From positions 32,001 through 96,000 of the IMG/VR virus record IMGVR_UViG_2622736592_000004: a stretch of DNA of 64,000 bases. The stretch is one strand, 5' to 3'. The notes beneath the pieces were generated by a model. The model worked only from the letters and a program-made list of their open reading frames with translations. It searched no databases and had not been told where the DNA came from. Both the position numbers and the translations under genes were made by a program. Shown one piece after another: positions 1-64,000 of the stretch. This DNA comes from a virus (lineage: Duplodnaviria > Caudoviricetes). Position 1 is the first letter of the stretch, and each line of letters starts with the position of its first letter.

Positions 1-9033: not shown

Positions 9034-9621
9034 ATGTCACGCATGTACACCCTGTTCAGCGCGCTTGTCGGCGACGAGGCACCTCTCGGCGGCGTGGAAC
9101 TCGCCGAGGCCGGCGACAGCGGCCTGATCAGCCCGCCCGACCTGGCCCGACTGATGGACCTGCCGCAGGTACGAGAGTTCTTCACCGAGAACAACTACGG
9201 CCCCGACGCCCCGGAGGAGGTCATGTACCTCGTGGCCGGTGAGCTGGAGTCGGGACGGTTCCCGACCCTCACCATCACCCTGCCGGAGGCACCCGTGGCC
9301 ACCCTGCTCAACCTCACCCCACACCCCATCACCGTCTGCGGCACCGTTATCCCGCCGACGGGCATCATCCCGCGCCTACCCGAGCGGACTTCCCAGGTCG
9401 ACACCGTCACCTTCGAAGGCGTCGACATCCCCATCGTCGAAACCACGTTCGGGGAGAGCGCCGAGCTGCCCGACCCCACGCCCGGCACCTACCTGGTGGT
9501 GCCCGCCCGCATCGCCCTCGCCTACCCGCACCGGACCGACCTGCTCATGCCCGGTGCCGCCGAGCGCGACGGCGACGGCCGGATCGTCGGCGTCAACGCC
9601 CTCGCCCGCGTCCCCCGCTGA
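9034..9621 (+). CDS. Hypothetical phage protein with NLTPH motif
   Basis: AAGGGG RBS; LLNLTPHPI...LPDPTPGTYLVV...RTDLL.P...RDGDGRIVG; possible internal GTG 9295. Confidence 0.7.
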   Translation: MSRMYTLFSALVGDEAPLGGVELAEAGDSGLISPPDLARLMDLPQVREFFTENNYGPDAPEEVMYLVAGELESGRFPTLTITLPEAPVATLLNLTPHPITVCGTVIPPTGIIPRLPERTSQVDTVTFEGVDIPIVETTFGESAELPDPTPGTYLVVPARIALAYPHRTDLLMPGAAERDGDGRIVGVNALARVPR

Positions 9622-9644
9622 CCGGCCATTCGCGAGGAGACGAC

Positions 9645-10163
9645 ATGAGCAGGCATCTTGAGCTACTCGCCGCATGCCTTCACGACATGCGCGCCCAGGT
9701 GGGTCCGGAAGAACCCGCCACCGACCTGCTAACCCGCAAGGAGACGCGGGCCGCCGAGTACGCCGCCAAGACATTGCAGGAGCTGGGCGTCCAGGCGCGG
9801 GTCGCCAAAGCGAACTGGCTCTCCATGCGCGCCGCCCGCTGGATCGACACCGCCCTGCTGGAGGAGATGCGAAGCGTCCACAAGGAGACGTCCGAGAAGT
9901 GGAAGGAGGCGCACGAGGCGTACCGCCTGGTGGAAGAGTTGAAGGATCTGTTCTGGACCTACCGCAACCAGCGGTACCGGGGCTGGGAAACCCGCAGGTC
10001 GGAGCTGGCCGACAAGCTGCGCGACGCGCTGGCCGCCAACTCTGACCTGCGGGATGAGCACTACCTGGCGGTGCCCAGGGTGCCACAGCTGCAAGGCCCG
10101 TCAGGTGGGGTGGTCAGGGGCGACTGCCAGTACTGCGGGCCCACCCGCATCTGCGACTGCTGA
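9645..10163 (+). CDS. Hypothetical helical protein with C-terminal Cys cluster
   Basis: GAGGAG RBS; ends CQYC....CDC. Confidence 0.65.
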   Translation: MSRHLELLAACLHDMRAQVGPEEPATDLLTRKETRAAEYAAKTLQELGVQARVAKANWLSMRAARWIDTALLEEMRSVHKETSEKWKEAHEAYRLVEELKDLFWTYRNQRYRGWETRRSELADKLRDALAANSDLRDEHYLAVPRVPQLQGPSGGVVRGDCQYCGPTRICDC

Positions 10164-10182
10164 CGCCCCACCCCTGGCGCAG

Positions 10183-10217
10183 AGCGGCCCCGCCCCCACG
10201 AGGGGAGCGGGGCCGCT
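10183..10217. terminator. Hairpin terminator (T4), near copy of T1
   Basis: AGCGGCCCCGC / GCGGGGCCGCT. Confidence 0.75.
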
Positions 10218-10244
10218 TGCTGTGCGGGGATCGATCACCAAGCC

Positions 10245-10285
10245 GTGTAGACACATCTACACATCACGTGTAGACTCATCTACAT
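10245..10285 (+). promoter_or_regulatory. Leaderless promoter covered by twin operators GTGTAGA-N4-TCTACA(C/T)
   Basis: Palindromes at 10245-10262 and 10268-10285; TAGACA-N17-TAGACT; ATG at 10284. Confidence 0.8.
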
Positions 10286-10628
10286 GAGCGAGCGGCAGAT
10301 CACCCGGGACATCGCCCGATACAGCGACACCGACGAGCCGATGCACCGGTGGGCGCTCACCATCGACGGCGACACCGTCTCCGAGCTGTGGGTCGACACC
10401 ACCACCGGCGAGATCATGCAGGTCGAAACCCCCACCGAGCACCAGGGCAACGGCTACGCCACCGCCCTCTACCGGAAGGCCGCCGCCGAAATCACCATCT
10501 ACCACGCCCCCGAATCCCACCGCACCCCCGAGGGTGACCGCTTCGCCCGCTCCGTCGGCGGCGAGGCGCTGCCCTGCCAGCACGGCTGCTGCGACAACGA
10601 CAACGACTTCGACGACGAGGAGTTCTGA
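10284..10628 (+). CDS. Small GNAT-fold acetyltransferase-like protein
   Basis: VETPTEHQGNGYATALY resembles GNAT motif A. Confidence 0.6.
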   Translation: MSERQITRDIARYSDTDEPMHRWALTIDGDTVSELWVDTTTGEIMQVETPTEHQGNGYATALYRKAAAEITIYHAPESHRTPEGDRFARSVGGEALPCQHGCCDNDNDFDDEEF

Positions 10629-10987
10629 TGGCCACCGACGACCTGATGGCGTGGGCCGGCCCGGCCTGGGCCGAACTGACCGACGAGCAGCGCGACCAGC
10701 TCGCAGACGCCGCCGCCGACATCACCCAGCGGTACCCCGACCCCGACGACCAGGACGACCGCGACGCCGCCCTGTCGGCCACCGTGCAGTACCTGCTTGG
10801 CGAGACCACCGCCGACGACACCGCCCGCGCCCTGCTCGCCGCCCGACAGGCCGCCCGTGCCGCCTACGTGGCCGCCGTCCAGCACGCCGTCATGCTCCAC
10901 CGGGTCGGCGGCAGCCAGAAGAAGACCGCTGCCCTGGCCTGCGGCATCGACCGGATGACCCTCCTCAAAGCCCTAGGCGAGCGGTGA
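10628..10987 (+). CDS. Small protein with C-terminal HTH (cassette repressor/antitoxin-like)
   Basis: QKKTAALACGIDRMTLLKALG; TGATG coupling. Confidence 0.7.
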   Translation: MATDDLMAWAGPAWAELTDEQRDQLADAAADITQRYPDPDDQDDRDAALSATVQYLLGETTADDTARALLAARQAARAAYVAAVQHAVMLHRVGGSQKKTAALACGIDRMTLLKALGER

Positions 10988-11760
10988 GCCAGAACGAGTG
11001 GCTGCGCCGCCTACGCCGCGCCGGAACGGCAGTCACCGCAGCCAGCGCGGCCAGCGACGAAGCGTTCGCGCACCTCGATGCCACGGTCCGCGCCGCACGC
11101 CAGGCAGGGCGCACCGTGGCGCACCTAGTGACCGTGACGGGCCTAAGCAAAGCCCGAATCGACGAGGCCATCGCGGCCAGCGACCCCGAGGACGACCTGC
11201 CAAGCAGCGACACCGCCCTGCGGATCGCCGCATACACCGCCGCCGCCGCAGACGCCAACTACCTTGCCTGCCGTGGCCGCCGAGACGCGCTCATGCTCCA
11301 AGCCGGCATGGAAGGGCTGACGTACTCGGCGATCGCCGCTGCGGCGGGCACCTCCCGCCGGTACGAGTGGCAGCTACGCACCGGACGCCTCGACATTGAC
11401 AGGCGGTCGCCACGGCAAGACGTGTTCGAAGGGGCCGGCATGGAGGCATACCGGGCCACCGAGAACGCGCGGCTGCGATCCCGCCGGCAAGCGGTAGAAG
11501 CCGGGCTGCCGGTGCAGATCACGCACGGACTGTACGGCTACCGCCACGGATGCCGGTGCGACGTGTGCGCGGAGGCGCGGCGCGGCGTCCAGACGGGCGA
11601 CGTGGCCGTCAGCCACGGGCTCGACGGCTACCGCCACGGCTGCCGATGTGAGGTGTGCACGGCCAAGAACGCCAGCTACCACCGTGACTGGCGTCGCCGC
11701 CGGTCAAGCACAGTGCGGGTACTCCCTCCGCAGAGAGGGGAACCGCGATGGGAGGGGTAG
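10984..11760 (+). CDS. Double HTH-like protein with two HGxxGYRHGCRCxxC Zn motifs
   Basis: GTGA overlap; tandem HGLYGYRHGCRCDVC / HGLDGYRHGCRCEVC. Confidence 0.6.
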   Translation: MSQNEWLRRLRRAGTAVTAASAASDEAFAHLDATVRAARQAGRTVAHLVTVTGLSKARIDEAIAASDPEDDLPSSDTALRIAAYTAAAADANYLACRGRRDALMLQAGMEGLTYSAIAAAAGTSRRYEWQLRTGRLDIDRRSPRQDVFEGAGMEAYRATENARLRSRRQAVEAGLPVQITHGLYGYRHGCRCDVCAEARRGVQTGDVAVSHGLDGYRHGCRCEVCTAKNASYHRDWRRRRSSTVRVLPPQRGEPRWEG

Positions 11761-12197
11761 CCACCCTGGAACATGGGCAGCAGGAGTACGCGTGGCTGCT
11801 CGACGCGATCCGGGCGGACCCGTGGCTGGTGGGGCGCATGTGGGTGGACGCCGAATCCACCCCTGACGAGCTGGACCAGCCCGGCACGGTGTGGTGCGTG
11901 GCGCTGGTCGACGACGTCCCGGCGGCGTGGTGCGCGGCCACCCCCGACGCGGGCGTGCTCCGGGCGCACTCCAACTACGAGCACCCCCGCCACCGGGGGC
12001 GCGGCCTGTACGCGGCGGCGTACGCGCAGCGGCACCGCGACGTGATCCGGGCGTCGGCGCTGCCGGCGGCGACACACCTGTTCGCCCAGCCCATCGCCCT
12101 GCACGAGGCCGACGGCTGGCACTGCACTGGTGCGGAGGGGGCGGGCGAGGTGGACGGCAACTGGTGGTGGGAGCTGCGCCGCGACCCCACGGATTGA
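11748..12197 (+). CDS. GNAT-fold acetyltransferase-like protein
   Basis: YEHPRHRGRGLYAAAY motif A; LHEADGW motif B-like. Confidence 0.65.
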   Translation: MGGVATLEHGQQEYAWLLDAIRADPWLVGRMWVDAESTPDELDQPGTVWCVALVDDVPAAWCAATPDAGVLRAHSNYEHPRHRGRGLYAAAYAQRHRDVIRASALPAATHLFAQPIALHEADGWHCTGAEGAGEVDGNWWWELRRDPTD

Positions 12198-12301
12198 CGG
12201 TTGGGAACACGCTTTCCCGCGCCCGCCGACAAGAGCACCGCCCGGGGCCGCTGTCGTCTCCCGGACAGCCCCACACCGCGCCGGCCGCTACCGTGCCGGC
12301 G

Positions 12302-12625
12302 GTGCAAACCCTCACCCTCAAAGCCGGCAGCCTCGGCAACACCTGGCACGCCGCCCACATACTCCTGTCGGCCATCACCTGCGGATGGTGGCTGCCCATC
12401 TACGGCATCCACGCACTCATCTCCGTCGCCACCCGCCCCACCGTCCAGGTCAACGTGCCCGACGGGCATCGGGTCGAATACCGCAACGGCTGGCCCAACG
12501 TCCTCGGCCCCGATGAGTACCTGGAACCCCGCACCGGCCGGGAGAAGCTGCTCCGCGTCGCCGGCTACGCCTCGCCCGCGCTCATCCTGGCGGCGATCCT
12601 CGTGGGCATGAACATTCGGGGTTGA
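12302..12625 (+). CDS. Small membrane protein (possible superinfection exclusion)
   Basis: HILLSAITCGWWLPIY and C-terminal TM; TACCGT -10 at 12289-12294 suggests leaderless GTG. Confidence 0.6.
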   Translation: MQTLTLKAGSLGNTWHAAHILLSAITCGWWLPIYGIHALISVATRPTVQVNVPDGHRVEYRNGWPNVLGPDEYLEPRTGREKLLRVAGYASPALILAAILVGMNIRG

Positions 12626-12779
12626 CCCGACGCCACCTGCGGGTACCCCGTCGGTGTGGATCGTGAGCATTGGCGGGCGCTCGCGGCACGGCACAGCCGA
12701 TGCGACGTCGAGCCCCGCCGCTGCCGCGACTGCCACGCCCTGTACCCGTGCTTCTACCGCCTGCGCGCAGACAGGGAAC

Positions 12780-12957
12780 TCACGCCGCCCGACGGCTAGC
12801 CTGCTCCCGCTGTACCGGGACACGGCCGTCACCGGACCGCTCCCACACGTCGGCCAGCATTAGCAGCGCCCGACGCCGCTCATCCCGGGCCGCCTCAACC
12901 TCGGCGTGGGTGCGCCTGCGGCACGCCTCCACCGCCGCCCGCAACCAATCCCACATG
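12780..12957 (-). CDS. Hypothetical small protein (start approximate)
   Basis: MWDWLRAAVEACRRR... within ORF 12780..13022. Confidence 0.35.
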
Positions 12958-13079
12958 CCAATCCCCCGATCTTTGTCCCACAACAAGCATCCACCGTCGA
13001 TGCCACGGGCACCGCATTCCACCTGGGCGAATCCCGGCGACGATCGACGCCCGCCACCATCCGATCAACGCAAGAAAGG

Positions 13080-13147
13080 GGGCCGCCCCACCCCGTCTGT
13101 GGCCCGCGTGGCGGCAGGGCGTGACAGACAGTGGGGTGGGGCGGCCC
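13080..13147 (-). terminator. Late-operon terminator downstream of holin
   Basis: GGGCCGCCCCACCCC 15-bp stem followed on minus strand by CCTTTCTT. Confidence 0.65.
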
Positions 13148-13198
13148 TGGGCGGCACCGGCGCTGGGGAGCTAGACCGGGGCCCGTCTCGGCGCAGGA

Positions 13199-13582
13199 TC
13201 AGGCGACCCGCTCGGTTGCGGTGCCGTCGATCACCCGATCGCGCACCACACCACCGGAGATCGCCGCCTGCTGCGCCCGCGTGTCCTTCAGCAGGCCGAC
13301 GTAGAAGACGACCGCGAGGCCGAAGTTCACCAGCACCGCGTACGCCGCATCCGCGAAGTTGAAGCCGACGCTCGCCTCGACGGCGACCAGCCACGCCTCC
13401 AGGAACGTCTTCACAGCGGCGACCGCGAGCAGCACCAGCCCCTTACGGAACGCCGACCACGACGTGCGCATGAACAGGGCCGCCACCAGGGGCAGCAGGA
13501 ACGTGAGCGCCAGCGACAGCACGCCCGCCAGGGTGGGGGCGAACAGGTAGGTGGGCAGCTCGGGAAGGATGACAGAATCCAT
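13199..13582 (-). CDS. Holin-like membrane protein
   Basis: Three TM segments; AGGAGG RBS; downstream of endolysin. Confidence 0.7.
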   Translation of the reverse strand: MDSVILPELPTYLFAPTLAGVLSLALTFLLPLVAALFMRTSWSAFRKGLVLLAVAAVKTFLEAWLVAVEASVGFNFADAAYAVLVNFGLAVVFYVGLLKDTRAQQAAISGGVVRDRVIDGTATERVA

Positions 13583-13675
13583 GGCCCCTCCTTGGGGTGA
13601 GTCAGTTGGAGAAGTCGGCTCGCCCGTTTACGTCGAGCCGTAATTGTTGAAGTCGGGGCCGGATACGGTGGCGTC

Positions 13676-13933
13676 ATGCCAGGTCAGCCGCAGGTACGCG
13701 AGTCCGCGTGGCTGCATGCGCCCGGCGACCCGTACGTACCACTCGCCCACGTCCGACTTGAGGAACGCATGGACGGCAGCGGCGCGTGGGACATCTACGT
13801 GTCCGACCCGGCGTCAGCACCAAGCCAGCACGCCCGCTGGCCCGACGAGGACGGGGCGCGGAGCGAACTGGAACGGCTCTACGCGGCCGGCTCGGTGGAC
13901 GGCAACTGGCGGATCACACGGTCCGACCGTTGA
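13676..13933 (+). CDS. Hypothetical protein, antisense moron in lysis cassette
   Basis: TACGGT -10 at 13664-13669, leaderless ATG. Confidence 0.55.
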   Translation: MPGQPQVRESAWLHAPGDPYVPLAHVRLEERMDGSGAWDIYVSDPASAPSQHARWPDEDGARSELERLYAAGSVDGNWRITRSDR

Positions 13934-14366
13934 CCGCAGGCGGCGACGGACGCCCCACCAGCCGCCGTAACGCCGGAATATCCGGCTCCGGCCGCCACAC
14001 CTCCGCCTGCACCGACGTCAACGTGTCCGTGAACCGGCCGACCACCTTAGTCATCCGCTCCAGGCGGCCTTCCAGTTCGGTGATCTGCGCCCGCAGCCGG
14101 GCCACATCTGCGTCAGCCTCATCGCGAATCCGCTCGGCCCGATCCTCCGACTCTCGCGCTTCCTTTCGGGCGGCCTGCTCGCTGGCCTGCAACTGGTTCG
14201 CCCACTGCAACATGGCGTCGCGTCGGGACGCCCTGCCGGCGACCCGGTTGGTGATGGCGCTGACGACGATCGCCGCAGCAGCCGAGATCAAACCGACGAT
14301 GACCGTGGTCGCATCCAACCCCGACGAAGCAGCCGAAACGATCATTCCGAGGGTGGTGGGGTCCAT
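13914..14366 (-). CDS. Membrane-anchored coiled-coil lysis-associated protein
   Basis: TM then coiled coil; AAGGA RBS. Confidence 0.65.
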   Translation of the reverse strand: MDPTTLGMIVSAASSGLDATTVIVGLISAAAAIVVSAITNRVAGRASRRDAMLQWANQLQASEQAARKEARESEDRAERIRDEADADVARLRAQITELEGRLERMTKVVGRFTDTLTSVQAEVWRPEPDIPALRRLVGRPSPPAVNGRTV

Positions 14367-14776
14367 GCTGGTTGTCCTTTGCTGGTGACCGGCTCTGGCC
14401 AGCCCGCGATCAACCACACACACATCGCGAACGAACCCCACACCACCGCCGACACCCAGCCATCCGGCACATCGCCGAGGACCCAGCCCGACAGGTACAG
14501 GGAAAACCAGAGAACCTTGATGCCGATGGCGGCGGTGAACGCCACCCTGTCGCAGTTCCGCACCGACCCCAGGGCGCAGACGACAGCGATGGCGATCCAT
14601 AACACAGCCCACGGCCACAACGGGAGGATCCCGTGCAGCCAGGCGTAGAACGGCTGGGCGTCAGGGCTGGCAGAGGCGAGGCGCAGCCCGTACGCGACGT
14701 CGAGGGCGGCGAACACCAACAGGGCGGTGCCTCGCCGGCCGACCTTGTGGTGAAGCCGTGCGACCGCCCTACCCAT
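14342..14776 (-). CDS. Four-TM membrane protein (lysis cassette)
   Basis: Four hydrophobic segments; coupled to endolysin stop. Confidence 0.7.
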   Translation of the reverse strand: MGRAVARLHHKVGRRGTALLVFAALDVAYGLRLASASPDAQPFYAWLHGILPLWPWAVLWIAIAVVCALGSVRNCDRVAFTAAIGIKVLWFSLYLSGWVLGDVPDGWVSAVVWGSFAMCVWLIAGWPEPVTSKGQPAWTPPPSE

Positions 14777-15720
14777 CAGGACGGGGTGTTGTCGTCGACC
14801 CGGCCGGTGAAGGTGAACGTGGCCGGCAGCACGAGCTGCCCGGACGGACCCTGCGGGCCAGGGTCACCCTTCGGCCCCTGCGGACCCGCCGGCCCCTGAG
14901 GCCCCTGCGGGCCGGCAGGACCCGGCTGACCGGCACCGCCGTACCGCTTCGCCATACACATCTGCAACTGCACGTGACCCCACGGGTCGTACTTGTCGCC
15001 GGACGTCGCGGAACTGCCGACGCTCTTACGCATCCGCAGCACCGCAGCCGACGTGCCCTTCCCGTACTTGCCGTCCTCAGCCCCGGCCTCGAAGCCGAGG
15101 TAGTTGAGGGCGACCTGGAGGGCCTTCACGTGCTGGCCCTCATCGCCGATCTCGCAGAGCATCAGCATCCCTCCTGCTGTCGAAGTTGTGAGCCCGATGT
15201 ACGCCAGGTAGCGGCGAAACACGGGGGTCAGATCAGTGCCAGCCTTCGTGACATCCCGGAATACGCTGGCGTGCGTGTGGGACAGGTGCGACGTGTCGCC
15301 GCTCGACCGCCGCTTGAGCCGATCCCACCGCTTGACCGTCGAGCCGTCGGGGCTGTAGATGACCTCGCGGATCCACAAGGTGTCCGGTGCGCCCGCCTCA
15401 CACTCACCGACCAGCCACACGCTGAACGTGCGCAGGTTGTGCGTCTTGCCGTTGATGGTGACGCTGAACCAGCCGACATCCAGGGCCGACGCGTAGTCGC
15501 TCAGGCCCGTCTTGTCCCGCGACGACTCGACCACCGAGTAGTCGTTGGTCACCACCCGGTCAGAGCCGCAGTGGTATCCGCCCCGGTGTGCGTCGTCGGC
15601 GACGATGCCGACCTCGTTGGGTTCGAGGTCCGCCGACCGGGCTGTGCCTGGGTCCATGTCCAGATGCGTGAGGAGCAGGGAGCGGACCTGCATCAGGTTG
15701 GCTGGTGCGCGGGTCACCAC
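14776..15720 (-). CDS. Endolysin: Zn-peptidase-like domain, peptidoglycan-binding domain, collagen repeat
   Basis: GYH...ASALD...HTH motifs; VKALQVALNYLG...DGKYGKGTSAAV; (GPx)n. Confidence 0.8.
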   Translation of the reverse strand: MVTRAPANLMQVRSLLLTHLDMDPGTARSADLEPNEVGIVADDAHRGGYHCGSDRVVTNDYSVVESSRDKTGLSDYASALDVGWFSVTINGKTHNLRTFSVWLVGECEAGAPDTLWIREVIYSPDGSTVKRWDRLKRRSSGDTSHLSHTHASVFRDVTKAGTDLTPVFRRYLAYIGLTTSTAGGMLMLCEIGDEGQHVKALQVALNYLGFEAGAEDGKYGKGTSAAVLRMRKSVGSSATSGDKYDPWGHVQLQMCMAKRYGGAGQPGPAGPQGPQGPAGPQGPKGDPGPQGPSGQLVLPATFTFTGRVDDNTPS

Positions 15721-15742
15721 ATCACCTCCGAGATGTTGCCGG

Positions 15743-17215
15743 TCACGCGGTCATGTCCCACGTGATGGAGTCCAGCCACACCGACTGGCCCGACGTAAGG
15801 CTGTTGCCGAGGGTGATCTCACCGTTCGTGGCGATCTGGAGTTGCGTGCCGCCGCCCGTGTACCGGGCGATCGTCGTCACCGCCGCGAGCGGCCGATGCG
15901 CGGTCGTCGGGATGACCGCGACCACCGCCCCCGACGACACCGCCCCAGTCGCGGTCAAGGTGCCCCGCAACCTTCCGTTGTCGCCTCCTCGATCCAGCCG
16001 GGACGCCGCCGCCTTCGTGCCCAGCGCCATGTTGGTGCCCGCCGTCAGGTTCACGAACGACGTGGGGGCAGCGGACCCTCCCGCCGAACCGGTCGTCCAC
16101 GTGCCCGGGGTTCCGCCAGCCGTGCACAGGTAGACGGCACCCGCAGAGTCGAGCACCACGTCACCGGTCGTCCACGTGCCCGACGTCGGTGCCCCCGTCG
16201 TGGCGCGCTGCCCCCGCCAGTTGATCGCGGTCAAGCTGTTGTAGGAGCCGCCCGCGCGGACACCGAGCAGGCCGGCGAGGACACGGGTGGCCACAATCCA
16301 GCCGGGCTGGGTGGAGTGGGCGGTGCCGTACGCCCCCAGTAACGGTTCGCGGTTCGCGGTGACGCTCGGGTTGGTGCTGAGCTCGAAGAACCGGCCGGTC
16401 GACGGCCCGCCCTGGTTCTCGTAGAACTCGAAGAACCTGCCGCCGATCCGGTTGTTGGTCGACGGGGCCCCGCGCACCTCGCCGTTGCCGTTCGCCCAGA
16501 ACGTCTTGACCGCAGCCCCACCCGAGGTGGTCGAGAAGAATTGCAGGGTGTCCGGGTTGTTGTCGCCCGACGAATACGCCATCTGCATCCGCAGCCACGG
16601 GTTACCGGACTGGCCCTGCGTCGGATCCGGTGCCGTCGCCGCCTGCCCCACATATGCGCCACCCACCTTTGGTGGGTTGAGCAGCAGCGCGCCGGCCACC
16701 TGCGACGGCGACAGCAGCGTGAACTGGCCGCCCGACCATCCGATCACCGTGCCATCCACGCGGGCACCCAGAGCACCAGCAGACACATCGGAAAGGTTGG
16801 CCAGGCCAGTGGAGTGCGGGTTGAGGGACGCCGCATGCGCCGCCAGAGCAGCCGCGTTGTCGGCGGCCTGCTGCCCGACCTGCTGCAACCGGGAACCCAG
16901 GACGCCGACCAGCCGCACCCGAGGGCCACCACCTGCGGACGCCCACAGGTCAGTCACCTCATCGGGTGCCTGAAACGGCGGGATCTGACCCAGACCGCGC
17001 GTGCCAGTTCCGTCAGCAGACGTGACCATGGTGACCGGGTTACCGGCCTCATCCAGCAGGTCGGTGTACGCGACACCGCCCGTCTCCGCAGACCACACCG
17101 TGACCTGCTGCCCGCCCACCACCACCGACTGCGCGCCGGTGACCGTACCGACCGTCACCTCGTCGCCCACGGTGATCGTGTAGTCGGCGGCCCCACCGCC
17201 AAACCAGTACCGCAC
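15743..17215 (-). CDS. Minor tail/tail fibre protein
   Basis: Gly/Thr-rich; GAPTSGTWTTGD...YLCTAGGTPGTW; position after tail tip genes. Confidence 0.75.
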   Translation of the reverse strand: MRYWFGGGAADYTITVGDEVTVGTVTGAQSVVVGGQQVTVWSAETGGVAYTDLLDEAGNPVTMVTSADGTGTRGLGQIPPFQAPDEVTDLWASAGGGPRVRLVGVLGSRLQQVGQQAADNAAALAAHAASLNPHSTGLANLSDVSAGALGARVDGTVIGWSGGQFTLLSPSQVAGALLLNPPKVGGAYVGQAATAPDPTQGQSGNPWLRMQMAYSSGDNNPDTLQFFSTTSGGAAVKTFWANGNGEVRGAPSTNNRIGGRFFEFYENQGGPSTGRFFELSTNPSVTANREPLLGAYGTAHSTQPGWIVATRVLAGLLGVRAGGSYNSLTAINWRGQRATTGAPTSGTWTTGDVVLDSAGAVYLCTAGGTPGTWTTGSAGGSAAPTSFVNLTAGTNMALGTKAAASRLDRGGDNGRLRGTLTATGAVSSGAVVAVIPTTAHRPLAAVTTIARYTGGGTQLQIATNGEITLGNSLTSGQSVWLDSITWDMTA

Positions 17216-17239
17216 TATGACTCCTCAGGGGTGGGGTGA

Positions 17240-18172
17240 CTACAGGGGCCAGGACTTGCTGCCGCGTGCGATGACACCGGCGGCCATCGGCTCGTCCGCG
17301 CGGAGTTGCATGGTTCCGGAAGGCGCGAAGTGCGCGACCGCCGTCGCGCCGCCGAGCAAGTCGCACGACTCGCTCATACCGACCGTCGTTCGGTACTCGG
17401 CGGGAATCAGGAACGCTGTGGACAGCGCACCGGCGGCAACCGTGCTGCCGACCCGGTGGGTGTCCCACCTGCACCACACGGTGCCGTTCTTGGCGCGGAG
17501 CTTGATGCTCGTGGACGCGCCCGTCCATCCGGCCTCGGCGGTCAGGTCGATCCAGCCGGTGTCGCCGAGCAGCAACACCCACACGGTGCCGTTCGACTCG
17601 TAGCTGCGGCCGGTGTCCAGTTCCCGGATCCGCCGGCCCGGCTCGTGCGGGGGCCGGGTCGTGGACGTGCACAGCAGTTGCCCGTCCGACCCGACATACC
17701 AGGCCAGCGGGATGCACTGGCCGGCGTCGGTGACCGTGTCGTTGTAGGGGACCGTCACCTCAGCCAGCGGCAGTTCCCAAACGCCCGTCGAGGTGTCTTC
17801 CCCGTAGGTGGGGGATGGGGTGGTGGGGGTGGCGAGCGCCGACCCCTTCACCACGGCCAAGCCGATCGTCCACGGGTTTCGGGACAGCCGCAGCACGATC
17901 AGGTCCTTGCGGGTGGTGCCCGCCGTGCTGTTCGCATCGACGGTCAGGCTGACCTCGGTGTCGCCGGAGTCCCACCGCAGACCCCGCAGCAGCGCCGCCC
18001 GGGACGCCCGCACCTTCACCCCGAGCAGCGTCGAATCCGCATACACCAGCGGCGTCAGAGCAGGTGATCCGATGAGCCCATCCGGGGCCATCGGGTGCAT
18101 CAGGTCTTCGTACTCGCGGGGCGTTACCGCACGCGAGTTGTGGGCGGTGGTGGGGTACGCGTAGCCAGCCAT
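17240..18172 (-). CDS. Minor tail protein
   Basis: RKDLIVLRL...WELPLAEVTV; GDTGWIDLT; synteny. Confidence 0.8.
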   Translation of the reverse strand: MAGYAYPTTAHNSRAVTPREYEDLMHPMAPDGLIGSPALTPLVYADSTLLGVKVRASRAALLRGLRWDSGDTEVSLTVDANSTAGTTRKDLIVLRLSRNPWTIGLAVVKGSALATPTTPSPTYGEDTSTGVWELPLAEVTVPYNDTVTDAGQCIPLAWYVGSDGQLLCTSTTRPPHEPGRRIRELDTGRSYESNGTVWVLLLGDTGWIDLTAEAGWTGASTSIKLRAKNGTVWCRWDTHRVGSTVAAGALSTAFLIPAEYRTTVGMSESCDLLGGATAVAHFAPSGTMQLRADEPMAAGVIARGSKSWPL

Positions 18173-18190
18173 CCGCGCCTCCCCTCAGGG

Positions 18191-19387
18191 CTAGAGCGGA
18201 ACTTCGACGGTCGCGCCACGCCTGGCGAGTTGTCGGAGGATGTCGCGCTGCACGGCGGCAGCGGGGTTGAGCATCTGGGCGGAGCCGACGCCGATGACCG
18301 GACGGATCGTTTCGCCGTCGTCGGGGCTGGCCTCGATCTCCACAGCCGAGATCACGTCGGGCACGTCCGGCAGGCCCGGGTATGCCTCCACCGCGACCAG
18401 GTCCCCGAGCCGGTAGTTGACGCCGTACCGCTGGCCGTCGATGTCGGCGGCGACCACGGCGAGGCGCTGCACCTCAGCCGACCCGGCCAGATCGTCATCG
18501 ACGGCAGCCTCAAGCTCCGTCAGGTTGTCGGAACCGGCAGCGTCGATGAACGTCTCCAAGCGCCACCAGTCGCCCGGATCGCCCCGCTCGACGATGACCC
18601 GGTTCACCCCGGAGTCCTTGCCGCCGCCGATGCCGACCGTCGCCGACGGCGCTTCCGGCTCGTGTTTGATTGACAGCAGGTTGCCCATCGACCGGGAGAA
18701 CCAGATCCCGCCGGTCTTGTCTTCGGGGCCGTACACCTGGAACTCGATGGTGTCGTTGACCTGCTGGGTGCGGAACCCGACCCTGCCGCCGGCCAAGTTG
18801 ACGATGCCGCGCAGGTCGTCGGTCACCGGGGCGAACCGCGTCGACCACGACACCGGGTCACCGCCGAGCCCAGCCGGATCCCCGAGAACCAGTTGCGGTA
18901 TCCGCCTCGCAGGAAGGGCACCCGGCCCCGCGTTGGAGTTGACCAGGGAACGCATCAGGTTCTCCGGCGCGTCCGTGAACGTCCACTTGGCCACGTCCTG
19001 TGCGGTCGCCGCGAGCGCGGGGTTGGGGTAGCTGAGCCTGCCTGCGATCAGCGCCAAGTCGTCGGCGAAGCGGACCGTGAGGTCGCCGTAGCCGTCATCG
19101 CCGTGGGTGGCCGCCGACCAGTCCAGCGCCCCCGCGTACTCGATCGGTCCGGCCAGCAGGATGACCCCGTTGCGTTCGACCACGGCCCGAGCCTTGGGGG
19201 TGCGGACGGCGGTGACTACGTCCGGGTACGCCGGCACGGTGAACTCACCGGACGACACCTCGTTGAACCGGAGCGTCACCGACAGGGACGTCCAGTCGTC
19301 GACCTGCTGAGAGATGACATTGAGGTCACCGTCGGTGATCCAGATGACGTATTCGGCGGGGGTAGGTGCGGGGCCGTGAACACCCAC
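18191..19387 (-). CDS. Siphovirus minor tail protein (Gp37-like/Tal)
   Basis: LRFNEVSSGEF...RYGVNYRLGDLV; follows distal tail gene. Confidence 0.8.
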   Translation of the reverse strand: MGVHGPAPTPAEYVIWITDGDLNVISQQVDDWTSLSVTLRFNEVSSGEFTVPAYPDVVTAVRTPKARAVVERNGVILLAGPIEYAGALDWSAATHGDDGYGDLTVRFADDLALIAGRLSYPNPALAATAQDVAKWTFTDAPENLMRSLVNSNAGPGALPARRIPQLVLGDPAGLGGDPVSWSTRFAPVTDDLRGIVNLAGGRVGFRTQQVNDTIEFQVYGPEDKTGGIWFSRSMGNLLSIKHEPEAPSATVGIGGGKDSGVNRVIVERGDPGDWWRLETFIDAAGSDNLTELEAAVDDDLAGSAEVQRLAVVAADIDGQRYGVNYRLGDLVAVEAYPGLPDVPDVISAVEIEASPDDGETIRPVIGVGSAQMLNPAAAVQRDILRQLARRGATVEVPL

Positions 19388-19397
19388 AAGCCACCCC

Positions 19398-20345
19398 CTA
19401 CGCCGTGTTGTAGTGGGGGTAGAACGTCACGGTGATCGTGGTTCCCGGCCCAGAGCCGGCCACCGTGAACTCCAAGTCGTTGACGCCCGGCCTCAACCGC
19501 CACAGGGTTGAGCCGGGCCGTTGCAGTGCGCCGCCGAGCATTTCCCCAGACGGGCCGAGGACCCGCCCCGGGTCGGTGGTGATGGTGATCGTCTGCCCCG
19601 CCGACAGCGCATAGTTGATGGTGAACTGCTGGCCGAGGGTGTTGTTGGTGGCGACCAGTTGCGTCGCCGGCCCCGTCAACGTCCAGGTGGGCCACGCCTC
19701 CACCGTGCCGGGATTGGTCATCTCGGTTGCGCCGAGCACGTCGCCGGAGCTGATGTTGGGGAACGGGTCGAGGTAGTCGACGGTCTCCCCGTAGGCGCGG
19801 GACAGGGTGATGGGCTGCGAGTCCCGCCACAACCCGTCAGGGCAGAACAGCGACAGCGTGGGCGTGTCCTCCGTCTGCCCCTGGCCGGGTTCGCCTTCCC
19901 ACCCGGACTGGTAGTAGGCGAGCACCTCACGCGCGGTGCCGTCGGGGCGGACCAGCCGAAACAGACCCGGGCCGTCCCACATGGTTAACGCGAACGACTC
20001 CGCTAAATCCCGCCACCGCTGCAGGAATTCGAGGTGCGTCTTACCTCGGATCCGCACCGGCCACGTCAAGTTGCGGGCCTGCCGACGCACCCCCGTCACC
20101 TGGACCCCGCCACGTGCGGCAGGACGCGACTGGATGGCGATGGGGGTGAGCCCGTAGCCGGTGACGGCATTCAGGGAGAACAGGTCCCGGCCGGGCGGGT
20201 TGAGATACCACTCCACCCCGGCCGGATCAATCCACAGCGGCACATACTCGCCCGGATCGAACCGGGGCAGCGGCACCGGTAGCGGCCTCGGTGGGGGTGG
20301 CTCAACCGGCGGTGTGGTGGGGGCAGCCCCAATGATCAGCGGCAC
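19398..20345 (-). CDS. Distal tail protein (Dit-like)
   Basis: NPGTVEAWPTWTLTGP, LWRLRPGVN; directly after tape measure. Confidence 0.8.
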   Translation of the reverse strand: MPLIIGAAPTTPPVEPPPPRPLPVPLPRFDPGEYVPLWIDPAGVEWYLNPPGRDLFSLNAVTGYGLTPIAIQSRPAARGGVQVTGVRRQARNLTWPVRIRGKTHLEFLQRWRDLAESFALTMWDGPGLFRLVRPDGTAREVLAYYQSGWEGEPGQGQTEDTPTLSLFCPDGLWRDSQPITLSRAYGETVDYLDPFPNISSGDVLGATEMTNPGTVEAWPTWTLTGPATQLVATNNTLGQQFTINYALSAGQTITITTDPGRVLGPSGEMLGGALQRPGSTLWRLRPGVNDLEFTVAGSGPGTTITVTFYPHYNTA

Positions 20346-20366
20346 CAGCCACCCCCACCCATCTGA

Positions 20367-23300
20367 TTAGCCCTTGCGTCCGACGCGGGCGCGAGCATCC
20401 ATCTGCCGCAGGGTCGCCGACATCTCCGACAGCGACGGCGGCCCGCCCTGCGAGTTGACGGTCATGTTGTTGGTGACCTGCGTCGACACACCCGAACCTT
20501 GGTCGCCGCGCACGAACCTGCCGCCGTACCAGCCTGCGCCGATGGACAGCAGATCCTCACCCCGCCGCCGGCTACCCAGTCGGGGGAGGAACAGTTCCCC
20601 GCCGGTGCCCTTCTCGGCGAAGCCGTACAGGGTCTTCGCCGAGTCGAACAGGCCACCCTCGGACAGGCTGAGCAGCCCCGACGGGGAGCCCATGTACACG
20701 CCGCCGATCGCGTTCGGGGTGAGCACGATCTTCCCGTACTGCTTGAGCAAGCTGTCGATCTGCGACTTCGGCATGCCCGACCCGCCGAGGATCTTCCGTA
20801 GCTGATCCACGTACGAGTCGTAGACGCCGGTCGCCTTCGACTTGCTGCCCGTCTGCTCCAACACGGCCTGCGCCGCGTCCTGCGCGTCCTTGAGGAACCG
20901 GAACAGGGCGGTCAGGTTATCCCGACCAACCTCATCCTTCACATCGAAGATCGGCTTGTTCAGCGAGAACAGATCCGTGATGCTGGCCAACGAACCCTCA
21001 GCGGAGATCGCCGCCTGCGCGGCAGCGATGTTCTTCTCCGACCCCACCGGACCCGGCGTGTCATAGGTGGGCCGGGTGGCCAGCTTCTTCATCAACGAGT
21101 CGATGGTCGAAGCCGACACCTTCTGCTGCTTGAGGGTGGATCTCAACTTCGCGATGTGGGCGTCGTACTCCTTGTTCGCAGCCTTCACGCTGCCCGTCTC
21201 GCGGAACTTCGCCTGCGCGGCCTCCTCGGCAGCCTTCACTGACGAGATGACGGCGGAGTAGTTTTCGCGTCCCTTTTTCGTCGACAGACTGAACGAGCGC
21301 CCGTTCTCCTTGAGGCTTTCATTCAGTCTCTGGATGGCGTCCCGGGCCTGGATGTATGCCTCCACCGACTCCAGCGGGGTACCCCGATCCGAGGACGTGG
21401 AAGACGCCGACGCACCGTAGGCGACCAACCCCGACGCCGCCGCGACCATGCTGCCACCGGCGATCACACCACCGGCAGCCATCGGCACCACCCTGGCGTT
21501 GTTCCACGACGCGGCCTCGGCCAGGATCGACAGGCTTCGGTTCCGGTCACCCCGGCGGGGGATGTACGCTTCCCCGCCGGTTTCCGGCTCCGCGAATTTC
21601 ACCAGGGGTGGGTTGCTGGCCGGGTAGATGCCGGCCTCCAACGTGCCACCGGCAGCCATCGGAATCGGCCGGTCGATGCCACCCCACCGCTTGAGCTGCG
21701 TACCACCCGGCACTTTCAGGTTGCCGCTGCTCGTCCACCGCACCTGCCCGGTGATCGTGAAATGCCGATCGCGAAACGAGTTCAGCACCGACTTCGCGGC
21801 ACGCATGTCCGCCATCGCCTGCGCCGTTTTCGCCCCGATCAGCACGACCTTGCCGTTCGGCAGTTGGCGGATCTGGTAGAGCACACCGCCGACCTGGCTG
21901 GCGGCGTTCGTCGCACCCGGGGCGGTAACCGGCGTGGTGACCGCCGGCGGCATCATCCCGTACCGTTCGATCAGTGCATCGATCTGCTCGTCGGTCAGCT
22001 TCGCCCCGTGCAAGGTCTTCCGCAGCGCCTCAATGTACTTGTCGTACACCCCGGCGGCCTGCTCCACAGAACCGGTTTCCTCGAACCGCTTCTGTGCCGC
22101 TTCGGCCGCAGCCTGGATCATATCCAGGGTGAGCTGCTTGTTCTCCCGCCCCTTTTCGTTGGCGATATTGAAATCGGTCCCCTGCTTGTTAAGGGCGCGC
22201 CCGTTCTCTTTCAGCGCAGCCGATAGCCGGTCAACGCTTTCTTCCGCCTTGATCTCAGCCTCAGCAGACGAGATCGCGGCCCCGTTCAGCTCGTTGAATA
22301 CGTCGATCAAGTCCCGGCCTGAGGTGACCGCACCCCGCAAGCCGCCGGTGAGGGTCCGCGCACGAGTCTCCAGCGCGGCCAGCGACCCGGCACCATTGTT
22401 CGCGGCACCGTTGAGGCGTTCCATCTGCCCGACGGTCTGCGGCATGATCTTCGCAAGCTCACCCGCGTCCAGCCCCGAAGCCGACAAGATCCGATTCCAG
22501 GCGGCGTTGACACCCGCCGTGTTATTGGTTGTCTTCGCGTACTGGGCGACCGCCGAATCCAGGGCTTGGATGCGCTCCTTACCGCCGGTGAAACTGTCCC
22601 CGTAGATCAGCTCGTTCAGGGACTTCGCTGGTGGCAACAGCGACTCGATCGACCGACCAAGATTCGGGAACCACTTGTCGCCTGCCGTCTCAGCCGACAG
22701 GTTGAGCCCCTCCAGGTTGTCGCCGAACACCCGGGTCAACTCACCTGTCGCCCGGCCAGTCTCGGCGAACTCCTCAACCGACTTGGTGAGCCGGTCCACG
22801 TCGGCGATCGGGTCCACGAACTGGTCGAGCACCGCCCCGGCGAGCTGCAACGCGATGAGCGCAGTCACAGCCTTGTTGGCTGCTGACGCAAACCCGGTAA
22901 TCCCCTTAGCCGCCAACGCTCCGGCGGGACCCATCGCAGCAACCTTCACCGCAGCACCTTGAGCCGCAAGACCCAGGGTGGCCACTGCGCCGCTGGTCTT
23001 CTTCGCTACCGCACCCAGCGCGAGCGCAGCAATGACGAACGACTGGAACTCGTCACCGAGCGCGTTGAACAGGTCGAACACCACGCGCAGCGCGGCGGAG
23101 CCGGTGGCGAGGATGTCGAACATGGTGGCGAGACCCTCGCGGGTGCCCGGATCCGCGAGCGCGTCGCGGGCGATACCGGCGAGGGGCCCCAGCACTTCCG
23201 CCATGCCCTCATACGCGGTGGTCAGGGTATCGACGATGCCGGCGATGTCCTCCGCGCCCCGCCCCGACGCCATGTACTCGTCGAGGGCCCGCGCCGTCCC

Positions 23301-24596
23301 TACAATCGCGCTGTTCTGGTTGTTGACGGCGCTGATGACACTGCCGATGATCGACGCCAGATCACCGGTGATCGACATCAGCGCGCTCGCCGACTCGGCA
23401 CCCGCCGCAAAGAACTCCGCCAGGTCGCCAGTCGAGCGGGCACGGGCGATACCAGCAGTCATCGAGTCGATGGCCCCCGCCAGCCGGTCACCGATCACCC
23501 GCACCAGCGGATCGGCGGCGACAGCAACCGACGAAAGGGCACGAGCCACCGGCTGGATGCGCACAACCAGTTGATCGAAGATTCGGTCGGCGGTGGCGGT
23601 GACCTGCTGGAATCCGCCAAGGATCATCGGGTCGGTGGCGGCGTCGGTTATCGCGGTCATGGCGAGCGACCAGTCGTGGGCGAGGATCGTCGCCTGCCGG
23701 CCGACGGTGGGCAGGGTGTCGGTGGCAAGCCGTTCCAAGTTGCCAGCGGCGCTGGCGTAGGCGGCGTCTTGGAGGGACTGCTGTAACCCCAGCAGTTGCG
23801 GCTTGAGCCGCCCCACCTCCTGCACCAGTGCCTTCGCCGAAGGGCTGAGCTGCGTGAACGGGTCGTCGACCTCAAACAGGTCGCCGAGAGCGTCGCTGAG
23901 GCCGATAGAGGCGACCTTGACGGTGCCCATCGCGGCAGCAGCCCCACCGAGAATCCCCGGCAAGGTGCCGACCGCAGCACCAGCAGCGACTGCGGCAGGG
24001 GCGATGTACTGGAGTGCGCCGCCCGCAGCGGCTGCCGCCGACGCGGTGACCGCCAGCAGCGTGCCCGCGCGCTGGCCCAGCTCACTTAGGGCATTGCCGG
24101 CTTCGTCCGCGTCCCGGGCGATCGACTTGACCCCACCGCCAACCGACACGGTGCCCAGCCGGCCGGCAGCCGCCTCGTGGGTGCGTGCCGCAGCGGCGAA
24201 CTTGTCCGACGACGAAGCCCACCGCTCGGTGGCAACCTCATACCGCTTGGATGCCCGGTCGTGGCGGCCCGCCGACTGCTGCGCCGTCTTCGACGCGGCA
24301 GCCAACTTGTCGGCAGCCTCACCGGCCCGACCCGCATGCTCCTCCCACAAGGCCGACGACGACGCGAAGCGGTTCGCCGACCCCTCGTACATGGCGGCAG
24401 CGGCGTCGAACTTCTTCGCAGCGGCGGTGACCTTGCGGCCTGCCGCGTCGAGATTCTTGCCTACCCCGGACGCCTCCCGCTCCAGGCGGGCAAGCTGGTC
24501 GGCGAGCCGGTTGGTGGCCCTGGCCGCCTGCGCCGCGCCTGAGGTGTAGTCGTGCACCTGCATGCGGAGACGCACAGACACGGTCCGGTCGGCCAT
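20367..24596 (-). CDS. Tape measure protein
   Basis: 1409 aa Ala-rich helical; MADRTVSVRL; FAEPETGGEAYIP motif; follows chaperones. Confidence 0.9.
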   Translation of the reverse strand: MADRTVSVRLRMQVHDYTSGAAQAARATNRLADQLARLEREASGVGKNLDAAGRKVTAAAKKFDAAAAMYEGSANRFASSSALWEEHAGRAGEAADKLAAASKTAQQSAGRHDRASKRYEVATERWASSSDKFAAAARTHEAAAGRLGTVSVGGGVKSIARDADEAGNALSELGQRAGTLLAVTASAAAAAGGALQYIAPAAVAAGAAVGTLPGILGGAAAAMGTVKVASIGLSDALGDLFEVDDPFTQLSPSAKALVQEVGRLKPQLLGLQQSLQDAAYASAAGNLERLATDTLPTVGRQATILAHDWSLAMTAITDAATDPMILGGFQQVTATADRIFDQLVVRIQPVARALSSVAVAADPLVRVIGDRLAGAIDSMTAGIARARSTGDLAEFFAAGAESASALMSITGDLASIIGSVISAVNNQNSAIVGTARALDEYMASGRGAEDIAGIVDTLTTAYEGMAEVLGPLAGIARDALADPGTREGLATMFDILATGSAALRVVFDLFNALGDEFQSFVIAALALGAVAKKTSGAVATLGLAAQGAAVKVAAMGPAGALAAKGITGFASAANKAVTALIALQLAGAVLDQFVDPIADVDRLTKSVEEFAETGRATGELTRVFGDNLEGLNLSAETAGDKWFPNLGRSIESLLPPAKSLNELIYGDSFTGGKERIQALDSAVAQYAKTTNNTAGVNAAWNRILSASGLDAGELAKIMPQTVGQMERLNGAANNGAGSLAALETRARTLTGGLRGAVTSGRDLIDVFNELNGAAISSAEAEIKAEESVDRLSAALKENGRALNKQGTDFNIANEKGRENKQLTLDMIQAAAEAAQKRFEETGSVEQAAGVYDKYIEALRKTLHGAKLTDEQIDALIERYGMMPPAVTTPVTAPGATNAASQVGGVLYQIRQLPNGKVVLIGAKTAQAMADMRAAKSVLNSFRDRHFTITGQVRWTSSGNLKVPGGTQLKRWGGIDRPIPMAAGGTLEAGIYPASNPPLVKFAEPETGGEAYIPRRGDRNRSLSILAEAASWNNARVVPMAAGGVIAGGSMVAAASGLVAYGASASSTSSDRGTPLESVEAYIQARDAIQRLNESLKENGRSFSLSTKKGRENYSAVISSVKAAEEAAQAKFRETGSVKAANKEYDAHIAKLRSTLKQQKVSASTIDSLMKKLATRPTYDTPGPVGSEKNIAAAQAAISAEGSLASITDLFSLNKPIFDVKDEVGRDNLTALFRFLKDAQDAAQAVLEQTGSKSKATGVYDSYVDQLRKILGGSGMPKSQIDSLLKQYGKIVLTPNAIGGVYMGSPSGLLSLSEGGLFDSAKTLYGFAEKGTGGELFLPRLGSRRRGEDLLSIGAGWYGGRFVRGDQGSGVSTQVTNNMTVNSQGGPPSLSEMSATLRQMDARARVGRKG

Positions 24597-25062
24597 TACC
24601 GCCCCTTCCGTCTGCGTCGGGGCGGCTTGGCGACACGCACAACCGTGTGGATCATGTACGGGGCCTGGTCTGGGTCGTTCTTCGACCACTTCTCTTCCGA
24701 CCGCACCAGCGCCTTGCAGCTAAAGCACTCGGTGGGGTCTTCGGCCACGTACTGGCTGGTGGCGTCAGGGTTGTCTGGGTCGTTGTCCGGGTCCGTGCAC
24801 TCCGCCAACGGCTGCCCGCACTTGCGGCACAGGGTGGCCTCGTGCAGGTCCAAGGCGAGCATCCACGCCCGCTCCCGGCCATCCCACTCCACCTCGCGGG
24901 ACGTCACCCATCGGGTGGGGCGACCCTGCTCATCCCACGCGGTCACCTCAGTGGCTTCGCGGGGCTCCCACCCGTCGAACCGCTTGAGGCTGACCCCTAG
25001 GCCGCGAGCGGCAGTCAGCTTCCGGCGGAGTTCCGGGGACTCTGCGAGCTGACCGGCGAGAA
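24596..25062 (-). CDS. Tail assembly chaperone, -1 frameshift extension
   Basis: Frame entered at slippery site; CRKCG...CFSC. Confidence 0.75.
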
Positions 25063-25578
25063 AGGGACATCGTGGTCCACCTGGTTGAGGTCCCACGCCT
25101 CGTTGGCCAGCTTGTTGAACTGGGCGTCGGACAGCTTCACGTACAGGCGATCCCATCGGTCCCCGCTCAGTTCGGGGAACACGATCGACTGTCGGACGAA
25201 GGCGGGGAAGAACGTGTCGTAGTTGACGCCGAGCCCGTCCTTCGGTTCGCGCTTGCCGGTTGCCTTGTCGACGCGCGGCGGGTGCTTGGCGAACAGCGCA
25301 TTCCACTCCGGCTTCGGCAAGGCGCGCAGCGTGAACTCCACCGTGTGCCGGCGCATCTCGTCCGCGAGGCGGTCCAGCTCCGGCTGGTCCGGGTCAGGTG
25401 CGGGGGCCTTCGTCGCGAGCCGGTCGTCACCGGGCAGCCCGCCAGACTCGGCCTGCACGGCGCGTTCGTCGATCGCAGCCTTGAGACGCTCGTACTCGGC
25501 GCGCAGCCTGCCGTTGAGGCAGAGGGCCACGGTCGTTTCGGCGAGGGTCGCCTGATCGAGGATGCTGTCGAAATCCAT
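25015..25578 (-). CDS. Tail assembly chaperone
   Basis: LRALPKPEWNALFAKHPPR; ends DVPFS. Confidence 0.8.
   Translation of the reverse strand: MDFDSILDQATLAETTVALCLNGRLRAEYERLKAAIDERAVQAESGGLPGDDRLATKAPAPDPDQPELDRLADEMRRHTVEFTLRALPKPEWNALFAKHPPRVDKATGKREPKDGLGVNYDTFFPAFVRQSIVFPELSGDRWDRLYVKLSDAQFNKLANEAWDLNQVDHDVPFSPVSSQSPRNSAGS
25060..25066 (-). promoter_or_regulatory. -1 programmed frameshift site C CCT TTC
   Basis: X XXY YYZ heptamer in chaperone frame; -1 frame open to 24596. Confidence 0.7.
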
Positions 25579-25667
25579 GGTTGGTCGCTCCCCAGCGAAG
25601 TCGGGTATGGGAGCGGGCCGCATCCCACTGTCGGATGCGGCCCGCGAAGAAGAAGGGGCGAGCGGGG

Positions 25668-26174
25668 TTACGGGCCGGCGACGACCGCCACGTCACGCTG
25701 CACCGAGCCGATGACGAACGGCTTCTGCGTGATCTTGTGCACGGAGTTCCGGGCCGGGGTGTTTTTGCGAGGGAGCCCCATCTCCACGGGGTACACGTCC
25801 ACCAGGTCCCCGACGGCGATCGCATCCTCGAAGTCGACGGCCCACCTGAGCACGATGTTGCCTTGGGTGCCCGGCGCGAGGGCGATGCGCGCCTCGTCGT
25901 CGTCGGGAGACGCCGGGTTGAAGACGTAGGTCAACTCCAGCGTGTCGGTGAAGTCGCCGCGCGCCTCGAAAATCTGCTTCGAGCACAGACGCGGGTCGTC
26001 GATCGTGTTCTCGCTGATCTCCGTGGTCAGGCCGTCGCCGGTCAGGTAGCAGGACAGGTCGAGGACCGTGCCCGCAGTCAGCTCCGTGAGCTTCGGCGCG
26101 GCAGTGTTGGCGATGGCCGGCACCCACAGCGCCGTCATCGTTCCATTGGTATTTACTGCAATGGGCTGACTCAC
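25668..26174 (-). CDS. Major tail (tube) protein
   Basis: WVPAIAN..AP...EL..GT..DLSCYL...DPRLCS...VDVYPV. Confidence 0.85.
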   Translation of the reverse strand: MSQPIAVNTNGTMTALWVPAIANTAAPKLTELTAGTVLDLSCYLTGDGLTTEISENTIDDPRLCSKQIFEARGDFTDTLELTYVFNPASPDDDEARIALAPGTQGNIVLRWAVDFEDAIAVGDLVDVYPVEMGLPRKNTPARNSVHKITQKPFVIGSVQRDVAVVAGP

Positions 26175-26524
26175 GAGCGCTTACCGCCCTTCGTGCTGGT
26201 GGTGGAGGTGGTCGGGGCGGCGTTGGCGTCCTCGGCGGCGCTCGCGGTGTCGTCGGTGGTGGGCGTGTCGCCTCGGCCCTCACCGGCGGTGCCGTCACCC
26301 TTCGGAGCGGCATCGCCGCCAAGGTCGGTGCGGTACTTCGCCGGGCGGGCACGGCGACCCCAGTTGAGGGGGTAGTCCGGCACGGGGGTCATGCCGTCAC
26401 GGATCGCGGTCTGCGGCACGTCGTAGCGGTGACCGGTGTCGGCGTCCTCCACCCACACGAACGGCACCCGGCCGGTCGTATCGCGTGGCGCAGACCGCCG
26501 GCCGCCGAGGCGGTCGTCAGCCAT
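26171..26524 (-). CDS. Small hypothetical virion-cluster protein
   Basis: WVEDADTGHRYDV; coupled to neighbours. Confidence 0.6.
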   Translation of the reverse strand: MADDRLGGRRSAPRDTTGRVPFVWVEDADTGHRYDVPQTAIRDGMTPVPDYPLNWGRRARPAKYRTDLGGDAAPKGDGTAGEGRGDTPTTDDTASAAEDANAAPTTSTTSTKGGKRS

Positions 26525-26535
26525 TACTGGTCCTC

Positions 26536-26985
26536 TCAGGTCGTACGGATCGGGGAGCTGTGCAGGGTGAAGAACAAGGGCGTGAAGTAGATGCGCCTGC
26601 CATCCGGGGACTTGACGTTCGGATCGACGGCGGGCGGGCCGGGGATGCCGGGCTCCTGCTCGATGTCGCCGCAGCGCCGGCCGACGATGGTTGGTCGTTT
26701 GCGGTGCAGCACCCGCCGGGCGCGATCAGCCGCCCCCAGCACATCGAGCGGGGTCAGGCCGACACACGTGATTTGGGTGCGGGTCCACACCTCACCGCCG
26801 TCCCCGGCGAGACGCTCCACCACCGGACTGCCGGGGGCACCCCACACCACGTAGTGCGGAAAGGTGAGCTGGTCGTCGGGCACGTTGACGTCGCCCTCAT
26901 GCACCTCAAAGGCAGTGCCGGTACGCAGCAGGGCGGCGACGGCCTGGGCGTGATCGACGGACGGCTCAACCGACGGAGCGGTCAC
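26536..26985 (-). CDS. Tail terminator-like protein
   Basis: PHYVVW...QITCVG; synteny. Confidence 0.7.
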   Translation of the reverse strand: MTAPSVEPSVDHAQAVAALLRTGTAFEVHEGDVNVPDDQLTFPHYVVWGAPGSPVVERLAGDGGEVWTRTQITCVGLTPLDVLGAADRARRVLHRKRPTIVGRRCGDIEQEPGIPGPPAVDPNVKSPDGRRIYFTPLFFTLHSSPIRTT

Positions 26986-26999
26986 GCGGCCACCCCCGA

Positions 27000-27377
27000 T
27001 CAGTCGAACGGGTCGCCGATCGCCTCACACGCGGCGATGAAGCCTGGAGCCACGGCGTCGAGGGACGGGCCGACGAACGGCCGCGGGGCCATACGGGAAG
27101 TGCCGTGCTCGACGAACTTTGCGTAATGGGCTTCCGGCCCGTACTCGCCTTCCATCGCCCCGGACCTGCCGTCGCCAGTGAACGAGGTCGTCACCGATGA
27201 CCGCATGAAACCCGTGTCGACAGCCGCCAGCCGGCGGGCGACGCTTGCGCCTTCCTCGGTGGAGCGCCGGACCACCGCTGCGCCCTTCGCGCCGATCCGT
27301 TTCCCGGCGGTGCGTAACTGCGCCTCGATCGGTGCGAACTCCAGAACACCGTCCACCCAGATGGCAGCCACGGTCAC
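27000..27377 (-). CDS. HK97 gp10-like neck protein
   Basis: VDTGFMRSS...YAKFVEHGTSRMAPRPFVGP. Confidence 0.85.
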   Translation of the reverse strand: MTVAAIWVDGVLEFAPIEAQLRTAGKRIGAKGAAVVRRSTEEGASVARRLAAVDTGFMRSSVTTSFTGDGRSGAMEGEYGPEAHYAKFVEHGTSRMAPRPFVGPSLDAVAPGFIAACEAIGDPFD

Positions 27378-27805
27378 CCCCGACGGTTGATGGGTTCCTC
27401 GATGTCGCAGCCGACGTTGCGCTGCCACGACAGGCCAGAGCGGGGCACATCCACCACCCGCAGCCGCACACCCGGCAGAGACGGGTCGCCGTCGCAGCCG
27501 TCGACCACCCACACATCCCGGACGTGCGGGACGGGGGTCTCGGCGGGCAGCACGAGCAGGTATCCGCCGACCGCCACGATCCGGTCGGCCTGCATGCCCT
27601 GCGCGCCGCTGTTCGCGCGGATCCGCGCCTGACCCGAGTAGATGAGCGCCGGATCTGGAAACGTGGTCGTGCCGGTAGCCGGATCACGCACGCCCGTCTC
27701 GGAGGGGCGCAGCAGTCGACCGGTCACGGTCATCGCAGCCTCAGACACCGGACGGTGGTGCGCCTCGAAACGAGAATGAATCAGGCGGTGGTTGGGCAGC
27801 GGCAT
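27374..27805 (-). CDS. Head closure/head-tail adaptor (DUF6093-like)
   Basis: DPATG....IYSGQARI...DPSLPG.RLRV; synteny. Confidence 0.7.
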   Translation of the reverse strand: MPLPNHRLIHSRFEAHHRPVSEAAMTVTGRLLRPSETGVRDPATGTTTFPDPALIYSGQARIRANSGAQGMQADRIVAVGGYLLVLPAETPVPHVRDVWVVDGCDGDPSLPGVRLRVVDVPRSGLSWQRNVGCDIEEPINRRG

Positions 27806-27816
27806 CAGGGCACCCC

Positions 27817-28473
27817 CTAGAGGTACGAGTCGCCCCAGCTCACCGCCGGAGGGAAGGCGTACAGCGGCAGCAGATTCTGCCCAGGGGCCGTGCCATCGTC
27901 TTGCTCCTCGTCGGCTGCCTGTTCTCGCAACGTCTTCGCCAACGCCCTCAGTTCGGCGGCGACAGCAGCGCCGTTCGTCGTCAGGTCTTGCATGCTAATG
28001 ACCTTGGAGATCAGCACCTCCGACCCGGCGATGATTTCCAGCGCGGCGGCGGCACCCCGCTTGACGCTGCTTCCCTCGGCGGTGATCAGTGCGGCAAGCT
28101 GGGCGTCCTCGAACAGCGGGGCTGTCTCGTCAAGGTCGGAGATCCGCAGTCGCACCATGCCGATAGGGGTGGCCGGGTCAACCGTGATGGGCGGTAGGCC
28201 TACCAGGTCGCGGGCTACAACGAACCTGCCTTGCACCGCATCCTCGGCGGTACCGGTCGCGGTGAGGCTGTACGTGTGGGTTCCGGGGGCTGCAACCTGG
28301 TAGACGGCCCGGTAGGTGCTGCCATCAGCGGTGACCGTCATGGCAGCGGTCGTGCCGTCGGGGCGGGTCACCTCACCCGCTACGGTCGCGCCCGTCACCG
28401 GGTCGCCGTTGACACCACGCAGCGTCCATTCGGCGATGAACTGCTGCCCCTGCCAGTAGACGCGTGCGCTCAC
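27817..28473 (-). CDS. Head-tail connector with extra N-terminal Ig-like domain
   Basis: C-half GMVRLRISD....LFEDAQL...AAAALEIIA; N-half beta-rich VTRPDGT...GSTYRAVY. Confidence 0.7.
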   Translation of the reverse strand: MSARVYWQGQQFIAEWTLRGVNGDPVTGATVAGEVTRPDGTTAAMTVTADGSTYRAVYQVAAPGTHTYSLTATGTAEDAVQGRFVVARDLVGLPPITVDPATPIGMVRLRISDLDETAPLFEDAQLAALITAEGSSVKRGAAAALEIIAGSEVLISKVISMQDLTTNGAAVAAELRALAKTLREQAADEEQDDGTAPGQNLLPLYAFPPAVSWGDSYL

Positions 28474-29804
28474 AGCAGGGTCACCTCCGACCGTTGAGGC
28501 GTGGAGACTGTGCTGCCGGCGGGGATACGAACCTCGCCCCGGGCGGGTGGCGGGAGGGCGACGCCTGCAACCGACCATCCGGTGCTGATGGTCCCCTCCG
28601 CCGTGGCGGCTGTTGACCAGACTGCGTCTAGGGTTCCGCCTACGGGGGCGGTGACCGCCCAGCCGGTGGTGATCGCACCCGACGTGGGGGCGGCCACATC
28701 CCACACGGTGGCGGTGCTACCGGCGGCCGTTGACCGCACAGACCACGAGGTGCCCGCGCTGCCGCCGACTGTGGCCGAGGTAGCCCAGCCGGTGGAGGCG
28801 CTGCCTGCCGCCGCCGCCAACGCCGACCACGCGGTGCTGACACTGCCGCCCGTTGAGGTAGCCGTCGCCCAGCCAGTTACCGTGCTGCCCGACACCTGCG
28901 CGGCCACATCCCACGATGTGCTGACCCCACCGCCAGCCGCAGCGTCAACCGACCAACCGGTGGCGACCGCGCCCGACACGGTGGATGCCACAGACCATCC
29001 GGTCGCTGTCGACCCGGATGCCGTTGACGCCACCGACCACGCAGAGGCCACCGCACTAGACAGCGGGGAGGCCACCGACCAGGTGGTGCCCGCGCCGCCC
29101 GTGACCGGAGCCGACAGCGACCAGGCAGTGCCCACCGCACCCGACACAGGTGTGGTTGTCGCAGTTGGGGCGACCTCCACCAGCAGACCGATCATGGAGC
29201 TGCTGACATCGGAGGTGACAGTCTCCCCGCCGTAACTGCCTGTCGACCCGACCAGCACATACCCGGCCGCCGCCCGCACGTTCGCGTTCGTCGTCGCCCG
29301 AGACGTGCTGGTGTCGACGACCTCCGTGTAGGAGCCGTCGAGGTTGATGTTGGTGGGGATCGTGCCGGACCCGACGCGGCTGTGTGCGTCCACCAGCAGC
29401 GCCGCACCGGCTGTGACACCTGTCAGGGTGGGCAGGGTGACCGTGGTGCCGGTCGCGTTGGCGGCGGCGGCCTGAGCGATGCTGTCCGCCCCGCGCACCA
29501 CCAGCAGCTCCCAGCCGCCCGTCACGCTGCCCGAGTTGGTGATTGTCGGCGCGGTGTCCCCGGATTGCAGGATCCGATACCAGGCGTACATCCGGGATGC
29601 GGACCCATCCGCGTACGGCCACGTCACCCCGGGTAGCAGCGTCCACCCGGCCGGCGTGGACATGGTGAGGGATCCGCCGGACACGTGCCCGACTAGCAGG
29701 CCAATGTCGCCGTCAGCCCACCCGACAGGAAAGCTGGTGGCGAACGATGTCGCGGTCGCTGAGCCGGGGTTGCCGGAGGCGACACCCACGTAGGAGACCG
29801 CCAC
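28470..29804 (-). CDS. Putative fibre protein: N-terminal beta domain plus 14-aa periodic Trp repeat
   Basis: 14 Trp spaced exactly 14 aa apart in S/T/A/G/V-rich region. Confidence 0.7.
   Translation of the reverse strand: MAVSYVGVASGNPGSATATSFATSFPVGWADGDIGLLVGHVSGGSLTMSTPAGWTLLPGVTWPYADGSASRMYAWYRILQSGDTAPTITNSGSVTGGWELLVVRGADSIAQAAAANATGTTVTLPTLTGVTAGAALLVDAHSRVGSGTIPTNINLDGSYTEVVDTSTSRATTNANVRAAAGYVLVGSTGSYGGETVTSDVSSSMIGLLVEVAPTATTTPVSGAVGTAWSLSAPVTGGAGTTWSVASPLSSAVASAWSVASTASGSTATGWSVASTVSGAVATGWSVDAAAGGGVSTSWDVAAQVSGSTVTGWATATSTGGSVSTAWSALAAAAGSASTGWATSATVGGSAGTSWSVRSTAAGSTATVWDVAAPTSGAITTGWAVTAPVGGTLDAVWSTAATAEGTISTGWSVAGVALPPPARGEVRIPAGSTVSTPQRSEVTLL
28575..29123 (-). repeat. 13 x 42-bp degenerate coding tandem repeat
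   Basis: First and last Trp codons 546 bp apart (13 x 42). Confidence 0.85.
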
Positions 29805-29820
29805 CGCGACCTCCTGCCCG

Positions 29821-30747
29821 TCAGCGCATCAGGTCGACGAACGCGGCCCGCTCGCGGTCCCGCACGTACGTCCGCCCGTCCGGGTAGGTCAGGGTCGCGT
29901 CGAGGTGGCAGTTGCCCCGGTAGAACCACGCGACGTCCGGCACGTCCGGCTGCGCCCGCAGGTACGCCATGTTGTCCCGCATCGCCTGCGCGCAGATCGC
30001 CCCGTCAGGGTCGTAGGCGGCACCGGACTTGAGCGTCGGCTTCCGTTGGATGCCCCACTCGGGGATCACCAGCGGACGGCCAACGCGCCGCGCCTGAGCG
30101 AGCGCGAAGTCGTTCCGCTCGACCGGGGTGCGATACCGCTCGTATCCGGTGTCGTAGATGTCGAACCCGACGGCGTCCACCCCATCAAACGCCGCCGCCT
30201 GCCCGAAGTCCTGCCACCATGCGTTGTTGCGGCGCGCGGCGTACTCCGTGAAAACGGGCACCAGCCACACCTCACGCCGTCGTGGATGGTCGGCGAGCGC
30301 TTCGAGCAGCTCCAGCCACTCCTGCCGGTACTCCGCCGGGGTTGGGTCTCCGGAGTCCTGCTGCTCAGGCTCGTGGTCCAGGGTCAGCAGGTCCACCACG
30401 CCACGCCTCGCCGCCGGCCGCGCCGACAGCCAGTCCCGGATCAGCGCCGGGGATGTCGTGCGAGACCAGTCCTTGAACGAGTAGTGCAGCACCGTGTCCA
30501 CCGGCACCTGGGCGAGCATCCCCGACGACCACGGCGCGATGCCCTTTCCCGGTGCGCTGTAGAGGCGCATCAGTCGGGGCTGCGGGTAGCGGGTGGCCAT
30601 GCGCTGGATGTCCGTCACGGTGCTGTCCGGTGGGCACCAGCCGAGCAGGGTCGACCCGTCCTGCACGGTAACCGTCGTCGCCGTGACGGTGGTGTTGCCG
30701 GTGGCGTCACGTACCCGCCCGGTCAACACGACCGTGCGGGCTGCCAT
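29821..30747 (-). CDS. Clan GH-A glycoside hydrolase (GH26-like), probably virion-associated
   Basis: DHEPE acid/base, VDAVGFDIY, PLVIPEWG nucleophile. Confidence 0.7.
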   Translation of the reverse strand: MAARTVVLTGRVRDATGNTTVTATTVTVQDGSTLLGWCPPDSTVTDIQRMATRYPQPRLMRLYSAPGKGIAPWSSGMLAQVPVDTVLHYSFKDWSRTTSPALIRDWLSARPAARRGVVDLLTLDHEPEQQDSGDPTPAEYRQEWLELLEALADHPRRREVWLVPVFTEYAARRNNAWWQDFGQAAAFDGVDAVGFDIYDTGYERYRTPVERNDFALAQARRVGRPLVIPEWGIQRKPTLKSGAAYDPDGAICAQAMRDNMAYLRAQPDVPDVAWFYRGNCHLDATLTYPDGRTYVRDRERAAFVDLMR

Positions 30748-31040
30748 CAGGCGACCGAGACTGTGAACCGGCCGGGGGCCGACGGGTCCTCGACGATCGT
30801 CACGCCCGGGTCATTGGCGGTCAGCTCGTAGGTGAGCGGATCCCCGACCGTGACCGTGGTCGTGGCGGACGCGGTGGCACCGTTGGCGTCGGTGACGCTG
30901 CCGGACAGGGTGATGGTGCGGGCGTCCGGGTCGAACGCGTCGATCCACACCTGCACCGCCTGGCCGGGCTGCACCGTGTCGGGGGAGGCGACAATCGAAC
31001 GGATGATGGGGGCGGCCATGCGGCGTCCAATCTGAATCAT
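30747..31040 (-). CDS. Small Ig-like beta protein
   Basis: APIIRSIVASPDTVQPG..V...AFDPD...DPLTY; alternative start 31019. Confidence 0.65.
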   Translation of the reverse strand: MIQIGRRMAAPIIRSIVASPDTVQPGQAVQVWIDAFDPDARTITLSGSVTDANGATASATTTVTVGDPLTYELTANDPGVTIVEDPSAPGRFTVSVA

Positions 31041-31043
31041 GGG

Positions 31044-31580
31044 TCAGAGGGTGTCGCCGAGCCAGGCGAAAGTGGCTCCGTCGGCGGCGAGAGGGGCGGT
31101 GTTGGCGGCGGTGCGGCGCACCCAGAACGCCTTCACCTGACCGGGGCCAATGTCGCCGAGGCTGAGCGCAGCCCCGCTCGTGGTCGGAGTGGAGAACGTG
31201 ACCCCAGCCGGGGCGGTCGTGTCGTTGGCGATCGTGACGGCCTGAGCCGACGACGACCCGACAGCGGATACGGCGGTCGGATCCACACCGATCGCCACCG
31301 ACGCACCACCCGACACTTCGGCGGAGACGTACACCTTCGCCGCCTGGAGTGTCAGGCTGCCGTGGGTGTTGTGCACGAACACGCAGGCGTAGTCGACCTG
31401 GCTCGCCGCGTTCTCCGCGCCGGTGATGTTGGGGAACAGGCCGTTGGTGCTGCCGTCGGCGACGGTGGTCGTCGACACGTACTTGCCGAGAGATGCCCCC
31501 ACCACCCCGGCGGTGGTGTTACCCGCAGAGCCTGAGGTGGTGGACAGCTTGAACACGATGTCGGACGCGACGATCGCCAC
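31044..31580 (-). CDS. Putative fibre/filament structural subunit
   Basis: AGGAGG RBS; small-residue beta-rich; LFPNITGAEN...DYACVFVHN...LGDIGPGQVKAFWVRR. Confidence 0.65.
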   Translation of the reverse strand: MAIVASDIVFKLSTTSGSAGNTTAGVVGASLGKYVSTTTVADGSTNGLFPNITGAENAASQVDYACVFVHNTHGSLTLQAAKVYVSAEVSGGASVAIGVDPTAVSAVGSSSAQAVTIANDTTAPAGVTFSTPTTSGAALSLGDIGPGQVKAFWVRRTAANTAPLAADGATFAWLGDTL

Positions 31581-31640
31581 GACACACCTCCTGCTGGCGG
31601 GTTGCGATCACGAGAACCTGCGCTGCGCGCGGATGCTGGA

Positions 31641-31677
31641 CACCCCGGCCGCCCGGGGAGAGGGGCGGCCGGGGGTG
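31641..31677 (-). terminator. Hairpin downstream of capsid operon
   Basis: CACCCCGGCCGCCC / GGGCGGCCGGGGGTG. Confidence 0.55.
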
Positions 31678-31685
31678 CTCAGGGG

Positions 31686-32183
31686 TTACTGCTGCCGCTG
31701 CTGGGCGAGCTTGACCAGGTCGGCCTTGTCCTGCTTGGCCAGGTCGTCGTAGTCGCCGCCCTGCTTGACGTGCCACTCCACCCACACCGGCTGACCGGCG
31801 TTGGGGTGCGGCATCGACCCGTCCTTGGGCAGCTTCGCCTGCGCGGCAGCCCTCTTCGAGTCAGCCGAGTCGGCGTCGGACTGGTCCCCGGTGGGCTGCT
31901 CGCCCGACGAGTAGGTGGAGGTGAGCACGCCGTCGCTGTCGCGGCGCGGCACGTCGTCGTCGAGGTCGTCTGCCTCGATGGTGGTGAGGCCGTCGGCGTT
32001 CACCCCGCCCGTCTCATCCCCGCCCACCTTGACGACGAGGCCAGTGTCGAGCAGGTGCTTCAGTTCGGGGGCGTTGCCCGGAACCAGCGCGCCCTTGTAC
32101 AGCAGGACGCGGGTGCGGCCGGACGGGGTGTCGGTGGAGACGTAGGCGCATTCGCCGACGATCTGGTAGGTCGCGTCACTCAT
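31686..32183 (-). CDS. Hypothetical head-associated protein
   Basis: Directly after capsid; acidic linker; small C-terminal helical motif. Confidence 0.7.
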   Translation of the reverse strand: MSDATYQIVGECAYVSTDTPSGRTRVLLYKGALVPGNAPELKHLLDTGLVVKVGGDETGGVNADGLTTIEADDLDDDVPRRDSDGVLTSTYSSGEQPTGDQSDADSADSKRAAAQAKLPKDGSMPHPNAGQPVWVEWHVKQGGDYDDLAKQDKADLVKLAQQRQQ

Positions 32184-32198
32184 CGGTCATCCGTCCTG

Positions 32199-33134
32199 TC
32201 AGCCCAGCGAGCCAGTGCCGGTGATCTTGATGGCGGCACCCGGCTCCTGAATGACCGGCACCGTGATGCGGCGGGCCCAGACGTCCCAGGCGTCCCGCTC
32301 GTCGATCCGCTTCGTCTTGTACTGGAGGCCGTTGTCGAGGGTCGCGTAGCCCGGGTCCACGTCAGTCTCGTCGGCCATACCGCCCAGCTCGTCCCGGTCG
32401 AACACCCACACGTCGTCGCTGGGCAGGTTCGCCACCGCCGTGGCGATGATCTCGTACTTGCCGAGACGGTCGATCTCGCCGCCGTAGATCGGGTTGTCGG
32501 AGGTTTCCCGACGCCGCAGCGCCGCGATCGCCGGATCGGTCACGAGCATCGCGTACTTGGTGGTGGACATGAGCACCGCGTTCGGGTTGTACCCCTGGTT
32601 CAGGTCGACGATCTTCGCCGCCGCGACCTCCACGTCCCGGAACAGAGCCGGCGACGCGGCGTTCCACGCGGCAGCCGCAGTCGACACGTTGGTGACCGCC
32701 GACGCCATCGCCGCCGTCGACAGCTTGTCGACCTTCGAGATGACCGTGTTCGCGGTCTTCCGCAGCGCCCGGTTCACCTCCTGACCCATGTACACGCTGC
32801 GCTTCAGCTTCTCGTCGGTGAGCTGGACCGCCTGACCCCACTTGCTGACCGCAGCCAGCGCGGCGGTGCCCTCGGCGGGCGTGTCACGCGGGTACTCGGA
32901 GCCGGGGGCCACCGACTCGATGGCCCGACTGTTCATGATCGGCTCGGACATCTCGTAGGCGACCGCGCCGCCCTGGGTGCGGATGCGGTTGGTGAGGATC
33001 CGGTCCGCGACGAACCGCAGCTCGGCGATGGTACGCAGCCGACGCTGGAGGCGGGTCGGGTCCTGGAGGAGACGGTGGATGGTGAGCAGGTCGCCGGCCA
33101 GCGTGGGGGCGGCCGGAGGGTAAGCGCCCGGCAT
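32199..33134 (-). CDS. Major capsid protein
   Basis: VAPGSEYP...KWG....TDE...PVIQEPGAAIKITG; position. Confidence 0.85.
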   Translation of the reverse strand: MPGAYPPAAPTLAGDLLTIHRLLQDPTRLQRRLRTIAELRFVADRILTNRIRTQGGAVAYEMSEPIMNSRAIESVAPGSEYPRDTPAEGTAALAAVSKWGQAVQLTDEKLKRSVYMGQEVNRALRKTANTVISKVDKLSTAAMASAVTNVSTAAAAWNAASPALFRDVEVAAAKIVDLNQGYNPNAVLMSTTKYAMLVTDPAIAALRRRETSDNPIYGGEIDRLGKYEIIATAVANLPSDDVWVFDRDELGGMADETDVDPGYATLDNGLQYKTKRIDERDAWDVWARRITVPVIQEPGAAIKITGTGSLG

Positions 33135-33274
33135 TCGGGGGTTCCTTCCATGGTTGCCCGGCTGGCGGGCACGACGAAAAGGCCCAGCACGCGGGTGCGC
33201 GTGGGGGCGTAGGTGTGTGCGGGGTGTTCCGGTGGTGCCCGCCGCCGGTCAGGTCGGCGGGCAACCGGCGCGGG

Positions 33275-33634
33275 TCAGATTTCCATCCACTCCACGGCAG
33301 CGCCGTCGGCGGCCGTGGTCAGGGCGATTCCGACGTTCGTGACGGCGGCGGTGCCGGAGGCGACGGTGCCGGCCGCACCGGCGTCGACGCGGGCGGCGGC
33401 GGTGATCGCACCGGAGGCGGTGGACACGTGGACCTTGCCGCGCGGGAAGTAGGACACGCGGGCCCCGGACGCGGCGTCGAACGCGGCGACCCCGATGACG
33501 GCAGCCGACGCGGCACCAGCGGGGCCGACGGTGCCGTTGCCGGTCACGGCGAGCACCTGACCGCCGGTGACGGTCGCCGACGTGGTGCCGGTGATCTGGT
33601 CCGAGTACAGGAACTTCGGCTCGTAGGCACCCAT
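33275..33634 (-). CDS. Capsid decoration/cement protein
   Basis: Ala/Gly-rich; IGVAAFDAASG...ASGAITAAA...VGIALT. Confidence 0.8.
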   Translation of the reverse strand: MGAYEPKFLYSDQITGTTSATVTGGQVLAVTGNGTVGPAGAASAAVIGVAAFDAASGARVSYFPRGKVHVSTASGAITAAARVDAGAAGTVASGTAAVTNVGIALTTAADGAAVEWMEI

Positions 33635-33636
33635 GG

Positions 33637-35883
33637 TCAGTTACCCCCGGTCGTGGCGGTCGGGCCGTCGAGGGCAGCCATCTGGCGCTCCCACTCGGCG
33701 TCCAGGTCGACGGTGGTGTCCGCGCTGCCGGTGTAGCCGGACATGGCGACGGGAACAGCGGTGCCGGCGGCGATGGAAGCGAGGACGCGGGTGACAACGC
33801 CGGGGGCGTCGTCGTAGTCCTTCTCCCACTTCTCCCGGTCGGCGGGGGTGAACTTGCCGAGCCGCTGCGCCTCGTCGAGGACGGACGCCTTGACGGTGGC
33901 GGTCTTCTCCGCCTCGGCGGCGGCGAGCTTCGCGGACATGGTCTGCACCTGGGAGGCGAGAACGTTGACTTCCTTGCGGAGCTCGTCGTTCTCGGCCTTC
34001 GCGGAGGCGGCGACCTGCTCGGTGTCGGGCTGGGCGGTGGCCTGGGTGTGGAGGGCGTCGAGCGCGGCCATGACGGCGTTGTCGTCGGCGTCCTCTGCCA
34101 GGCCGAGCCGGGAGCGCACGTCGGTGCTCAGAGTGGACACAGGGTCCTCTCCTTCCTTCGGTTCGGTGAATGGTGCGGGCTCCGGCTCGGCGGCCGGGAG
34201 TTCAGGTGCCGGGACGATCTCCGGCGGGGTGATGTCGGGGGCCGGTTCGGCAGGCGGCGTGACCGTGTCCGGGCCTGCGGGCGTGTCGGCGGGCTGCGGG
34301 GCGGGCCGGGACTCGTCGCGGGACGCGAACACCATCCGCGCCGCCGCCACCGGCTCGTCGGCCGGCACATACGCGGGACGCACCCGCTCGGGCGCACCGA
34401 AGCGGATGCTGTCGCCGTCCACGGACACCGGCACACGAACCAGCGACCGGTCCGTGTTGTCCATGACGATGACCTCGTCTTCGGCGGCCTCCACAACCCA
34501 CTGCTGCTCCGGCGGCTTCGACGCGTTCCACGCCTCGTGGATGCGCTCCACCAACCCCGGCGTCGGGTTAGGCATCAGTTCTCCATTCCTTCCGTCCGAG
34601 GCGTGAACCCCCCGGTTACGCCGGTCACCCGGCCAGTAGCCGTACCGGTCGTGGAACCAGGCGGCGGCGATGCGTTTCGCTCTCTCCGGTGACACGTGGT
34701 GGCGCAGGTGCTTGTACAGGTCCGTCCACGTCGTCCACCGGGCCAGGCCCTTCCCGAGCCAAAACCGTTTGAGCTGGTTTTCATCGGCTGCCGCCATCAC
34801 CGGGTCGCCGGTGGTGTCCCCGTAGTCGGCGGGCAGCGGCTCCGGTTCGGTGAGTAGCGGAATGTCGAGGCGTTCACCGGCGAACGCGATCCGCACCCGG
34901 TCGAACACGACCGGGCCGGTCCGGTCGTACAGCGCCGCGAGTTGGGTGGGGTCGGCCGTGTAGGTGAGGGTCAGGTGGGCGTTCCACGGGGCGTGTTGGT
35001 CAGGCAGGTCCAGGCCGGCGAGCGCGTCGGCGACAAGCCGGTGGACGACTTCCAGGTCGGCTCCGGACATGCCGAGCACGGTGCACGGTTCTCGTTCGCT
35101 GCTGCCCGGGTTGAACAGGGCGAGGCTGAACCCGTCGGCGTTGGCGGTGGGCATGCCGTCGACTGCTCCGGCGACGGCGGCGATGATGTCTTGCCGCGCG
35201 GCAGGGGTGAGGTCGACGGCGTCACCGAGGTAGGCGAGGGTGACGTGGAGTTCGTCAGCGGGTTCCCCGCCGTCAACTGCCAGCCGGGCGGCGTCTTCGG
35301 CGGTGGGGATCAGCGCCACCATCGCCCCGGTGTGGGCCGGCGGATCATCGTCGGCGGCAGCGCGCACTGAGGCGACGATGCGCACCTCACCGGCTGCCGG
35401 ATCCCGATGCGCCGCCGCGACCCCGTAGAGGGCTTTGACGTCGTTGAGGCTGGACAGGGTCGACACCCCGGGCGGGGTGACACCGAGCAGCGCCACCGCA
35501 GTCAACACGAACGGATGCGTGTGCCCAATACCGCACCGATAGTTGTAGGTGCCCTCCACCGACCGGTTCGGCCACGCGGCGGCCTGCACCCCGGTCAACC
35601 ACGACGGCGCGACCTGGTCACCGACGAGGGTGTGGCCGCCGTCGGCGGTGCGAAGGTTCTCGTACCAGCCGATCGCCGGTTCCCCATCGCCGGGGGTGAA
35701 CCGCTTGTCGGTGTGCCCGATCTTGATGATGGGCTTGCCGATGGCCGGGCACGACAGGGCGGCGACGGCGGCGGCGATGTCCTGCCGGGATGCCCGCCAC
35801 GTGCCGGTGCTGATCTGCCAGGTGCCGGTGCGGACGAGTTCCACCCCGTCGCGGCGGGCCATCTGCACGGTGTCGGTGGGCAT
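33637..35883 (-). CDS. Capsid maturation protease - 2H phosphoesterase - scaffold polyprotein
   Basis: IKIGH...PAIGW...RSVE...VALLGVTPPGV; HVTL and HLTL; C-terminal coiled coil. Confidence 0.8.
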   Translation of the reverse strand: MPTDTVQMARRDGVELVRTGTWQISTGTWRASRQDIAAAVAALSCPAIGKPIIKIGHTDKRFTPGDGEPAIGWYENLRTADGGHTLVGDQVAPSWLTGVQAAAWPNRSVEGTYNYRCGIGHTHPFVLTAVALLGVTPPGVSTLSSLNDVKALYGVAAAHRDPAAGEVRIVASVRAAADDDPPAHTGAMVALIPTAEDAARLAVDGGEPADELHVTLAYLGDAVDLTPAARQDIIAAVAGAVDGMPTANADGFSLALFNPGSSEREPCTVLGMSGADLEVVHRLVADALAGLDLPDQHAPWNAHLTLTYTADPTQLAALYDRTGPVVFDRVRIAFAGERLDIPLLTEPEPLPADYGDTTGDPVMAAADENQLKRFWLGKGLARWTTWTDLYKHLRHHVSPERAKRIAAAWFHDRYGYWPGDRRNRGVHASDGRNGELMPNPTPGLVERIHEAWNASKPPEQQWVVEAAEDEVIVMDNTDRSLVRVPVSVDGDSIRFGAPERVRPAYVPADEPVAAARMVFASRDESRPAPQPADTPAGPDTVTPPAEPAPDITPPEIVPAPELPAAEPEPAPFTEPKEGEDPVSTLSTDVRSRLGLAEDADDNAVMAALDALHTQATAQPDTEQVAASAKAENDELRKEVNVLASQVQTMSAKLAAAEAEKTATVKASVLDEAQRLGKFTPADREKWEKDYDDAPGVVTRVLASIAAGTAVPVAMSGYTGSADTTVDLDAEWERQMAALDGPTATTGGN

Positions 35884-35893
35884 GGTCACCGCA

Positions 35894-36169
35894 TCACACC
35901 CGCTCGGGCCAATGCCACGTGCCGCCCTGGTGGTTGTCCTCCGACTGGGGGCAGCGGTTGAAGAACAGACCGGTGGGGTTGAGCACGACCAGGTCGACCA
36001 CGACGGCGTCGGAGTCCCATTCCTCGGCACGATCGGGGTCGGCGACGGGCAACGCGCCGACCGGTACTCCGGCGACGATCGCGGCCCGGCACTGGCTGGT
36101 GTACTCGCCACCAGGCGTGCCATAGCTGACGTAGTGCACGATGCGGCCGACGCTCGGCTGCTGACTCAC
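35894..36169 (-). CDS. Conserved small phage protein
   Basis: PSVGRIVHY...RAAIV...GTWHWP; AGGAG RBS. Confidence 0.7.
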   Translation of the reverse strand: MSQQPSVGRIVHYVSYGTPGGEYTSQCRAAIVAGVPVGALPVADPDRAEEWDSDAVVVDLVVLNPTGLFFNRCPQSEDNHQGGTWHWPERV

Positions 36170-36272
36170 TGGCTCCTGCCTTCTGCTCGTCCCGTGCACG
36201 GCGAGGATCAGGGCGGCCACGGCGCTCTCCAGCGCGGTCAGCCGCCGTAGCACCGATTCGGGCACAGCGTTC

Positions 36273-38330
36273 CTAGTCGGGGATGACGGCGTAGAAGAAG
36301 CCCCGACACCTGTCCCGGCCTTCACACGCCCGGTACTTGCCGGTCGGGTAGTCGGCGAGCGCATCCGCGAACGTGTCGTATTCGCGGCCGTCCACCTGCC
36401 GACACGGCCCGCACGTGTTCAGGTCCAGCACCTCTGTGGCACGGAACCGGGTGCCGTCGGGCAGCTCACCCAACACCTGCTCGCGGCCCGCCGCTTGGGC
36501 GGTCGTCGCGGCAGCCGACAGGTTCCCGGCGACGAGGCCACCGTTCTTGGCGGTGGACAGGTCGGTGAGCGCAGCCCGCACAGCGTCACCCACCACGTTG
36601 GGGTCGATGCTGTTGCCGGCGTGAGCCAAAGCGACCCGGGCGGCGGCGTTCGCATACCCGGACACGATCACGTCGGTGACGGCGCGGGCGGTCTGCCGGA
36701 TCCGCTGCTCCCGCTCCGGGCTCAGCGCAGCCGGCATCCGGGCCAGTGGTGCCGCCTCCTTGGCTGCCCCGGCAGCCGACTTGCCGGCCAAGTCCAGCAT
36801 TCCGGCGGCGACGATCGCGGCAAGCCCGGCGGTGACGGCGGCCGGAACAGCCAGCGCACCCAACCCGACGATCATGCCCCCGGCGACCTCCGCGACGGCA
36901 GCAGCAACGAGGACATCCACCAGCGGCGACGACTGCTCCTCCCACTGGGCGGTCATGTCGGCGACGGCCTGCTCATGCTGGGCGGCAACCGTCGTGTAGT
37001 CGACTGGGTCACCGGGCTGCGGCGCGGCAGCCGCTACCTTGTCGGCAGGCTGCCCTGCCCTGCCAGGCTCCGTTCCGACGGTTGGGCGGGGCGGCGTACG
37101 AGGCGGTGCAGGCTCCGGGGTTGTCTGCTGTGTGCGTTCCGGCAGCCGATACTCCCGGCGCACCCACGCCTCCAACGCCGGATCCGCCGACAGGGCACCC
37201 GACGTCAACAGCAGTTGCAGCGACTCGGCCGTCACCTCACGCCGCGACCCGACACCAGACACCACCACACGGGGCACCGGCTCGTCTTCGCCCCAATTCC
37301 AGTCCACAACCCGCGCGACAGCCTGCCTGGTTGCGGTGTCGGCGATCTGCTCGCCGATCGACTCCAACGCAAGCGTCCACGAGTCGATGAACGCGCCACC
37401 CAACGACCGGGAGCCGCTGTCGGTGGAACCCAAATCCATGTGCTGCATGAGCACACTGCGGGACATTTCCTGGTTGAGGAACTTGATGAACCCGAGCGTG
37501 TCCGGCACCGACCCCGACAGGCCCACGATCTTCATCGTGAACCCGGGCGGGGTGGCCGCACCCGCCTGATCCCCGGCACGGGCAGCCGACATCATGCGCT
37601 GCGCCGACGCCAACTGCTCAGGCGACGGGTTCGTGCCCGGCAGCGCCTCAGCGACCGGCACCCCCGCACCCCACCGCCGGTTTGAAATGGCGTTGACCCG
37701 CATCATCTCCCGCTTGATCAGCCAAGCGGCGTAAGCGGGACGCAGCAGCGACGTGCCCTGCCACGACGCGCCCTCCCGGTCGTGGCAGTACCAGACGAGC
37801 CGCTCGGCCGGGATCTGCGGCGACTGATCCCCGCGCATCACCAACTGGTCGATGCCGAGCAGCGCGCCGGTCTTCGGGTCGGCGTGGATCTCCGCGATCG
37901 TGCCCGGGATCCGTTCCGCCAACACGTTCAGGCGGGCACGGCCCCCCGACACGTCGGCTGCCAACTCGAACCCGTAATGCCCCCACACGAGGCACAGCAG
38001 CGCCGACCGCAGATGCTCAGACCACGACACGCCCTGCCGGCGGAACGCCGACGGCCGGTCATCGCCGGCAACCGGCAACCCTAGGCAGTCGGCGACGAAC
38101 CGGGTGACCTCCGGCCGACATCCGGTGCCGTCCAACTGCCACTGGGCGCGACGCAGTTGCAGGGTGTACCCGCCGAGCACACCCGCCAACTGCGGGTCGC
38201 GGCGCATCTGCGCGTACACCTCCACCGACCCCGGATACACGAGGTCGGGCACCGATTCGTACACGTCGTTGACGAGGGTGCCGTACTGTCGGTCGTCGAC
38301 CATGCCGAGAAGGCGGGTGGGGGCAGACAC
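36273..38330 (-). CDS. Portal protein (Mu gp29/DUF935-like) fused to MuF-like domain
   Basis: YAQMRRDPQL...GTSLLRPAY..W..K; C-terminal LDLNTCGPC..DG...CEGRDRCRG. Confidence 0.85.
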   Translation of the reverse strand: MSAPTRLLGMVDDRQYGTLVNDVYESVPDLVYPGSVEVYAQMRRDPQLAGVLGGYTLQLRRAQWQLDGTGCRPEVTRFVADCLGLPVAGDDRPSAFRRQGVSWSEHLRSALLCLVWGHYGFELAADVSGGRARLNVLAERIPGTIAEIHADPKTGALLGIDQLVMRGDQSPQIPAERLVWYCHDREGASWQGTSLLRPAYAAWLIKREMMRVNAISNRRWGAGVPVAEALPGTNPSPEQLASAQRMMSAARAGDQAGAATPPGFTMKIVGLSGSVPDTLGFIKFLNQEMSRSVLMQHMDLGSTDSGSRSLGGAFIDSWTLALESIGEQIADTATRQAVARVVDWNWGEDEPVPRVVVSGVGSRREVTAESLQLLLTSGALSADPALEAWVRREYRLPERTQQTTPEPAPPRTPPRPTVGTEPGRAGQPADKVAAAAPQPGDPVDYTTVAAQHEQAVADMTAQWEEQSSPLVDVLVAAAVAEVAGGMIVGLGALAVPAAVTAGLAAIVAAGMLDLAGKSAAGAAKEAAPLARMPAALSPEREQRIRQTARAVTDVIVSGYANAAARVALAHAGNSIDPNVVGDAVRAALTDLSTAKNGGLVAGNLSAAATTAQAAGREQVLGELPDGTRFRATEVLDLNTCGPCRQVDGREYDTFADALADYPTGKYRACEGRDRCRGFFYAVIPD

Positions 38331-38346
38331 GGTTCACCCCCGACGG

Positions 38347-39942
38347 CTACAGCGGTACAGATTCCAAGTCGAGTTCCGGCGGGTCCGCCCGTGACGGCGG
38401 CGGGGGAGCGGGTGCTGCTCTTGTGATCGCCACCCGCACCGCGTAGGCGAGGGTGTCCACCTGGTCGTCGTGTGCGCCGTTCGGGAACGCCGCGCACTCG
38501 TCCACCCAACTCTTGACCCACCACGCACCCGCAGGAAGCCACACCCGGCCGTTCGAACACCACGCCGACGCCGGCAGCGCCCGCGTCAACTTGTCCTGCT
38601 CCGCCTGCAACGGGGTGATCGGGATACCCGCGTTAGCGGCCTCCCGCACCAACGTCATGCCGTGCTGGGTGGCCTCCACGAACAGGGTGTCCAGCTGCCA
38701 CCGCTCCACCAGCGGCAGGGCGTGAGCGAAGTGGTCGGCCTCCCCGATGCGGGCACGGACCCTATCCAGCAACACCAGGTCACCGGAGATGGTGCGCGCC
38801 CACGCGGAGATGACCGTCCAGTCCGCCGACGTCTTCGTAGACGCGGCCAGGTCGACGGTGGCGAACCGCCAACAGTCCGCCAGCCGAAACGACCGCATGC
38901 CCAAGCTGAGCATGCCGCCCGGCTGCGGCGACCAGTACCGCCACCAGATCCGCTTGAACAGGTTGCCCTCAGCCGGCGCGGGCCGCTGCTGGTACAGGGC
39001 GGCGAACACATACTCGCCGACAGCCTTACGGATCGCCTTCCAATCCCGGTCACCCCGGGCGGAGATCATCCCTTCGCCGGCCTTCCGGCCGAGGACGTCG
39101 TTGTCGTCCTCAGCGACGGCGGGAATCGACACGACCCGCCACCGGCCGCCGTTCTTCCGGTCGCCTTCGTTGGCGAGGATCTGCCGGATCGGCTCCGACT
39201 CGTGCCAGCACGTTTGGATCCACGCCATCCGGGCCCCCGGGCCAAGACGAGGAACCATCGCCGACTGGTAGACGGACATGGCCTTGTCGCGGATTTTCTC
39301 CGACTGCGCCTCAGCCATGTTCTTGAGCGGGTCGTCCACGAGGATGACGTCGCCGGCTTTACCGGTGATCGATCCGTTGATGCCAGCGCAGTACACCGAC
39401 CCGCGATGCCCGGCAATGTTCCACCGGCCGGCAGCGCGAGAGTCTTTCCGCAGCCGCAACCCGAGGTCGACGGTGCCCTCGTCGCCCGACCAGCGTTCCA
39501 ACGCGTCCTTGATCTCGCCGCCCCACCGGCGGGCCATCTCGTCGCTGTACGACACGATGAGCACCCGCAGGTCCGGGTTGACGCAGGTGAGCAGCCACAG
39601 CGGAAACCAGAAGGAGACGGTCGTCGACTTGCCCTCTTGCGGGCTCATGAACGCGGCGAACCGGGTTTCCCGACCTTCGGCCAGGTCGACGAGCGCCGTG
39701 TTGATGAGTTCCAGGGCGGGGGTGCGCCACACCCCGACCCGTTCGCCGTTCTCGTCGAGACGTGGCGGGTCGAGTGAGGTGGCCATGTCCAGCGGCGACG
39801 GCCACCGGCGACGGTTCGCGTCGACTTTCCGCCGCGCCTCGGCGGTGCGCCGCTGCTCCTTCTCCGCCTTCAACCGGCGCAGCTCGACAAGTTTCGCCAG
39901 TTTCACCTGCCGAAGTGTCGGCGGATCAGCTACGACGGTCAC
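38347..39942 (-). CDS. terL: Terminase large subunit
   Basis: SPQEGKS, ILVDDPLK, YQQRP, FPNGAHDDQVD. Confidence 0.95.
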   Translation of the reverse strand: MTVVADPPTLRQVKLAKLVELRRLKAEKEQRRTAEARRKVDANRRRWPSPLDMATSLDPPRLDENGERVGVWRTPALELINTALVDLAEGRETRFAAFMSPQEGKSTTVSFWFPLWLLTCVNPDLRVLIVSYSDEMARRWGGEIKDALERWSGDEGTVDLGLRLRKDSRAAGRWNIAGHRGSVYCAGINGSITGKAGDVILVDDPLKNMAEAQSEKIRDKAMSVYQSAMVPRLGPGARMAWIQTCWHESEPIRQILANEGDRKNGGRWRVVSIPAVAEDDNDVLGRKAGEGMISARGDRDWKAIRKAVGEYVFAALYQQRPAPAEGNLFKRIWWRYWSPQPGGMLSLGMRSFRLADCWRFATVDLAASTKTSADWTVISAWARTISGDLVLLDRVRARIGEADHFAHALPLVERWQLDTLFVEATQHGMTLVREAANAGIPITPLQAEQDKLTRALPASAWCSNGRVWLPAGAWWVKSWVDECAAFPNGAHDDQVDTLAYAVRVAITRAAPAPPPPSRADPPELDLESVPL

Positions 39943-39964
39943 CGGTGTCCTCCCCGGCGTGTGG

Positions 39965-40477
39965 CTACTCCTGCGGCACCGACGTTGCCGGCTGCTCGTC
40001 GAGTTCAGCGGACAGCTTTGCGATCTCCGCATCCAACGCGTCGATGGTGATGGCTTCCACCTTCGTGGGGGCATCCAAGCCGAGGAATTTGGCCCGCCGC
40101 TCTTGGATCTTCAACACCCGGTCGATGGCGGCGAGCGTCGGCCCGTCGTCGATGAGCGGCTGGTCGGTGTCCTCGTCGCGGATGACCCGCCCGTGGGACA
40201 CGGTGACGTGCTGCCGTTTGAGGACAGCCCACGCTTCGGCGAGCAGCAGGTCGAGGCGCTGTAGTTCTTCTTCCCGGTATATGTCGGTGGCGCGGGTCTG
40301 TTCGGCGATGGCGGCTTCGAGCGCGCGGGTTACGTCTTGGCATGCCGCGCCGCGCGAGCTGTAGCCGAGGGCGTCGGCGATGGCTTGGAAGCTGGCACCG
40401 GTCATGCGCATGGCCACGGCCTCGGCGCGTCGTTTGGCGACTTGCGCGCGTTGGGCTTTGGAGGCGGCCACGTTCAC
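39965..40477 (-). CDS. terS: Terminase small subunit (HTH)
   Basis: GASFQAIADALGY; ERRAKFLGLDAP; upstream of terL. Confidence 0.8.
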   Translation of the reverse strand: MNVAASKAQRAQVAKRRAEAVAMRMTGASFQAIADALGYSSRGAACQDVTRALEAAIAEQTRATDIYREEELQRLDLLLAEAWAVLKRQHVTVSHGRVIRDEDTDQPLIDDGPTLAAIDRVLKIQERRAKFLGLDAPTKVEAITIDALDAEIAKLSAELDEQPATSVPQE

Positions 40478-40553
40478 ACGTCCTTTCGGGTCACGAGTGG
40501 TGTGGGCTGTCGCCCACCGCGCAGACCGTGGGCTGCACCCTCGTGTGCCGGGT

Positions 40554-40778
40554 TCAGGTGTCGTGGTCGACGGCGATGAGGACGGTTTCGGTTGCGATCT
40601 GGTTGCCGCCGATGCTGTAGGGATGGCCGTCTTCGTTGAGGCGCGCCCTGACGACTTCGACGCCTCGGTGGTTGATGGTGACGCTGTGGAGGGTGTCGGG
40701 GTCGACGGGGTTGAGGCCGAGGTCCCGGAGGGAGGCGAGGATTTTGGTGGAGGGCACGCGGTGGGGGTCGTTGCTCAC
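40554..40778 (-). CDS. Hypothetical protein
   Basis: AAGGAG RBS before GTG. Confidence 0.55.
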   Translation of the reverse strand: MSNDPHRVPSTKILASLRDLGLNPVDPDTLHSVTINHRGVEVVRARLNEDGHPYSIGGNQIATETVLIAVDHDT

Positions 40779-40843
40779 GGGTGGCTCCTTCGGCGGGTGG
40801 TGTTCCCGGCCCGGGGCCACCCGCATGTCCGGGCCGGGAACGT

Positions 40844-41059
40844 TCAGGGGGTCTGCTTGTCGCTGGCGGTTTCCTCGTGGACTTGCGAGGCAGTGAGTAG
40901 CGAAGCCGACTCGATGATGATGGCTAGGAAGGAGAGGCCGAGGACGACGGGTGGTTCGTCGCGGGCGAGCCAGAACGCGCAGAGGGGCCAGCCGGCGAGG
41001 GATCCGGCGAGTAGCGACCAGGCGGTGATGGTGCGGGCGCGGCGCATGCGGGCGGCCAT
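40844..41059 (-). CDS. Small two-TM membrane protein
   Basis: Two hydrophobic segments; GAGGGG RBS. Confidence 0.6.
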   Translation of the reverse strand: MAARMRRARTITAWSLLAGSLAGWPLCAFWLARDEPPVVLGLSFLAIIIESASLLTASQVHEETASDKQTP

Positions 41060-41160
41060 TGCGCCCCCTCGTGAATGCCGAATGCCCGCCGAGCGTGGGG
41101 GCTCTGGCGGGCATTTGGAGGTTCGAAGTTGACCGAAGAGACACTTCGGGCGCTGGCGGG

Positions 41161-41189
41161 AGCGTACCTGTTGCGGTCTCCAAGAGCAA
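41161..41189 (-). promoter_or_regulatory. Candidate late promoter
   Basis: TTGCTC-N17-TACGCT upstream of packaging genes; hairpin at about 41078-41119. Confidence 0.45.
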
Positions 41190-41597
41190 CTATGTGTTGG
41201 CGTGGGTGTCTTCTGCTTGTCGGTTGCGATCGCGGGGGCGGCCGTTTTGGAGGTTGCGGAGGTCGCCGACTCGGTATTTCCAGCCAGCCCCGGTGTCGTG
41301 GCCGTTGAGTCGGCCGGCGAGGCGGAGTCGGCGAATGTTGGCGGTGGAGGTGCAGAGGAAGTCGGCGGCGTCAGCTGGGTCGAGTAGGTCGTCGTCTTCT
41401 GCGGTGACGACGCGGGGGATGACCCAGGTTTCGCCGAACTGTTGGGCGGTGGCGTCGGCGTCGTCGCATGCGGTGGGGTTGAGGGCGCGGAGTCGGGCTC
41501 GGTACATCTGGGCGACTTTGCGGGCGCGGACGAGTGGGTTGTCGCCGGGGTGTGGCCACCGGTTGCGTCCGGGTTGCTGGTCGAGTTCAGGGTTCAC
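41190..41597 (-). CDS. Protein with C-terminal MerR/excisionase-type HTH (candidate late regulator)
   Basis: LLDPADAADFLCTSTANIRRLRLAGRL. Confidence 0.7.
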   Translation of the reverse strand: MNPELDQQPGRNRWPHPGDNPLVRARKVAQMYRARLRALNPTACDDADATAQQFGETWVIPRVVTAEDDDLLDPADAADFLCTSTANIRRLRLAGRLNGHDTGAGWKYRVGDLRNLQNGRPRDRNRQAEDTHANT

Positions 41598-42325
41598 GCG
41601 GCGGCTCCGGTGCGCTGCGGCCACACGAGGTTGGTGACGTACTGCCGGTAGTCGTCGTGGGGCCAGGTGGCGTGGCAGTTGGCGCAGTACACGTCGCAGG
41701 GGTCGCCTTCGTCGCGGGGGTCGTCGCGGTGGAGTTCGTCGATGCCGCAGCCGGAGCAGGTGCCGGGTAGGTGGGTGGTGCGGTAGGTGCGGCCGAGCAT
41801 GCCGCGTGCCCGCTGGTGGAGGTGTTGAAGGTGGTGGACGGCTTCCCAGCCGGTGACGTCGGTGGGGTCGTCGTTGGGGCCGGTGGGGTAGACGGCGGTG
41901 GCGGGTAGGCGGGCGAGGGTGTGGAGGTGTGCGGTGAGGGTGGTGGTGGCGCGTTGGATGTTGGGTCCGCCTCGCCGGATGGTGGGTGGGTCGGTGAGGT
42001 TGGCGGCGGCGCGGACTTCGGTTTCCCAGGTGACCGCCACGTGGACGATTTCGGCTTGTAGGGCTTCGGCGGCACCGTTGAGGGGCATGGGGGGTGCTGC
42101 TTTGCCGGTGGGTTGCATGTGGATGGCCTGCGACAGGCTGGGCGCTTGGAGTTGTTCGAGGTCGACGTAGTCGTAGACGAGTGCGCGGATGTCGCGTTCG
42201 GCTGCGGTGAGGCACGCGTCGCAGAGGGGCGTGCTGGTAGTGTCTGCGGGTTGGCGGGTGGCCGGGTTGTAGGCGCGGCACCGGGTGTCGGAGACGCAGT
42301 GTCCGGTGGGGGTGGTGTTGTGCAT
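41594..42325 (-). CDS. Zn-binding phage protein
   Basis: LCDAC and CSGC...CANC motifs. Confidence 0.7.
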   Translation of the reverse strand: MHNTTPTGHCVSDTRCRAYNPATRQPADTTSTPLCDACLTAAERDIRALVYDYVDLEQLQAPSLSQAIHMQPTGKAAPPMPLNGAAEALQAEIVHVAVTWETEVRAAANLTDPPTIRRGGPNIQRATTTLTAHLHTLARLPATAVYPTGPNDDPTDVTGWEAVHHLQHLHQRARGMLGRTYRTTHLPGTCSGCGIDELHRDDPRDEGDPCDVYCANCHATWPHDDYRQYVTNLVWPQRTGAAA

Positions 42326-42437
42326 GTGCTGGGTCTCCGATCAGGCGTGGGTACGCTTGGCGGTGACCTTCACGCGGGGGCGTGGGGTGGTTTGGGTGGC
42401 GGTCCGTTCTGGGGAGGGCGGGCCGCCACTGCCGTCT

Positions 42438-42701
42438 CTAGCTATGCCTGTTTCGTGTCAACCTGTCGCGGACGTTGTAGACCGCTTCGGTGGCCCGCCC
42501 CGCAGTTTCGCCTAGGGCCAGCACCCACCGGGGGGTTCGCGCCCGGTTGTAGGCGATTGTGTCGAGTAGGGGAGCGCACCGGGCGCAGGGGTTTTCGTCG
42601 GGGCATGTGTTTCCGTCGGGGTGCACGCTGTCGCGGCGGACCATGGCTTTGAGCATCCCGAAGTAGTGGGTGGGCCATGAGTCGTTCTGGGTGCTGCTCA
42701 T
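42438..42701 (-). CDS. Hypothetical protein
   Basis: GGAG RBS; overlap with upstream stop. Confidence 0.5.
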   Translation of the reverse strand: MSSTQNDSWPTHYFGMLKAMVRRDSVHPDGNTCPDENPCARCAPLLDTIAYNRARTPRWVLALGETAGRATEAVYNVRDRLTRNRHS

Positions 42702-42898
42702 GGTGTCTCCATGATTCGCCGCCAGGTGGTGTGGCTGTCGGCGGTGAGCTGTTCGGGGGTGGGTGGGTTCGCGGCGTGCTGGTGGTCGCCGCCGGTCGGC
42801 CACACGGGGTGGACGGTGGGGTTGGGCTGGCTGAGCTGCTGGTCTTCGATGGTGTCGGCGGGTTCGATGCCGCACTGCCAGCAGCGCAGGTCAGTCAT
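42698..42898 (-). CDS. Hypothetical small CxxC protein
   Basis: MTDLRCWQCG; coupled overlaps. Confidence 0.5.
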   Translation of the reverse strand: MTDLRCWQCGIEPADTIEDQQLSQPNPTVHPVWPTGGDHQHAANPPTPEQLTADSHTTWRRIMETP

Positions 42899-43271
42899 GC
42901 GGGATCCATTCGGGTTGGTATCCGGGCTCGGTCGAGAACGCGGCGGCGAGACTACGCACTGTGTGGCACGGGTAGTCGCGCCACGTCGCGTCGTAGGCGG
43001 GCGGGTCCGCGCAGACAGCACAGACGGGCAGGATGCCTACCCGCTCGGGGGCGTGTTCGGTGAGGACGGCGCGCATGGCGTCGAGTTCGGCGAGCCGTTC
43101 GCGGCACATCTGCTCGGCTTTCGGCCAGTCGTGCCAGCCGGGGATGTGCTTGCCGAGCAGCTTCGGGTCTTGGAGGGTGAGGATGGTTTGCTGCGCCCAG
43201 TAGAGGAGTTCCCGGGTGCGGGTTTCGGCTGCGGTGATCTGCTGGTCGAGCCACGGCGCAAGTTCGGTCAC
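42891..43271 (-). CDS. DUF6221-like protein (paralog 3)
   Basis: WLDQQI...YPCHTVRSLA...PGYQPEW. Confidence 0.7.
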   Translation of the reverse strand: MTELAPWLDQQITAAETRTRELLYWAQQTILTLQDPKLLGKHIPGWHDWPKAEQMCRERLAELDAMRAVLTEHAPERVGILPVCAVCADPPAYDATWRDYPCHTVRSLAAAFSTEPGYQPEWIPHD

Positions 43272-43678
43272 GGCTTCCACTCCGGGCGGTATCCGGGCTC
43301 TGCGTCATGCGCGGCGGCGAGCAGCCGCAACGTTGGACATGGGGCGTCAACCGACCGCACCCCGCCGTCCGCCCAGCAGTTGGTGCAGTAGCCGTGCTCA
43401 CCGATCGGGTGGGCGGCGATGATGCGCCGGTCGATGGCGATTCGGTGCAGCACGTGCGCAGGATCGTTGCCGGCGATGTGTTCACCGTGTGCGTCTTCGA
43501 GGCCACCCCCATACGTTCCGGTGGCGATCGGCCCGGGATGCCGGGACGTGTCGCTGGGGTAGATGTTGCCGTCGCTGTAGCGCCAGGTGGGTCCGTGGTT
43601 GGCGGCGGCTTGGGCGCGCTGTTCGATGCGGTCGAGTACCCCGCCGAGCCACACGGTCAGGTCGTCGGTCGCGGTCAT
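43268..43678 (-). CDS. DUF6221-like protein (paralog 2)
   Basis: HIAGNDPAHVL..IAIDRRII...PCPTLRLLA...PGYRPEWKP. Confidence 0.75.
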   Translation of the reverse strand: MTATDDLTVWLGGVLDRIEQRAQAAANHGPTWRYSDGNIYPSDTSRHPGPIATGTYGGGLEDAHGEHIAGNDPAHVLHRIAIDRRIIAAHPIGEHGYCTNCWADGGVRSVDAPCPTLRLLAAAHDAEPGYRPEWKP

Positions 43679-43869
43679 CTTCCGTCCATCCAGCGCATGA
43701 ACCCGGCGATGCTGTAGAGCAGCGTGCCGCCGATTGCGGCCCCAATGATGGCCGGTGTGACGTCGAAGGCGACGCCGAAGAGCGCGATGGGCACGCTGGT
43801 GGCGGTGGCGAACATGGCGAGTTCCCCCGATGGGCTGATACGCGACTGGTTCGGGGTGGGGTGGGTCAT
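43675..43869 (-). CDS. Small two-TM membrane protein
   Basis: Hydrophobic; ATGA overlaps both sides. Confidence 0.55.
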   Translation of the reverse strand: MTHPTPNQSRISPSGELAMFATATSVPIALFGVAFDVTPAIIGAAIGGTLLYSIAGFMRWMDGR

Positions 43870-44210
43870 GGTCGCCACTCCTCTCGGTAGCCGGGACGGT
43901 CGGCGTACGGCAGGGCGAGCAGGCGCAGCGTGTCGCACGGCCCCGGATACGAGACACACGACCCGCACGATTCCGGTGCGCTCCGCAGGCCGGCGGCTGG
44001 GTGTAGGTCGATGATGCGCCGCTTGGCTTCCACCTCGGCGAGCGCGCGGGCCGGGCTCCAGCGGTGGACGTGCGCGCCGGCAGCCATGAGGTCGGTGTCC
44101 TCGGTCTCAGCCTCGATGTAGAACCCGCCCGGTGAGGCAATGAGCTGCCGCGCCACCCGCTCGTCGTCGTCGAGCTGGGCGGGCAGCCAGGTGATCAGGT
44201 TGTCGGTCAC
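43866..44210 (-). CDS. DUF6221-like protein (paralog 1)
   Basis: PARALAEVEAKRRII...PCDTLRLLALPYADRPGYREEWRP. Confidence 0.8.
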   Translation of the reverse strand: MTDNLITWLPAQLDDDERVARQLIASPGGFYIEAETEDTDLMAAGAHVHRWSPARALAEVEAKRRIIDLHPAAGLRSAPESCGSCVSYPGPCDTLRLLALPYADRPGYREEWRP

Positions 44211-44689
44211 GGTCGCCATCCCGGCTCCCAGTTGTTGATAGAGAACTCCAGCATCGTCCTGACCACTTCGGACCTTGTCGTGTCGAGTTCGTCGGCAAGA
44301 GACTCCAGTTCATCCACCGACTCCTGCTCAAGGAGGAAGTTGACGGTGCGGGGCGTGTCCGGATCGGATGGGGTGGTTGGTGCAGGCGCGGCTCCTGCAC
44401 CGTATCGCTGCCGGTTGTAGATGGGCTTCTCTGCCCGGATGGCTTCCTTCTCGGCAGCGAGCGCTTCGGCTCTGGTCGGGAACCATGTTCCTGTGAACGT
44501 TGTGGCTTGGTCGATCCACTCGGCGTAGGCGCGGTGCCCGCTTGCTCGATGCCCAGGATTGAACGTTACGCCGACGTATAGGAGACGCCCCTCCGCGTCG
44601 TAGTGTCGGTAGAGCGCCGTTCGCCTGTTGTTGATGTTGTAACTGGCCCCAGTGGGACCGAACGAACTGTAGGTCTTGGGGACGGTCAT
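44207..44689 (-). CDS. GIY-YIG nuclease fused to ribbon-helix-helix domain
   Basis: ALYRHYD..GRLLYVGVT...R..H...EKEAI..EKPIYN; TVNFLL...LESLA...TTRSEVVR. Confidence 0.75.
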   Translation of the reverse strand: MTVPKTYSSFGPTGASYNINNRRTALYRHYDAEGRLLYVGVTFNPGHRASGHRAYAEWIDQATTFTGTWFPTRAEALAAEKEAIRAEKPIYNRQRYGAGAAPAPTTPSDPDTPRTVNFLLEQESVDELESLADELDTTRSEVVRTMLEFSINNWEPGWRP

Positions 44690-44943
44690 GCGGCACTCCT
44701 AATGCGTAGCGCGTCAACAACAACGTTCCGCTTTGCTTTGATGCGTTCCGCCAACTTGTCGACTGTTTTTGCCTCGGGGTGCAGGTTTGTGCGTGCAGTT
44801 CTGATGGCCTCGTCGCGCACTTGCTGAGCTAGCTTGATGGTGGCTCGACCGTTCGTGATGAACTGCTGGCAGGCTGCCGCTCGTTCCACCGGATCGGCGA
44901 CTCTTTCGAGTGCTGCGATCATGGCGTTTTCCCTGGTGGGCAT
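44686..44943 (-). CDS. Small HTH protein (leaderless)
   Basis: TVDKLAERIKAKRNVVVDAL; TATAAT at 44950-44955 (minus). Confidence 0.65.
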   Translation of the reverse strand: MPTRENAMIAALERVADPVERAAACQQFITNGRATIKLAQQVRDEAIRTARTNLHPEAKTVDKLAERIKAKRNVVVDALRIRSAA

Positions 44944-44992
44944 GGGTCTATTATATGTGTTGTGTGCAGCATGCCGCATGCGGTTTGCCTCA

Positions 44993-45295
44993 CTATTCGC
45001 GTTCGTTTTCCCAGTTTCGGGGCCGCATCCAGTACGACTCTTCGGTGTAGTCGAAGCGTTCCCAGCCGTCGCGTCCGGCGTGAATGTTGCGCACCCATCC
45101 GCCGCCGTCTGGGGGCACATCGGAGTGGTACCACGCTTTGCGCTGGCCTTCGGTGGTGGCGTACTCCCAGTCGGGGTGGCACATGTCGGCGTGCAGTTCG
45201 TTGTCGGGCCGCCTGCGCTGCTGGGCGCGGTAGACGGCCATGTCCTCGGCGTGTGTGCGCTTGCGGCAGAGGGCGTGGGGGATGGTGTCGTTCAC
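44993..45295 (-). CDS. Hypothetical protein
   Basis: GTGA coupling; Trp-rich. Confidence 0.55.
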   Translation of the reverse strand: MNDTIPHALCRKRTHAEDMAVYRAQQRRRPDNELHADMCHPDWEYATTEGQRKAWYHSDVPPDGGGWVRNIHAGRDGWERFDYTEESYWMRPRNWENERE

Positions 45296-45507
45296 GGCTG
45301 GTCCTCGCTGGTGTTGTTGGCGGCGTCGAACAGGTCGGGTCCGTCCTGCTCCGGTGTGCGTGGTCGGGGGATGCGTGGTGGGAGGATGCCGCGCTGCCGG
45401 GCGCACGTTTCGCCTAGGCCGTCGTGCAGCACACCGGTGGGCACGGGTCGGTGGCAGCATCGGCATCGGGCGGGTGGGGGTACGCCCGGCAGCAGCGGCA
45501 GGGTCAT
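45292..45507 (-). CDS. Small Zn-finger protein
   Basis: CRCCHRP...GLGETCA. Confidence 0.55.
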   Translation of the reverse strand: MTLPLLPGVPPPARCRCCHRPVPTGVLHDGLGETCARQRGILPPRIPRPRTPEQDGPDLFDAANNTSEDQP

Positions 45508-45836
45508 CTGGCGGTCCGCTCCCGCAGCCGCGCGGCGGCCTCCCGACGGTTTCGCTGCTTGCGTTCCGCCTCAACGAGACACGGCCACACCACGTTCACG
45601 TACTCCCAGATGTACACGCCGAACCAGTGGGCGGCGTCGTCGTAGCCTTTGCGGCCGATCGACGCGTTGGGTGTCCACCCTTCGGCGATCTGCCGCAGCC
45701 AGTAGAAGCAGCGGGCCGACAGTTCGGGTGGGGGTTCAGACCAGTAGGCGTAGGGGTCGCGGACTGGGGGCGGCTTGGGTGTTTCGATCTCGACCCACGG
45801 TTCGCCGCCGCTGCCGGTTTTACCTGGCCTGCTCAT
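45504..45836 (-). CDS. Hypothetical protein
   Basis: ATGA overlaps; 3' part of ORF 45504..46646. Confidence 0.5.
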   Translation of the reverse strand: MSRPGKTGSGGEPWVEIETPKPPPVRDPYAYWSEPPPELSARCFYWLRQIAEGWTPNASIGRKGYDDAAHWFGVYIWEYVNVVWPCLVEAERKQRNRREAAARLRERTAR

Positions 45837-46351
45837 CGACTCAGCTCGCGGGGAAGTCGCGGCGCTTGAGCTTCGGCCGGAGGGGCTGTGTTGGCCTGTG
45901 CCGGGTTGGGGGTGGGCTCGGGTGCCGGGATGCCCCGTTCGGCCGCCACGGGCGCGCTGAGTAGGCTGCGCAGCCGTTCCCCGTGGACGCCTCCCACCTC
46001 GTCGGCGTACTTGGCGACCCGCTCGACCAATTCGGCTAGGACGGCGTTGTGGCGTTTGTTGCTGCGGGCGACGTCGCGGAGGGTGTCCCGGTCCCGGGTG
46101 ACGGTGTCGAGGTCGCGGCGCAGCCTCATGTTGTCGGCGTACACGTCCAGGTCGACGCCGCCAGCGAGGAACCGCCGGTGCAGGTCGGCGATGTGTTCGG
46201 CGATCTCCCGGGACCACATCATGTCGGCGGCCATCACGCCCCCGCTGGCGGGGCTGCGTCCGTCGGTGGTGACAGCCCAGCCGCCGATCTCGTCGTTGGA
46301 GACAGCCGTCCAGGTGGCGGTGAGCATGCGGGTGATGGTGGGGTCGGTCAC
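45833..46351 (-). CDS. Hypothetical coiled-coil protein
   Basis: GGAG RBS, GTGA overlap. Confidence 0.55.
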   Translation of the reverse strand: MTDPTITRMLTATWTAVSNDEIGGWAVTTDGRSPASGGVMAADMMWSREIAEHIADLHRRFLAGGVDLDVYADNMRLRRDLDTVTRDRDTLRDVARSNKRHNAVLAELVERVAKYADEVGGVHGERLRSLLSAPVAAERGIPAPEPTPNPAQANTAPPAEAQAPRLPRELSR

Positions 46352-46722
46352 GGCGTCTCCGTCTCGCGCTCGATCTCGTGTTCGGGCACGCCGAGCAGCG
46401 CGGCAACGTCCCGGGCGGCTGCCTCGACGCCTCGAACGTAGAACTCGTGCACGGCAGCCTTGGCGTAGAGGCGCTGGTCGTCTCGGTTGGCGTTCCACCG
46501 CTCGTGCGCCTTGCGGAAGGCTGCGGTGGCCCGGTATTCGTCGGCGTGCCGCCGCAGATGCCAGTACAGGTGGGTGAGGGTGGCCGTGTAGGCGGCGTCG
46601 GCTGCCGCGCGGAAGCCTTCACCGGTGCCGAGCCCTTCGCGGTCAACGTAGGCGTCTCGGGTGGCGTCGTGTATCGCCTCGGGTGCGGTCGCGCGCAGCG
46701 GCGTGGTGGCGTTGCCGGTCAC
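46348..46722 (-). CDS. Hypothetical protein
   Basis: GTGA overlaps. Confidence 0.55.
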   Translation of the reverse strand: MTGNATTPLRATAPEAIHDATRDAYVDREGLGTGEGFRAAADAAYTATLTHLYWHLRRHADEYRATAAFRKAHERWNANRDDQRLYAKAAVHEFYVRGVEAAARDVAALLGVPEHEIERETETP

Positions 46723-47000
46723 AGCTCGCTCGCCTCTCGCAGCGCCTCCGCGAACGCCTCCCGGCTGTACGGCCACGGAATCAGCTTCGCGTTGAAGAAC
46801 ACCGTGTGCCCCTTGTTCTCCGCTCGCCTCCGGGTGGCCTCGCCGTCGAGGCCGTCGAGGAAGTCGACGAACTTTTCCGCATCCGCCTTGTCGAGGAACG
46901 GAACCAGCTCGTCGGGACCCTCAATGTGAACGGCCCACAGGTCGGGAAGGTCGGGCATGCCGGGTAGGGGTGCGTCTTCGATGAGCGTCGTGGTGGTCAT
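46719..47000 (-). CDS. Hypothetical protein
   Basis: GAGGAGG RBS; LWAVHIEGPDEL. Confidence 0.6.
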   Translation of the reverse strand: MTTTTLIEDAPLPGMPDLPDLWAVHIEGPDELVPFLDKADAEKFVDFLDGLDGEATRRRAENKGHTVFFNAKLIPWPYSREAFAEALREASEL

Positions 47001-47011
47001 GGCGGGCCTCC

Positions 47012-47623
47012 TCAGGCTGGGATGAGTGGTTCGGGTGCGGTGGGATACAGCAGGCGTGCAAGCCCGGTACGGGACGGCAGGGTGACCGTGCGGGCCTCCG
47101 GGTTGATGTGGATGACGGGCAGGCCGGCGCGGTGGGCTTTGGTCAGCGCCGAGTGGGTGCCGCCGTCGAGCTTCGATGGGCACCACACCGCGACCACGGC
47201 GTTGGAGGCCGAGAGCATCCCGTCGTTGCGCTTGTGCAGCAGCCGCACCGCCACCCGCTTGCGGGCGTGCTCGGCCAGGCCGGCGAGGTCCCCGTACACC
47301 ACCTCACGGTCCCGGTCAGCAAGAGCACGTAGCCGCTCCCACTCCGCGACCGCCGCCTCCGGCGCGTACCGCCGCCACCGGTCGGGCTGCTGCGGGAACG
47401 GGATGTGCGCCACGAATGGCACCCCGCCCCGGTGAAGCTTGTCGGCCCACCACATGTCCGCGCCCAACGCCATGCCGGTGATGCCCGTGGTCATGCCGCG
47501 CTCGTCGCGCAGCCAGGCGACACCTCGGCCGAGCTTGTCGCGCACCCAGCCGTGGGCGTCACGTGGAATGTCCTTCGGGCGGTGGCCGGTCACCATCACC
47601 GACGGCCACACCAGGGCGGTCAC
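47012..47623 (-). CDS. SLOG superfamily (YspA/DUF1273-like) protein
   Basis: VTGHRP, GMALGAD, PFPQQ..RW, RNDGM, GGT. Confidence 0.85.
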   Translation of the reverse strand: MTALVWPSVMVTGHRPKDIPRDAHGWVRDKLGRGVAWLRDERGMTTGITGMALGADMWWADKLHRGGVPFVAHIPFPQQPDRWRRYAPEAAVAEWERLRALADRDREVVYGDLAGLAEHARKRVAVRLLHKRNDGMLSASNAVVAVWCPSKLDGGTHSALTKAHRAGLPVIHINPEARTVTLPSRTGLARLLYPTAPEPLIPA

Positions 47624-48663
47624 GGCAGGATCCCCCTCCGCCGCTGCTGCATCTCCCACAACAAGTCACCGGCGACCGGAGAAAGGGACGTGCCCCCACC
47701 CGACAAGTCACCGCCGATGCAGCCGCCACCACGGCCCCGGTAGCCGCAGTCGAAACCCGGCCGCGCGTACGCGCCCTCGTTGCCGGCCAACTCGACCCGA
47801 TGCCAGCAGGGTGCCTCCTGCCGGTACCCGGACGGCCCGTGCAGGCCAGTGCAGAAGGGCCCGGCCGAGCATTCGATCCGCTGGTCGGCGGGCATGCCGT
47901 GCTGCTCGTGGATGAACCTGACACCGGGGCATGAGGCGACACGGACAACGTCGGGGTTGTCGGCCAGCCGGCCGGCGCGCTCGTACTCTTCGGCCCCACC
48001 CCAACAGGCGGCGCGGCCGGCGTGGAACGTGGGCCCGGGAGCGCCCGGCACAAGCCGCGACTCCTCCGGGAACGTCACCGTCTTCTGCCGGGTGCTGATC
48101 GGCTCCAGGCAGTGGGCGCACACCCCCGGCTGGGCGGTCGCCATCAGCCGGTCCATCTTCCGCAACTGGTGTTGGGTGAGAACCGCCTGGTCGATCTCCT
48201 GACACGGCCACGGATGCCCGTGGCACGAGCACGTTTGGTAGGGGTCCGGCAGGCGGTGCCACTGGTTGCGGTGCGGCCAAGACGTGAAGTGGATCTCGCG
48301 GGTGCCGTCGTGGAGCCGGATGAACCCTCGTCCCTCGCCCGGTTTGATGATCAGCGGCCCGTTGTGGTGTCGCAGCACGAGGTGGAACGGCCGGTTGCGG
48401 GCGTAGGCGAGGTCGCGCTTCTCGCCGGTCAGGTGGGCGACGGACGCGTCGAGCTTCGCCCGCTGCTTGTCGGTCAGGTCGACGTCCGCGTAGGGGCGGG
48501 TTTCGTGGACGAGCCACGCCGCGTACCGCCACGCCACCAAGTCGCCGACCTCAGGGCGGGTGCAGCCGTACGAGTCGCGGCGGTTGCTGCGCGCCGGGGC
48601 CCACTGGTCGGGGTCTTGCGCGCCGTTGTTGTGCAGTCCGGGCAGGGGCAGTTCCTCGGTCAC
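47620..48663 (-). CDS. Cys/His-rich hypothetical protein
   Basis: 347 aa; CSCHGHPWPC, CAHC...H....C. Confidence 0.65.
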   Translation of the reverse strand: MTEELPLPGLHNNGAQDPDQWAPARSNRRDSYGCTRPEVGDLVAWRYAAWLVHETRPYADVDLTDKQRAKLDASVAHLTGEKRDLAYARNRPFHLVLRHHNGPLIIKPGEGRGFIRLHDGTREIHFTSWPHRNQWHRLPDPYQTCSCHGHPWPCQEIDQAVLTQHQLRKMDRLMATAQPGVCAHCLEPISTRQKTVTFPEESRLVPGAPGPTFHAGRAACWGGAEEYERAGRLADNPDVVRVASCPGVRFIHEQHGMPADQRIECSAGPFCTGLHGPSGYRQEAPCWHRVELAGNEGAYARPGFDCGYRGRGGGCIGGDLSGGGTSLSPVAGDLLWEMQQRRRGILP

Positions 48664-49007
48664 GACGGCACCTCCCCGGCGTGCAGGTCCAGGGCGTAGC
48701 GGGCGGCCTCACCACGGCGCACCGCCCTCCCCAACACCTGCCGCACCGCCGCCAGCAGATCCGTGTATTCGGGGTCCGTGTCGTCGGTGGGCACGAGCAG
48801 CGACCCGCGCAGCTCAGCCGAACCGGGCCAACCCATCCGCACGTAGCCGCGACCGTGGCCGGCAGTCGTGAACCCGGCGGCAGTCAGGGCGGCCACCAGG
48901 CGGGTGCCCTCGTTCTCGCGGCCGGGACACTCGCGGCGGAGCACGGGCGGGTCCCCGTAGTGCTCGTGAGGGCCGTGCGGGCTGGTGTCGGTGCAGAACT
49001 CGGTCAC
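48660..49007 (-). CDS. Hypothetical protein
   Basis: C....PHGPH...CPG; GTGA overlaps. Confidence 0.55.
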   Translation of the reverse strand: MTEFCTDTSPHGPHEHYGDPPVLRRECPGRENEGTRLVAALTAAGFTTAGHGRGYVRMGWPGSAELRGSLLVPTDDTDPEYTDLLAAVRQVLGRAVRRGEAARYALDLHAGEVPS

Positions 49008-49207
49008 AACTCTGCCCCTTCTTGCGACTGCTCGGCGGCCGGCTTGTCGTAGCGGCACACCTCGGCAGTCGGCGCACCACGCCAGTACGTGCCCGACGCC
49101 GGACACAACTGGCAGGCCAGAATGTGACCGGCAACCCCCGGGCGGGTCGGAAATGCGCACGCCACCGGCGGGTTCCCGCTGGACTCGGACACGACTTCCA
49201 CGCTCAT
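49004..49207 (-). CDS. Hypothetical protein
   Basis: ILACQLCPASGTYWR. Confidence 0.5.
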   Translation of the reverse strand: MSVEVVSESSGNPPVACAFPTRPGVAGHILACQLCPASGTYWRGAPTAEVCRYDKPAAEQSQEGAEL

Positions 49208-49404
49208 GCGGCAGCCTCCAAACGGATGGTCTGGGCGGGGGTCAGCGGCGGGCAATCCGCCGGGTCGTGCCCGCACACACCGGGCACCAGGACGGTGATC
49301 CCGTCACGGGCAGCCGTCACACGGCCATCCGCGCGGAAGGTCACCTCGTAGTCGTTGCGGGCCAGGAAATCGGCCGCCATCCACACCCCACACGCGGTGG
49401 TCAC
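49204..49404 (-). CDS. Hypothetical protein
   Basis: Coupled overlaps. Confidence 0.45.
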   Translation of the reverse strand: MTTACGVWMAADFLARNDYEVTFRADGRVTAARDGITVLVPGVCGHDPADCPPLTPAQTIRLEAAA

Positions 49405-49567
49405 GGCACGTACCCCGGTTCTCCGGCGAGGCTGCCGTACGGGGCGTCGTCGAGTGACGGGCAGCGGCACGCCTCATGTCCGCAGCGGCGGCAGGAGTGC
49501 AGCTCGTCTCCTTCGAGGCGGCGCGGCTCCGGGCTGGCGGATGCGGCACGAGAGTGCCCTGTCGCGG

Positions 49568-49984
49568 TCACGCCGCAGCCTCCGCCCCGGTCACCCGCTG
49601 CATGAAGTACACCCAGTCGGTGGCGTTGAACCAGTTCTTGCCGTACAGATGCGCCGTCCACCCCACCAGGTCGCGCAGCGTCTGACAACGAGTCAGGTCG
49701 ATCGTGTAGCAGGTCACGCACGAGTGGCAGCAGGCGTTGCAGTCCACCCGCCAGTGCTCCCGTCGCGGTGCGAGAAGCATCTGCACCACCGAGACCCGCG
49801 CCAACCCGGGCCTGCCCTCGCCCCTGTTCCATTCGTCGATGCGGCGTTCCGTCTCCCGCACCTGCCTCAAGTCGATGTGGATGGCACCACCGCCGACGAT
49901 CGGCTGCCGGCAGGTGTCGCAGGTCCAGTCCACGACCTCCGGGCTGATCGCCCGTTGCGGCAGACGCCTCACGTTGTCATTCAT
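49568..49984 (-). CDS. Hypothetical Cys-containing protein
   Basis: WTCDTC...WTAHLYGKNW; coupled to dnaB stop. Confidence 0.6.
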   Translation of the reverse strand: MNDNVRRLPQRAISPEVVDWTCDTCRQPIVGGGAIHIDLRQVRETERRIDEWNRGEGRPGLARVSVVQMLLAPRREHWRVDCNACCHSCVTCYTIDLTRCQTLRDLVGWTAHLYGKNWFNATDWVYFMQRVTGAEAAA

Positions 49985-51351
49985 CGGTAGTCGTCCTCCT
50001 CGTTGGTCCAGTCGGTGAAGCGCGCGAAGTGCAGTTGGGCGGCCACCGTCACCGTGTCCATGGGCCCATTCCGGTGCTTGGCGATGATGTAGTCGGCTTC
50101 GCCTGCCCGTTCGCATTCCGAGTCGTAGTAGTCGTCGCGGTGCAGCAGGATGACCACGTCGGCTTCCTGTTCGATCTCGCCGCTGTCGCGCATGTCAGAC
50201 AGTTGGGGGCGCTTGTCGGAGCGCTTCTCGGCCTCACGGTTGAGCTGTGACGGCACGACCACCGCCGCACCCAGCTCCCCGCCGAGGGTTTTGAACTCCC
50301 GCGCCCACGAACCCACCTCAAGGTCCCGGCGGTCAAACTTCGCCGAAGACCGGATCCGTTGCAGGTAGTCGACGAACCAGATGGCCAGCGCACCCTGCCG
50401 CTGGTGGAAGCGGCGGGCAGACGCGCGGATCGCCTCGATGGTGCGGGACTGGTCGTCCAGGTGCAGCGGCCACCCGTCCACGATCTTCTTGGCCTCGCGT
50501 GCCCGGGTCAGGTCGTCTTCGGTGAGCCGACCCGTCGTGAACGCGTTCAGGTTGATCTCACCGACGCGGGACAGCAGCCGCCACCACAGTTCCCGCTTGC
50601 TCATCTCCAGGGTGTTCACCAGCACCGGAAGGCCACGCCGGGCGGCGGCCACCGCAAATCCGAGGCCAGCAGTCGACTTGCCCATCCCAGGGCGACCGGC
50701 CGGAATGATGAGCTGGCCAGGCAGGAACCCGCCCAGCAGCTTGTCCAACTGACCCAGGCCCGTGGTGATCCCGTGCGGCACATCCCCGGCGGCCACCCGC
50801 TCCAGGTATGCCATCTCGTCGTCGGAGAATTCACTGACCCGCTCCACACCGTCGGCGAGCGTCAGACCGGAGGCGGCGTCGGCGAGGTCACGCTGCGCTG
50901 CGTCCACCACCGCGTCGACAGGCCGCGACAGGTCGCGGGTGTGGTAGGCCCCCCGCAGCAGCGACTCGTGGGCTTTGCGGCGACGCGACCAGTCCTTGAC
51001 GATCCGCGCGTAGAACACCGGCGAGCCGGGGTTGCGCAGCACATCCTCGGTGAGCTTCGTCAGATAGGGCAGGCCCCCGCACCGTTCCAACTGCTTGCCC
51101 TCGTCAAGCACGCGGGCAACAGCGATCGGTGAGGTGGGTTCCTCAGCGGACCATTGGCCGAGGATCGCGGTGAAGATGTCGTTGTGGATCGGCAGGAACA
51201 TGTCGAGTTCGGTGACCACCTCCACCACGTCGTCGCAGGCGCGGGGGTTCATCATCATCGCCCCGAGGACGGCCCGTTCGGCGGCGAGGTCCGCCATGTG
51301 CTGCTGCTGGGCTTCCGTGGTGGCGAGGTCGTCGGCTACGCGGCTAGGCAT
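49981..51351 (-). CDS. dnaB: Replicative DNA helicase
   Basis: AERAVLGAM, AGRPGMGKS, LEMS, VDYLQ, SQLNR, RDSGEIEQEAD, AKHRNGP. Confidence 0.95.
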   Translation of the reverse strand: MPSRVADDLATTEAQQQHMADLAAERAVLGAMMMNPRACDDVVEVVTELDMFLPIHNDIFTAILGQWSAEEPTSPIAVARVLDEGKQLERCGGLPYLTKLTEDVLRNPGSPVFYARIVKDWSRRRKAHESLLRGAYHTRDLSRPVDAVVDAAQRDLADAASGLTLADGVERVSEFSDDEMAYLERVAAGDVPHGITTGLGQLDKLLGGFLPGQLIIPAGRPGMGKSTAGLGFAVAAARRGLPVLVNTLEMSKRELWWRLLSRVGEINLNAFTTGRLTEDDLTRAREAKKIVDGWPLHLDDQSRTIEAIRASARRFHQRQGALAIWFVDYLQRIRSSAKFDRRDLEVGSWAREFKTLGGELGAAVVVPSQLNREAEKRSDKRPQLSDMRDSGEIEQEADVVILLHRDDYYDSECERAGEADYIIAKHRNGPMDTVTVAAQLHFARFTDWTNEEDDYR

Positions 51352-52255
51352 CGGCGGTCACCTCCTTCCGGGTTCCGTGTGCTTCGGCTCGGCACAGGCC
51401 GCATCTGCCGGCGCGTTGGCCGCGATGCTTCGGGCAGATGTCTTGCCGGGGGATGCGGCGGGGGGCGTTGGACTCGGCCACCCCGGGCTGCCCCCGGTAG
51501 GGCGCGTTCATCGGCGGGTACAGGCCCGGAGGCGGGGCTTCGTCTCGCCACAGTTCCCCGTTCAGCCAGCCGTCGGGGTGCTTGACGTACCGGTACTCAA
51601 TGCGTTCCCGCTTCACGCGCTCCGCGTATCGCTGGGCACCGAGGATGATCTCTTCGGGGTCGTGCTTCTGCTTGATCGCCGACGCCCAACGGAGCCGAGC
51701 CGTCTTCTTGGACGTCTTCTTCGGGTACGCCGCCCAGAACCTGGCCCAGTTCGGGTCGTCGTCTGAGCCGGGCTTGGGAGTGGATGGCTTGGGTGGTTCC
51801 TCGAACAGGCCGTTCGAGGAAGATGGTTCTTTAAGGTCGGGTCGGGTCGGGTCGGGGTTAGGCGCACTTCCCGCGAAGTTCTCGTGCACGTTCGCGCGAA
51901 CATCTTGCGAACCTGCGTTGCGGTGTTCGCGGACCCGCCGCATTCGCTCACGCGCGGCTTCCCGCTTCACAAGCACCGACTCAGCCGACGGCTGATGCTC
52001 GCCCCACTGATGAAACCGCCAGCCCTTGTCGCCGCCCTGCTCGTCCTCCACCCACAAGCCGGCGCGAACCAATGCGGCGGCGTGTTCCCGATAGTCGGTG
52101 TCGAGGCGGGCAGCGATGTAGTCAGGCACCCACCCGTCGGTGAGCTGGTTGGACGACCAGGATCCTGCGAGCGCCCACAGGCCCATCGCGGGGACTCCTG
52201 CGCGAACGGCCTTCATGTGGGCGTGGAGCCCGTCATCAACCCTGAACCAGGTCAT
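51344..52255 (-). CDS. Phage replication initiator
   Basis: WFRVDD..H.H.K; PDPTRPD linker; FWAAYPKK...HPDGWLNGELW. Confidence 0.8.
   Translation of the reverse strand: MTWFRVDDGLHAHMKAVRAGVPAMGLWALAGSWSSNQLTDGWVPDYIAARLDTDYREHAAALVRAGLWVEDEQGGDKGWRFHQWGEHQPSAESVLVKREAARERMRRVREHRNAGSQDVRANVHENFAGSAPNPDPTRPDLKEPSSSNGLFEEPPKPSTPKPGSDDDPNWARFWAAYPKKTSKKTARLRWASAIKQKHDPEEIILGAQRYAERVKRERIEYRYVKHPDGWLNGELWRDEAPPPGLYPPMNAPYRGQPGVAESNAPRRIPRQDICPKHRGQRAGRCGLCRAEAHGTRKEVTADA
51836..51935. repeat. Putative iterons/origin inside initiator gene
   Basis: (GGGTC)n run plus clustered GTTCGC/GCGAA(C) motifs in both orientations. Confidence 0.45.
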
Positions 52256-52385
52256 CAGCGTCGTGTCTTCCGTGTAGAGAGGTTCGAGCCCGGGGAAGGG
52301 CGGAGTGCGCGCCGGGGCGTCTAACGTGGCCGCCCCGGCACCGAAGTTCGTCACCGCGCGGTTACATCGACGCCCAGGCGTGGGC

Positions 52386-52754
52386 TCACCGGGTCACCGC
52401 CAGGTCCCGCAGGTTGATCGGCAGCCCCTCCGAAGCGCACTCCGGGCACCCGCCTACGCACAGCTCCACCCAGTGGGTTTGCCGGTAGCAGAGGTGGCAG
52501 AGCTTCTTGCCGTGGCTGGAGCAGCAGGTGCCGGTGGCGGCGGTGTCGGTGCAGCGCTCGCAGGGGTTGGCAGCAGCGGCGATGTGCCGAGCCAGCATGT
52601 CTCGGTGGCTTTCCACGCCTGCGCATTCGTGTTCGATGGACCGGTCGAACACCTTCTGGGCGTCGCCGCACCCCCGGCTGGACCATCCGCAGTGCGAGCA
52701 GGTGACCCGCGCGCCGTCGGTGCCGGAGGTGAAGCCGAACAGTCGCCGCTTCAC
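52386..52754 (-). CDS. Cys-rich hypothetical protein
   Basis: CSHCG, CERC, CCSSH..LCHLC, CPEC. Confidence 0.55.
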   Translation of the reverse strand: MKRRLFGFTSGTDGARVTCSHCGWSSRGCGDAQKVFDRSIEHECAGVESHRDMLARHIAAAANPCERCTDTAATGTCCSSHGKKLCHLCYRQTHWVELCVGGCPECASEGLPINLRDLAVTR

Positions 52755-53251
52755 TGGGCCACCGCCGCAGCACGGTTGACATCCCCGGCAGCGATCCGCG
52801 CCTTGGTCGCCTCGGCGATCAACTGCTGCACCGACGTGGACCCGGACTCGCTGGGGGCCGGGACGGGCACGACAACCTCGGGGACCTCGCAGCAGTCGCA
52901 GCTTCGGCCGAGCCACTGCTTGGTGTCGGCGAGGGTGTACCGGCCGGCGTCGGTGTGGTGGCTGCGGTATCCGGACCCGGCGGGCCCCCACCACATGTCG
53001 TGGTGGTGGGACCAGATCAGGTACAGGTCGGGGTCGGTGGCCGGCGGTGTAGAGAGTGCGACAAGCTGTTCGGCTGCCTGCCGGAGGGCTTCCAGGTCGC
53101 GGGCGTAGAGCGGGGCGCGGCCGATGAGGTCGTACAGGCCGTCGCCGTTGGCGCGGATGTACTCGCCGATGCGCTCGGCGGCGCGGGCCAGGTCGGGCAG
53201 GTCGGTGGTGTGAGGGTCGATGCCGTCGGGCTGGTCGGGGATGGCGCTCAT
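52751..53251 (-). CDS. Hypothetical protein
   Basis: YLIWSHHHDMWWGP...GY......AGRYT. Confidence 0.65.
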   Translation of the reverse strand: MSAIPDQPDGIDPHTTDLPDLARAAERIGEYIRANGDGLYDLIGRAPLYARDLEALRQAAEQLVALSTPPATDPDLYLIWSHHHDMWWGPAGSGYRSHHTDAGRYTLADTKQWLGRSCDCCEVPEVVVPVPAPSESGSTSVQQLIAEATKARIAAGDVNRAAAVAQ

Positions 53252-53448
53252 CGGGCCACCGCCTCGTTCGGGTCCGGCTGGCCCGGCTCGGTCTCCCACT
53301 GCCGGTTCTCGATGTCCGACTGGGCCGAGTAGAGGGCGGCATCGACGTCGGACCAGGTCCCCGACGAGCCGAAGCCGATCTCCGTGAAGTCGGCCTCTTC
53401 GGGCAGGCGGCGCTCGATCGTGTAGTTGATGCGGTATTCGGCCGTCAT
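53248..53448 (-). CDS. Hypothetical acidic protein
   Basis: GGGAGG RBS; first gene after promoter. Confidence 0.6.
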   Translation of the reverse strand: MTAEYRINYTIERRLPEEADFTEIGFGSSGTWSDVDAALYSAQSDIENRQWETEPGQPDPNEAVAR

Positions 53449-53594
53449 GGTGCCTCCCTTGGGGTTGCTGATGCGGTCAGCAGTGGCTGACTCGTGCGTG
53501 TCTCGGTTGATGCGAGGTCTTCTGCGCGGGTCGAGAGCGCGACCGCGTCTCGGCGGTGGTGTGCGGCCGGTTCGGTTGACCGCTCGACTTGCAC

Positions 53595-53703
53595 ACCGTA
53601 CCGTATTCCTTAAGACATTTCCAAGACAAGCCGTGAGGGATTGCTGATGAACGTGATGCTGGAGGCGAACCCGTACGAGACTCCTGGTGGAGACCTGTAC
53701 GAT
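53595..53703. promoter_or_regulatory. Divergent promoters (replication operon / Phd-like gene)
   Basis: Minus TTGTCT-N18-TACGGT (53629-53600); plus TACGAT 53698-53703; three GTAC cores. Confidence 0.55.
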
Positions 53704-53709
53704 TCGGGC

Positions 53710-53895
53710 GTGGCGAAGGTGGAACCGATCCAGGTCGAGGAAGCACGCAAGAACCTGGGGAAGTTGCTGGAGCAGGCCGAAGAGTCCGGAACCCACTTCG
53801 CCCTGTCCAAGTACGGCAAGACGAAGGGCTTCTTCGTGCCCACCGCCGACTACCGGCGGTACCGGGAACTCGACGGCGACCCCACCGACCTGTAG
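53710..53895 (+). CDS. Orphan Phd/YefM-family antitoxin-like DNA-binding protein
   Basis: IQVEEARKNLGKLLEQAE...FALSKYGK....VP..DY. Confidence 0.8.
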   Translation: MAKVEPIQVEEARKNLGKLLEQAEESGTHFALSKYGKTKGFFVPTADYRRYRELDGDPTDL

Positions 53896-53914
53896 CCGGC
53901 TCGCAGACCAGTCG

Positions 53915-53944
53915 AGCCCGACGCCCCCGCAGCGTCGGGCTTTC
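53915..53944. terminator. Hairpin terminator after Phd-like gene
   Basis: AGCCCGACGC / GCGTCGGGCT followed by TTC. Confidence 0.65.
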
Positions 53945-53957
53945 GTGCTGCCCCCCA

Positions 53958-54140
53958 TCACCCGACACCCCCACGCCGCTTCACCGCAGTCCGGTTGTGC
54001 CAATGACCCGCGCACAGGTACGGCTCCAACCGGTCGAACTGGTGCCTGCGGTTGCCGACTTTTCCGGCGGCCAACGCGGCGGCGATCCGGTCCGGGTAGC
54101 GGATCTTCTTCGGGGTGGGGCACACCCGAGGCGCGGACAT
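53958..54140 (-). CDS. Small basic protein
   Basis: CPTPKKIRY...YLC.GHWH. Confidence 0.55.
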   Translation of the reverse strand: MSAPRVCPTPKKIRYPDRIAAALAAGKVGNRRHQFDRLEPYLCAGHWHNRTAVKRRGGVG

Positions 54141-54490
54141 CAGCGCATCACCGCCCATCCGGCCACCTCGTAGCCGTCCAACAACGCGCCCATCGAGGTG
54201 TCCCGCCACACCCGGTCGGTGGGGCTGGCAGGCCGCCGGCCATCCCACGTCGTCTCACACACGACCGTCGCCCCGTCGGAGCGTCGGCGTATCTCACCCA
54301 CCACGGGGGCGGGCAGCAGCCCGTGGGGGCAACGCGCACACCGGCGGGTTTCGGCGGCGTCCGGGGTGATGCGGCCGGTGGGGACACGCTGACCGGGCCG
54401 GTGGCAGGCGAGCACCGTCCACGACGCGTCGGTGGTGACGATGAGGTGTTGGGCACCCCAGCCGGTGGCAGTCCACCCGCCGGGGGTCAC
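54140..54490 (-). CDS. Hypothetical protein
   Basis: Coupled overlaps. Confidence 0.5.
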   Translation of the reverse strand: MTPGGWTATGWGAQHLIVTTDASWTVLACHRPGQRVPTGRITPDAAETRRCARCPHGLLPAPVVGEIRRRSDGATVVCETTWDGRRPASPTDRVWRDTSMGALLDGYEVAGWAVMR

Positions 54491-57420
54491 GCCGCCACCC
54501 GCTCGCAGGTGTTACCGACGCCCACCTCGTCGGCGAGAATTTCGGCGAGGGTCGGCAGGCTGGTGCGCTGCCGGCGCGGCGGCGGCAGCCGGTGGCCGAC
54601 CGCAGCGTGCAGGGCGGCGACCGCTTCGGCGGTTTCCCGGCGCACCGGCCTGCCCGGCCGGGCAATCTGCAACCAGGCAGTGTTCTTGCCTAGCTCGCGG
54701 GCGATCCACGCTTGCGGCCATCCCCGCCCCACCAGGTCGTTGACGAGGGCGATGGTGGGTGCGGACGGCAGCATGTCCCGCCCGTTCGGGTTGGCGGCGA
54801 TGTGGTCGCGAACGGCCTGGACAGTGAGGGCGCGCACGGCCTGGTCGACTTCGCTGGTGATCCGGGACCGTTGACCGTTGCTGATCTCGTCCACGGTCTT
54901 CTTGTTGAAACCGGTGATCGCTTGGATGGCGGTGCGAGCACGAAGCCCGACCTGCCCTTCCAGCAGTCGCAGATGTCCGCGTGCCGGGCCGGCGTCGACC
55001 ATGCTGACGCGGGCACCTGCGACTGCGGTGCAGGGCCCGCACACGCAGCCAGCGGCGTAGCCGAGGCGCGTGCCGTGCTCGCGGACACCCCGGTCGGCGT
55101 CGACCCGGACGGCGCGGGGCCGCTCCCACACCCAGCCGGGCACCGATTCGAGCAGCGCAACCCTGTCAGGGGTGAGCTCGTTGCGGCGGTGCAGGTGACG
55201 TTGCCGGGCAGCCCAGTCGCCGATGTTCGCCGTCCACCCGGACAGGATCTCGGTGCCGTTCTCGGGGATGTCGCAGCCGCCGGTGCGGGCCGCGTACTGG
55301 CGGAGGGCGTCCACGTGCAGTTGGAATCGGGTGTCGGCGAGCTGCCAGTCGAGGCGGCCGGGAGACGGCTTGTGGGGGGTGACAAGCAGGATGTCGTCGC
55401 GTAGGGGCAGTGCGAGACGCCCGGCGGCGTTGCGGCGGCGCACGGCGGTGACGAACTGGCCGAGGGGCAGCCTGCCCCACATGCGGTCGGCGGGGACGTT
55501 GGCGTCGGCGTGCGACTCCACCCATTCGGCGAGGGCATCGACCATGCGCTGCTCGCGTTCCGGTACACCGGCGTGCCACGTCCAGCCGGGGATCTGCTCG
55601 CACATGTGGGTGTGCCAGTCGGGCAGGTCGCCGTCGCGGTGCGCCCGACGTTGCTGGGCGCACCACCGGCCCACAGTGAGTGCGTTCTTCCGGCTGCGGT
55701 GCGGCAGCAGCATGTTGGCGACGTTGGGGCTGTTCAGGTCGAAACGGTGCCGCTGGGCGAGGGTGGTGACAGCGGTGTGGTCGCAGAGCCACCATGCGCC
55801 GTCGACTGTCCACGCCCATCCGGGTACCGCTTCGAGGCGGGCCGCTTGCGTGGTGGACAGGATGCCGGTGGCGTAGGCGCGGCGTTGAATGTGCACCCAC
55901 CGGCCGAGGTTCTGCCCGCGCGTCTTCGCCGACCAGGGGACAACCGTGTGGCCGTGGGTGGCGGCCCACGTGGTGAGCTGGGGGAGCATCACCTGCCAAG
56001 ACTCGTCTTCGGTGGTGTCGTCGGCGGTGCGGGCGGCGAGCTTCGCCAGGTCGACGCCGGTGAGGTTGAAGTGCAGCAGCCGGGACACGTGGCTGCCGAC
56101 TTGGTGGGGTTTCTCGCCGCCGGTGGTGCGCCACGCTCGTAGCTGGTCGAGTTCAGCGGCCATGCGCGGGTCGAGGGACCGCAGGGCCCGCAGAACCGCC
56201 CACACGGTGGCGAATTCACTGTCGAGGAGTTCCTCGTGGTCGGAGCTTCGGGCGGGCACCGTCACCGGCAATATGATCAGGCCTCGGGTTTTGCCGGGTG
56301 CCGGTCGGAGGGCGCGGCCGACGGCTTGCACGATGTCAACGTCGGAGGTGCGGGGGTCGGCGAAGACGACGCCGTCGACTGCGGGCACGTTGACGCCCTC
56401 AGCCAAGCAACGGGCGTTGGCGACCACGGCAACGGTGTCGGTGTTCGAGTCGGTGAGGGTGTTGAGGGCGGCCCGCCGGGAGGCGGTGGAGTCGACCCCC
56501 GCGACGGCGGCGGCGTGGACGGTGCGCCCATCAGGCAGCGCCAGCCCATGTATGGCGGCGGCGAACTGGCGTGCCCGCGACACCCGCGAGTGGTAGCTGA
56601 TAACCCGCGACAACCCTTCGCGGGCGGCAGCGACCAGGGCGGCAGAAGCTTCGGTACCACCGTTGAGGTGTGCACTGGTGTGGCTGCCGTCGATGACGAG
56701 CACCCGGTAGTCGACGAGCAGCCCGGCGGCGATGGCGTCGGCGAGGTTGATGGTGTCGGCGACCGGCCCGAACAACGCCTTGTCGGACATCGACAGCAGT
56801 GTTTCGCCGACGTGCCGGGTGCCGGTGTGTACGGGGGTGGCGGTGACGAACAGGCGTCGTCTCGCCGGCAACTGCTGGTCGTCGAGGGCAACCCGGAACC
56901 GGTCGTCGGGTAGCCCGGCGAGCCGATGCGCCTCATCGCACACGATCAAGTCGAAGCGGGCCCCTGCACGTCGGGCGGCGTCGGCGACGACCTGGGACGA
57001 ATGGTAGGTGGAGAACAGCACCTTCGGCTGGCCGTCCCGGCGGCGCAGGAACGCGGACACCGCATAGTGGTCGGTGGTGACTTTCACACCATGGTCAGAC
57101 CACCATCCACGGTCGATGCGCCACGGATCCCCTGTGGTCTGGTCGGAGCAGACAACGAGCGGCGTGAACGGCTGGGGGCTGCCGGTCTGCCATTCGGCGA
57201 GGGCTTGCGCGGTGAGGGCCAGCGACGGCACGAGAACGAGAGTCAGTTGGGATTGGGTGTCGTCGTGGAGCCACCGGCCGAGGAGTGTTTTGCCGGTGCC
57301 GCACGCCCAGTACACCTGGGCGCGGTCGGTGCGCTGGTAGATGTCGGCGAGGTTGTGTAGCGCGCGGGTCTGGTGGGGGCGACGCCGGGGGAATGTCACC
57401 GGCGCGTGTGCGTAGTTCAT
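54487..57420 (-). CDS. SF2 DEAH helicase with helicase-associated (HA) repeats and C-terminal Zn/HTH module (TtrA-like)
   Basis: ACGTGKT, DEAHR, TATP, LAEGVNVP, QAVGRALR; repeated LG.W...QR......L....PGW.W. Confidence 0.85.
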   Translation of the reverse strand: MNYAHAPVTFPRRRPHQTRALHNLADIYQRTDRAQVYWACGTGKTLLGRWLHDDTQSQLTLVLVPSLALTAQALAEWQTGSPQPFTPLVVCSDQTTGDPWRIDRGWWSDHGVKVTTDHYAVSAFLRRRDGQPKVLFSTYHSSQVVADAARRAGARFDLIVCDEAHRLAGLPDDRFRVALDDQQLPARRRLFVTATPVHTGTRHVGETLLSMSDKALFGPVADTINLADAIAAGLLVDYRVLVIDGSHTSAHLNGGTEASAALVAAAREGLSRVISYHSRVSRARQFAAAIHGLALPDGRTVHAAAVAGVDSTASRRAALNTLTDSNTDTVAVVANARCLAEGVNVPAVDGVVFADPRTSDVDIVQAVGRALRPAPGKTRGLIILPVTVPARSSDHEELLDSEFATVWAVLRALRSLDPRMAAELDQLRAWRTTGGEKPHQVGSHVSRLLHFNLTGVDLAKLAARTADDTTEDESWQVMLPQLTTWAATHGHTVVPWSAKTRGQNLGRWVHIQRRAYATGILSTTQAARLEAVPGWAWTVDGAWWLCDHTAVTTLAQRHRFDLNSPNVANMLLPHRSRKNALTVGRWCAQQRRAHRDGDLPDWHTHMCEQIPGWTWHAGVPEREQRMVDALAEWVESHADANVPADRMWGRLPLGQFVTAVRRRNAAGRLALPLRDDILLVTPHKPSPGRLDWQLADTRFQLHVDALRQYAARTGGCDIPENGTEILSGWTANIGDWAARQRHLHRRNELTPDRVALLESVPGWVWERPRAVRVDADRGVREHGTRLGYAAGCVCGPCTAVAGARVSMVDAGPARGHLRLLEGQVGLRARTAIQAITGFNKKTVDEISNGQRSRITSEVDQAVRALTVQAVRDHIAANPNGRDMLPSAPTIALVNDLVGRGWPQAWIARELGKNTAWLQIARPGRPVRRETAEAVAALHAAVGHRLPPPRRQRTSLPTLAEILADEVGVGNTCERVAA

Positions 57421-57809
57421 GCCACGTCCCCCATGTAGGTGTTCGTGGCTTGCAGCCGGTACTGGTGGGCGGCTTCGATCCGCTCCACTTCGCCTTCGCG
57501 GATGAGCATGTCTTGGGCGAGGGCATTGGCGAGGCCGTGGGCGTCAACGCTGGCCCCGTCGAGGGCTCGGCTGGTGTTGGTGTCGGAGTTGGTCAACGCG
57601 CGGGTGGCTGCCTTCCTGAGGCGGCGGCCCCGCTGGTGGAGTACGCGTATCCACCGCCGGTCTCGCTCGATCCGGGCGCGTTGGAGTTGGATCCAGCCGG
57701 CCAGGTCTTGGTTGGGGTCGCAGCATGCGGAGCCGGGGTGGGGCACGCTGGTGGACGCTGCGTCGAACAGGGCCGGCTGGGTGGCGGGTCGAATAGTCAT
57801 GGCGGTCAC
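57417..57809 (-). CDS. Hypothetical protein
   Basis: GGAGG RBS; ATGA overlap with helicase. Confidence 0.55.
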   Translation of the reverse strand: MTAMTIRPATQPALFDAASTSVPHPGSACCDPNQDLAGWIQLQRARIERDRRWIRVLHQRGRRLRKAATRALTNSDTNTSRALDGASVDAHGLANALAQDMLIREGEVERIEAAHQYRLQATNTYMGDVA

Positions 57810-57874
57810 CTCCGTTGGTGCGAGGGGTGGGGGTGCGGTCCGCCGTGGTGGCCGGACCGCACCCGTGACAAAAG

Positions 57875-58759
57875 TCAGGCCGCGAGGTCGTAGGTGGGCA
57901 GCGGTCGGTGCGCCAGCTCGTTGACGTAGCTGCCAGACATGCGCAGGGCGCGTTGGATGGCGGCGAGGGTCATGCCGGCCTGTTGACCTCGGTGTACGGC
58001 GTGGTGCCGCTCCAGGCGGGTTAGCTGCACCAGTTCCCCGTTGAGCGCCATCTCGATGGCCACGTCGTCTACCAAGTCGTCCCGGTCTGCCGGTGTGGAC
58101 GGCTTAGCACGCGGGTCGTCGATGTCGTCCCACGCGGCGAGGGAAACCCAGCCCTGCCGGAGGGCGTGGGCGCGGGCGCGGGGGGATGGACCCCACGTGC
58201 CGTCGAGGTGCCGGGCGATCACTCGGATGGAGTGGGCACGTGTCTCGGCAATCATTCGGTGGGTGCCGCTGCGGTAGCGACGCACCGCCTCAGGGATGAG
58301 GTCGAGCATGGGGGCGAGGTCGTCGGAGCTGTAGTGGGCGTAGGCGAGCCCTTGCAGACGCCGCATGGCCCCGACAGCCACTGTCAGCCCGTTGCGCACC
58401 GGCGGTGGGACGGGCTTTACGGCCAGGATCGCGGCGACGGTTTGGGGTTGGCTGTTGAGGGTGACGCCGTTGGCGATCTTGTGGACGGTGGAGAAGGACA
58501 CTCCGGCCTGCTGGGCGATGGCGCTGATCGACATGCTGTGTTCGCTGTGCAGGGCGGTGATGTGCTGGCGGGCGGGGGCTGCCGGCACGTGTGCGGGCTG
58601 AATCCATCCGTAGGCGGCAGCGTGGTGGCGGGCGCGGGCTCTGGTGCGGGCGAGGCGTCGGCAGTTGTCGCAGCCTGCGGCGTATTCGCGGTGTTGGGGG
58701 CAGCGTTGGGGCATGCTGACTCCGTCGCGTACCTGCCGAGCGAGGGCGAGCGTGCTCAT
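57875..58759 (-). CDS. Multi-HTH DNA-binding protein
   Basis: MSISAIAQQAGVSFSTVHKI; RRLQGL; AWDDIDDP. Confidence 0.75.
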   Translation of the reverse strand: MSTLALARQVRDGVSMPQRCPQHREYAAGCDNCRRLARTRARARHHAAAYGWIQPAHVPAAPARQHITALHSEHSMSISAIAQQAGVSFSTVHKIANGVTLNSQPQTVAAILAVKPVPPPVRNGLTVAVGAMRRLQGLAYAHYSSDDLAPMLDLIPEAVRRYRSGTHRMIAETRAHSIRVIARHLDGTWGPSPRARAHALRQGWVSLAAWDDIDDPRAKPSTPADRDDLVDDVAIEMALNGELVQLTRLERHHAVHRGQQAGMTLAAIQRALRMSGSYVNELAHRPLPTYDLAA

Positions 58760-59895
58760 CGGCTGACCCGGATGGGCATGATGAGGTACCGGTAGCCGGG
58801 GACGGGCTGCCCGTCGTTTCCGGCGGGGGTGATGACGGCCGGCTTGTTGGCGTCCACGAACGCGAAGTGGGCGTCGCGGCTGCCGAGGTGGTTGAGTCCG
58901 TCGATCAGGTAGGCGGGGTTGAAGCCGATGGTGAGCGGGTCGCCGGTGAACGTGGCCTCCATGGCCTCGCTGGCCCGCGCCTCCTCGGTGCCGCCCGCCT
59001 CCACCACGAGGCCGTCGCTGCTGAAGCTGAGCAGCACGGGGGTGGTGCGGTCGGCGACCAGCGCCACCCGCTTGACGACCTCGACGAGCGCGGCGACCGG
59101 GACGACTGCGGTGGCGGCGACCGCCTCCGGCTTGGGGAACAGGCTGCGGACGGGCGGGTAGTTGGCCCCGTCGAGCAGACGGGAGGTGGTGCGGCGGGTG
59201 TTCCGCGCGAACCCGATCATCCCTTCGCCGGCCGTCTCCTGCGCCAGGGCGATCGTTACCTCACCGCCGAGGGGGCCGAGGGCCTTCGCCGTGTCGTGCA
59301 GGGTGCGGGCCGGGATGAGGGCGTTGATGCTGGCGTCCGTGTCGGCCGGCTTCCAGTCCAGTTCGCGGACGGCGAGCCGGTACCGGTCGGTGGCGAGCAG
59401 CGCCATCTTGTTCCCCGCGAGTTCCATACGGACACCGGTCATCATCGGCAGCGACTCGTCGCGGCCGGCGGCCACAGCAACCTGGGCAACAGCGGTGGCG
59501 AACTGGGCGGCGTCCACGGTGCCGGCCGGTGCGGGCATGGCAGGTAGGGCCGGGTAGTCCTCCACCGGCATCGTCGGGAGGGTGAACCGGGCGGACCCGC
59601 AGACCAGTTCGAGGTGCGCGCCGACCGTGGCCAGCTCGACCGGCTTGTTTGGTAGCGCCTTCGTGATCTCGGCGAGCAGCCGGGCGGACACGAGGGTGCT
59701 GCCCGGGTCGGCGACGGTGCCCCGGGCGTGTAGCTCGTTGGACACCTCGTAGTCGAAGCTCTTGACGGTGACCCCGTCGTTGGCGGTGGTGAGTAGGACA
59801 CCGGCCATGACGGGCACCTGCGGACGCTGGGGGAGTGCCTTCGCGGCGGTGGTGACGGCCTCGGCGAGGGCGTCACGCTCGGCGGTGATCTTCAT
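58756..59895 (-). CDS. dnaN: DNA polymerase III beta sliding clamp
   Basis: FDYEVS, LPTMPVEDYP, ATDRYRLAVREL, IGFNPAYL, YRYLIMPIR. Confidence 0.95.
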   Translation of the reverse strand: MKITAERDALAEAVTTAAKALPQRPQVPVMAGVLLTTANDGVTVKSFDYEVSNELHARGTVADPGSTLVSARLLAEITKALPNKPVELATVGAHLELVCGSARFTLPTMPVEDYPALPAMPAPAGTVDAAQFATAVAQVAVAAGRDESLPMMTGVRMELAGNKMALLATDRYRLAVRELDWKPADTDASINALIPARTLHDTAKALGPLGGEVTIALAQETAGEGMIGFARNTRRTTSRLLDGANYPPVRSLFPKPEAVAATAVVPVAALVEVVKRVALVADRTTPVLLSFSSDGLVVEAGGTEEARASEAMEATFTGDPLTIGFNPAYLIDGLNHLGSRDAHFAFVDANKPAVITPAGNDGQPVPGYRYLIMPIRVSR

Positions 59896-60167
59896 GCGGC
59901 GGCTCCTTCGAGACGGCTGGTGGGGAAAAGTCGGTGGTGCTCGCGGTTGAGGACTTCGTGCTGGATGACGGGGAAACGGAGCAGGGTTCGCATGACCCGG
60001 TCGGCGTCGGCGAGGCGTTCGGTGAGCCGCTGGTTGTCGGCGAGCACCGCAGCCAGCGACGGCACGGCGGCCGTGTCGCAGACGGGGCAGGTTTGCCCGT
60101 GGGCGGCGTGCCGGCGGCGGGCCGACTCGGACGGGCACGGCAGCACAGCGTTGGGGTGCAGGCTCAC
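59892..60167 (-). CDS. Hypothetical protein
   Basis: PCPS....RRH...GQTCPVC. Confidence 0.5.
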   Translation of the reverse strand: MSLHPNAVLPCPSESARRRHAAHGQTCPVCDTAAVPSLAAVLADNQRLTERLADADRVMRTLLRFPVIQHEVLNREHHRLFPTSRLEGAAA

Positions 60168-60703
60168 GCGGCCACCGCCTGCCATGCCGGCACCACATCC
60201 AGGTGCAGCACCCCACCCAACGCCCGCGTGTACTGCTGCAAACTCGCCACCATCGCCCCGTCCGGGAGGGCTTCCCGCCGGTACGCGGCCGACTCGCTGC
60301 ACCCCATCCGCGCACCCATCTCGGCGCAGGTCAGGCCAGCGGCGCGGCGGATTCGGGCTAGGTTGTTGACGGCGATCCGCAAATCCAGCCGGTCTTCGTC
60401 GGCGGCGGTGGCGGGCTGCTGGGCGTCGTACAGGGCGGCGAGGGTGTCACCGTCGTCGGGCAGGGGAAGGCCGATGGTGGTGAGGTTCAGCCGGTAGCCG
60501 TAGATGCGCGCCCACGCCTGCACGGTGGCGACCTGCCAGTTGCGGCGGCGTTCCATCTGCGACAGGCCGAACTTGTTGCACCCGTAGCGGGCGGCGGCGG
60601 CCACTTGGCTGATTCCTCGGCGTTCCCGGTGGCGGCGGAGCGTGGCGGCGAGCCGTTCGCGTTCGCGCGTGTCGTCGCGGTGCAGATCCACAACGACGGT
60701 CAT
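60164..60703 (-). CDS. Tandem XRE-type HTH protein
   Basis: RERRGISQVAAA and RRAAGLTCAEMG. Confidence 0.75.
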   Translation of the reverse strand: MTVVVDLHRDDTRERERLAATLRRHRERRGISQVAAAARYGCNKFGLSQMERRRNWQVATVQAWARIYGYRLNLTTIGLPLPDDGDTLAALYDAQQPATAADEDRLDLRIAVNNLARIRRAAGLTCAEMGARMGCSESAAYRREALPDGAMVASLQQYTRALGGVLHLDVVPAWQAVAA

Positions 60704-60969
60704 CCGGTCACCGGCCCGGCGTCGGAGAACGCGGGGTCGAGCTTGCCTGGCTTGCGGGGCCGGTTACGCCACGCCTCACCGGCGGGCAGGATCTCGATGC
60801 GCCCGTCCAGGTGCAGCCGCACGTAGCCTTTGTCTTCCAGCTCGTACAGGGCGAGGTCGGGGTTGTGGATCCGGCCGGAGCTGTCGACGTAGCCGTAGGT
60901 GGCGGGGTCGCGGGTGATGCGGCCGTCGGTGATGGCGTCGTAGAGCCGTTCGAGCTTCTCGTATTTCAT
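60700..60969 (-). CDS. Hypothetical protein
   Basis: AGGA RBS; MKYEKLERL. Confidence 0.55.
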   Translation of the reverse strand: MKYEKLERLYDAITDGRITRDPATYGYVDSSGRIHNPDLALYELEDKGYVRLHLDGRIEILPAGEAWRNRPRKPGKLDPAFSDAGPVTG

Positions 60970-61200
60970 GGTGGTCCTGTCGGGTTGACGTCCTCCCCGC
61001 CCTGAAGAGGCGGGGATTCCCTCCCTGGCGTCCGCCGCAGCGGATCGCCTTGAGTTGGGTTCCTGTTTCATCGGCCGATGCCTCCTTGAGCGGAGGTCTG
61101 ACTTAGCCTCCGCAGGCGTTTGCGGTCTCCGCCCGTCCGACGGCGACCTTGTGTCCTTCGGTTCGGATGTTGCGCGCGGCGTTGATGTCGCGGTCGTGCG
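60965..61200 (-). ncRNA. Predicted TnpB omegaRNA; guide CCCGACAGGACCACCATGAA (5' end approximate)
   Basis: Established TnpB biology: scaffold from tnpB 3' end/right end, guide from flank beyond TCAA. Confidence 0.55.
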
Positions 61201-62260
61201 CCGTCTCGCAGTTGACGCATTTCCATTCGCGGATCACGAGGGGCTTGGGGCCGTCCTTGAATCCGCAGGCGGAGCAGAGTTGCGAGGACGGGAAGAACCG
61301 GTCCACGCGGGCGAAGGTGCGGCCGTACCGGGCAGCCTTGTACTCCAACATGCCCACGAACTGGGACCAACCCGCGTCGTGTACGGATTTCGCAAGCCGG
61401 GTGCGGGCAAGACCCGACACGCACAGGTCCTCGACGTACACCGCTTGGTTGTCGCGGATGATCGCCGTGGACAGCTTGTGCTGCCAGTCCCGCCGGGTAT
61501 CGGCCACCCGCGCATGAGCGCGTGCAACCTTCACGACGGCCTTCTTGCGGTTGTTCGACCCGCGCTGTTTGCGCGAGAGATCCTGCTGCAACCGGCGCAG
61601 CTTGCGGGCGGCCCGCCGTAGGAACTTCGGCGCGGCGACCTTCGTGCCGTCGGATAGGACCGCGAAGTGGGTTAGCCCCAGGTCGATGCCGACCTCGGAG
61701 CCGACCGGCGGCAACGTCTCGTCCTCGGCCGTGGCCACCATGAACGACGCGAAGTATCGGCCAGCGGTGTCCTTGACCACAGTCACGGACGATGGGGTCG
61801 ACGGCAACGCCCGCGACCAGCGCACGGAGATTTCCCCGACCTTCGGCAGGCGCAACTTCCCGCCCTTGGTGATGGAGAAACAGTCGGATTTGGTGTACTT
61901 GGCGGTCTGCCGGTTGTCCTTTCGCGACCGGAATCGGGGCGCTCCAACCTTGGGCCCCTTGCGTTTTCCAGACAGTGAGTCGAAGTAGTTCCGATAGGCC
62001 GCGTCCAGGTCCCGTAACGCCTGCTGCATGACACCAACGGGGGCGTTGGATAGCCACGCCCGCTCGGGCGTCTTCTTCGCCTGCGTGATGAGCCGCTTGG
62101 ACAGGTCCCCGGACTTCGGAAACGGCTGACCTGAAGCGTGGGCCTCCTCGCGTGCCCGCAGTCCGTCGTTGTACACCGTCCGCGCACACCCGAACGTCCG
62201 GGCGAGCGCTGTGCGCTGGCCGGGCGTCGGGTAGACGCGGAAGTTGTACCGAAGAAGCAT
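61103..62260 (-). CDS. tnpB: TnpB RNA-guided endonuclease
   Basis: YNFRVYPT, GIDLG, VEDL, CSAC..CVNC, HDRDINAA. Confidence 0.95.
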   Translation of the reverse strand: MLLRYNFRVYPTPGQRTALARTFGCARTVYNDGLRAREEAHASGQPFPKSGDLSKRLITQAKKTPERAWLSNAPVGVMQQALRDLDAAYRNYFDSLSGKRKGPKVGAPRFRSRKDNRQTAKYTKSDCFSITKGGKLRLPKVGEISVRWSRALPSTPSSVTVVKDTAGRYFASFMVATAEDETLPPVGSEVGIDLGLTHFAVLSDGTKVAAPKFLRRAARKLRRLQQDLSRKQRGSNNRKKAVVKVARAHARVADTRRDWQHKLSTAIIRDNQAVYVEDLCVSGLARTRLAKSVHDAGWSQFVGMLEYKAARYGRTFARVDRFFPSSQLCSACGFKDGPKPLVIREWKCVNCETAHDRDINAARNIRTEGHKVAVGRAETANACGG

Positions 62261-62308
62261 GGTCCCATTGTAGCTCCATTATGGGACCACTGCCAGAATG
62301 GGACCATG
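62258..62308. promoter_or_regulatory. Symmetric divergent leaderless promoter/operator
   Basis: 12-bp IR CATGGTCCCATT / AATGGGACCATG containing both ATGs; third ATGGGACCA at 62281; TACAAT and CAGAAT -10s. Confidence 0.75.
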
Positions 62309-62512
62309 ACGAAGCATGTGAACCTGCGGCTCCCGGACGACGTGCACGCACTCGCCGTGGCTGCTGCTGCGGCTGACGACCGCTCTCTGAACTCATGGCT
62401 GATCTCCGTAGTGCGACGTGCTGCCGAAGCCTCCGAGACGTCGGATCGCCCTGACGGCGATCCGACGTCTCCTGCCCCGCTACGCGGGAAGACGGATTCA
62501 CCCCCGCCCTGA
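62306..62512 (+). CDS. Arc/HicB-like ribbon-helix-helix protein
   Basis: MTKHVNLRLPDDVH.....AA..DDRSLNSWL. Confidence 0.8.
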   Translation: MTKHVNLRLPDDVHALAVAAAAADDRSLNSWLISVVRRAAEASETSDRPDGDPTSPAPLRGKTDSPPP

Positions 62513-63064
62513 AGGCTGGGGAACCCTGCGACGCTTGTGGTCGCGGCGCTCGTCCTCGGACATGCCGCCGGCAACCCCGAACGGCTGGCTGCCGAGCGCC
62601 CACTCCAGGCACTCGTTCTTGACGGGGCAGCGGCGGCACACCGCCTTGGCCTGCTCGACCTGCAACAGGGCGGGACCGGAGGTGCCGACGGGGAAGAACA
62701 GCTCGGCAGGCTTGTCGCGGCAGGCACCACGGGTGCGGAAGTCGTCCTCGGCGGCGGTGCGACGGATCTGGGCGACGACGCGCGGCTGCCCGGTGGGGTC
62801 GGCGGCCGGCGCGGACGGGGCCACCTGGACCGGTGCGGCCGGCGCGGGAGTGAGGCCGAGAACGGCGTACATGTCGTCACGCCACCGGCGGGCCGCCACC
62901 ATTTCCGGGGTGGGGCGGGTGGGGTCGGCGTTGGTGGGCACGCCGTGCATGTCGCAGGCGATCTCGGAGAGGATGCGGCGGACGGCGGCGTCCCGGTCGG
63001 CCGTGCTGTTGGTGGGGAGGACGCGGGTGGTGGCGAGCGCCCCGTCGATGCTGAGCGCAGCCAT
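62498..63064 (-). CDS. whiB: WhiB-family transcription factor with N-terminal extension
   Basis: GACRDKPAELFFP...AKAVCRRCPVKNECLEWAL...GVAGGMSEDERR. Confidence 0.9.
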   Translation of the reverse strand: MAALSIDGALATTRVLPTNSTADRDAAVRRILSEIACDMHGVPTNADPTRPTPEMVAARRWRDDMYAVLGLTPAPAAPVQVAPSAPAADPTGQPRVVAQIRRTAAEDDFRTRGACRDKPAELFFPVGTSGPALLQVEQAKAVCRRCPVKNECLEWALGSQPFGVAGGMSEDERRDHKRRRVPQPSGRG

Positions 63065-64000
63065 CAGGCACCCACCGCCACACGCTCGGCCGGGAACTCG
63101 TCCCAGGTGCGCTCGTCTAGAAGCCGGCCGGCGCGCTTCTTGCCCATCCGCCACGGCTCGTCCCGGTCCCACGCCCCCGTGCCGTGCGCGATGTCCCAGT
63201 CCATGAACGTGCCCTCGGGCATCTGCGACGGCGGAACGTGGTCGCCCCACTGCTTGAAGAAGAACGCCGTTCCCGACTCCTGGCACTGGTCGCGCAGGTC
63301 CCGCACCCAAGCCGGGCTCATCGGCCGGGCACCCGGGCCGGACTCGCCGCCGGCGATGACCCAGTCGATGCGGGGCAGGTCGGTCAGGCGGTCCCTGTAC
63401 TCCTCGGCGGGGTTGCCGACAGCCGGCCACCACTCTCCGGTGAGCGGGTTGTGGACTCCCGCGAATCCCTGCCGGGACGGCGGTGCCCAGTTGGACTGCT
63501 CCAGGTCGACGGGGCCGAGCAGGGGCTCCATCGACAGGAACCGCACGGCGGCCGGGGTGTCGAGCAGCGCGGGGATGCGCCGGTCGGCGGTCGCCTGGTC
63601 CTCGACGCTCGTGCCGAGCCACACGTTCGGCAGCGGCCACGGCGCGGCGGCGATTGCCTGCGCGGTAATCGCGTCCTGCTCGGTCAGCGGCGGGCGTCCC
63701 GGAATCACGGAGCCGACGACACGGGCCATGCGCTCGGGCCGCTTGGTGAGGATCTGGTAGGTGTGCTGCGGGGTAGCGGCCATGACCGCGAAGACGCGAG
63801 CGACGAACTCGGCGGGCACCCGGGCGTGGAACAGGTCCGACATCGAGTTGACGAACACGGTGCGCGGCTTGCGCCACGTCAGCGGCAGCCGCAGCGCGTC
63901 GGCGTGGACGGCCACGCCGAAGCCGGGGCCGGAGGTGCGCGGGTCGCCGTCGGTCTGGTACTTCGCCGAGCCCATCGCCTTGAGGCGCTTGGCGAGGGTG
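63064..64000 (-). CDS. Gp37/Gp68 (DUF5131)-family protein (5' partial)
   Basis: VFVNSMSDLFH, QILTKRP, RFLSMEPLLG, WVIAGGESG, FFFKQWG. Confidence 0.9.
   Translation of the reverse strand, partial: TLAKRLKAMGSAKYQTDGDPRTSGPGFGVAVHADALRLPLTWRKPRTVFVNSMSDLFHARVPAEFVARVFAVMAATPQHTYQILTKRPERMARVVGSVIPGRPPLTEQDAITAQAIAAAPWPLPNVWLGTSVEDQATADRRIPALLDTPAAVRFLSMEPLLGPVDLEQSNWAPPSRQGFAGVHNPLTGEWWPAVGNPAEEYRDRLTDLPRIDWVIAGGESGPGARPMSPAWVRDLRDQCQESGTAFFFKQWGDHVPPSQMPEGTFMDWDIAHGTGAWDRDEPWRMGKKRAGRLLDERTWDEFPAERVAVGA

Follow-up and report, generated by a model that had tools for sequence, protein, structure and literature searches.

The 64,000-nucleotide stretch of viral DNA analysed here (the window) comes from a Micromonospora siphophage-type prophage, and it contains a gene cassette that would encode an accessory virion fibre with a widespread two-gene module at its core. 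The two genes encode a 178-residue Ig-like protein (g178) and a 444-residue protein with a 14-residue Trp repeat (g444). The pair is undescribed in the literature that we found, occurs with its genes side by side across hundreds of unrelated phages, and its products almost certainly work jointly on the virion. In the explanation we favour, to which we give a probability of roughly 0.55, g444 would be the fibre itself and g178 an obligate partner that acts on the repeat and is most likely retained as a structural subunit. Accessory fibres decide phage attachment, and most fibre genes of uncultured phages are not recognisable; the two linked families defined here, an Ig-like protein of about 1800 clusters and an aromatic 14-residue repeat of about 1100 representative clusters, point to a fibre module in phages of very different kinds and provide a useful annotation marker.

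Organisation of the cassette

The cassette genes lie on the minus strand in the order g178, g97, g308, g444 and g218 (Table 1). The original prediction had described five genes between those of the capsid and the neck; all five open reading frames were found, but g165 also lies in this interval, and its position is kept in two relatives (L213 and L214). The reading of the cluster as a virion-appendage cassette is upheld. As the prediction had noted, the g178 gene has a strong ribosome-binding site, a Shine-Dalgarno sequence (AGGAGGTG) 6 nt upstream of its GTG start, and a strong Shine-Dalgarno site also precedes g444. The g97 gene has no such site, and its stop codon overlaps the start of g308 (ATGA). 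For g218, the start is the GTG at 28473, which overlaps the g444 stop codon (GTGA) and gives a product of 218 residues, compared with 216–218 residues in relatives; a length of 295 residues for this last gene was rejected.

Table 1 Features of the putative fibre cassette and of the genes around it (positions in the window).
Feature	Position	Strand	Basis
Major capsid protein (context)	32199..33134	-	phrog_1650 E 1e-75; PF25209
g165, 165 aa, between capsid gene and g178 (context)	31686..32183	-	phrog_2322 'head-tail connector', E 4e-10
g178, 178 aa, Ig-like beta-sandwich, phrog_13135	31044..31580	-	PHROG match, AF2
g97, 97 aa, small beta-rich, lineage-specific accessory	30747..31040	-	
g308, 308 aa, lineage-specific accessory, probably a clan GH-A glycoside hydrolase	29821..30747	-	PF11790
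g444, 444 aa, 14-residue Trp repeat protein	28470..29804	-	
g444 N-terminal globular beta-sandwich domain, aa 1-215, candidate binding head	29160..29804	-	pLDDT >90
g444 Trp repeats, aa 222-417, 14 units x 14 residues, consensus G-s-v-a-T-g-W-s-V-a-a-t-a-s	28554..29141	-	
g444 short Pro/Arg-rich C-terminal tail, aa 418-444 plus stop codon	28470..28553	-	relatives' tails alike
g218, 218 aa, head-tail adaptor position	27817..28473	-	gene order, phrog_18316, phrog_17896
DUF6093 neck-region protein (context)	27374..27805	-	PF19586 E 1e-20

The small protein g97, predicted to be Ig-like, and the putative hydrolase g308 had been included in the proposed filament module, but they are absent from most relatives and are lineage-specific additions, not core parts. 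The g97 gene is present in a relative from M. carbonacea (L213), as is the g308 gene, and is absent from L002, L054 and L214. When compared with protein families, g97 gave sub-threshold Pfam and NCBIfam matches and nothing above threshold, and a 15-residue segment is common to g97 and the N-terminus of g308 (BLASTP E 0.003). Judging from its sequence, g308 is probably a clan GH-A glycoside hydrolase: residues 105–281 align to positions 53–218 of the 237 in PF11790 (Glyco_hydro_cc) with 22.9 bits, a thin margin over the gathering score of 21 (E 7.2e-5), and HEPE and PEWG motifs typical of this clan, whose acid/base and nucleophile glutamates follow strands 4 and 7, can be read in the protein.

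The connector role proposed for g218 is read from gene order, as the gene precedes those for the DUF6093 protein, an HK97 gp10-like protein and the major tail protein, and the homologue in L054 likewise lies directly after the repeat gene. No match to a named adaptor family (HK97 gp6-type) was found in Pfam or PHROG. The PHROG matches are phrog_18316, which covers the C-terminus, phrog_17896 and phrog_1732; phrog_18316 and phrog_1732 are annotated as 'unknown function'. The extra Ig-like domain proposed for this protein corresponds to a weak Ig-like signal at the N-terminus, where Filamin, Invasin_D3 and GTA_spike_fiber all fall below cut-off.

The Ig-like protein and the repeat protein

Residues 1–177 of g178 align to positions 1–180 of the 182 in phrog_13135 (PHROG profile search, E 4.1e-26), and homologues were found in 1814 clusters. 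AlphaFold2 (AF2) models the monomer as a beta-rich and seemingly complete domain (pLDDT 88, pTM 0.87) in which an open groove is not obvious. Its fold matches are generic beta-sandwiches, the best at Z 7.3; pilins occur among them (FimA Z 6.5, CS17 6.0, PapA 5.7), but amid many generic Ig-like matches, and with CfaB included the pilins span Z 5.4–6.5, within this generic noise. Databases and literature yielded no Pfam family, solved structure or publication for either the g178 family or the 14-residue aromatic repeat, and sequence profiles of the two (A1 for g178, A3 for the repeat) gave no match to PDB chain sequences.

The globular N-terminal domain predicted for g444 is confidently modelled by AF2 (Table 1). 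It is kept in 28 relatives despite differences in their C-terminal repeats, and its weak fold matches include the Tuc2009 RBP head (Z 6.7) and lectins. The predicted 14-residue Trp periodicity proved exact, with 14 Trp between residues 228 and 410 and all 13 intervals measuring 14 residues. TRF detects no tandem repeat in the DNA of the gene, and the units are therefore old and diverged; among close relatives the Trp count ranges from 6 to 14, changing by exact 14-residue steps. Each unit contains one predicted beta-strand (AF2 pLDDT ~45) that is amphipathic, with W, V, A and V at alternate positions (W-x-V-x-A-x-V). The units follow the family pattern, an invariant aromatic in T/S(-2,-1)-W-x-V/T-x-A-x-V/I, with G at -6 in place of R at -4, and several relatives show a 28-residue super-period. 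With low confidence, the repeat model (pLDDT ~45) resembles a beta-solenoid: it matches a SufBD-type beta-helix (9h78_B; Z 10.2, rmsd 3.8 over 175 residues), and pectate lyases and VacA are further shape matches. Relatives of g444 end in similar short RPxxGxVxRP-type motifs, and the C-terminal tail is a candidate docking peptide.

Conservation of the gene pair

Co-occurrence of the two genes across phages is strong in both directions. In a forward test, 80 IMG/VR viral loci picked for a g178 homologue alone were scanned with A3, a profile built from 26 other phages with the window left out. A same-strand A3 gene was found in 55 of the 80, with 52 downstream and 20 within 100 nt, a count partly dependent on the profile, as A3 drew on a subset of the same loci. 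Of the 25 misses, 11 have less than 2 kb of downstream DNA, and several others contain degenerate 14-residue or 20/22-residue repeat proteins. In a reverse test, repeat proteins were sampled evenly from 1077 matches among 1.84 billion representatives, and a g178 homologue lies upstream in 6/6 loci with usable flanks (A1 E <= 6e-56), five of which are independent, as L211 is the same contig as the A3 contributor L029. A blind scan for the pattern TGG-N39 likewise gave a g178 homologue in 4/5 strong repeat loci. There is little background: across the 7.9 Mb of the host genome A1 matches g178 alone, as a single copy, and A3 matches g444 alone, four times (E 5e-5 to 2e-4). In the window, g178 lies 1.2 kb upstream of the repeat gene on the same strand.

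The loci carrying the pair are diverse, with a GC content of 32–72%. A recognisably homologous capsid protein is found in only 2 of the 80, yet g178 identity is still 46–72%, and repeat number varies from ~5 to ~130 with g178 constant. The pair occurs in sipho-, myo- and podophages, including the baseplate module of a myophage (L205), the tail tip of a siphophage (L210) and loci with podophage-type adaptor neighbours (L009, L055). Among cultured phages it is found in KVP40, nt-1 and their relatives, and in the N4-like Alteromonas phage PT15-A5, which has a Tyr version of the repeat; this makes the role of the partner, whether coat, cap, chaperone or part of a templated polymer, directly testable. 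The T4-like Vibrio phage nt-1 has the repeat as a C-terminal extension (212–378) of the neck protein gp15, whose PF16724 domain covers residues 1–211; the next gene is the g178 homologue, and wac, gp13 and gp14 lie alongside.

Repeat proteins elsewhere bear N-terminal heads (GDPD, an apiosidase-like GH, Laminin_G_3) and varied anchors, namely the gp15 fusion, a C-terminal PF23148 fibre-tail adaptor domain or none, and a few are nearly all repeat (L003, L069, L070, PT15-A5). Because heads and anchors vary while g178 is constant, the conserved partner of g178 is the repeat. Swappable heads (lectin-like, phosphodiesterase, glycosidase) and anchors would make this a natural plug-in receptor-binding device. 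The earlier description of g444 as a 'mini tape measure' is not supported: with their own lectin or enzyme heads, a C-terminal adaptor domain in some and an all-beta model, the repeat proteins look like fibre shafts and not tape measures. A tape measure protein is long, largely alpha-helical and encoded between the tail chaperone and distal tail genes. This description does not fit g444, which has a globular head, only beta-strands in the AF2 model, and a gene between those of the capsid and the neck; the true tape measure gene lies elsewhere in the window (20367–24689; phrog_934 and others).

The functional tie predicted between g178 and the periodic protein is thus borne out by two-way co-occurrence in unrelated phages, and residue covariation between the two is suggestive. 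Arg at repeat position -4 varies with Trp40/Asp47 of g178, and Gln/Glu at -3 with Arg/Lys172. Several switches occurred independently and none ran the opposite way, but the raw signal is inflated by joint inheritance of linked genes, and the 4 independent pairs on supported branches leave the sign test underpowered (p 0.25–1).

Role of the partner and known appendages

We propose that g444 would carry its N-terminal beta-sandwich as a head, a probable glycan or cell-wall binder, on a shaft with one amphipathic beta-strand per 14-residue unit, followed by the short tail. The target of g178 would be the repeat itself, not the capsid or neck; most likely g178 binds it as a structural subunit, cap or assembly factor, and it would probably stay bound, coating or capping the shaft. 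We infer the physical binding, virion location and stoichiometry of g178 and g444; a search of the literature and the PDB found no virion proteomics or structure for any homologue of either protein. A virion role for g178 is argued for by a natural fusion in which its domain lies inside a 1116-aa tail protein (phrog_1887). The predicted neck location is plausible in this phage, where the repeat gene overlaps g218 and the order is the same in L054, L213 and L214, and in light of the nt-1 gp15 fusion, but neck anchoring is not general because other phages carry the pair in baseplate or tail-fibre modules. Here the fibre would probably be mounted at the head–tail junction, as gene order suggests, via the Ig-bearing g218 encoded alongside, and g97 and the GH-A-like hydrolase would add glycan cutting to the appendage.

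Small assembly genes commonly neighbour phage fibre genes, and g178 could instead be a chaperone for the repeat shaft, absent from the mature virion or marginal on it, in the manner of Tfa, gp38 or gp57A. We consider this unlikely but worth serious attention. Such a chaperone would obligately adjoin its fibre gene as g178 does, would be expected to covary with the repeat, and would suit a repeat that is not folded with confidence on its own (pLDDT ~45). However, g178 is usually upstream where known fibre chaperones are usually downstream, its 46–72% identity among phages with unrecognisable capsids is unusually high for a chaperone, and one large tail protein contains its domain. More doubtful is the template idea of the original prediction, in which g178 polymerises along the repeat: each 14- (or 28-) residue unit would donate a strand to one g178, giving beads on a string whose length is set by repeat number. 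That each unit is one amphipathic strand, that repeats number ~5 to ~130 and change by exact steps with g178 constant, and that some proteins are little beyond repeats are all in keeping with this idea, and the covariation is compatible with it. The pilins among the fold matches also point this way, as does a lone repeat-like unit (R-E-L-L-W-S-V-A-A-T) 12 residues after the g178 domain in the fusion P0151, seen by eye and not significant. The pilin matches, though, lie within generic noise, g178 has a complete fold in its model, the low-confidence model of the repeat is a self-contained beta-solenoid, and the 28-residue super-period fits a two-strand solenoid coil or a hairpin equally well. 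If true, sipho-, myo- and podophages would all be using such a template chain as a ruler made of beta-strands, comparable to donor-strand-complemented pili but built on one chain.

Because enzymatic or lectin heads could target the host envelope from within a lysogen, the pair might also be a cell-surface or lysogenic-conversion module with no place on the virion. This is very improbable: the pair is always within late structural operons on the same strand, is fused to gp15, phrog_1887 and a fibre-tail adaptor domain, and occurs in lytic T4-like and N4-like phages, and reading the cassette sequences by eye picked out neither a signal peptide nor a membrane segment.

The accessory fibre that we favour has parallels in several known appendages. 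In lambda Stf/Tfa, T4 gp37/gp38 and Mu S/U, a small, conserved protein encoded next to the fibre gene acts on the fibre, and in some systems of this type it remains there. Here, in contrast, the partner is upstream, reversing the gene order, the partner (an Ig-like beta-sandwich) and the shaft repeat belong to two different unnamed families, and the repeat proteins often have the head N-terminal and the anchor C-terminal. The neck passage structure and collar-whisker proteins of lactococcal siphophages are optional neck appendages with carbohydrate-binding modules; they differ, as generally described, in being single large proteins that lack both this repeat and the partner. Chaperone-usher pili, in which an Ig-like subunit is completed by an amphipathic strand of 10–15 residues, resemble the template reading only, and here there is no usher or chaperone and all strands would come from one template chain.

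A likeness to the T4 neck is seen in nt-1, where the repeat is fused to gp15 and the g178 homologue is next to it, beside wac, gp13 and gp14; T4 gp15, at 272 aa, is not known to have such an extension. The whiskers of T4 differ in that fibritin (wac) forms a coiled coil of alpha-helices instead of a beta repeat and needs no Ig-like partner. The bead-chain neck fibres of the Anabaena myophage A-1(L) consist of a gp82 anchor, about 14 gp81 trimers and a gp80 tip, with beads that self-assemble head to tail and no template chain; the anchor domain is reported to be pilus-like, and the three fibre genes are away from other structural genes (PMC10966104). PDB 8KEG (gp82N of A-1(L)) is not among the fold matches listed for g178, and the A1 and A3 searches of PDB sequences showed no similarity to the A-1(L) fibre proteins. 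Like the A-1(L) fibre, the one proposed here would be a neck-mounted accessory structure of several proteins, in which a small beta-rich subunit is repeated between an anchor and a tip that binds carbohydrate, but here one polypeptide carries the periodicity.

The repeat gene and its partner in the late operon

The window has a GC content of ~70%, its best protein matches are to Micromonospora, and the late operon of a siphophage-type prophage lies complete on its minus strand. All five ORFs that had been described between the capsid and neck genes are present, along with an additional 165-aa gene that separates the capsid gene from g178, the gene of the 178-aa beta-rich protein. The last of the five, the adaptor-position gene g218, is 218 aa long and not 295 aa, with a GTG start at 28473 that overlaps the stop of the repeat gene g444; this length is consistent with gene calls in relatives. 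The 828-aa fusion combines a head maturation protease part (phrog_3894), a middle segment (residues 245–423) similar to PHROGs that carry the label 'RNA ligase' (phrog_2659, E 2e-30), and a protease/scaffold-like C-terminal part.

Positions of features in the window and in related loci
Feature	Sequence	Position	Strand	Remark
Large terminase	window	38347-40074	-	late operon
Portal	window	36273-38330	-	late operon
828-aa protease-scaffold fusion	window	33637-36123	-	late operon
Counterpart of Phage_cement_2-like gene	window	33275-33634		no Pfam match
Major capsid protein	window	32199-33134	-	late operon
g178	window	31044-31580	-	178 aa
g97	window	30747-31040	-	add-on gene
g308	window	29821-30747	-	hydrolase, add-on gene
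g444	window	28470-29804	-	444 aa
DUF6093, HK97 gp10-like protein, major tail protein	window		-	after g178-g218 genes in operon
Tape measure protein, 1440 aa	window	20367-24689	-	late operon
Dit-like and minor tail proteins	window		-	after tape measure gene
ORF after repeat gene	L009	9199-9513		example
ORF after repeat gene	L034	9502-9831		example
ORF after repeat gene	L029	2783-3106		example
P0151	L204	1395-4745		1116 aa
Second A3-type repeat ORF	L205	10714-12798	+	myophage contig
A5gp_00016 and A5gp_00017	L212	6462-7417		phage vB_AemP_PT15-A5

The strong ribosome-binding site noted for g178 is indeed a strong Shine-Dalgarno site. The protein matches phrog_13135 over its whole length and belongs to a family of 1814 clusters in a word-limited search, with no match in Pfam, NCBIfam or PDB sequences. 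Its model (pLDDT 88) shows a beta-sandwich of eight strands, for which fold searches of PDB and BFVD return generic beta-sandwich and Ig-like matches only (best Z 7.3), including pilins, and one uncharacterised viral protein; look-ups in the ESM Atlas gave only viral clusters labelled 'hypothetical protein'.

The g444 protein has the globular N-domain and exact periodicity described for it: a confidently folded domain (residues 1–215, pLDDT >90) is followed by 14 Trp spaced exactly 14 residues apart, with no tandem repeat at the DNA level. For the head, lectins and the receptor-binding head of a lactococcal phage come up as weak fold matches (Z <7). The repeat is modelled with one strand per unit at a pLDDT of ~45, in an overall shape that aligns to beta-helices (Z 10.2); such a model may represent an autonomous solenoid, a homo-oligomeric shaft or a partner-dependent fold. 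Across phages the repeat consensus is approximately a-T-R-a-T-T-W-N-V-r-A-x-V-t, of which the window has a more degenerate form. As a 28-residue super-period is equal in strength to the 14-residue period in several relatives, the data suggest a structural repeat of two units. A tblastn search of cultured phages with g444 found nothing, probably because of low-complexity filtering.

Co-occurrence of g178 and the 14-residue repeat

Using g178 as the only bait, we collected 80 IMG/VR loci from phages of 32–72% GC, only two of which carry a capsid protein relatable to the window's by tblastn. The g444 sequence matched 39 of these loci by tblastn, each time through the repeats of a same-strand ORF, and the matched ORFs contain long Trp runs at 14-residue spacing. 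A profile of four repeat units (A3), built from 26 of the 80 loci with the window excluded, detects a same-strand repeat protein in 55 loci, 52 of them downstream of g178 and 20 within 100 nt. Among the 25 A3-negative loci, 11 have <2 kb of downstream DNA, others hold degenerate repeats (for example, Trp to Ala in L080), and in further ones a g444-like head is joined to repeats of 20 or 22 residues. As background, A3 matches only g444 in the 7.9-Mb host genome and the g178 profile only g178. Among 400 Actinomycetia genomes searched, the window's own g178 was the sole copy.

In the reverse direction, A3 recovered 1077 proteins from 1.84 billion representatives, and eight of these were sampled at even steps. 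A g178 homologue lies upstream on the same strand in all six loci with usable flanking DNA, five of which are independent (L211 is the same contig as L029 of the forward set). Comparative genomics, with co-occurrence recovered from either gene, strongly supports the proposed functional tie of the periodic protein to the 178-aa protein.

A blind scan of DNA for eight TGG codons at 42-nt spacing (TGG-N39) yielded for the most part artefacts of simple sequence and another type of 14-residue Trp repeat; g178 lies nearby in four of the five clear A3-type loci. This second repeat (approximately S-A-N-W-D-S-T-Y-T-T-V-S-S) is common in viral contigs and is not matched by A3. No g178 homologue was found in the DNA fetched for its loci (L088, L090, L093, L102, L113, L121, L123, L136, L139, L146), and we therefore rejected Trp periodicity alone as a signature of the module.

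Variable heads and anchors, and possible contact and roles

The repeat proteins range from ~160 to 2113 aa and from ~5 to ~130 units. Their N-terminal heads vary, and include a GDPD phosphodiesterase, an apiosidase-like hydrolase with a collagen-binding-type module, and three Laminin_G_3 lectin domains; in one protein the C-terminus is the PF23148 fibre-tail adaptor domain of podophage GP4. Members of the g444 family share a conserved head, and their C-terminal repeats switch among 14-residue Trp, 22-residue Trp and other types, while close relatives have 6 to 14 Trp and differ always by whole units; by this comparison, the shaft modules look interchangeable. Across the g444 relatives P0126–P0148, one conserved head of ~215 aa comes with several kinds of C-terminal repeat, which besides the 14-residue Trp type are 22-residue (approximately A-P-D-G-x-x-V-P-V-A-V-G-x-P-x-A-x-W) and ~20-residue T-L-T-P-A or Ala-rich, and every C-terminus is a short R-P-x-x-G-x-V-x-R-P motif.

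The anchors differ as well. In the T4-like Vibrio phage nt-1, the gp15 domain (PF16724) occupies residues 1–211, residues 212–378 form a Trp/Tyr 14-residue repeat recognised by A3, and a g178 homologue is encoded directly after it. The cultured N4-like Alteromonas podophage vB_AemP_PT15-A5 has, immediately before its g178 homologue, a gene for a 159-aa protein in which Tyr recurs every 14 residues, and the pair stands beside the portal gene, two genes before it; A5gp_00016 and A5gp_00017 are both annotated as hypothetical. The pair also occurs in a myophage baseplate/tail-fibre module and, in a siphophage, behind the tape measure gene. Since anchors and heads change and g178 stays constant, its constant partner is, judged from sequence, the repeat. 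The L205 contig has a further strong A3-type repeat ORF (E 1.5e-131) where the source gene calls list only small minus-strand genes, and this may be a mis-called region.

Residue covariation was examined in 58 distinct pairs. In these, Arg at repeat position −4 accompanies Trp at column 40 and Asp at column 47 of g178, and Gln/Glu at repeat position −3 accompanies Arg/Lys at column 172. On a g178 tree built without those columns, several switches of these traits occur, and all of them go one way (e.g. L207, L045). Because only four independent pairs lie on well-supported branches, a sign test is unable to reach significance, and the covariation is suggestive of contact.

A natural 1116-aa metagenomic protein (P0151) carries a g178 domain (residues 567–739) before a C-terminal part matching phrog_1887 'tail protein', and this embedding in a tail-type protein favours a structural role for g178 over a purely chaperone one. 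The N-terminal region of P0151 contains DUF7483 and has no detectable relation to the g444 head. By eye, one repeat-like unit follows the g178 domain, without significance. We also considered g178 as a capsid decoration protein, and rejected this because the pair occurs in baseplate and tail-tip modules and a separate 118–119-aa Phage_cement_2-like gene precedes the capsid gene in L213 and L214.

The original prediction was of a 'mini tape measure' along which the 178-aa subunit polymerises, an analogy that does not hold for fold, gene position or domain composition. It is possible that the repeat acts as a ruler, but a fibre shaft that binds its partner or is helped by an assembly factor is the likelier reading. 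In function, the closest described system is the cyanophage A-1(L) neck fibre, a bead chain that self-assembles from gp82, ~14 gp81 trimers and gp80 with no template involved (PMC10966104); we found no sequence relation to it. In logic, the nearest are fibre-plus-helper pairs (Tfa, gp38). The literature searched contains no description of the repeat or of its g178 partner, and the module is a new, widespread variant of the phage accessory-fibre module that, as the pair occurs in cultured phages, is open to experimental testing.

Lineage-specific genes around the repeat gene

Between g178 and the repeat gene, a Micromonospora carbonacea prophage has the same pair of a 90-aa and a hydrolase gene, L214 has an unrelated 294-aa gene, and L002 and L054 have no gene. 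Since the closest relatives differ here, g97 and g308 are add-ons by this comparison. Neither gene has a Shine-Dalgarno site, and the two are translationally coupled. No family scores above threshold for g97; g308 clears the Glyco_hydro_cc cut-off of Pfam by a narrow margin. Residues 40–54 of g97 resemble residues 3–17 of g308 (9/15 identical, BLASTP E 0.003), which may point to a docking strand common to both, or simply to Thr/Val-rich beta segments that look alike.

A neck mounting of the fibre is proposed for the window's lineage because an adaptor-position gene with a putative extra Ig-like domain directly follows the repeat gene in the window, L054, L213 and L214. More widely, an ORF of 81–118 aa immediately follows the repeat gene in 40 of 56 related loci. 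Comparisons among these ~100-aa genes, and between them and the N-terminal domain of g218, gave hhalign probabilities of at most 44% and did not bring the clusters together as a single family; the hit to that domain was a hint only (E 0.004, probability 8%). One cluster of 11 of these ORFs matches phrog_1084/phrog_1627.

What the first reader, a model, noticed from the sequence alone, without database searches (positions are those of the whole stretch)
30664..30924. Shared beta-hairpin between the Ig-like protein and the hydrolase N-terminus
Seen: ARTITLSGSVTDANGATASATTTVTV, inserted mid-domain in the 97-aa protein, matches ARTVVLTGRVRDATGNTTVTATTVTV, the whole N-terminal extension of the adjacent hydrolase. 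Inference: donor-strand-like complementation, with Ig subunits chained by hairpin exchange and capped by the enzyme, as in a pilus.
Basis: partly seen in the sequence, partly recalled or inferred. Interest (0 to 1): 0.7.

Follow-up and report, generated by a model that had tools for sequence, protein, structure and literature searches.

The report
Split Ig domain docks phage enzyme
A small Ig-like phage protein lacks the last two strands of its fold, and the next gene, a sugar-cutting enzyme, begins with exactly that missing hairpin, so the two most likely snap together; the same tag-and-socket pairing recurs with unrelated enzymes in other phages and soil bacteria.

Summary
Window 30846-30923(-) and 30664-30741(-) encode two 26-residue hairpins that are 15/26 identical. 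A profile of the enzyme hairpin, run against all 83,839 six-frame ORFs of the genome, finds only the two hydrolases and their two Ig neighbours.

Profile-profile alignment shows that the 90-aa protein plus the hydrolase's first 28 residues form one canonical Big_9/PKD-type Ig domain (E=6e-16). The small protein carries strands A-E. The enzyme's N-terminus supplies the terminal F-G hairpin. The small protein's own hairpin is an insertion in the DPD|GDP junction, so it is indeed inserted mid-domain.

The same module is a single chain in about 25 Micromonospora genomes, where the two hairpins no longer resemble each other (z about 0). Split pairs in phages and metagenomes keep them matched (z 5-15) despite saturated synonymous change. 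Their downstream enzymes belong to unrelated folds: GH-A barrel, beta-helix and phosphoesterase.

Best reading: hairpin complementation in trans docks the enzyme to the Ig protein. A pilus-like Ig chain and virion incorporation remain untested. No hetero-complex fold could be run. The scan holds no notes on this from other DNA.

The parts
30747..31019 (-). Gene for the small Ig-like protein. It is 90 aa from ATG 31019; an upstream in-frame ATG at 31040 would give 97 aa. It carries strands A, A', B, the inserted hairpin, then C, C', E of a Big_9/PKD-type domain. The terminal F-G strands are absent.
   Evidence: ORF list. Homologues start at Met8. AF2 model pLDDT 85.5 with six strands. Weak Ig-like fold matches, Z about 5. 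Composite profile alignment to canonical repeats.
30846..30923 (-). Hairpin 1 (hp1), 26 residues, inserted between strands B and C of the small protein.
   Evidence: Translation. Strands 34-43 and 49-58 in the AF2 model. Treated as an insertion relative to canonical Big_9/PKD repeats.
30924..30932 (-). DPD motif at the end of strand B, the upstream flank of the insertion. In canonical relatives it runs straight into the G-D-x-L motif.
   Evidence: Translation. Invariant in the family. Canonical repeats; the L114 domain.
30834..30845 (-). GDPL motif at the start of strand C, the downstream flank of the insertion. It is invariant in the close family.
   Evidence: This stretch is coil in the AF2 monomer (residues 59-72).
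30745..30749 (-). TGATG stop/start overlap that couples the two genes. The hydrolase is in the -1 frame.
   Evidence: Sequence read. Spacing and frame vary in other split lineages, which argues against a recoded fusion.
30664..30741 (-). Hairpin 2 (hp2), residues 3-28 of the hydrolase. It is the canonical F-G hairpin of the Ig domain, encoded on the enzyme.
   Evidence: Translation. Strands 4-13 and 19-28, with block-mean pLDDT 66, 89 and 72 over residues 1-30. Outside all barrel alignments. Aligns to F-G of canonical repeats.
29821..30747 (-). Gene for the 308-aa glycoside hydrolase: hp2 followed by a clan GH-A (beta/alpha)8 barrel.
   Evidence: Pfam Glyco_hydro_cc at 22.9 bits against a cut-off of 21. 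AF2 pLDDT 93.5. GH26 lichenase 2cip_A Z=23.0, 245 aligned, rmsd 3.3 Å, model range 31-308. Foldseek E=5.5e-10.
30364..30375 (-). HEPE motif; it holds the candidate acid/base glutamate on strand 4 of the barrel. Invariant in 32 homologues.
30052..30063 (-). PEWG motif; it holds the candidate nucleophile glutamate on strand 7 of the barrel. E230 is invariant.

Best explanation
The 90-aa protein and the first 28 residues of the hydrolase are two pieces of one Big_9/PKD-type Ig domain.

- The small protein supplies strands A to E. It also carries an extra copy of the F-G hairpin (hp1) inserted in its B-C junction.
- The hydrolase begins with the canonical F-G hairpin (hp2), followed directly by a GH26-like clan GH-A barrel with both catalytic glutamates.
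- The two genes are translationally coupled.

Inferred mechanism: after synthesis, hp2 inserts into the open F-G slot of the small protein. This completes its beta-sandwich and gives a non-covalent Ig-plus-glycanase enzyme equivalent to the single-chain form found in other Micromonospora genomes.

hp1 most likely acts as a built-in stand-in for that slot. It would fill the slot imperfectly in cis until the enzyme's hairpin displaces it. Alternatively it is donated to another copy.

The same socket-and-tag pairing serves as a modular coupling device elsewhere. Homologous small Ig proteins are followed by beta-helix, phosphoesterase and other enzymes that carry a matching hairpin tag.

Shown: the sequence relations, the topology mapping, the distribution, and the matched evolution of the hairpins. 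Inferred: physical docking, displacement of hp1, and the biological target (a host envelope glycan).
For: 1. Specific, reciprocal hairpin similarity.

2. Topology. Ig minus hp1 plus hp2 aligns end to end (92 columns) with canonical Big_9/PKD repeats, Prob 98.8%, E=6e-16. The score is lower with hp1 left in (E=5e-12). Canonical relatives have the DPD and G-D-x-L motifs contiguous and a terminal F-G hairpin.

3. Rosetta-stone fusion. 23 distinct single-chain proteins of about 367 aa have the order Ig, short linker, hp2, GH.

4. hp2 is not part of the barrel. All 50 listed structural alignments start at model residues 27-35, and Z=23 for 31-308. Secreted and other-domain homologues lack hp2.

5. 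The tag sits on unrelated enzymes behind homologous small Ig proteins: Beta_helix (L101, L104), Phosphoesterase PF04185 (L105), GH-A-like (L100), unknown (L102, L113).

6. Matched evolution. Enzyme N-terminus against its own Ig gives z=4.9-15.3 in 16 split pairs, always at Ig positions about 33-63. In fused proteins z is 0.4 and -0.3. The cognate or own-clade Ig is the best match for most split lineages, and these share odd lineage-specific features.

7. Protein-level selection, not recent conversion. 92 of 175 identical hairpin residues use different codons, nucleotide identity is 52-74%, and the longest identical runs are 4-14 nt.

8. The AF2 monomer of the small protein leaves the invariant C-strand stretch as coil, and the five models spread from pLDDT 85 to 50.
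Against: - No structure of the complex or of the fused N-terminal module could be predicted.
- The best AF2 monomer is a fairly confident compact sheet protein (pLDDT 85.5), so the small protein may be self-sufficient through hp1.
- One Micromonospora lineage of split pairs (group 3) shows only weak hairpin matching (z 2.5-3.7).
- Three related phage contigs (L088-L090) carry a hairpin-like N-terminus on the hydrolase with no detectable Ig gene in the locus.
- One small Ig gene (L108) has no tagged enzyme downstream.
- Lineage-specific matching could also stem from old gene-conversion events followed by purifying selection.
Confidence: 0.6

Rival explanations
1. Pilus-like polymer. hp2 of the enzyme fills the slot of one Ig subunit. 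That subunit's displaced hp1 fills the slot of the next, and so on. The result is a fibre of Ig subunits with one enzyme at the acceptor end, mounted on the virion.
For: - There are two similar hairpins for one slot.
- hp1 and hp2 are similar in the same strand order. The 2-3-residue link from hp1 to strand C seems too short for hp1 to take the canonical F-G arrangement in cis; this is inference from Ig topology.
- hp1 is present in every stand-alone family member seen.
- In the phages the module sits among head/neck or tail-end genes.
Against: - No oligomer test was possible.
- Tight one-to-one translational coupling of the genes.
- The module also occurs as a bare two-gene cassette or single gene at non-phage chromosomal sites.
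- The AF2 monomer is compact.
- No assembly factors are nearby.
Confidence: 0.2
2. Evolutionary leftover only. The hydrolase hairpin is a remnant of gene fission and hp1 an old internal duplication. The small protein folds by itself, and the two proteins do not need each other's hairpins.
For: - The compact AF2 monomer.
- Hairpin-bearing hydrolases without an Ig gene.
- Weak matching in group 3.
Against: - hp2 is kept under purifying selection in every lineage.
- hp2 has been joined to at least three unrelated catalytic folds.
- The hairpins stay matched when the genes are split and diverge when fused.
- The barrel does not need hp2.
Confidence: 0.1
3. Common third partner. Both hairpins are recognised by the same other molecule, such as a virion docking site, a chaperone or a glycan, rather than by the Ig slot.
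For: Matched evolution of the two hairpins. Neighbouring structural genes of unknown role: the 178-aa and 444-aa proteins.
Against: - The module persists as a bare pair or single chain without those neighbours.
- hp2 maps onto core strands of the Ig fold, not onto a surface loop.
Confidence: 0.07
4. Chance resemblance of two Thr/Val/Ala-rich beta-strand segments, or the generic Ig-repeat F-G motif.
For: BLASTP supports only 15 residues at E=0.003. The motif type is common in Big/PKD repeats.
Against: - The genome-wide HMM search finds only the neighbours.
- Shuffles keep composition yet give z=8.3.
- Lineage-specific oddities are shared by partners.
Confidence: 0.01

Closest known systems
Donor-strand complementation and exchange in chaperone-usher pili (established knowledge)
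   Same: An Ig-like subunit lacks terminal strand(s) of its fold. An N-terminal extension of another protein supplies them. A stand-in filler may be displaced by the final donor.
   Different: - Here two strands (a hairpin) are donated, not one.
- The donor is an enzyme, not another pilin.
- The acceptor carries its own internal copy of the hairpin.
- There is no signal peptide, chaperone or usher.
- The host is an actinobacterial phage or chromosome.
- Polymerisation is unproven.
Big_9 / PKD / K319L-like PKD tandem Ig repeats of bacterial surface proteins (Pfam PF17963, PF00801, PF22352)
   Same: The composite of small protein plus hp2 aligns over the whole repeat. The N-terminal A-B strands and the DPD and G-D-x-L motifs are shared.
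   Different: - The domain is split between strands E and F onto two polypeptides.
- It has a 26-residue hairpin inserted in the B-C junction.
- It stands alone rather than in tandem arrays.
- Pfam models do not reach threshold on the small protein alone.
N-terminal Ig-like (E-set type) accessory domains fused to glycoside hydrolases (established knowledge), and the single-chain Micromonospora relatives found here
   Same: The order is Ig-like module, then catalytic barrel. The fused relatives are direct homologues.
   Different: In the phage the module is cut within the Ig domain, so the association must be non-covalent.
GH26 lichenase CtLic26A and other clan GH-A barrels (PDB 2cip, 2bv9)
   Same: Same (beta/alpha)8 fold (Z=23, 245 residues, rmsd 3.3 Å). 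Glutamates on strands 4 and 7 are conserved.
   Different: 12% identity. The only Pfam hit is Glyco_hydro_cc (the GH128 type), just above cut-off. The substrate is unknown. The extra N-terminal hairpin is absent from the solved enzymes.
Modular docking of phage depolymerases through conserved N-terminal anchor domains; cohesin-dockerin; engineered SpyTag/SpyCatcher split Ig domain (established knowledge)
   Same: A constant short N-terminal tag sits on variable enzymes, paired with a constant small receptor protein. The SpyTag case is also a split Ig-like domain completed by a peptide.
   Different: - The tag here is a native two-strand core element of the receptor's own fold.
- No isopeptide chemistry is implied.
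- No homology to these systems.

Membership tests
Big_9 / PKD-type bacterial Ig-like domain | Full-length profile match: strands A-B, DPD-G-D-x-L junction, C, C', E, F-G. | tested here: met
   hhalign global. Module without hp1 plus hp2 against 11 canonical repeats that score as Big_9/PKD in Pfam: Prob 98.8%, E=6.1e-16, 92 columns.
Big_9 / PKD-type bacterial Ig-like domain | All strands of the domain lie on one polypeptide, and a curated Pfam model reaches threshold. | tested here: not met
   The small protein ends after strand E, and F-G lie on the next gene product. Pfam gives no Ig family at threshold on the 97-aa ORF. Relatives give only sub-threshold Big_6, Big_13 and Big_7 hits.
Chaperone-usher pilus subunits (donor-strand complementation) | Ig-like subunit with missing C-terminal strand(s), complemented by an N-terminal extension of another chain. 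| tested here: inconclusive
   The missing F-G strands and an N-terminal donor are shown at sequence and profile level. Physical complementation was not tested.
Chaperone-usher pilus subunits (donor-strand complementation) | Dedicated periplasmic chaperone and outer-membrane usher genes, and signal peptides. | tested here: not met
   The neighbours are phage head, neck and tail genes. Neither protein has an N-terminal signal-like segment. The host is a Gram-positive actinobacterium.
Chaperone-usher pilus subunits (donor-strand complementation) | Homopolymer of subunits. | not testable with these tools
   No multimer prediction was available.
Clan GH-A glycoside hydrolase (GH26-like) | (beta/alpha)8 barrel. 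| tested here: met
   AF2 pLDDT 93.5. 2cip_A Z=23.0, 245 aligned, rmsd 3.3 Å. Foldseek E=5.5e-10.
Clan GH-A glycoside hydrolase (GH26-like) | Two catalytic glutamates at the ends of strands 4 and 7. | tested here: met
   The HEPE and PEWG glutamates are invariant in 32 homologues, and their coordinates were checked. Placing them on strands 4 and 7 is by analogy with the clan, not by residue-level superposition.
Clan GH-A glycoside hydrolase (GH26-like) | Sequence membership of CAZy family GH26 specifically. | tested here: inconclusive
   The only Pfam hit is Glyco_hydro_cc PF11790 (22.9 bits, cut-off 21). One homologue is named GH26 by NCBI. Identity to solved GH26 enzymes is 12%.
Phage tailspike/depolymerase with N-terminal virion anchor | Virion-associated enzyme in the structural gene block with a conserved N-terminal anchor. 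| tested here: inconclusive
   The gene lies between the connector-like and tail genes. In L101 the tagged beta-helix enzyme sits just before the endolysin and the adjoining membrane-protein gene. There are no virion proteomics, and the module also occurs outside prophages.

The most novel reading that the evidence does not exclude
This is a natural donor-hairpin exchange system. The small Ig protein keeps its empty F-G slot occupied by its own inserted hairpin. The N-terminal hairpin tag of a cargo enzyme displaces that stand-in. The freed hairpin can then invade the next Ig subunit, so enzymes of many kinds are mounted on self-assembling Ig scaffolds on virions or cell surfaces of actinobacteria.
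Probability: 0.3. Interest if true: 0.9.

Novelty: new variant of a known kind. Interest (0 to 1): 0.75.

Why it matters
If the docking is real, this is a compact natural way to attach enzymes non-covalently. The socket is a 5-strand Ig protein of about 90 aa, and the tag is a hairpin of about 25 residues that is a core piece of the socket's own fold.

It would carry the donor-strand principle of Gram-negative pili over to phages and Gram-positive actinobacteria, and from single strands to hairpins. It would also explain how phages swap depolymerase-type enzymes (glycanase, beta-helix, phosphoesterase) behind a constant adaptor.

The contrast between fused and split forms gives a clean evolutionary test case: the hairpins match only when the chains must find each other. 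Such tag/socket pairs could also serve as protein-engineering parts.

The family has about 60 clusters of stand-alone small Ig proteins among the best 150 hits of a 1.8-billion-protein search. None of the three members queried has a match in cultured phage records, so the family is essentially unstudied.

Tried and rejected
1. Chance or low complexity: rejected.

2. Recent duplication or ongoing gene conversion: rejected.
   - DNA identity is 63% in the window, and the longest identical run is 8 nt.
   - 53% of identical residues use different codons.
   - Within the close lineage there is no excess of same-locus over other-locus identity (0.51 against 0.49).

3. Recoded fusion by frameshift or read-through: rejected. 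There is no slippery site at the TGATG junction, and the spacing and frame of the two genes differ among lineages.

4. Tandem duplication of a whole half-domain: not supported. The parts before the hairpins do not align (P=0.057).

5. Hairpin as an integral cap of the barrel: not supported (homologues without it).

6. My impression that the N-domain of the 524-aa homologue resembles the 444-aa neighbour: wrong.

7. Searches that found nothing useful:
   - Cultured phage records for the hydrolase and three Ig family members.
   - PDB by sequence, spurious hits only.
   - Foldseek of the Ig model.
   - Genome contigs with the close Ig alignment.
   - Literature.
   - The ESM Atlas gave only sub-threshold Ig-type leads.

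Full report
**Observation.**
The window is a 70% G+C stretch of a Micromonospora genome (source names). It carries a siphovirus-type prophage read on the minus strand. The gene order is:
- a 575-aa ORF and a 685-aa ORF at the terminase and portal positions (by position only; no family search was run on them);
- an 828-aa protease/2H-phosphoesterase/scaffold fusion;
- the major capsid protein;
- a connector-like protein;
- a 178-aa protein;
- the small Ig-like protein;
- the hydrolase;
- a 444-aa Trp-repeat protein;
- an adaptor-like protein, a tube-like protein and a 1440-aa ORF at the tape-measure position (the last two by position and size only).

Translation confirms the two quoted 26-residue segments at 30846-30923(-) and 30664-30741(-). 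They are 15/26 identical. The small gene really starts at its eighth codon, giving 90 aa. Its stop overlaps the hydrolase start as TGATG. No promoter-like or terminator-like sites lie in the block.

**Is it more than chance?**
- BLASTP is lukewarm: 15 residues, E=0.003.
- I built a 28-position HMM from 13 hydrolase N-termini. I searched it, filters off, against every six-frame ORF of at least 40 aa in the whole 7.9-Mb genome (83,839 ORFs).
- After the two hydrolase copies (the genome holds a second, related prophage on another contig), the next two hits are exactly the two adjacent small Ig proteins (E=7e-5 and 2.4e-4). The next hit is at E=0.29.
- The reverse search with the Ig HMM finds the hydrolase N-termini in several genomes.
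- Profile-profile comparison of the two hairpins gives P=1.2e-9 within the lineage.
- Composition-preserving shuffles give z=8.3.

**The two proteins.**
- The hydrolase model is confident (pLDDT 93.5).
- Residues 31-308 superpose on the GH26 lichenase CtLic26A (Z=23.0, 245 residues, rmsd 3.3 Å) and on other clan GH-A barrels.
- None of the 50 listed alignments starts before residue 27.
- The HEPE and PEWG glutamates are invariant in 32 homologues.
- Homologues with a signal peptide or with other N-terminal domains lack the hairpin. It is therefore an appendage and not part of the barrel.
- The small protein gives a six-strand model (best pLDDT 85.5; the five models range down to 50). Its invariant stretch after the hairpin is modelled as coil.
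- Foldseek finds nothing for this model. An all-against-all structural search gives only middling Ig-like matches: Big_1 of FdeC and invasin, the lambda gpV C-terminal domain and the phi29 capsid Ig domain, at Z about 5.

**Topology, the key result.**
- A profile of the small-protein family was searched against 1.84 billion cluster representatives. It finds two things: many stand-alone proteins of 85-94 aa, and tandem Ig repeats that Pfam calls Big_9, PKD or K319L-like PKD.
- In those canonical repeats the DPD motif at the end of strand B runs straight into the G-D-x-L motif of strand C. The domain ends with an F-G hairpin of the familiar 'strand, D-x-x-G turn, strand' type.
- A phage fibre-like protein (L114) holds such a canonical domain that matches the small-protein HMM in two abutting pieces. 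It skips exactly the hairpin positions and then has its hairpin after strand E (Big_9 E=9e-6).
- I removed the hp1 columns from a 50-sequence alignment of the module (small protein plus enzyme N-terminus). I aligned the rest globally to 11 canonical repeats. The result was Prob 98.8%, E=6e-16 over 92 columns.
- In that alignment the small protein covers strands A to E and the enzyme's hairpin covers F-G. Leaving hp1 in lowers the score (E=5e-12), and hp1 is treated as an insertion.
More importantly, the small protein lacks the last two core strands of its fold, and the next gene begins with them.

**Relatives.**
Three lineages of the same module exist in the genus:
1. Split pairs like the window's. 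These occur in prophages, and also as a bare two-gene cassette at a conserved non-phage site next to toxin-antitoxin-like genes (the latter judged by eye, not family-searched).
2. A single-chain protein of about 367 aa with the order Ig, four-residue linker, hp2, barrel. There are 23 distinct sequences, at a conserved chromosomal site.
3. Another split pair with a more distant barrel, in roughly 100 of 275 genomes, again chromosomal.

Further points:
- The break always falls between strand E and hp2.
- At E<=1e-5 the close family was found in 19 of 27 sampled genomes of the genus. It was found in none of 274 genomes sampled from the rest of the order.
- One prophage carries a deletion variant in which the first third of the small protein is fused to the barrel.

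**Beyond the genus.**
- Small Ig proteins of this family from IMG/VR and soil metagenomes are almost always followed, within -4 to +10 nt, by a protein whose first ~25 residues resemble the Ig protein's own inserted hairpin.
- The enzyme behind the tag differs:
  - right-handed beta-helix in L101 and L104, and by homology to L104 in L103;
  - Phosphoesterase PF04185 in L105;
  - GH-A-like, by its motifs only (no Pfam hit), in L100;
  - unknown folds in L102 and L113, the latter an Acidimicrobiia MAG.
- One small Ig gene (L108) has no tagged neighbour.
- Three phage contigs (L088-L090) have a hairpin-like hydrolase N-terminus but no detectable Ig gene.

**Matched evolution.**
- In 16 split pairs outside lineage 3, the enzyme N-terminus matches its own Ig protein with z=4.9-15.3. 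At most one of 2000 shuffles reaches the score, and the match is always at Ig positions about 33-63.
- In lineage 3, z is 2.5-3.7.
- In the fused proteins, z is 0.4 and -0.3 (hhalign P=0.37).
- Partners share lineage-specific oddities. The cognate or own-clade Ig is the best match for most split lineages; the fused forms rank 16th of 18.
- This is not recent conversion. 92 of 175 identical residues use different codons, nucleotide identity is 52-74%, and identical runs are 4-14 nt.
- Among close relatives, same-locus identity (0.51) does not exceed other-locus identity (0.49).
- The simplest reading: both hairpins must fit the same slot when the chains are separate, and this constraint lapses when they are joined.

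**Mechanism.**
Shown:
- the split-domain topology;
- the tag on diverse enzymes;
- the fusion;
- the selection pattern.

Inferred:
- hp2 completes the small protein's sandwich in trans, which docks the enzyme.
- For hp1 I favour a stand-in role. In cis it can reach the slot only in a non-canonical strand order, because its link to strand C is two or three residues long. This is reminiscent of the chaperone strand in pilus assembly.
- The biological target is probably a host envelope glycan, attacked either from the virion or at lysis. The gene position and the neighbouring wall-polymer enzymes in related loci (a GDPD-domain protein in L100, an M15 peptidase next to the L101 module) fit this but do not prove it.

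**Limits.**
- There is no complex or fused-module structure.
- The number of independent split lineages is modest.
- The earlier notes of this scan on this stretch are all first-reader notes on the same genome. They agree on the GH26-like enzyme and on the shared segment, but add no independent evidence.

Noticed in passing
L022:9332-10258 (-) and L084: A prophage in another Micromonospora genome encodes a 309-aa protein. In it the first ~40 residues of the small Ig protein (strands A-B and the DPD motif) are joined through a single short strand directly to the hydrolase barrel. This is a deletion spanning most of both hairpins and strands C-E. The same genome also holds an intact Ig+hydrolase cassette elsewhere.
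   Followed up: partly
L021, L024, L025 (Ig gene at about 9347-9613 in L021): The Ig+hydrolase pair sits alone, without any phage gene, at one conserved chromosomal site in three genomes. On one side are a methyltransferase-like gene and a Dtd-like gene. On the other is a small ribbon-helix-helix/toxin-like pair. All four neighbour names are by eye only; no family search was run on them.
   Followed up: partly
L059, L060, L063-L082: A second, more distant split pair (89-aa Ig protein plus a 345-aa barrel enzyme with no Pfam hit) is present in roughly 100 of 275 genomes of the genus at a non-phage site. Neither protein has a signal peptide, so how or whether they leave the cell is unexplained.
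   Followed up: partly
window 33637-36123 (-): An 828-aa head protein combines a Mu-gpI-like protease/scaffold with an internal 2H phosphoesterase (LigT-like) domain. That domain also hits the anti-CBASS Acb1 family below threshold.
   Followed up: no
window 28470-29804 (-): A 444-aa protein directly after the hydrolase has a globular N-domain followed by many regularly spaced Trp-containing repeats (PHROG 'tail protein', E=1e-10). Relatives follow the hydrolase in other prophages (L022, L023, L090).
   Followed up: no
L100:4637-6883 (+): In a related viral contig, the gene after the tagged hydrolase encodes a 749-aa protein with a glycerophosphodiester phosphodiesterase (GDPD) domain and Ser/Gly/Thr repeats. 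This suggests a teichoic-acid-type target for the whole module.
   Followed up: no
L114:2203-4503 (+): A 767-aa fibre-like protein of a low-G+C viral contig contains one canonical, unsplit domain of this Ig type, followed by many repeats of about 45 residues that look like a beta-propeller. It served as the natural 'no insertion' comparator.
   Followed up: partly
G000 contig C13, L023:8930-10056 (+): The same genome carries a second prophage with its own Ig+hydrolase pair. Its hydrolase is 58-61% identical to the window's, and its two hairpins are 65% identical to each other.
   Followed up: yes
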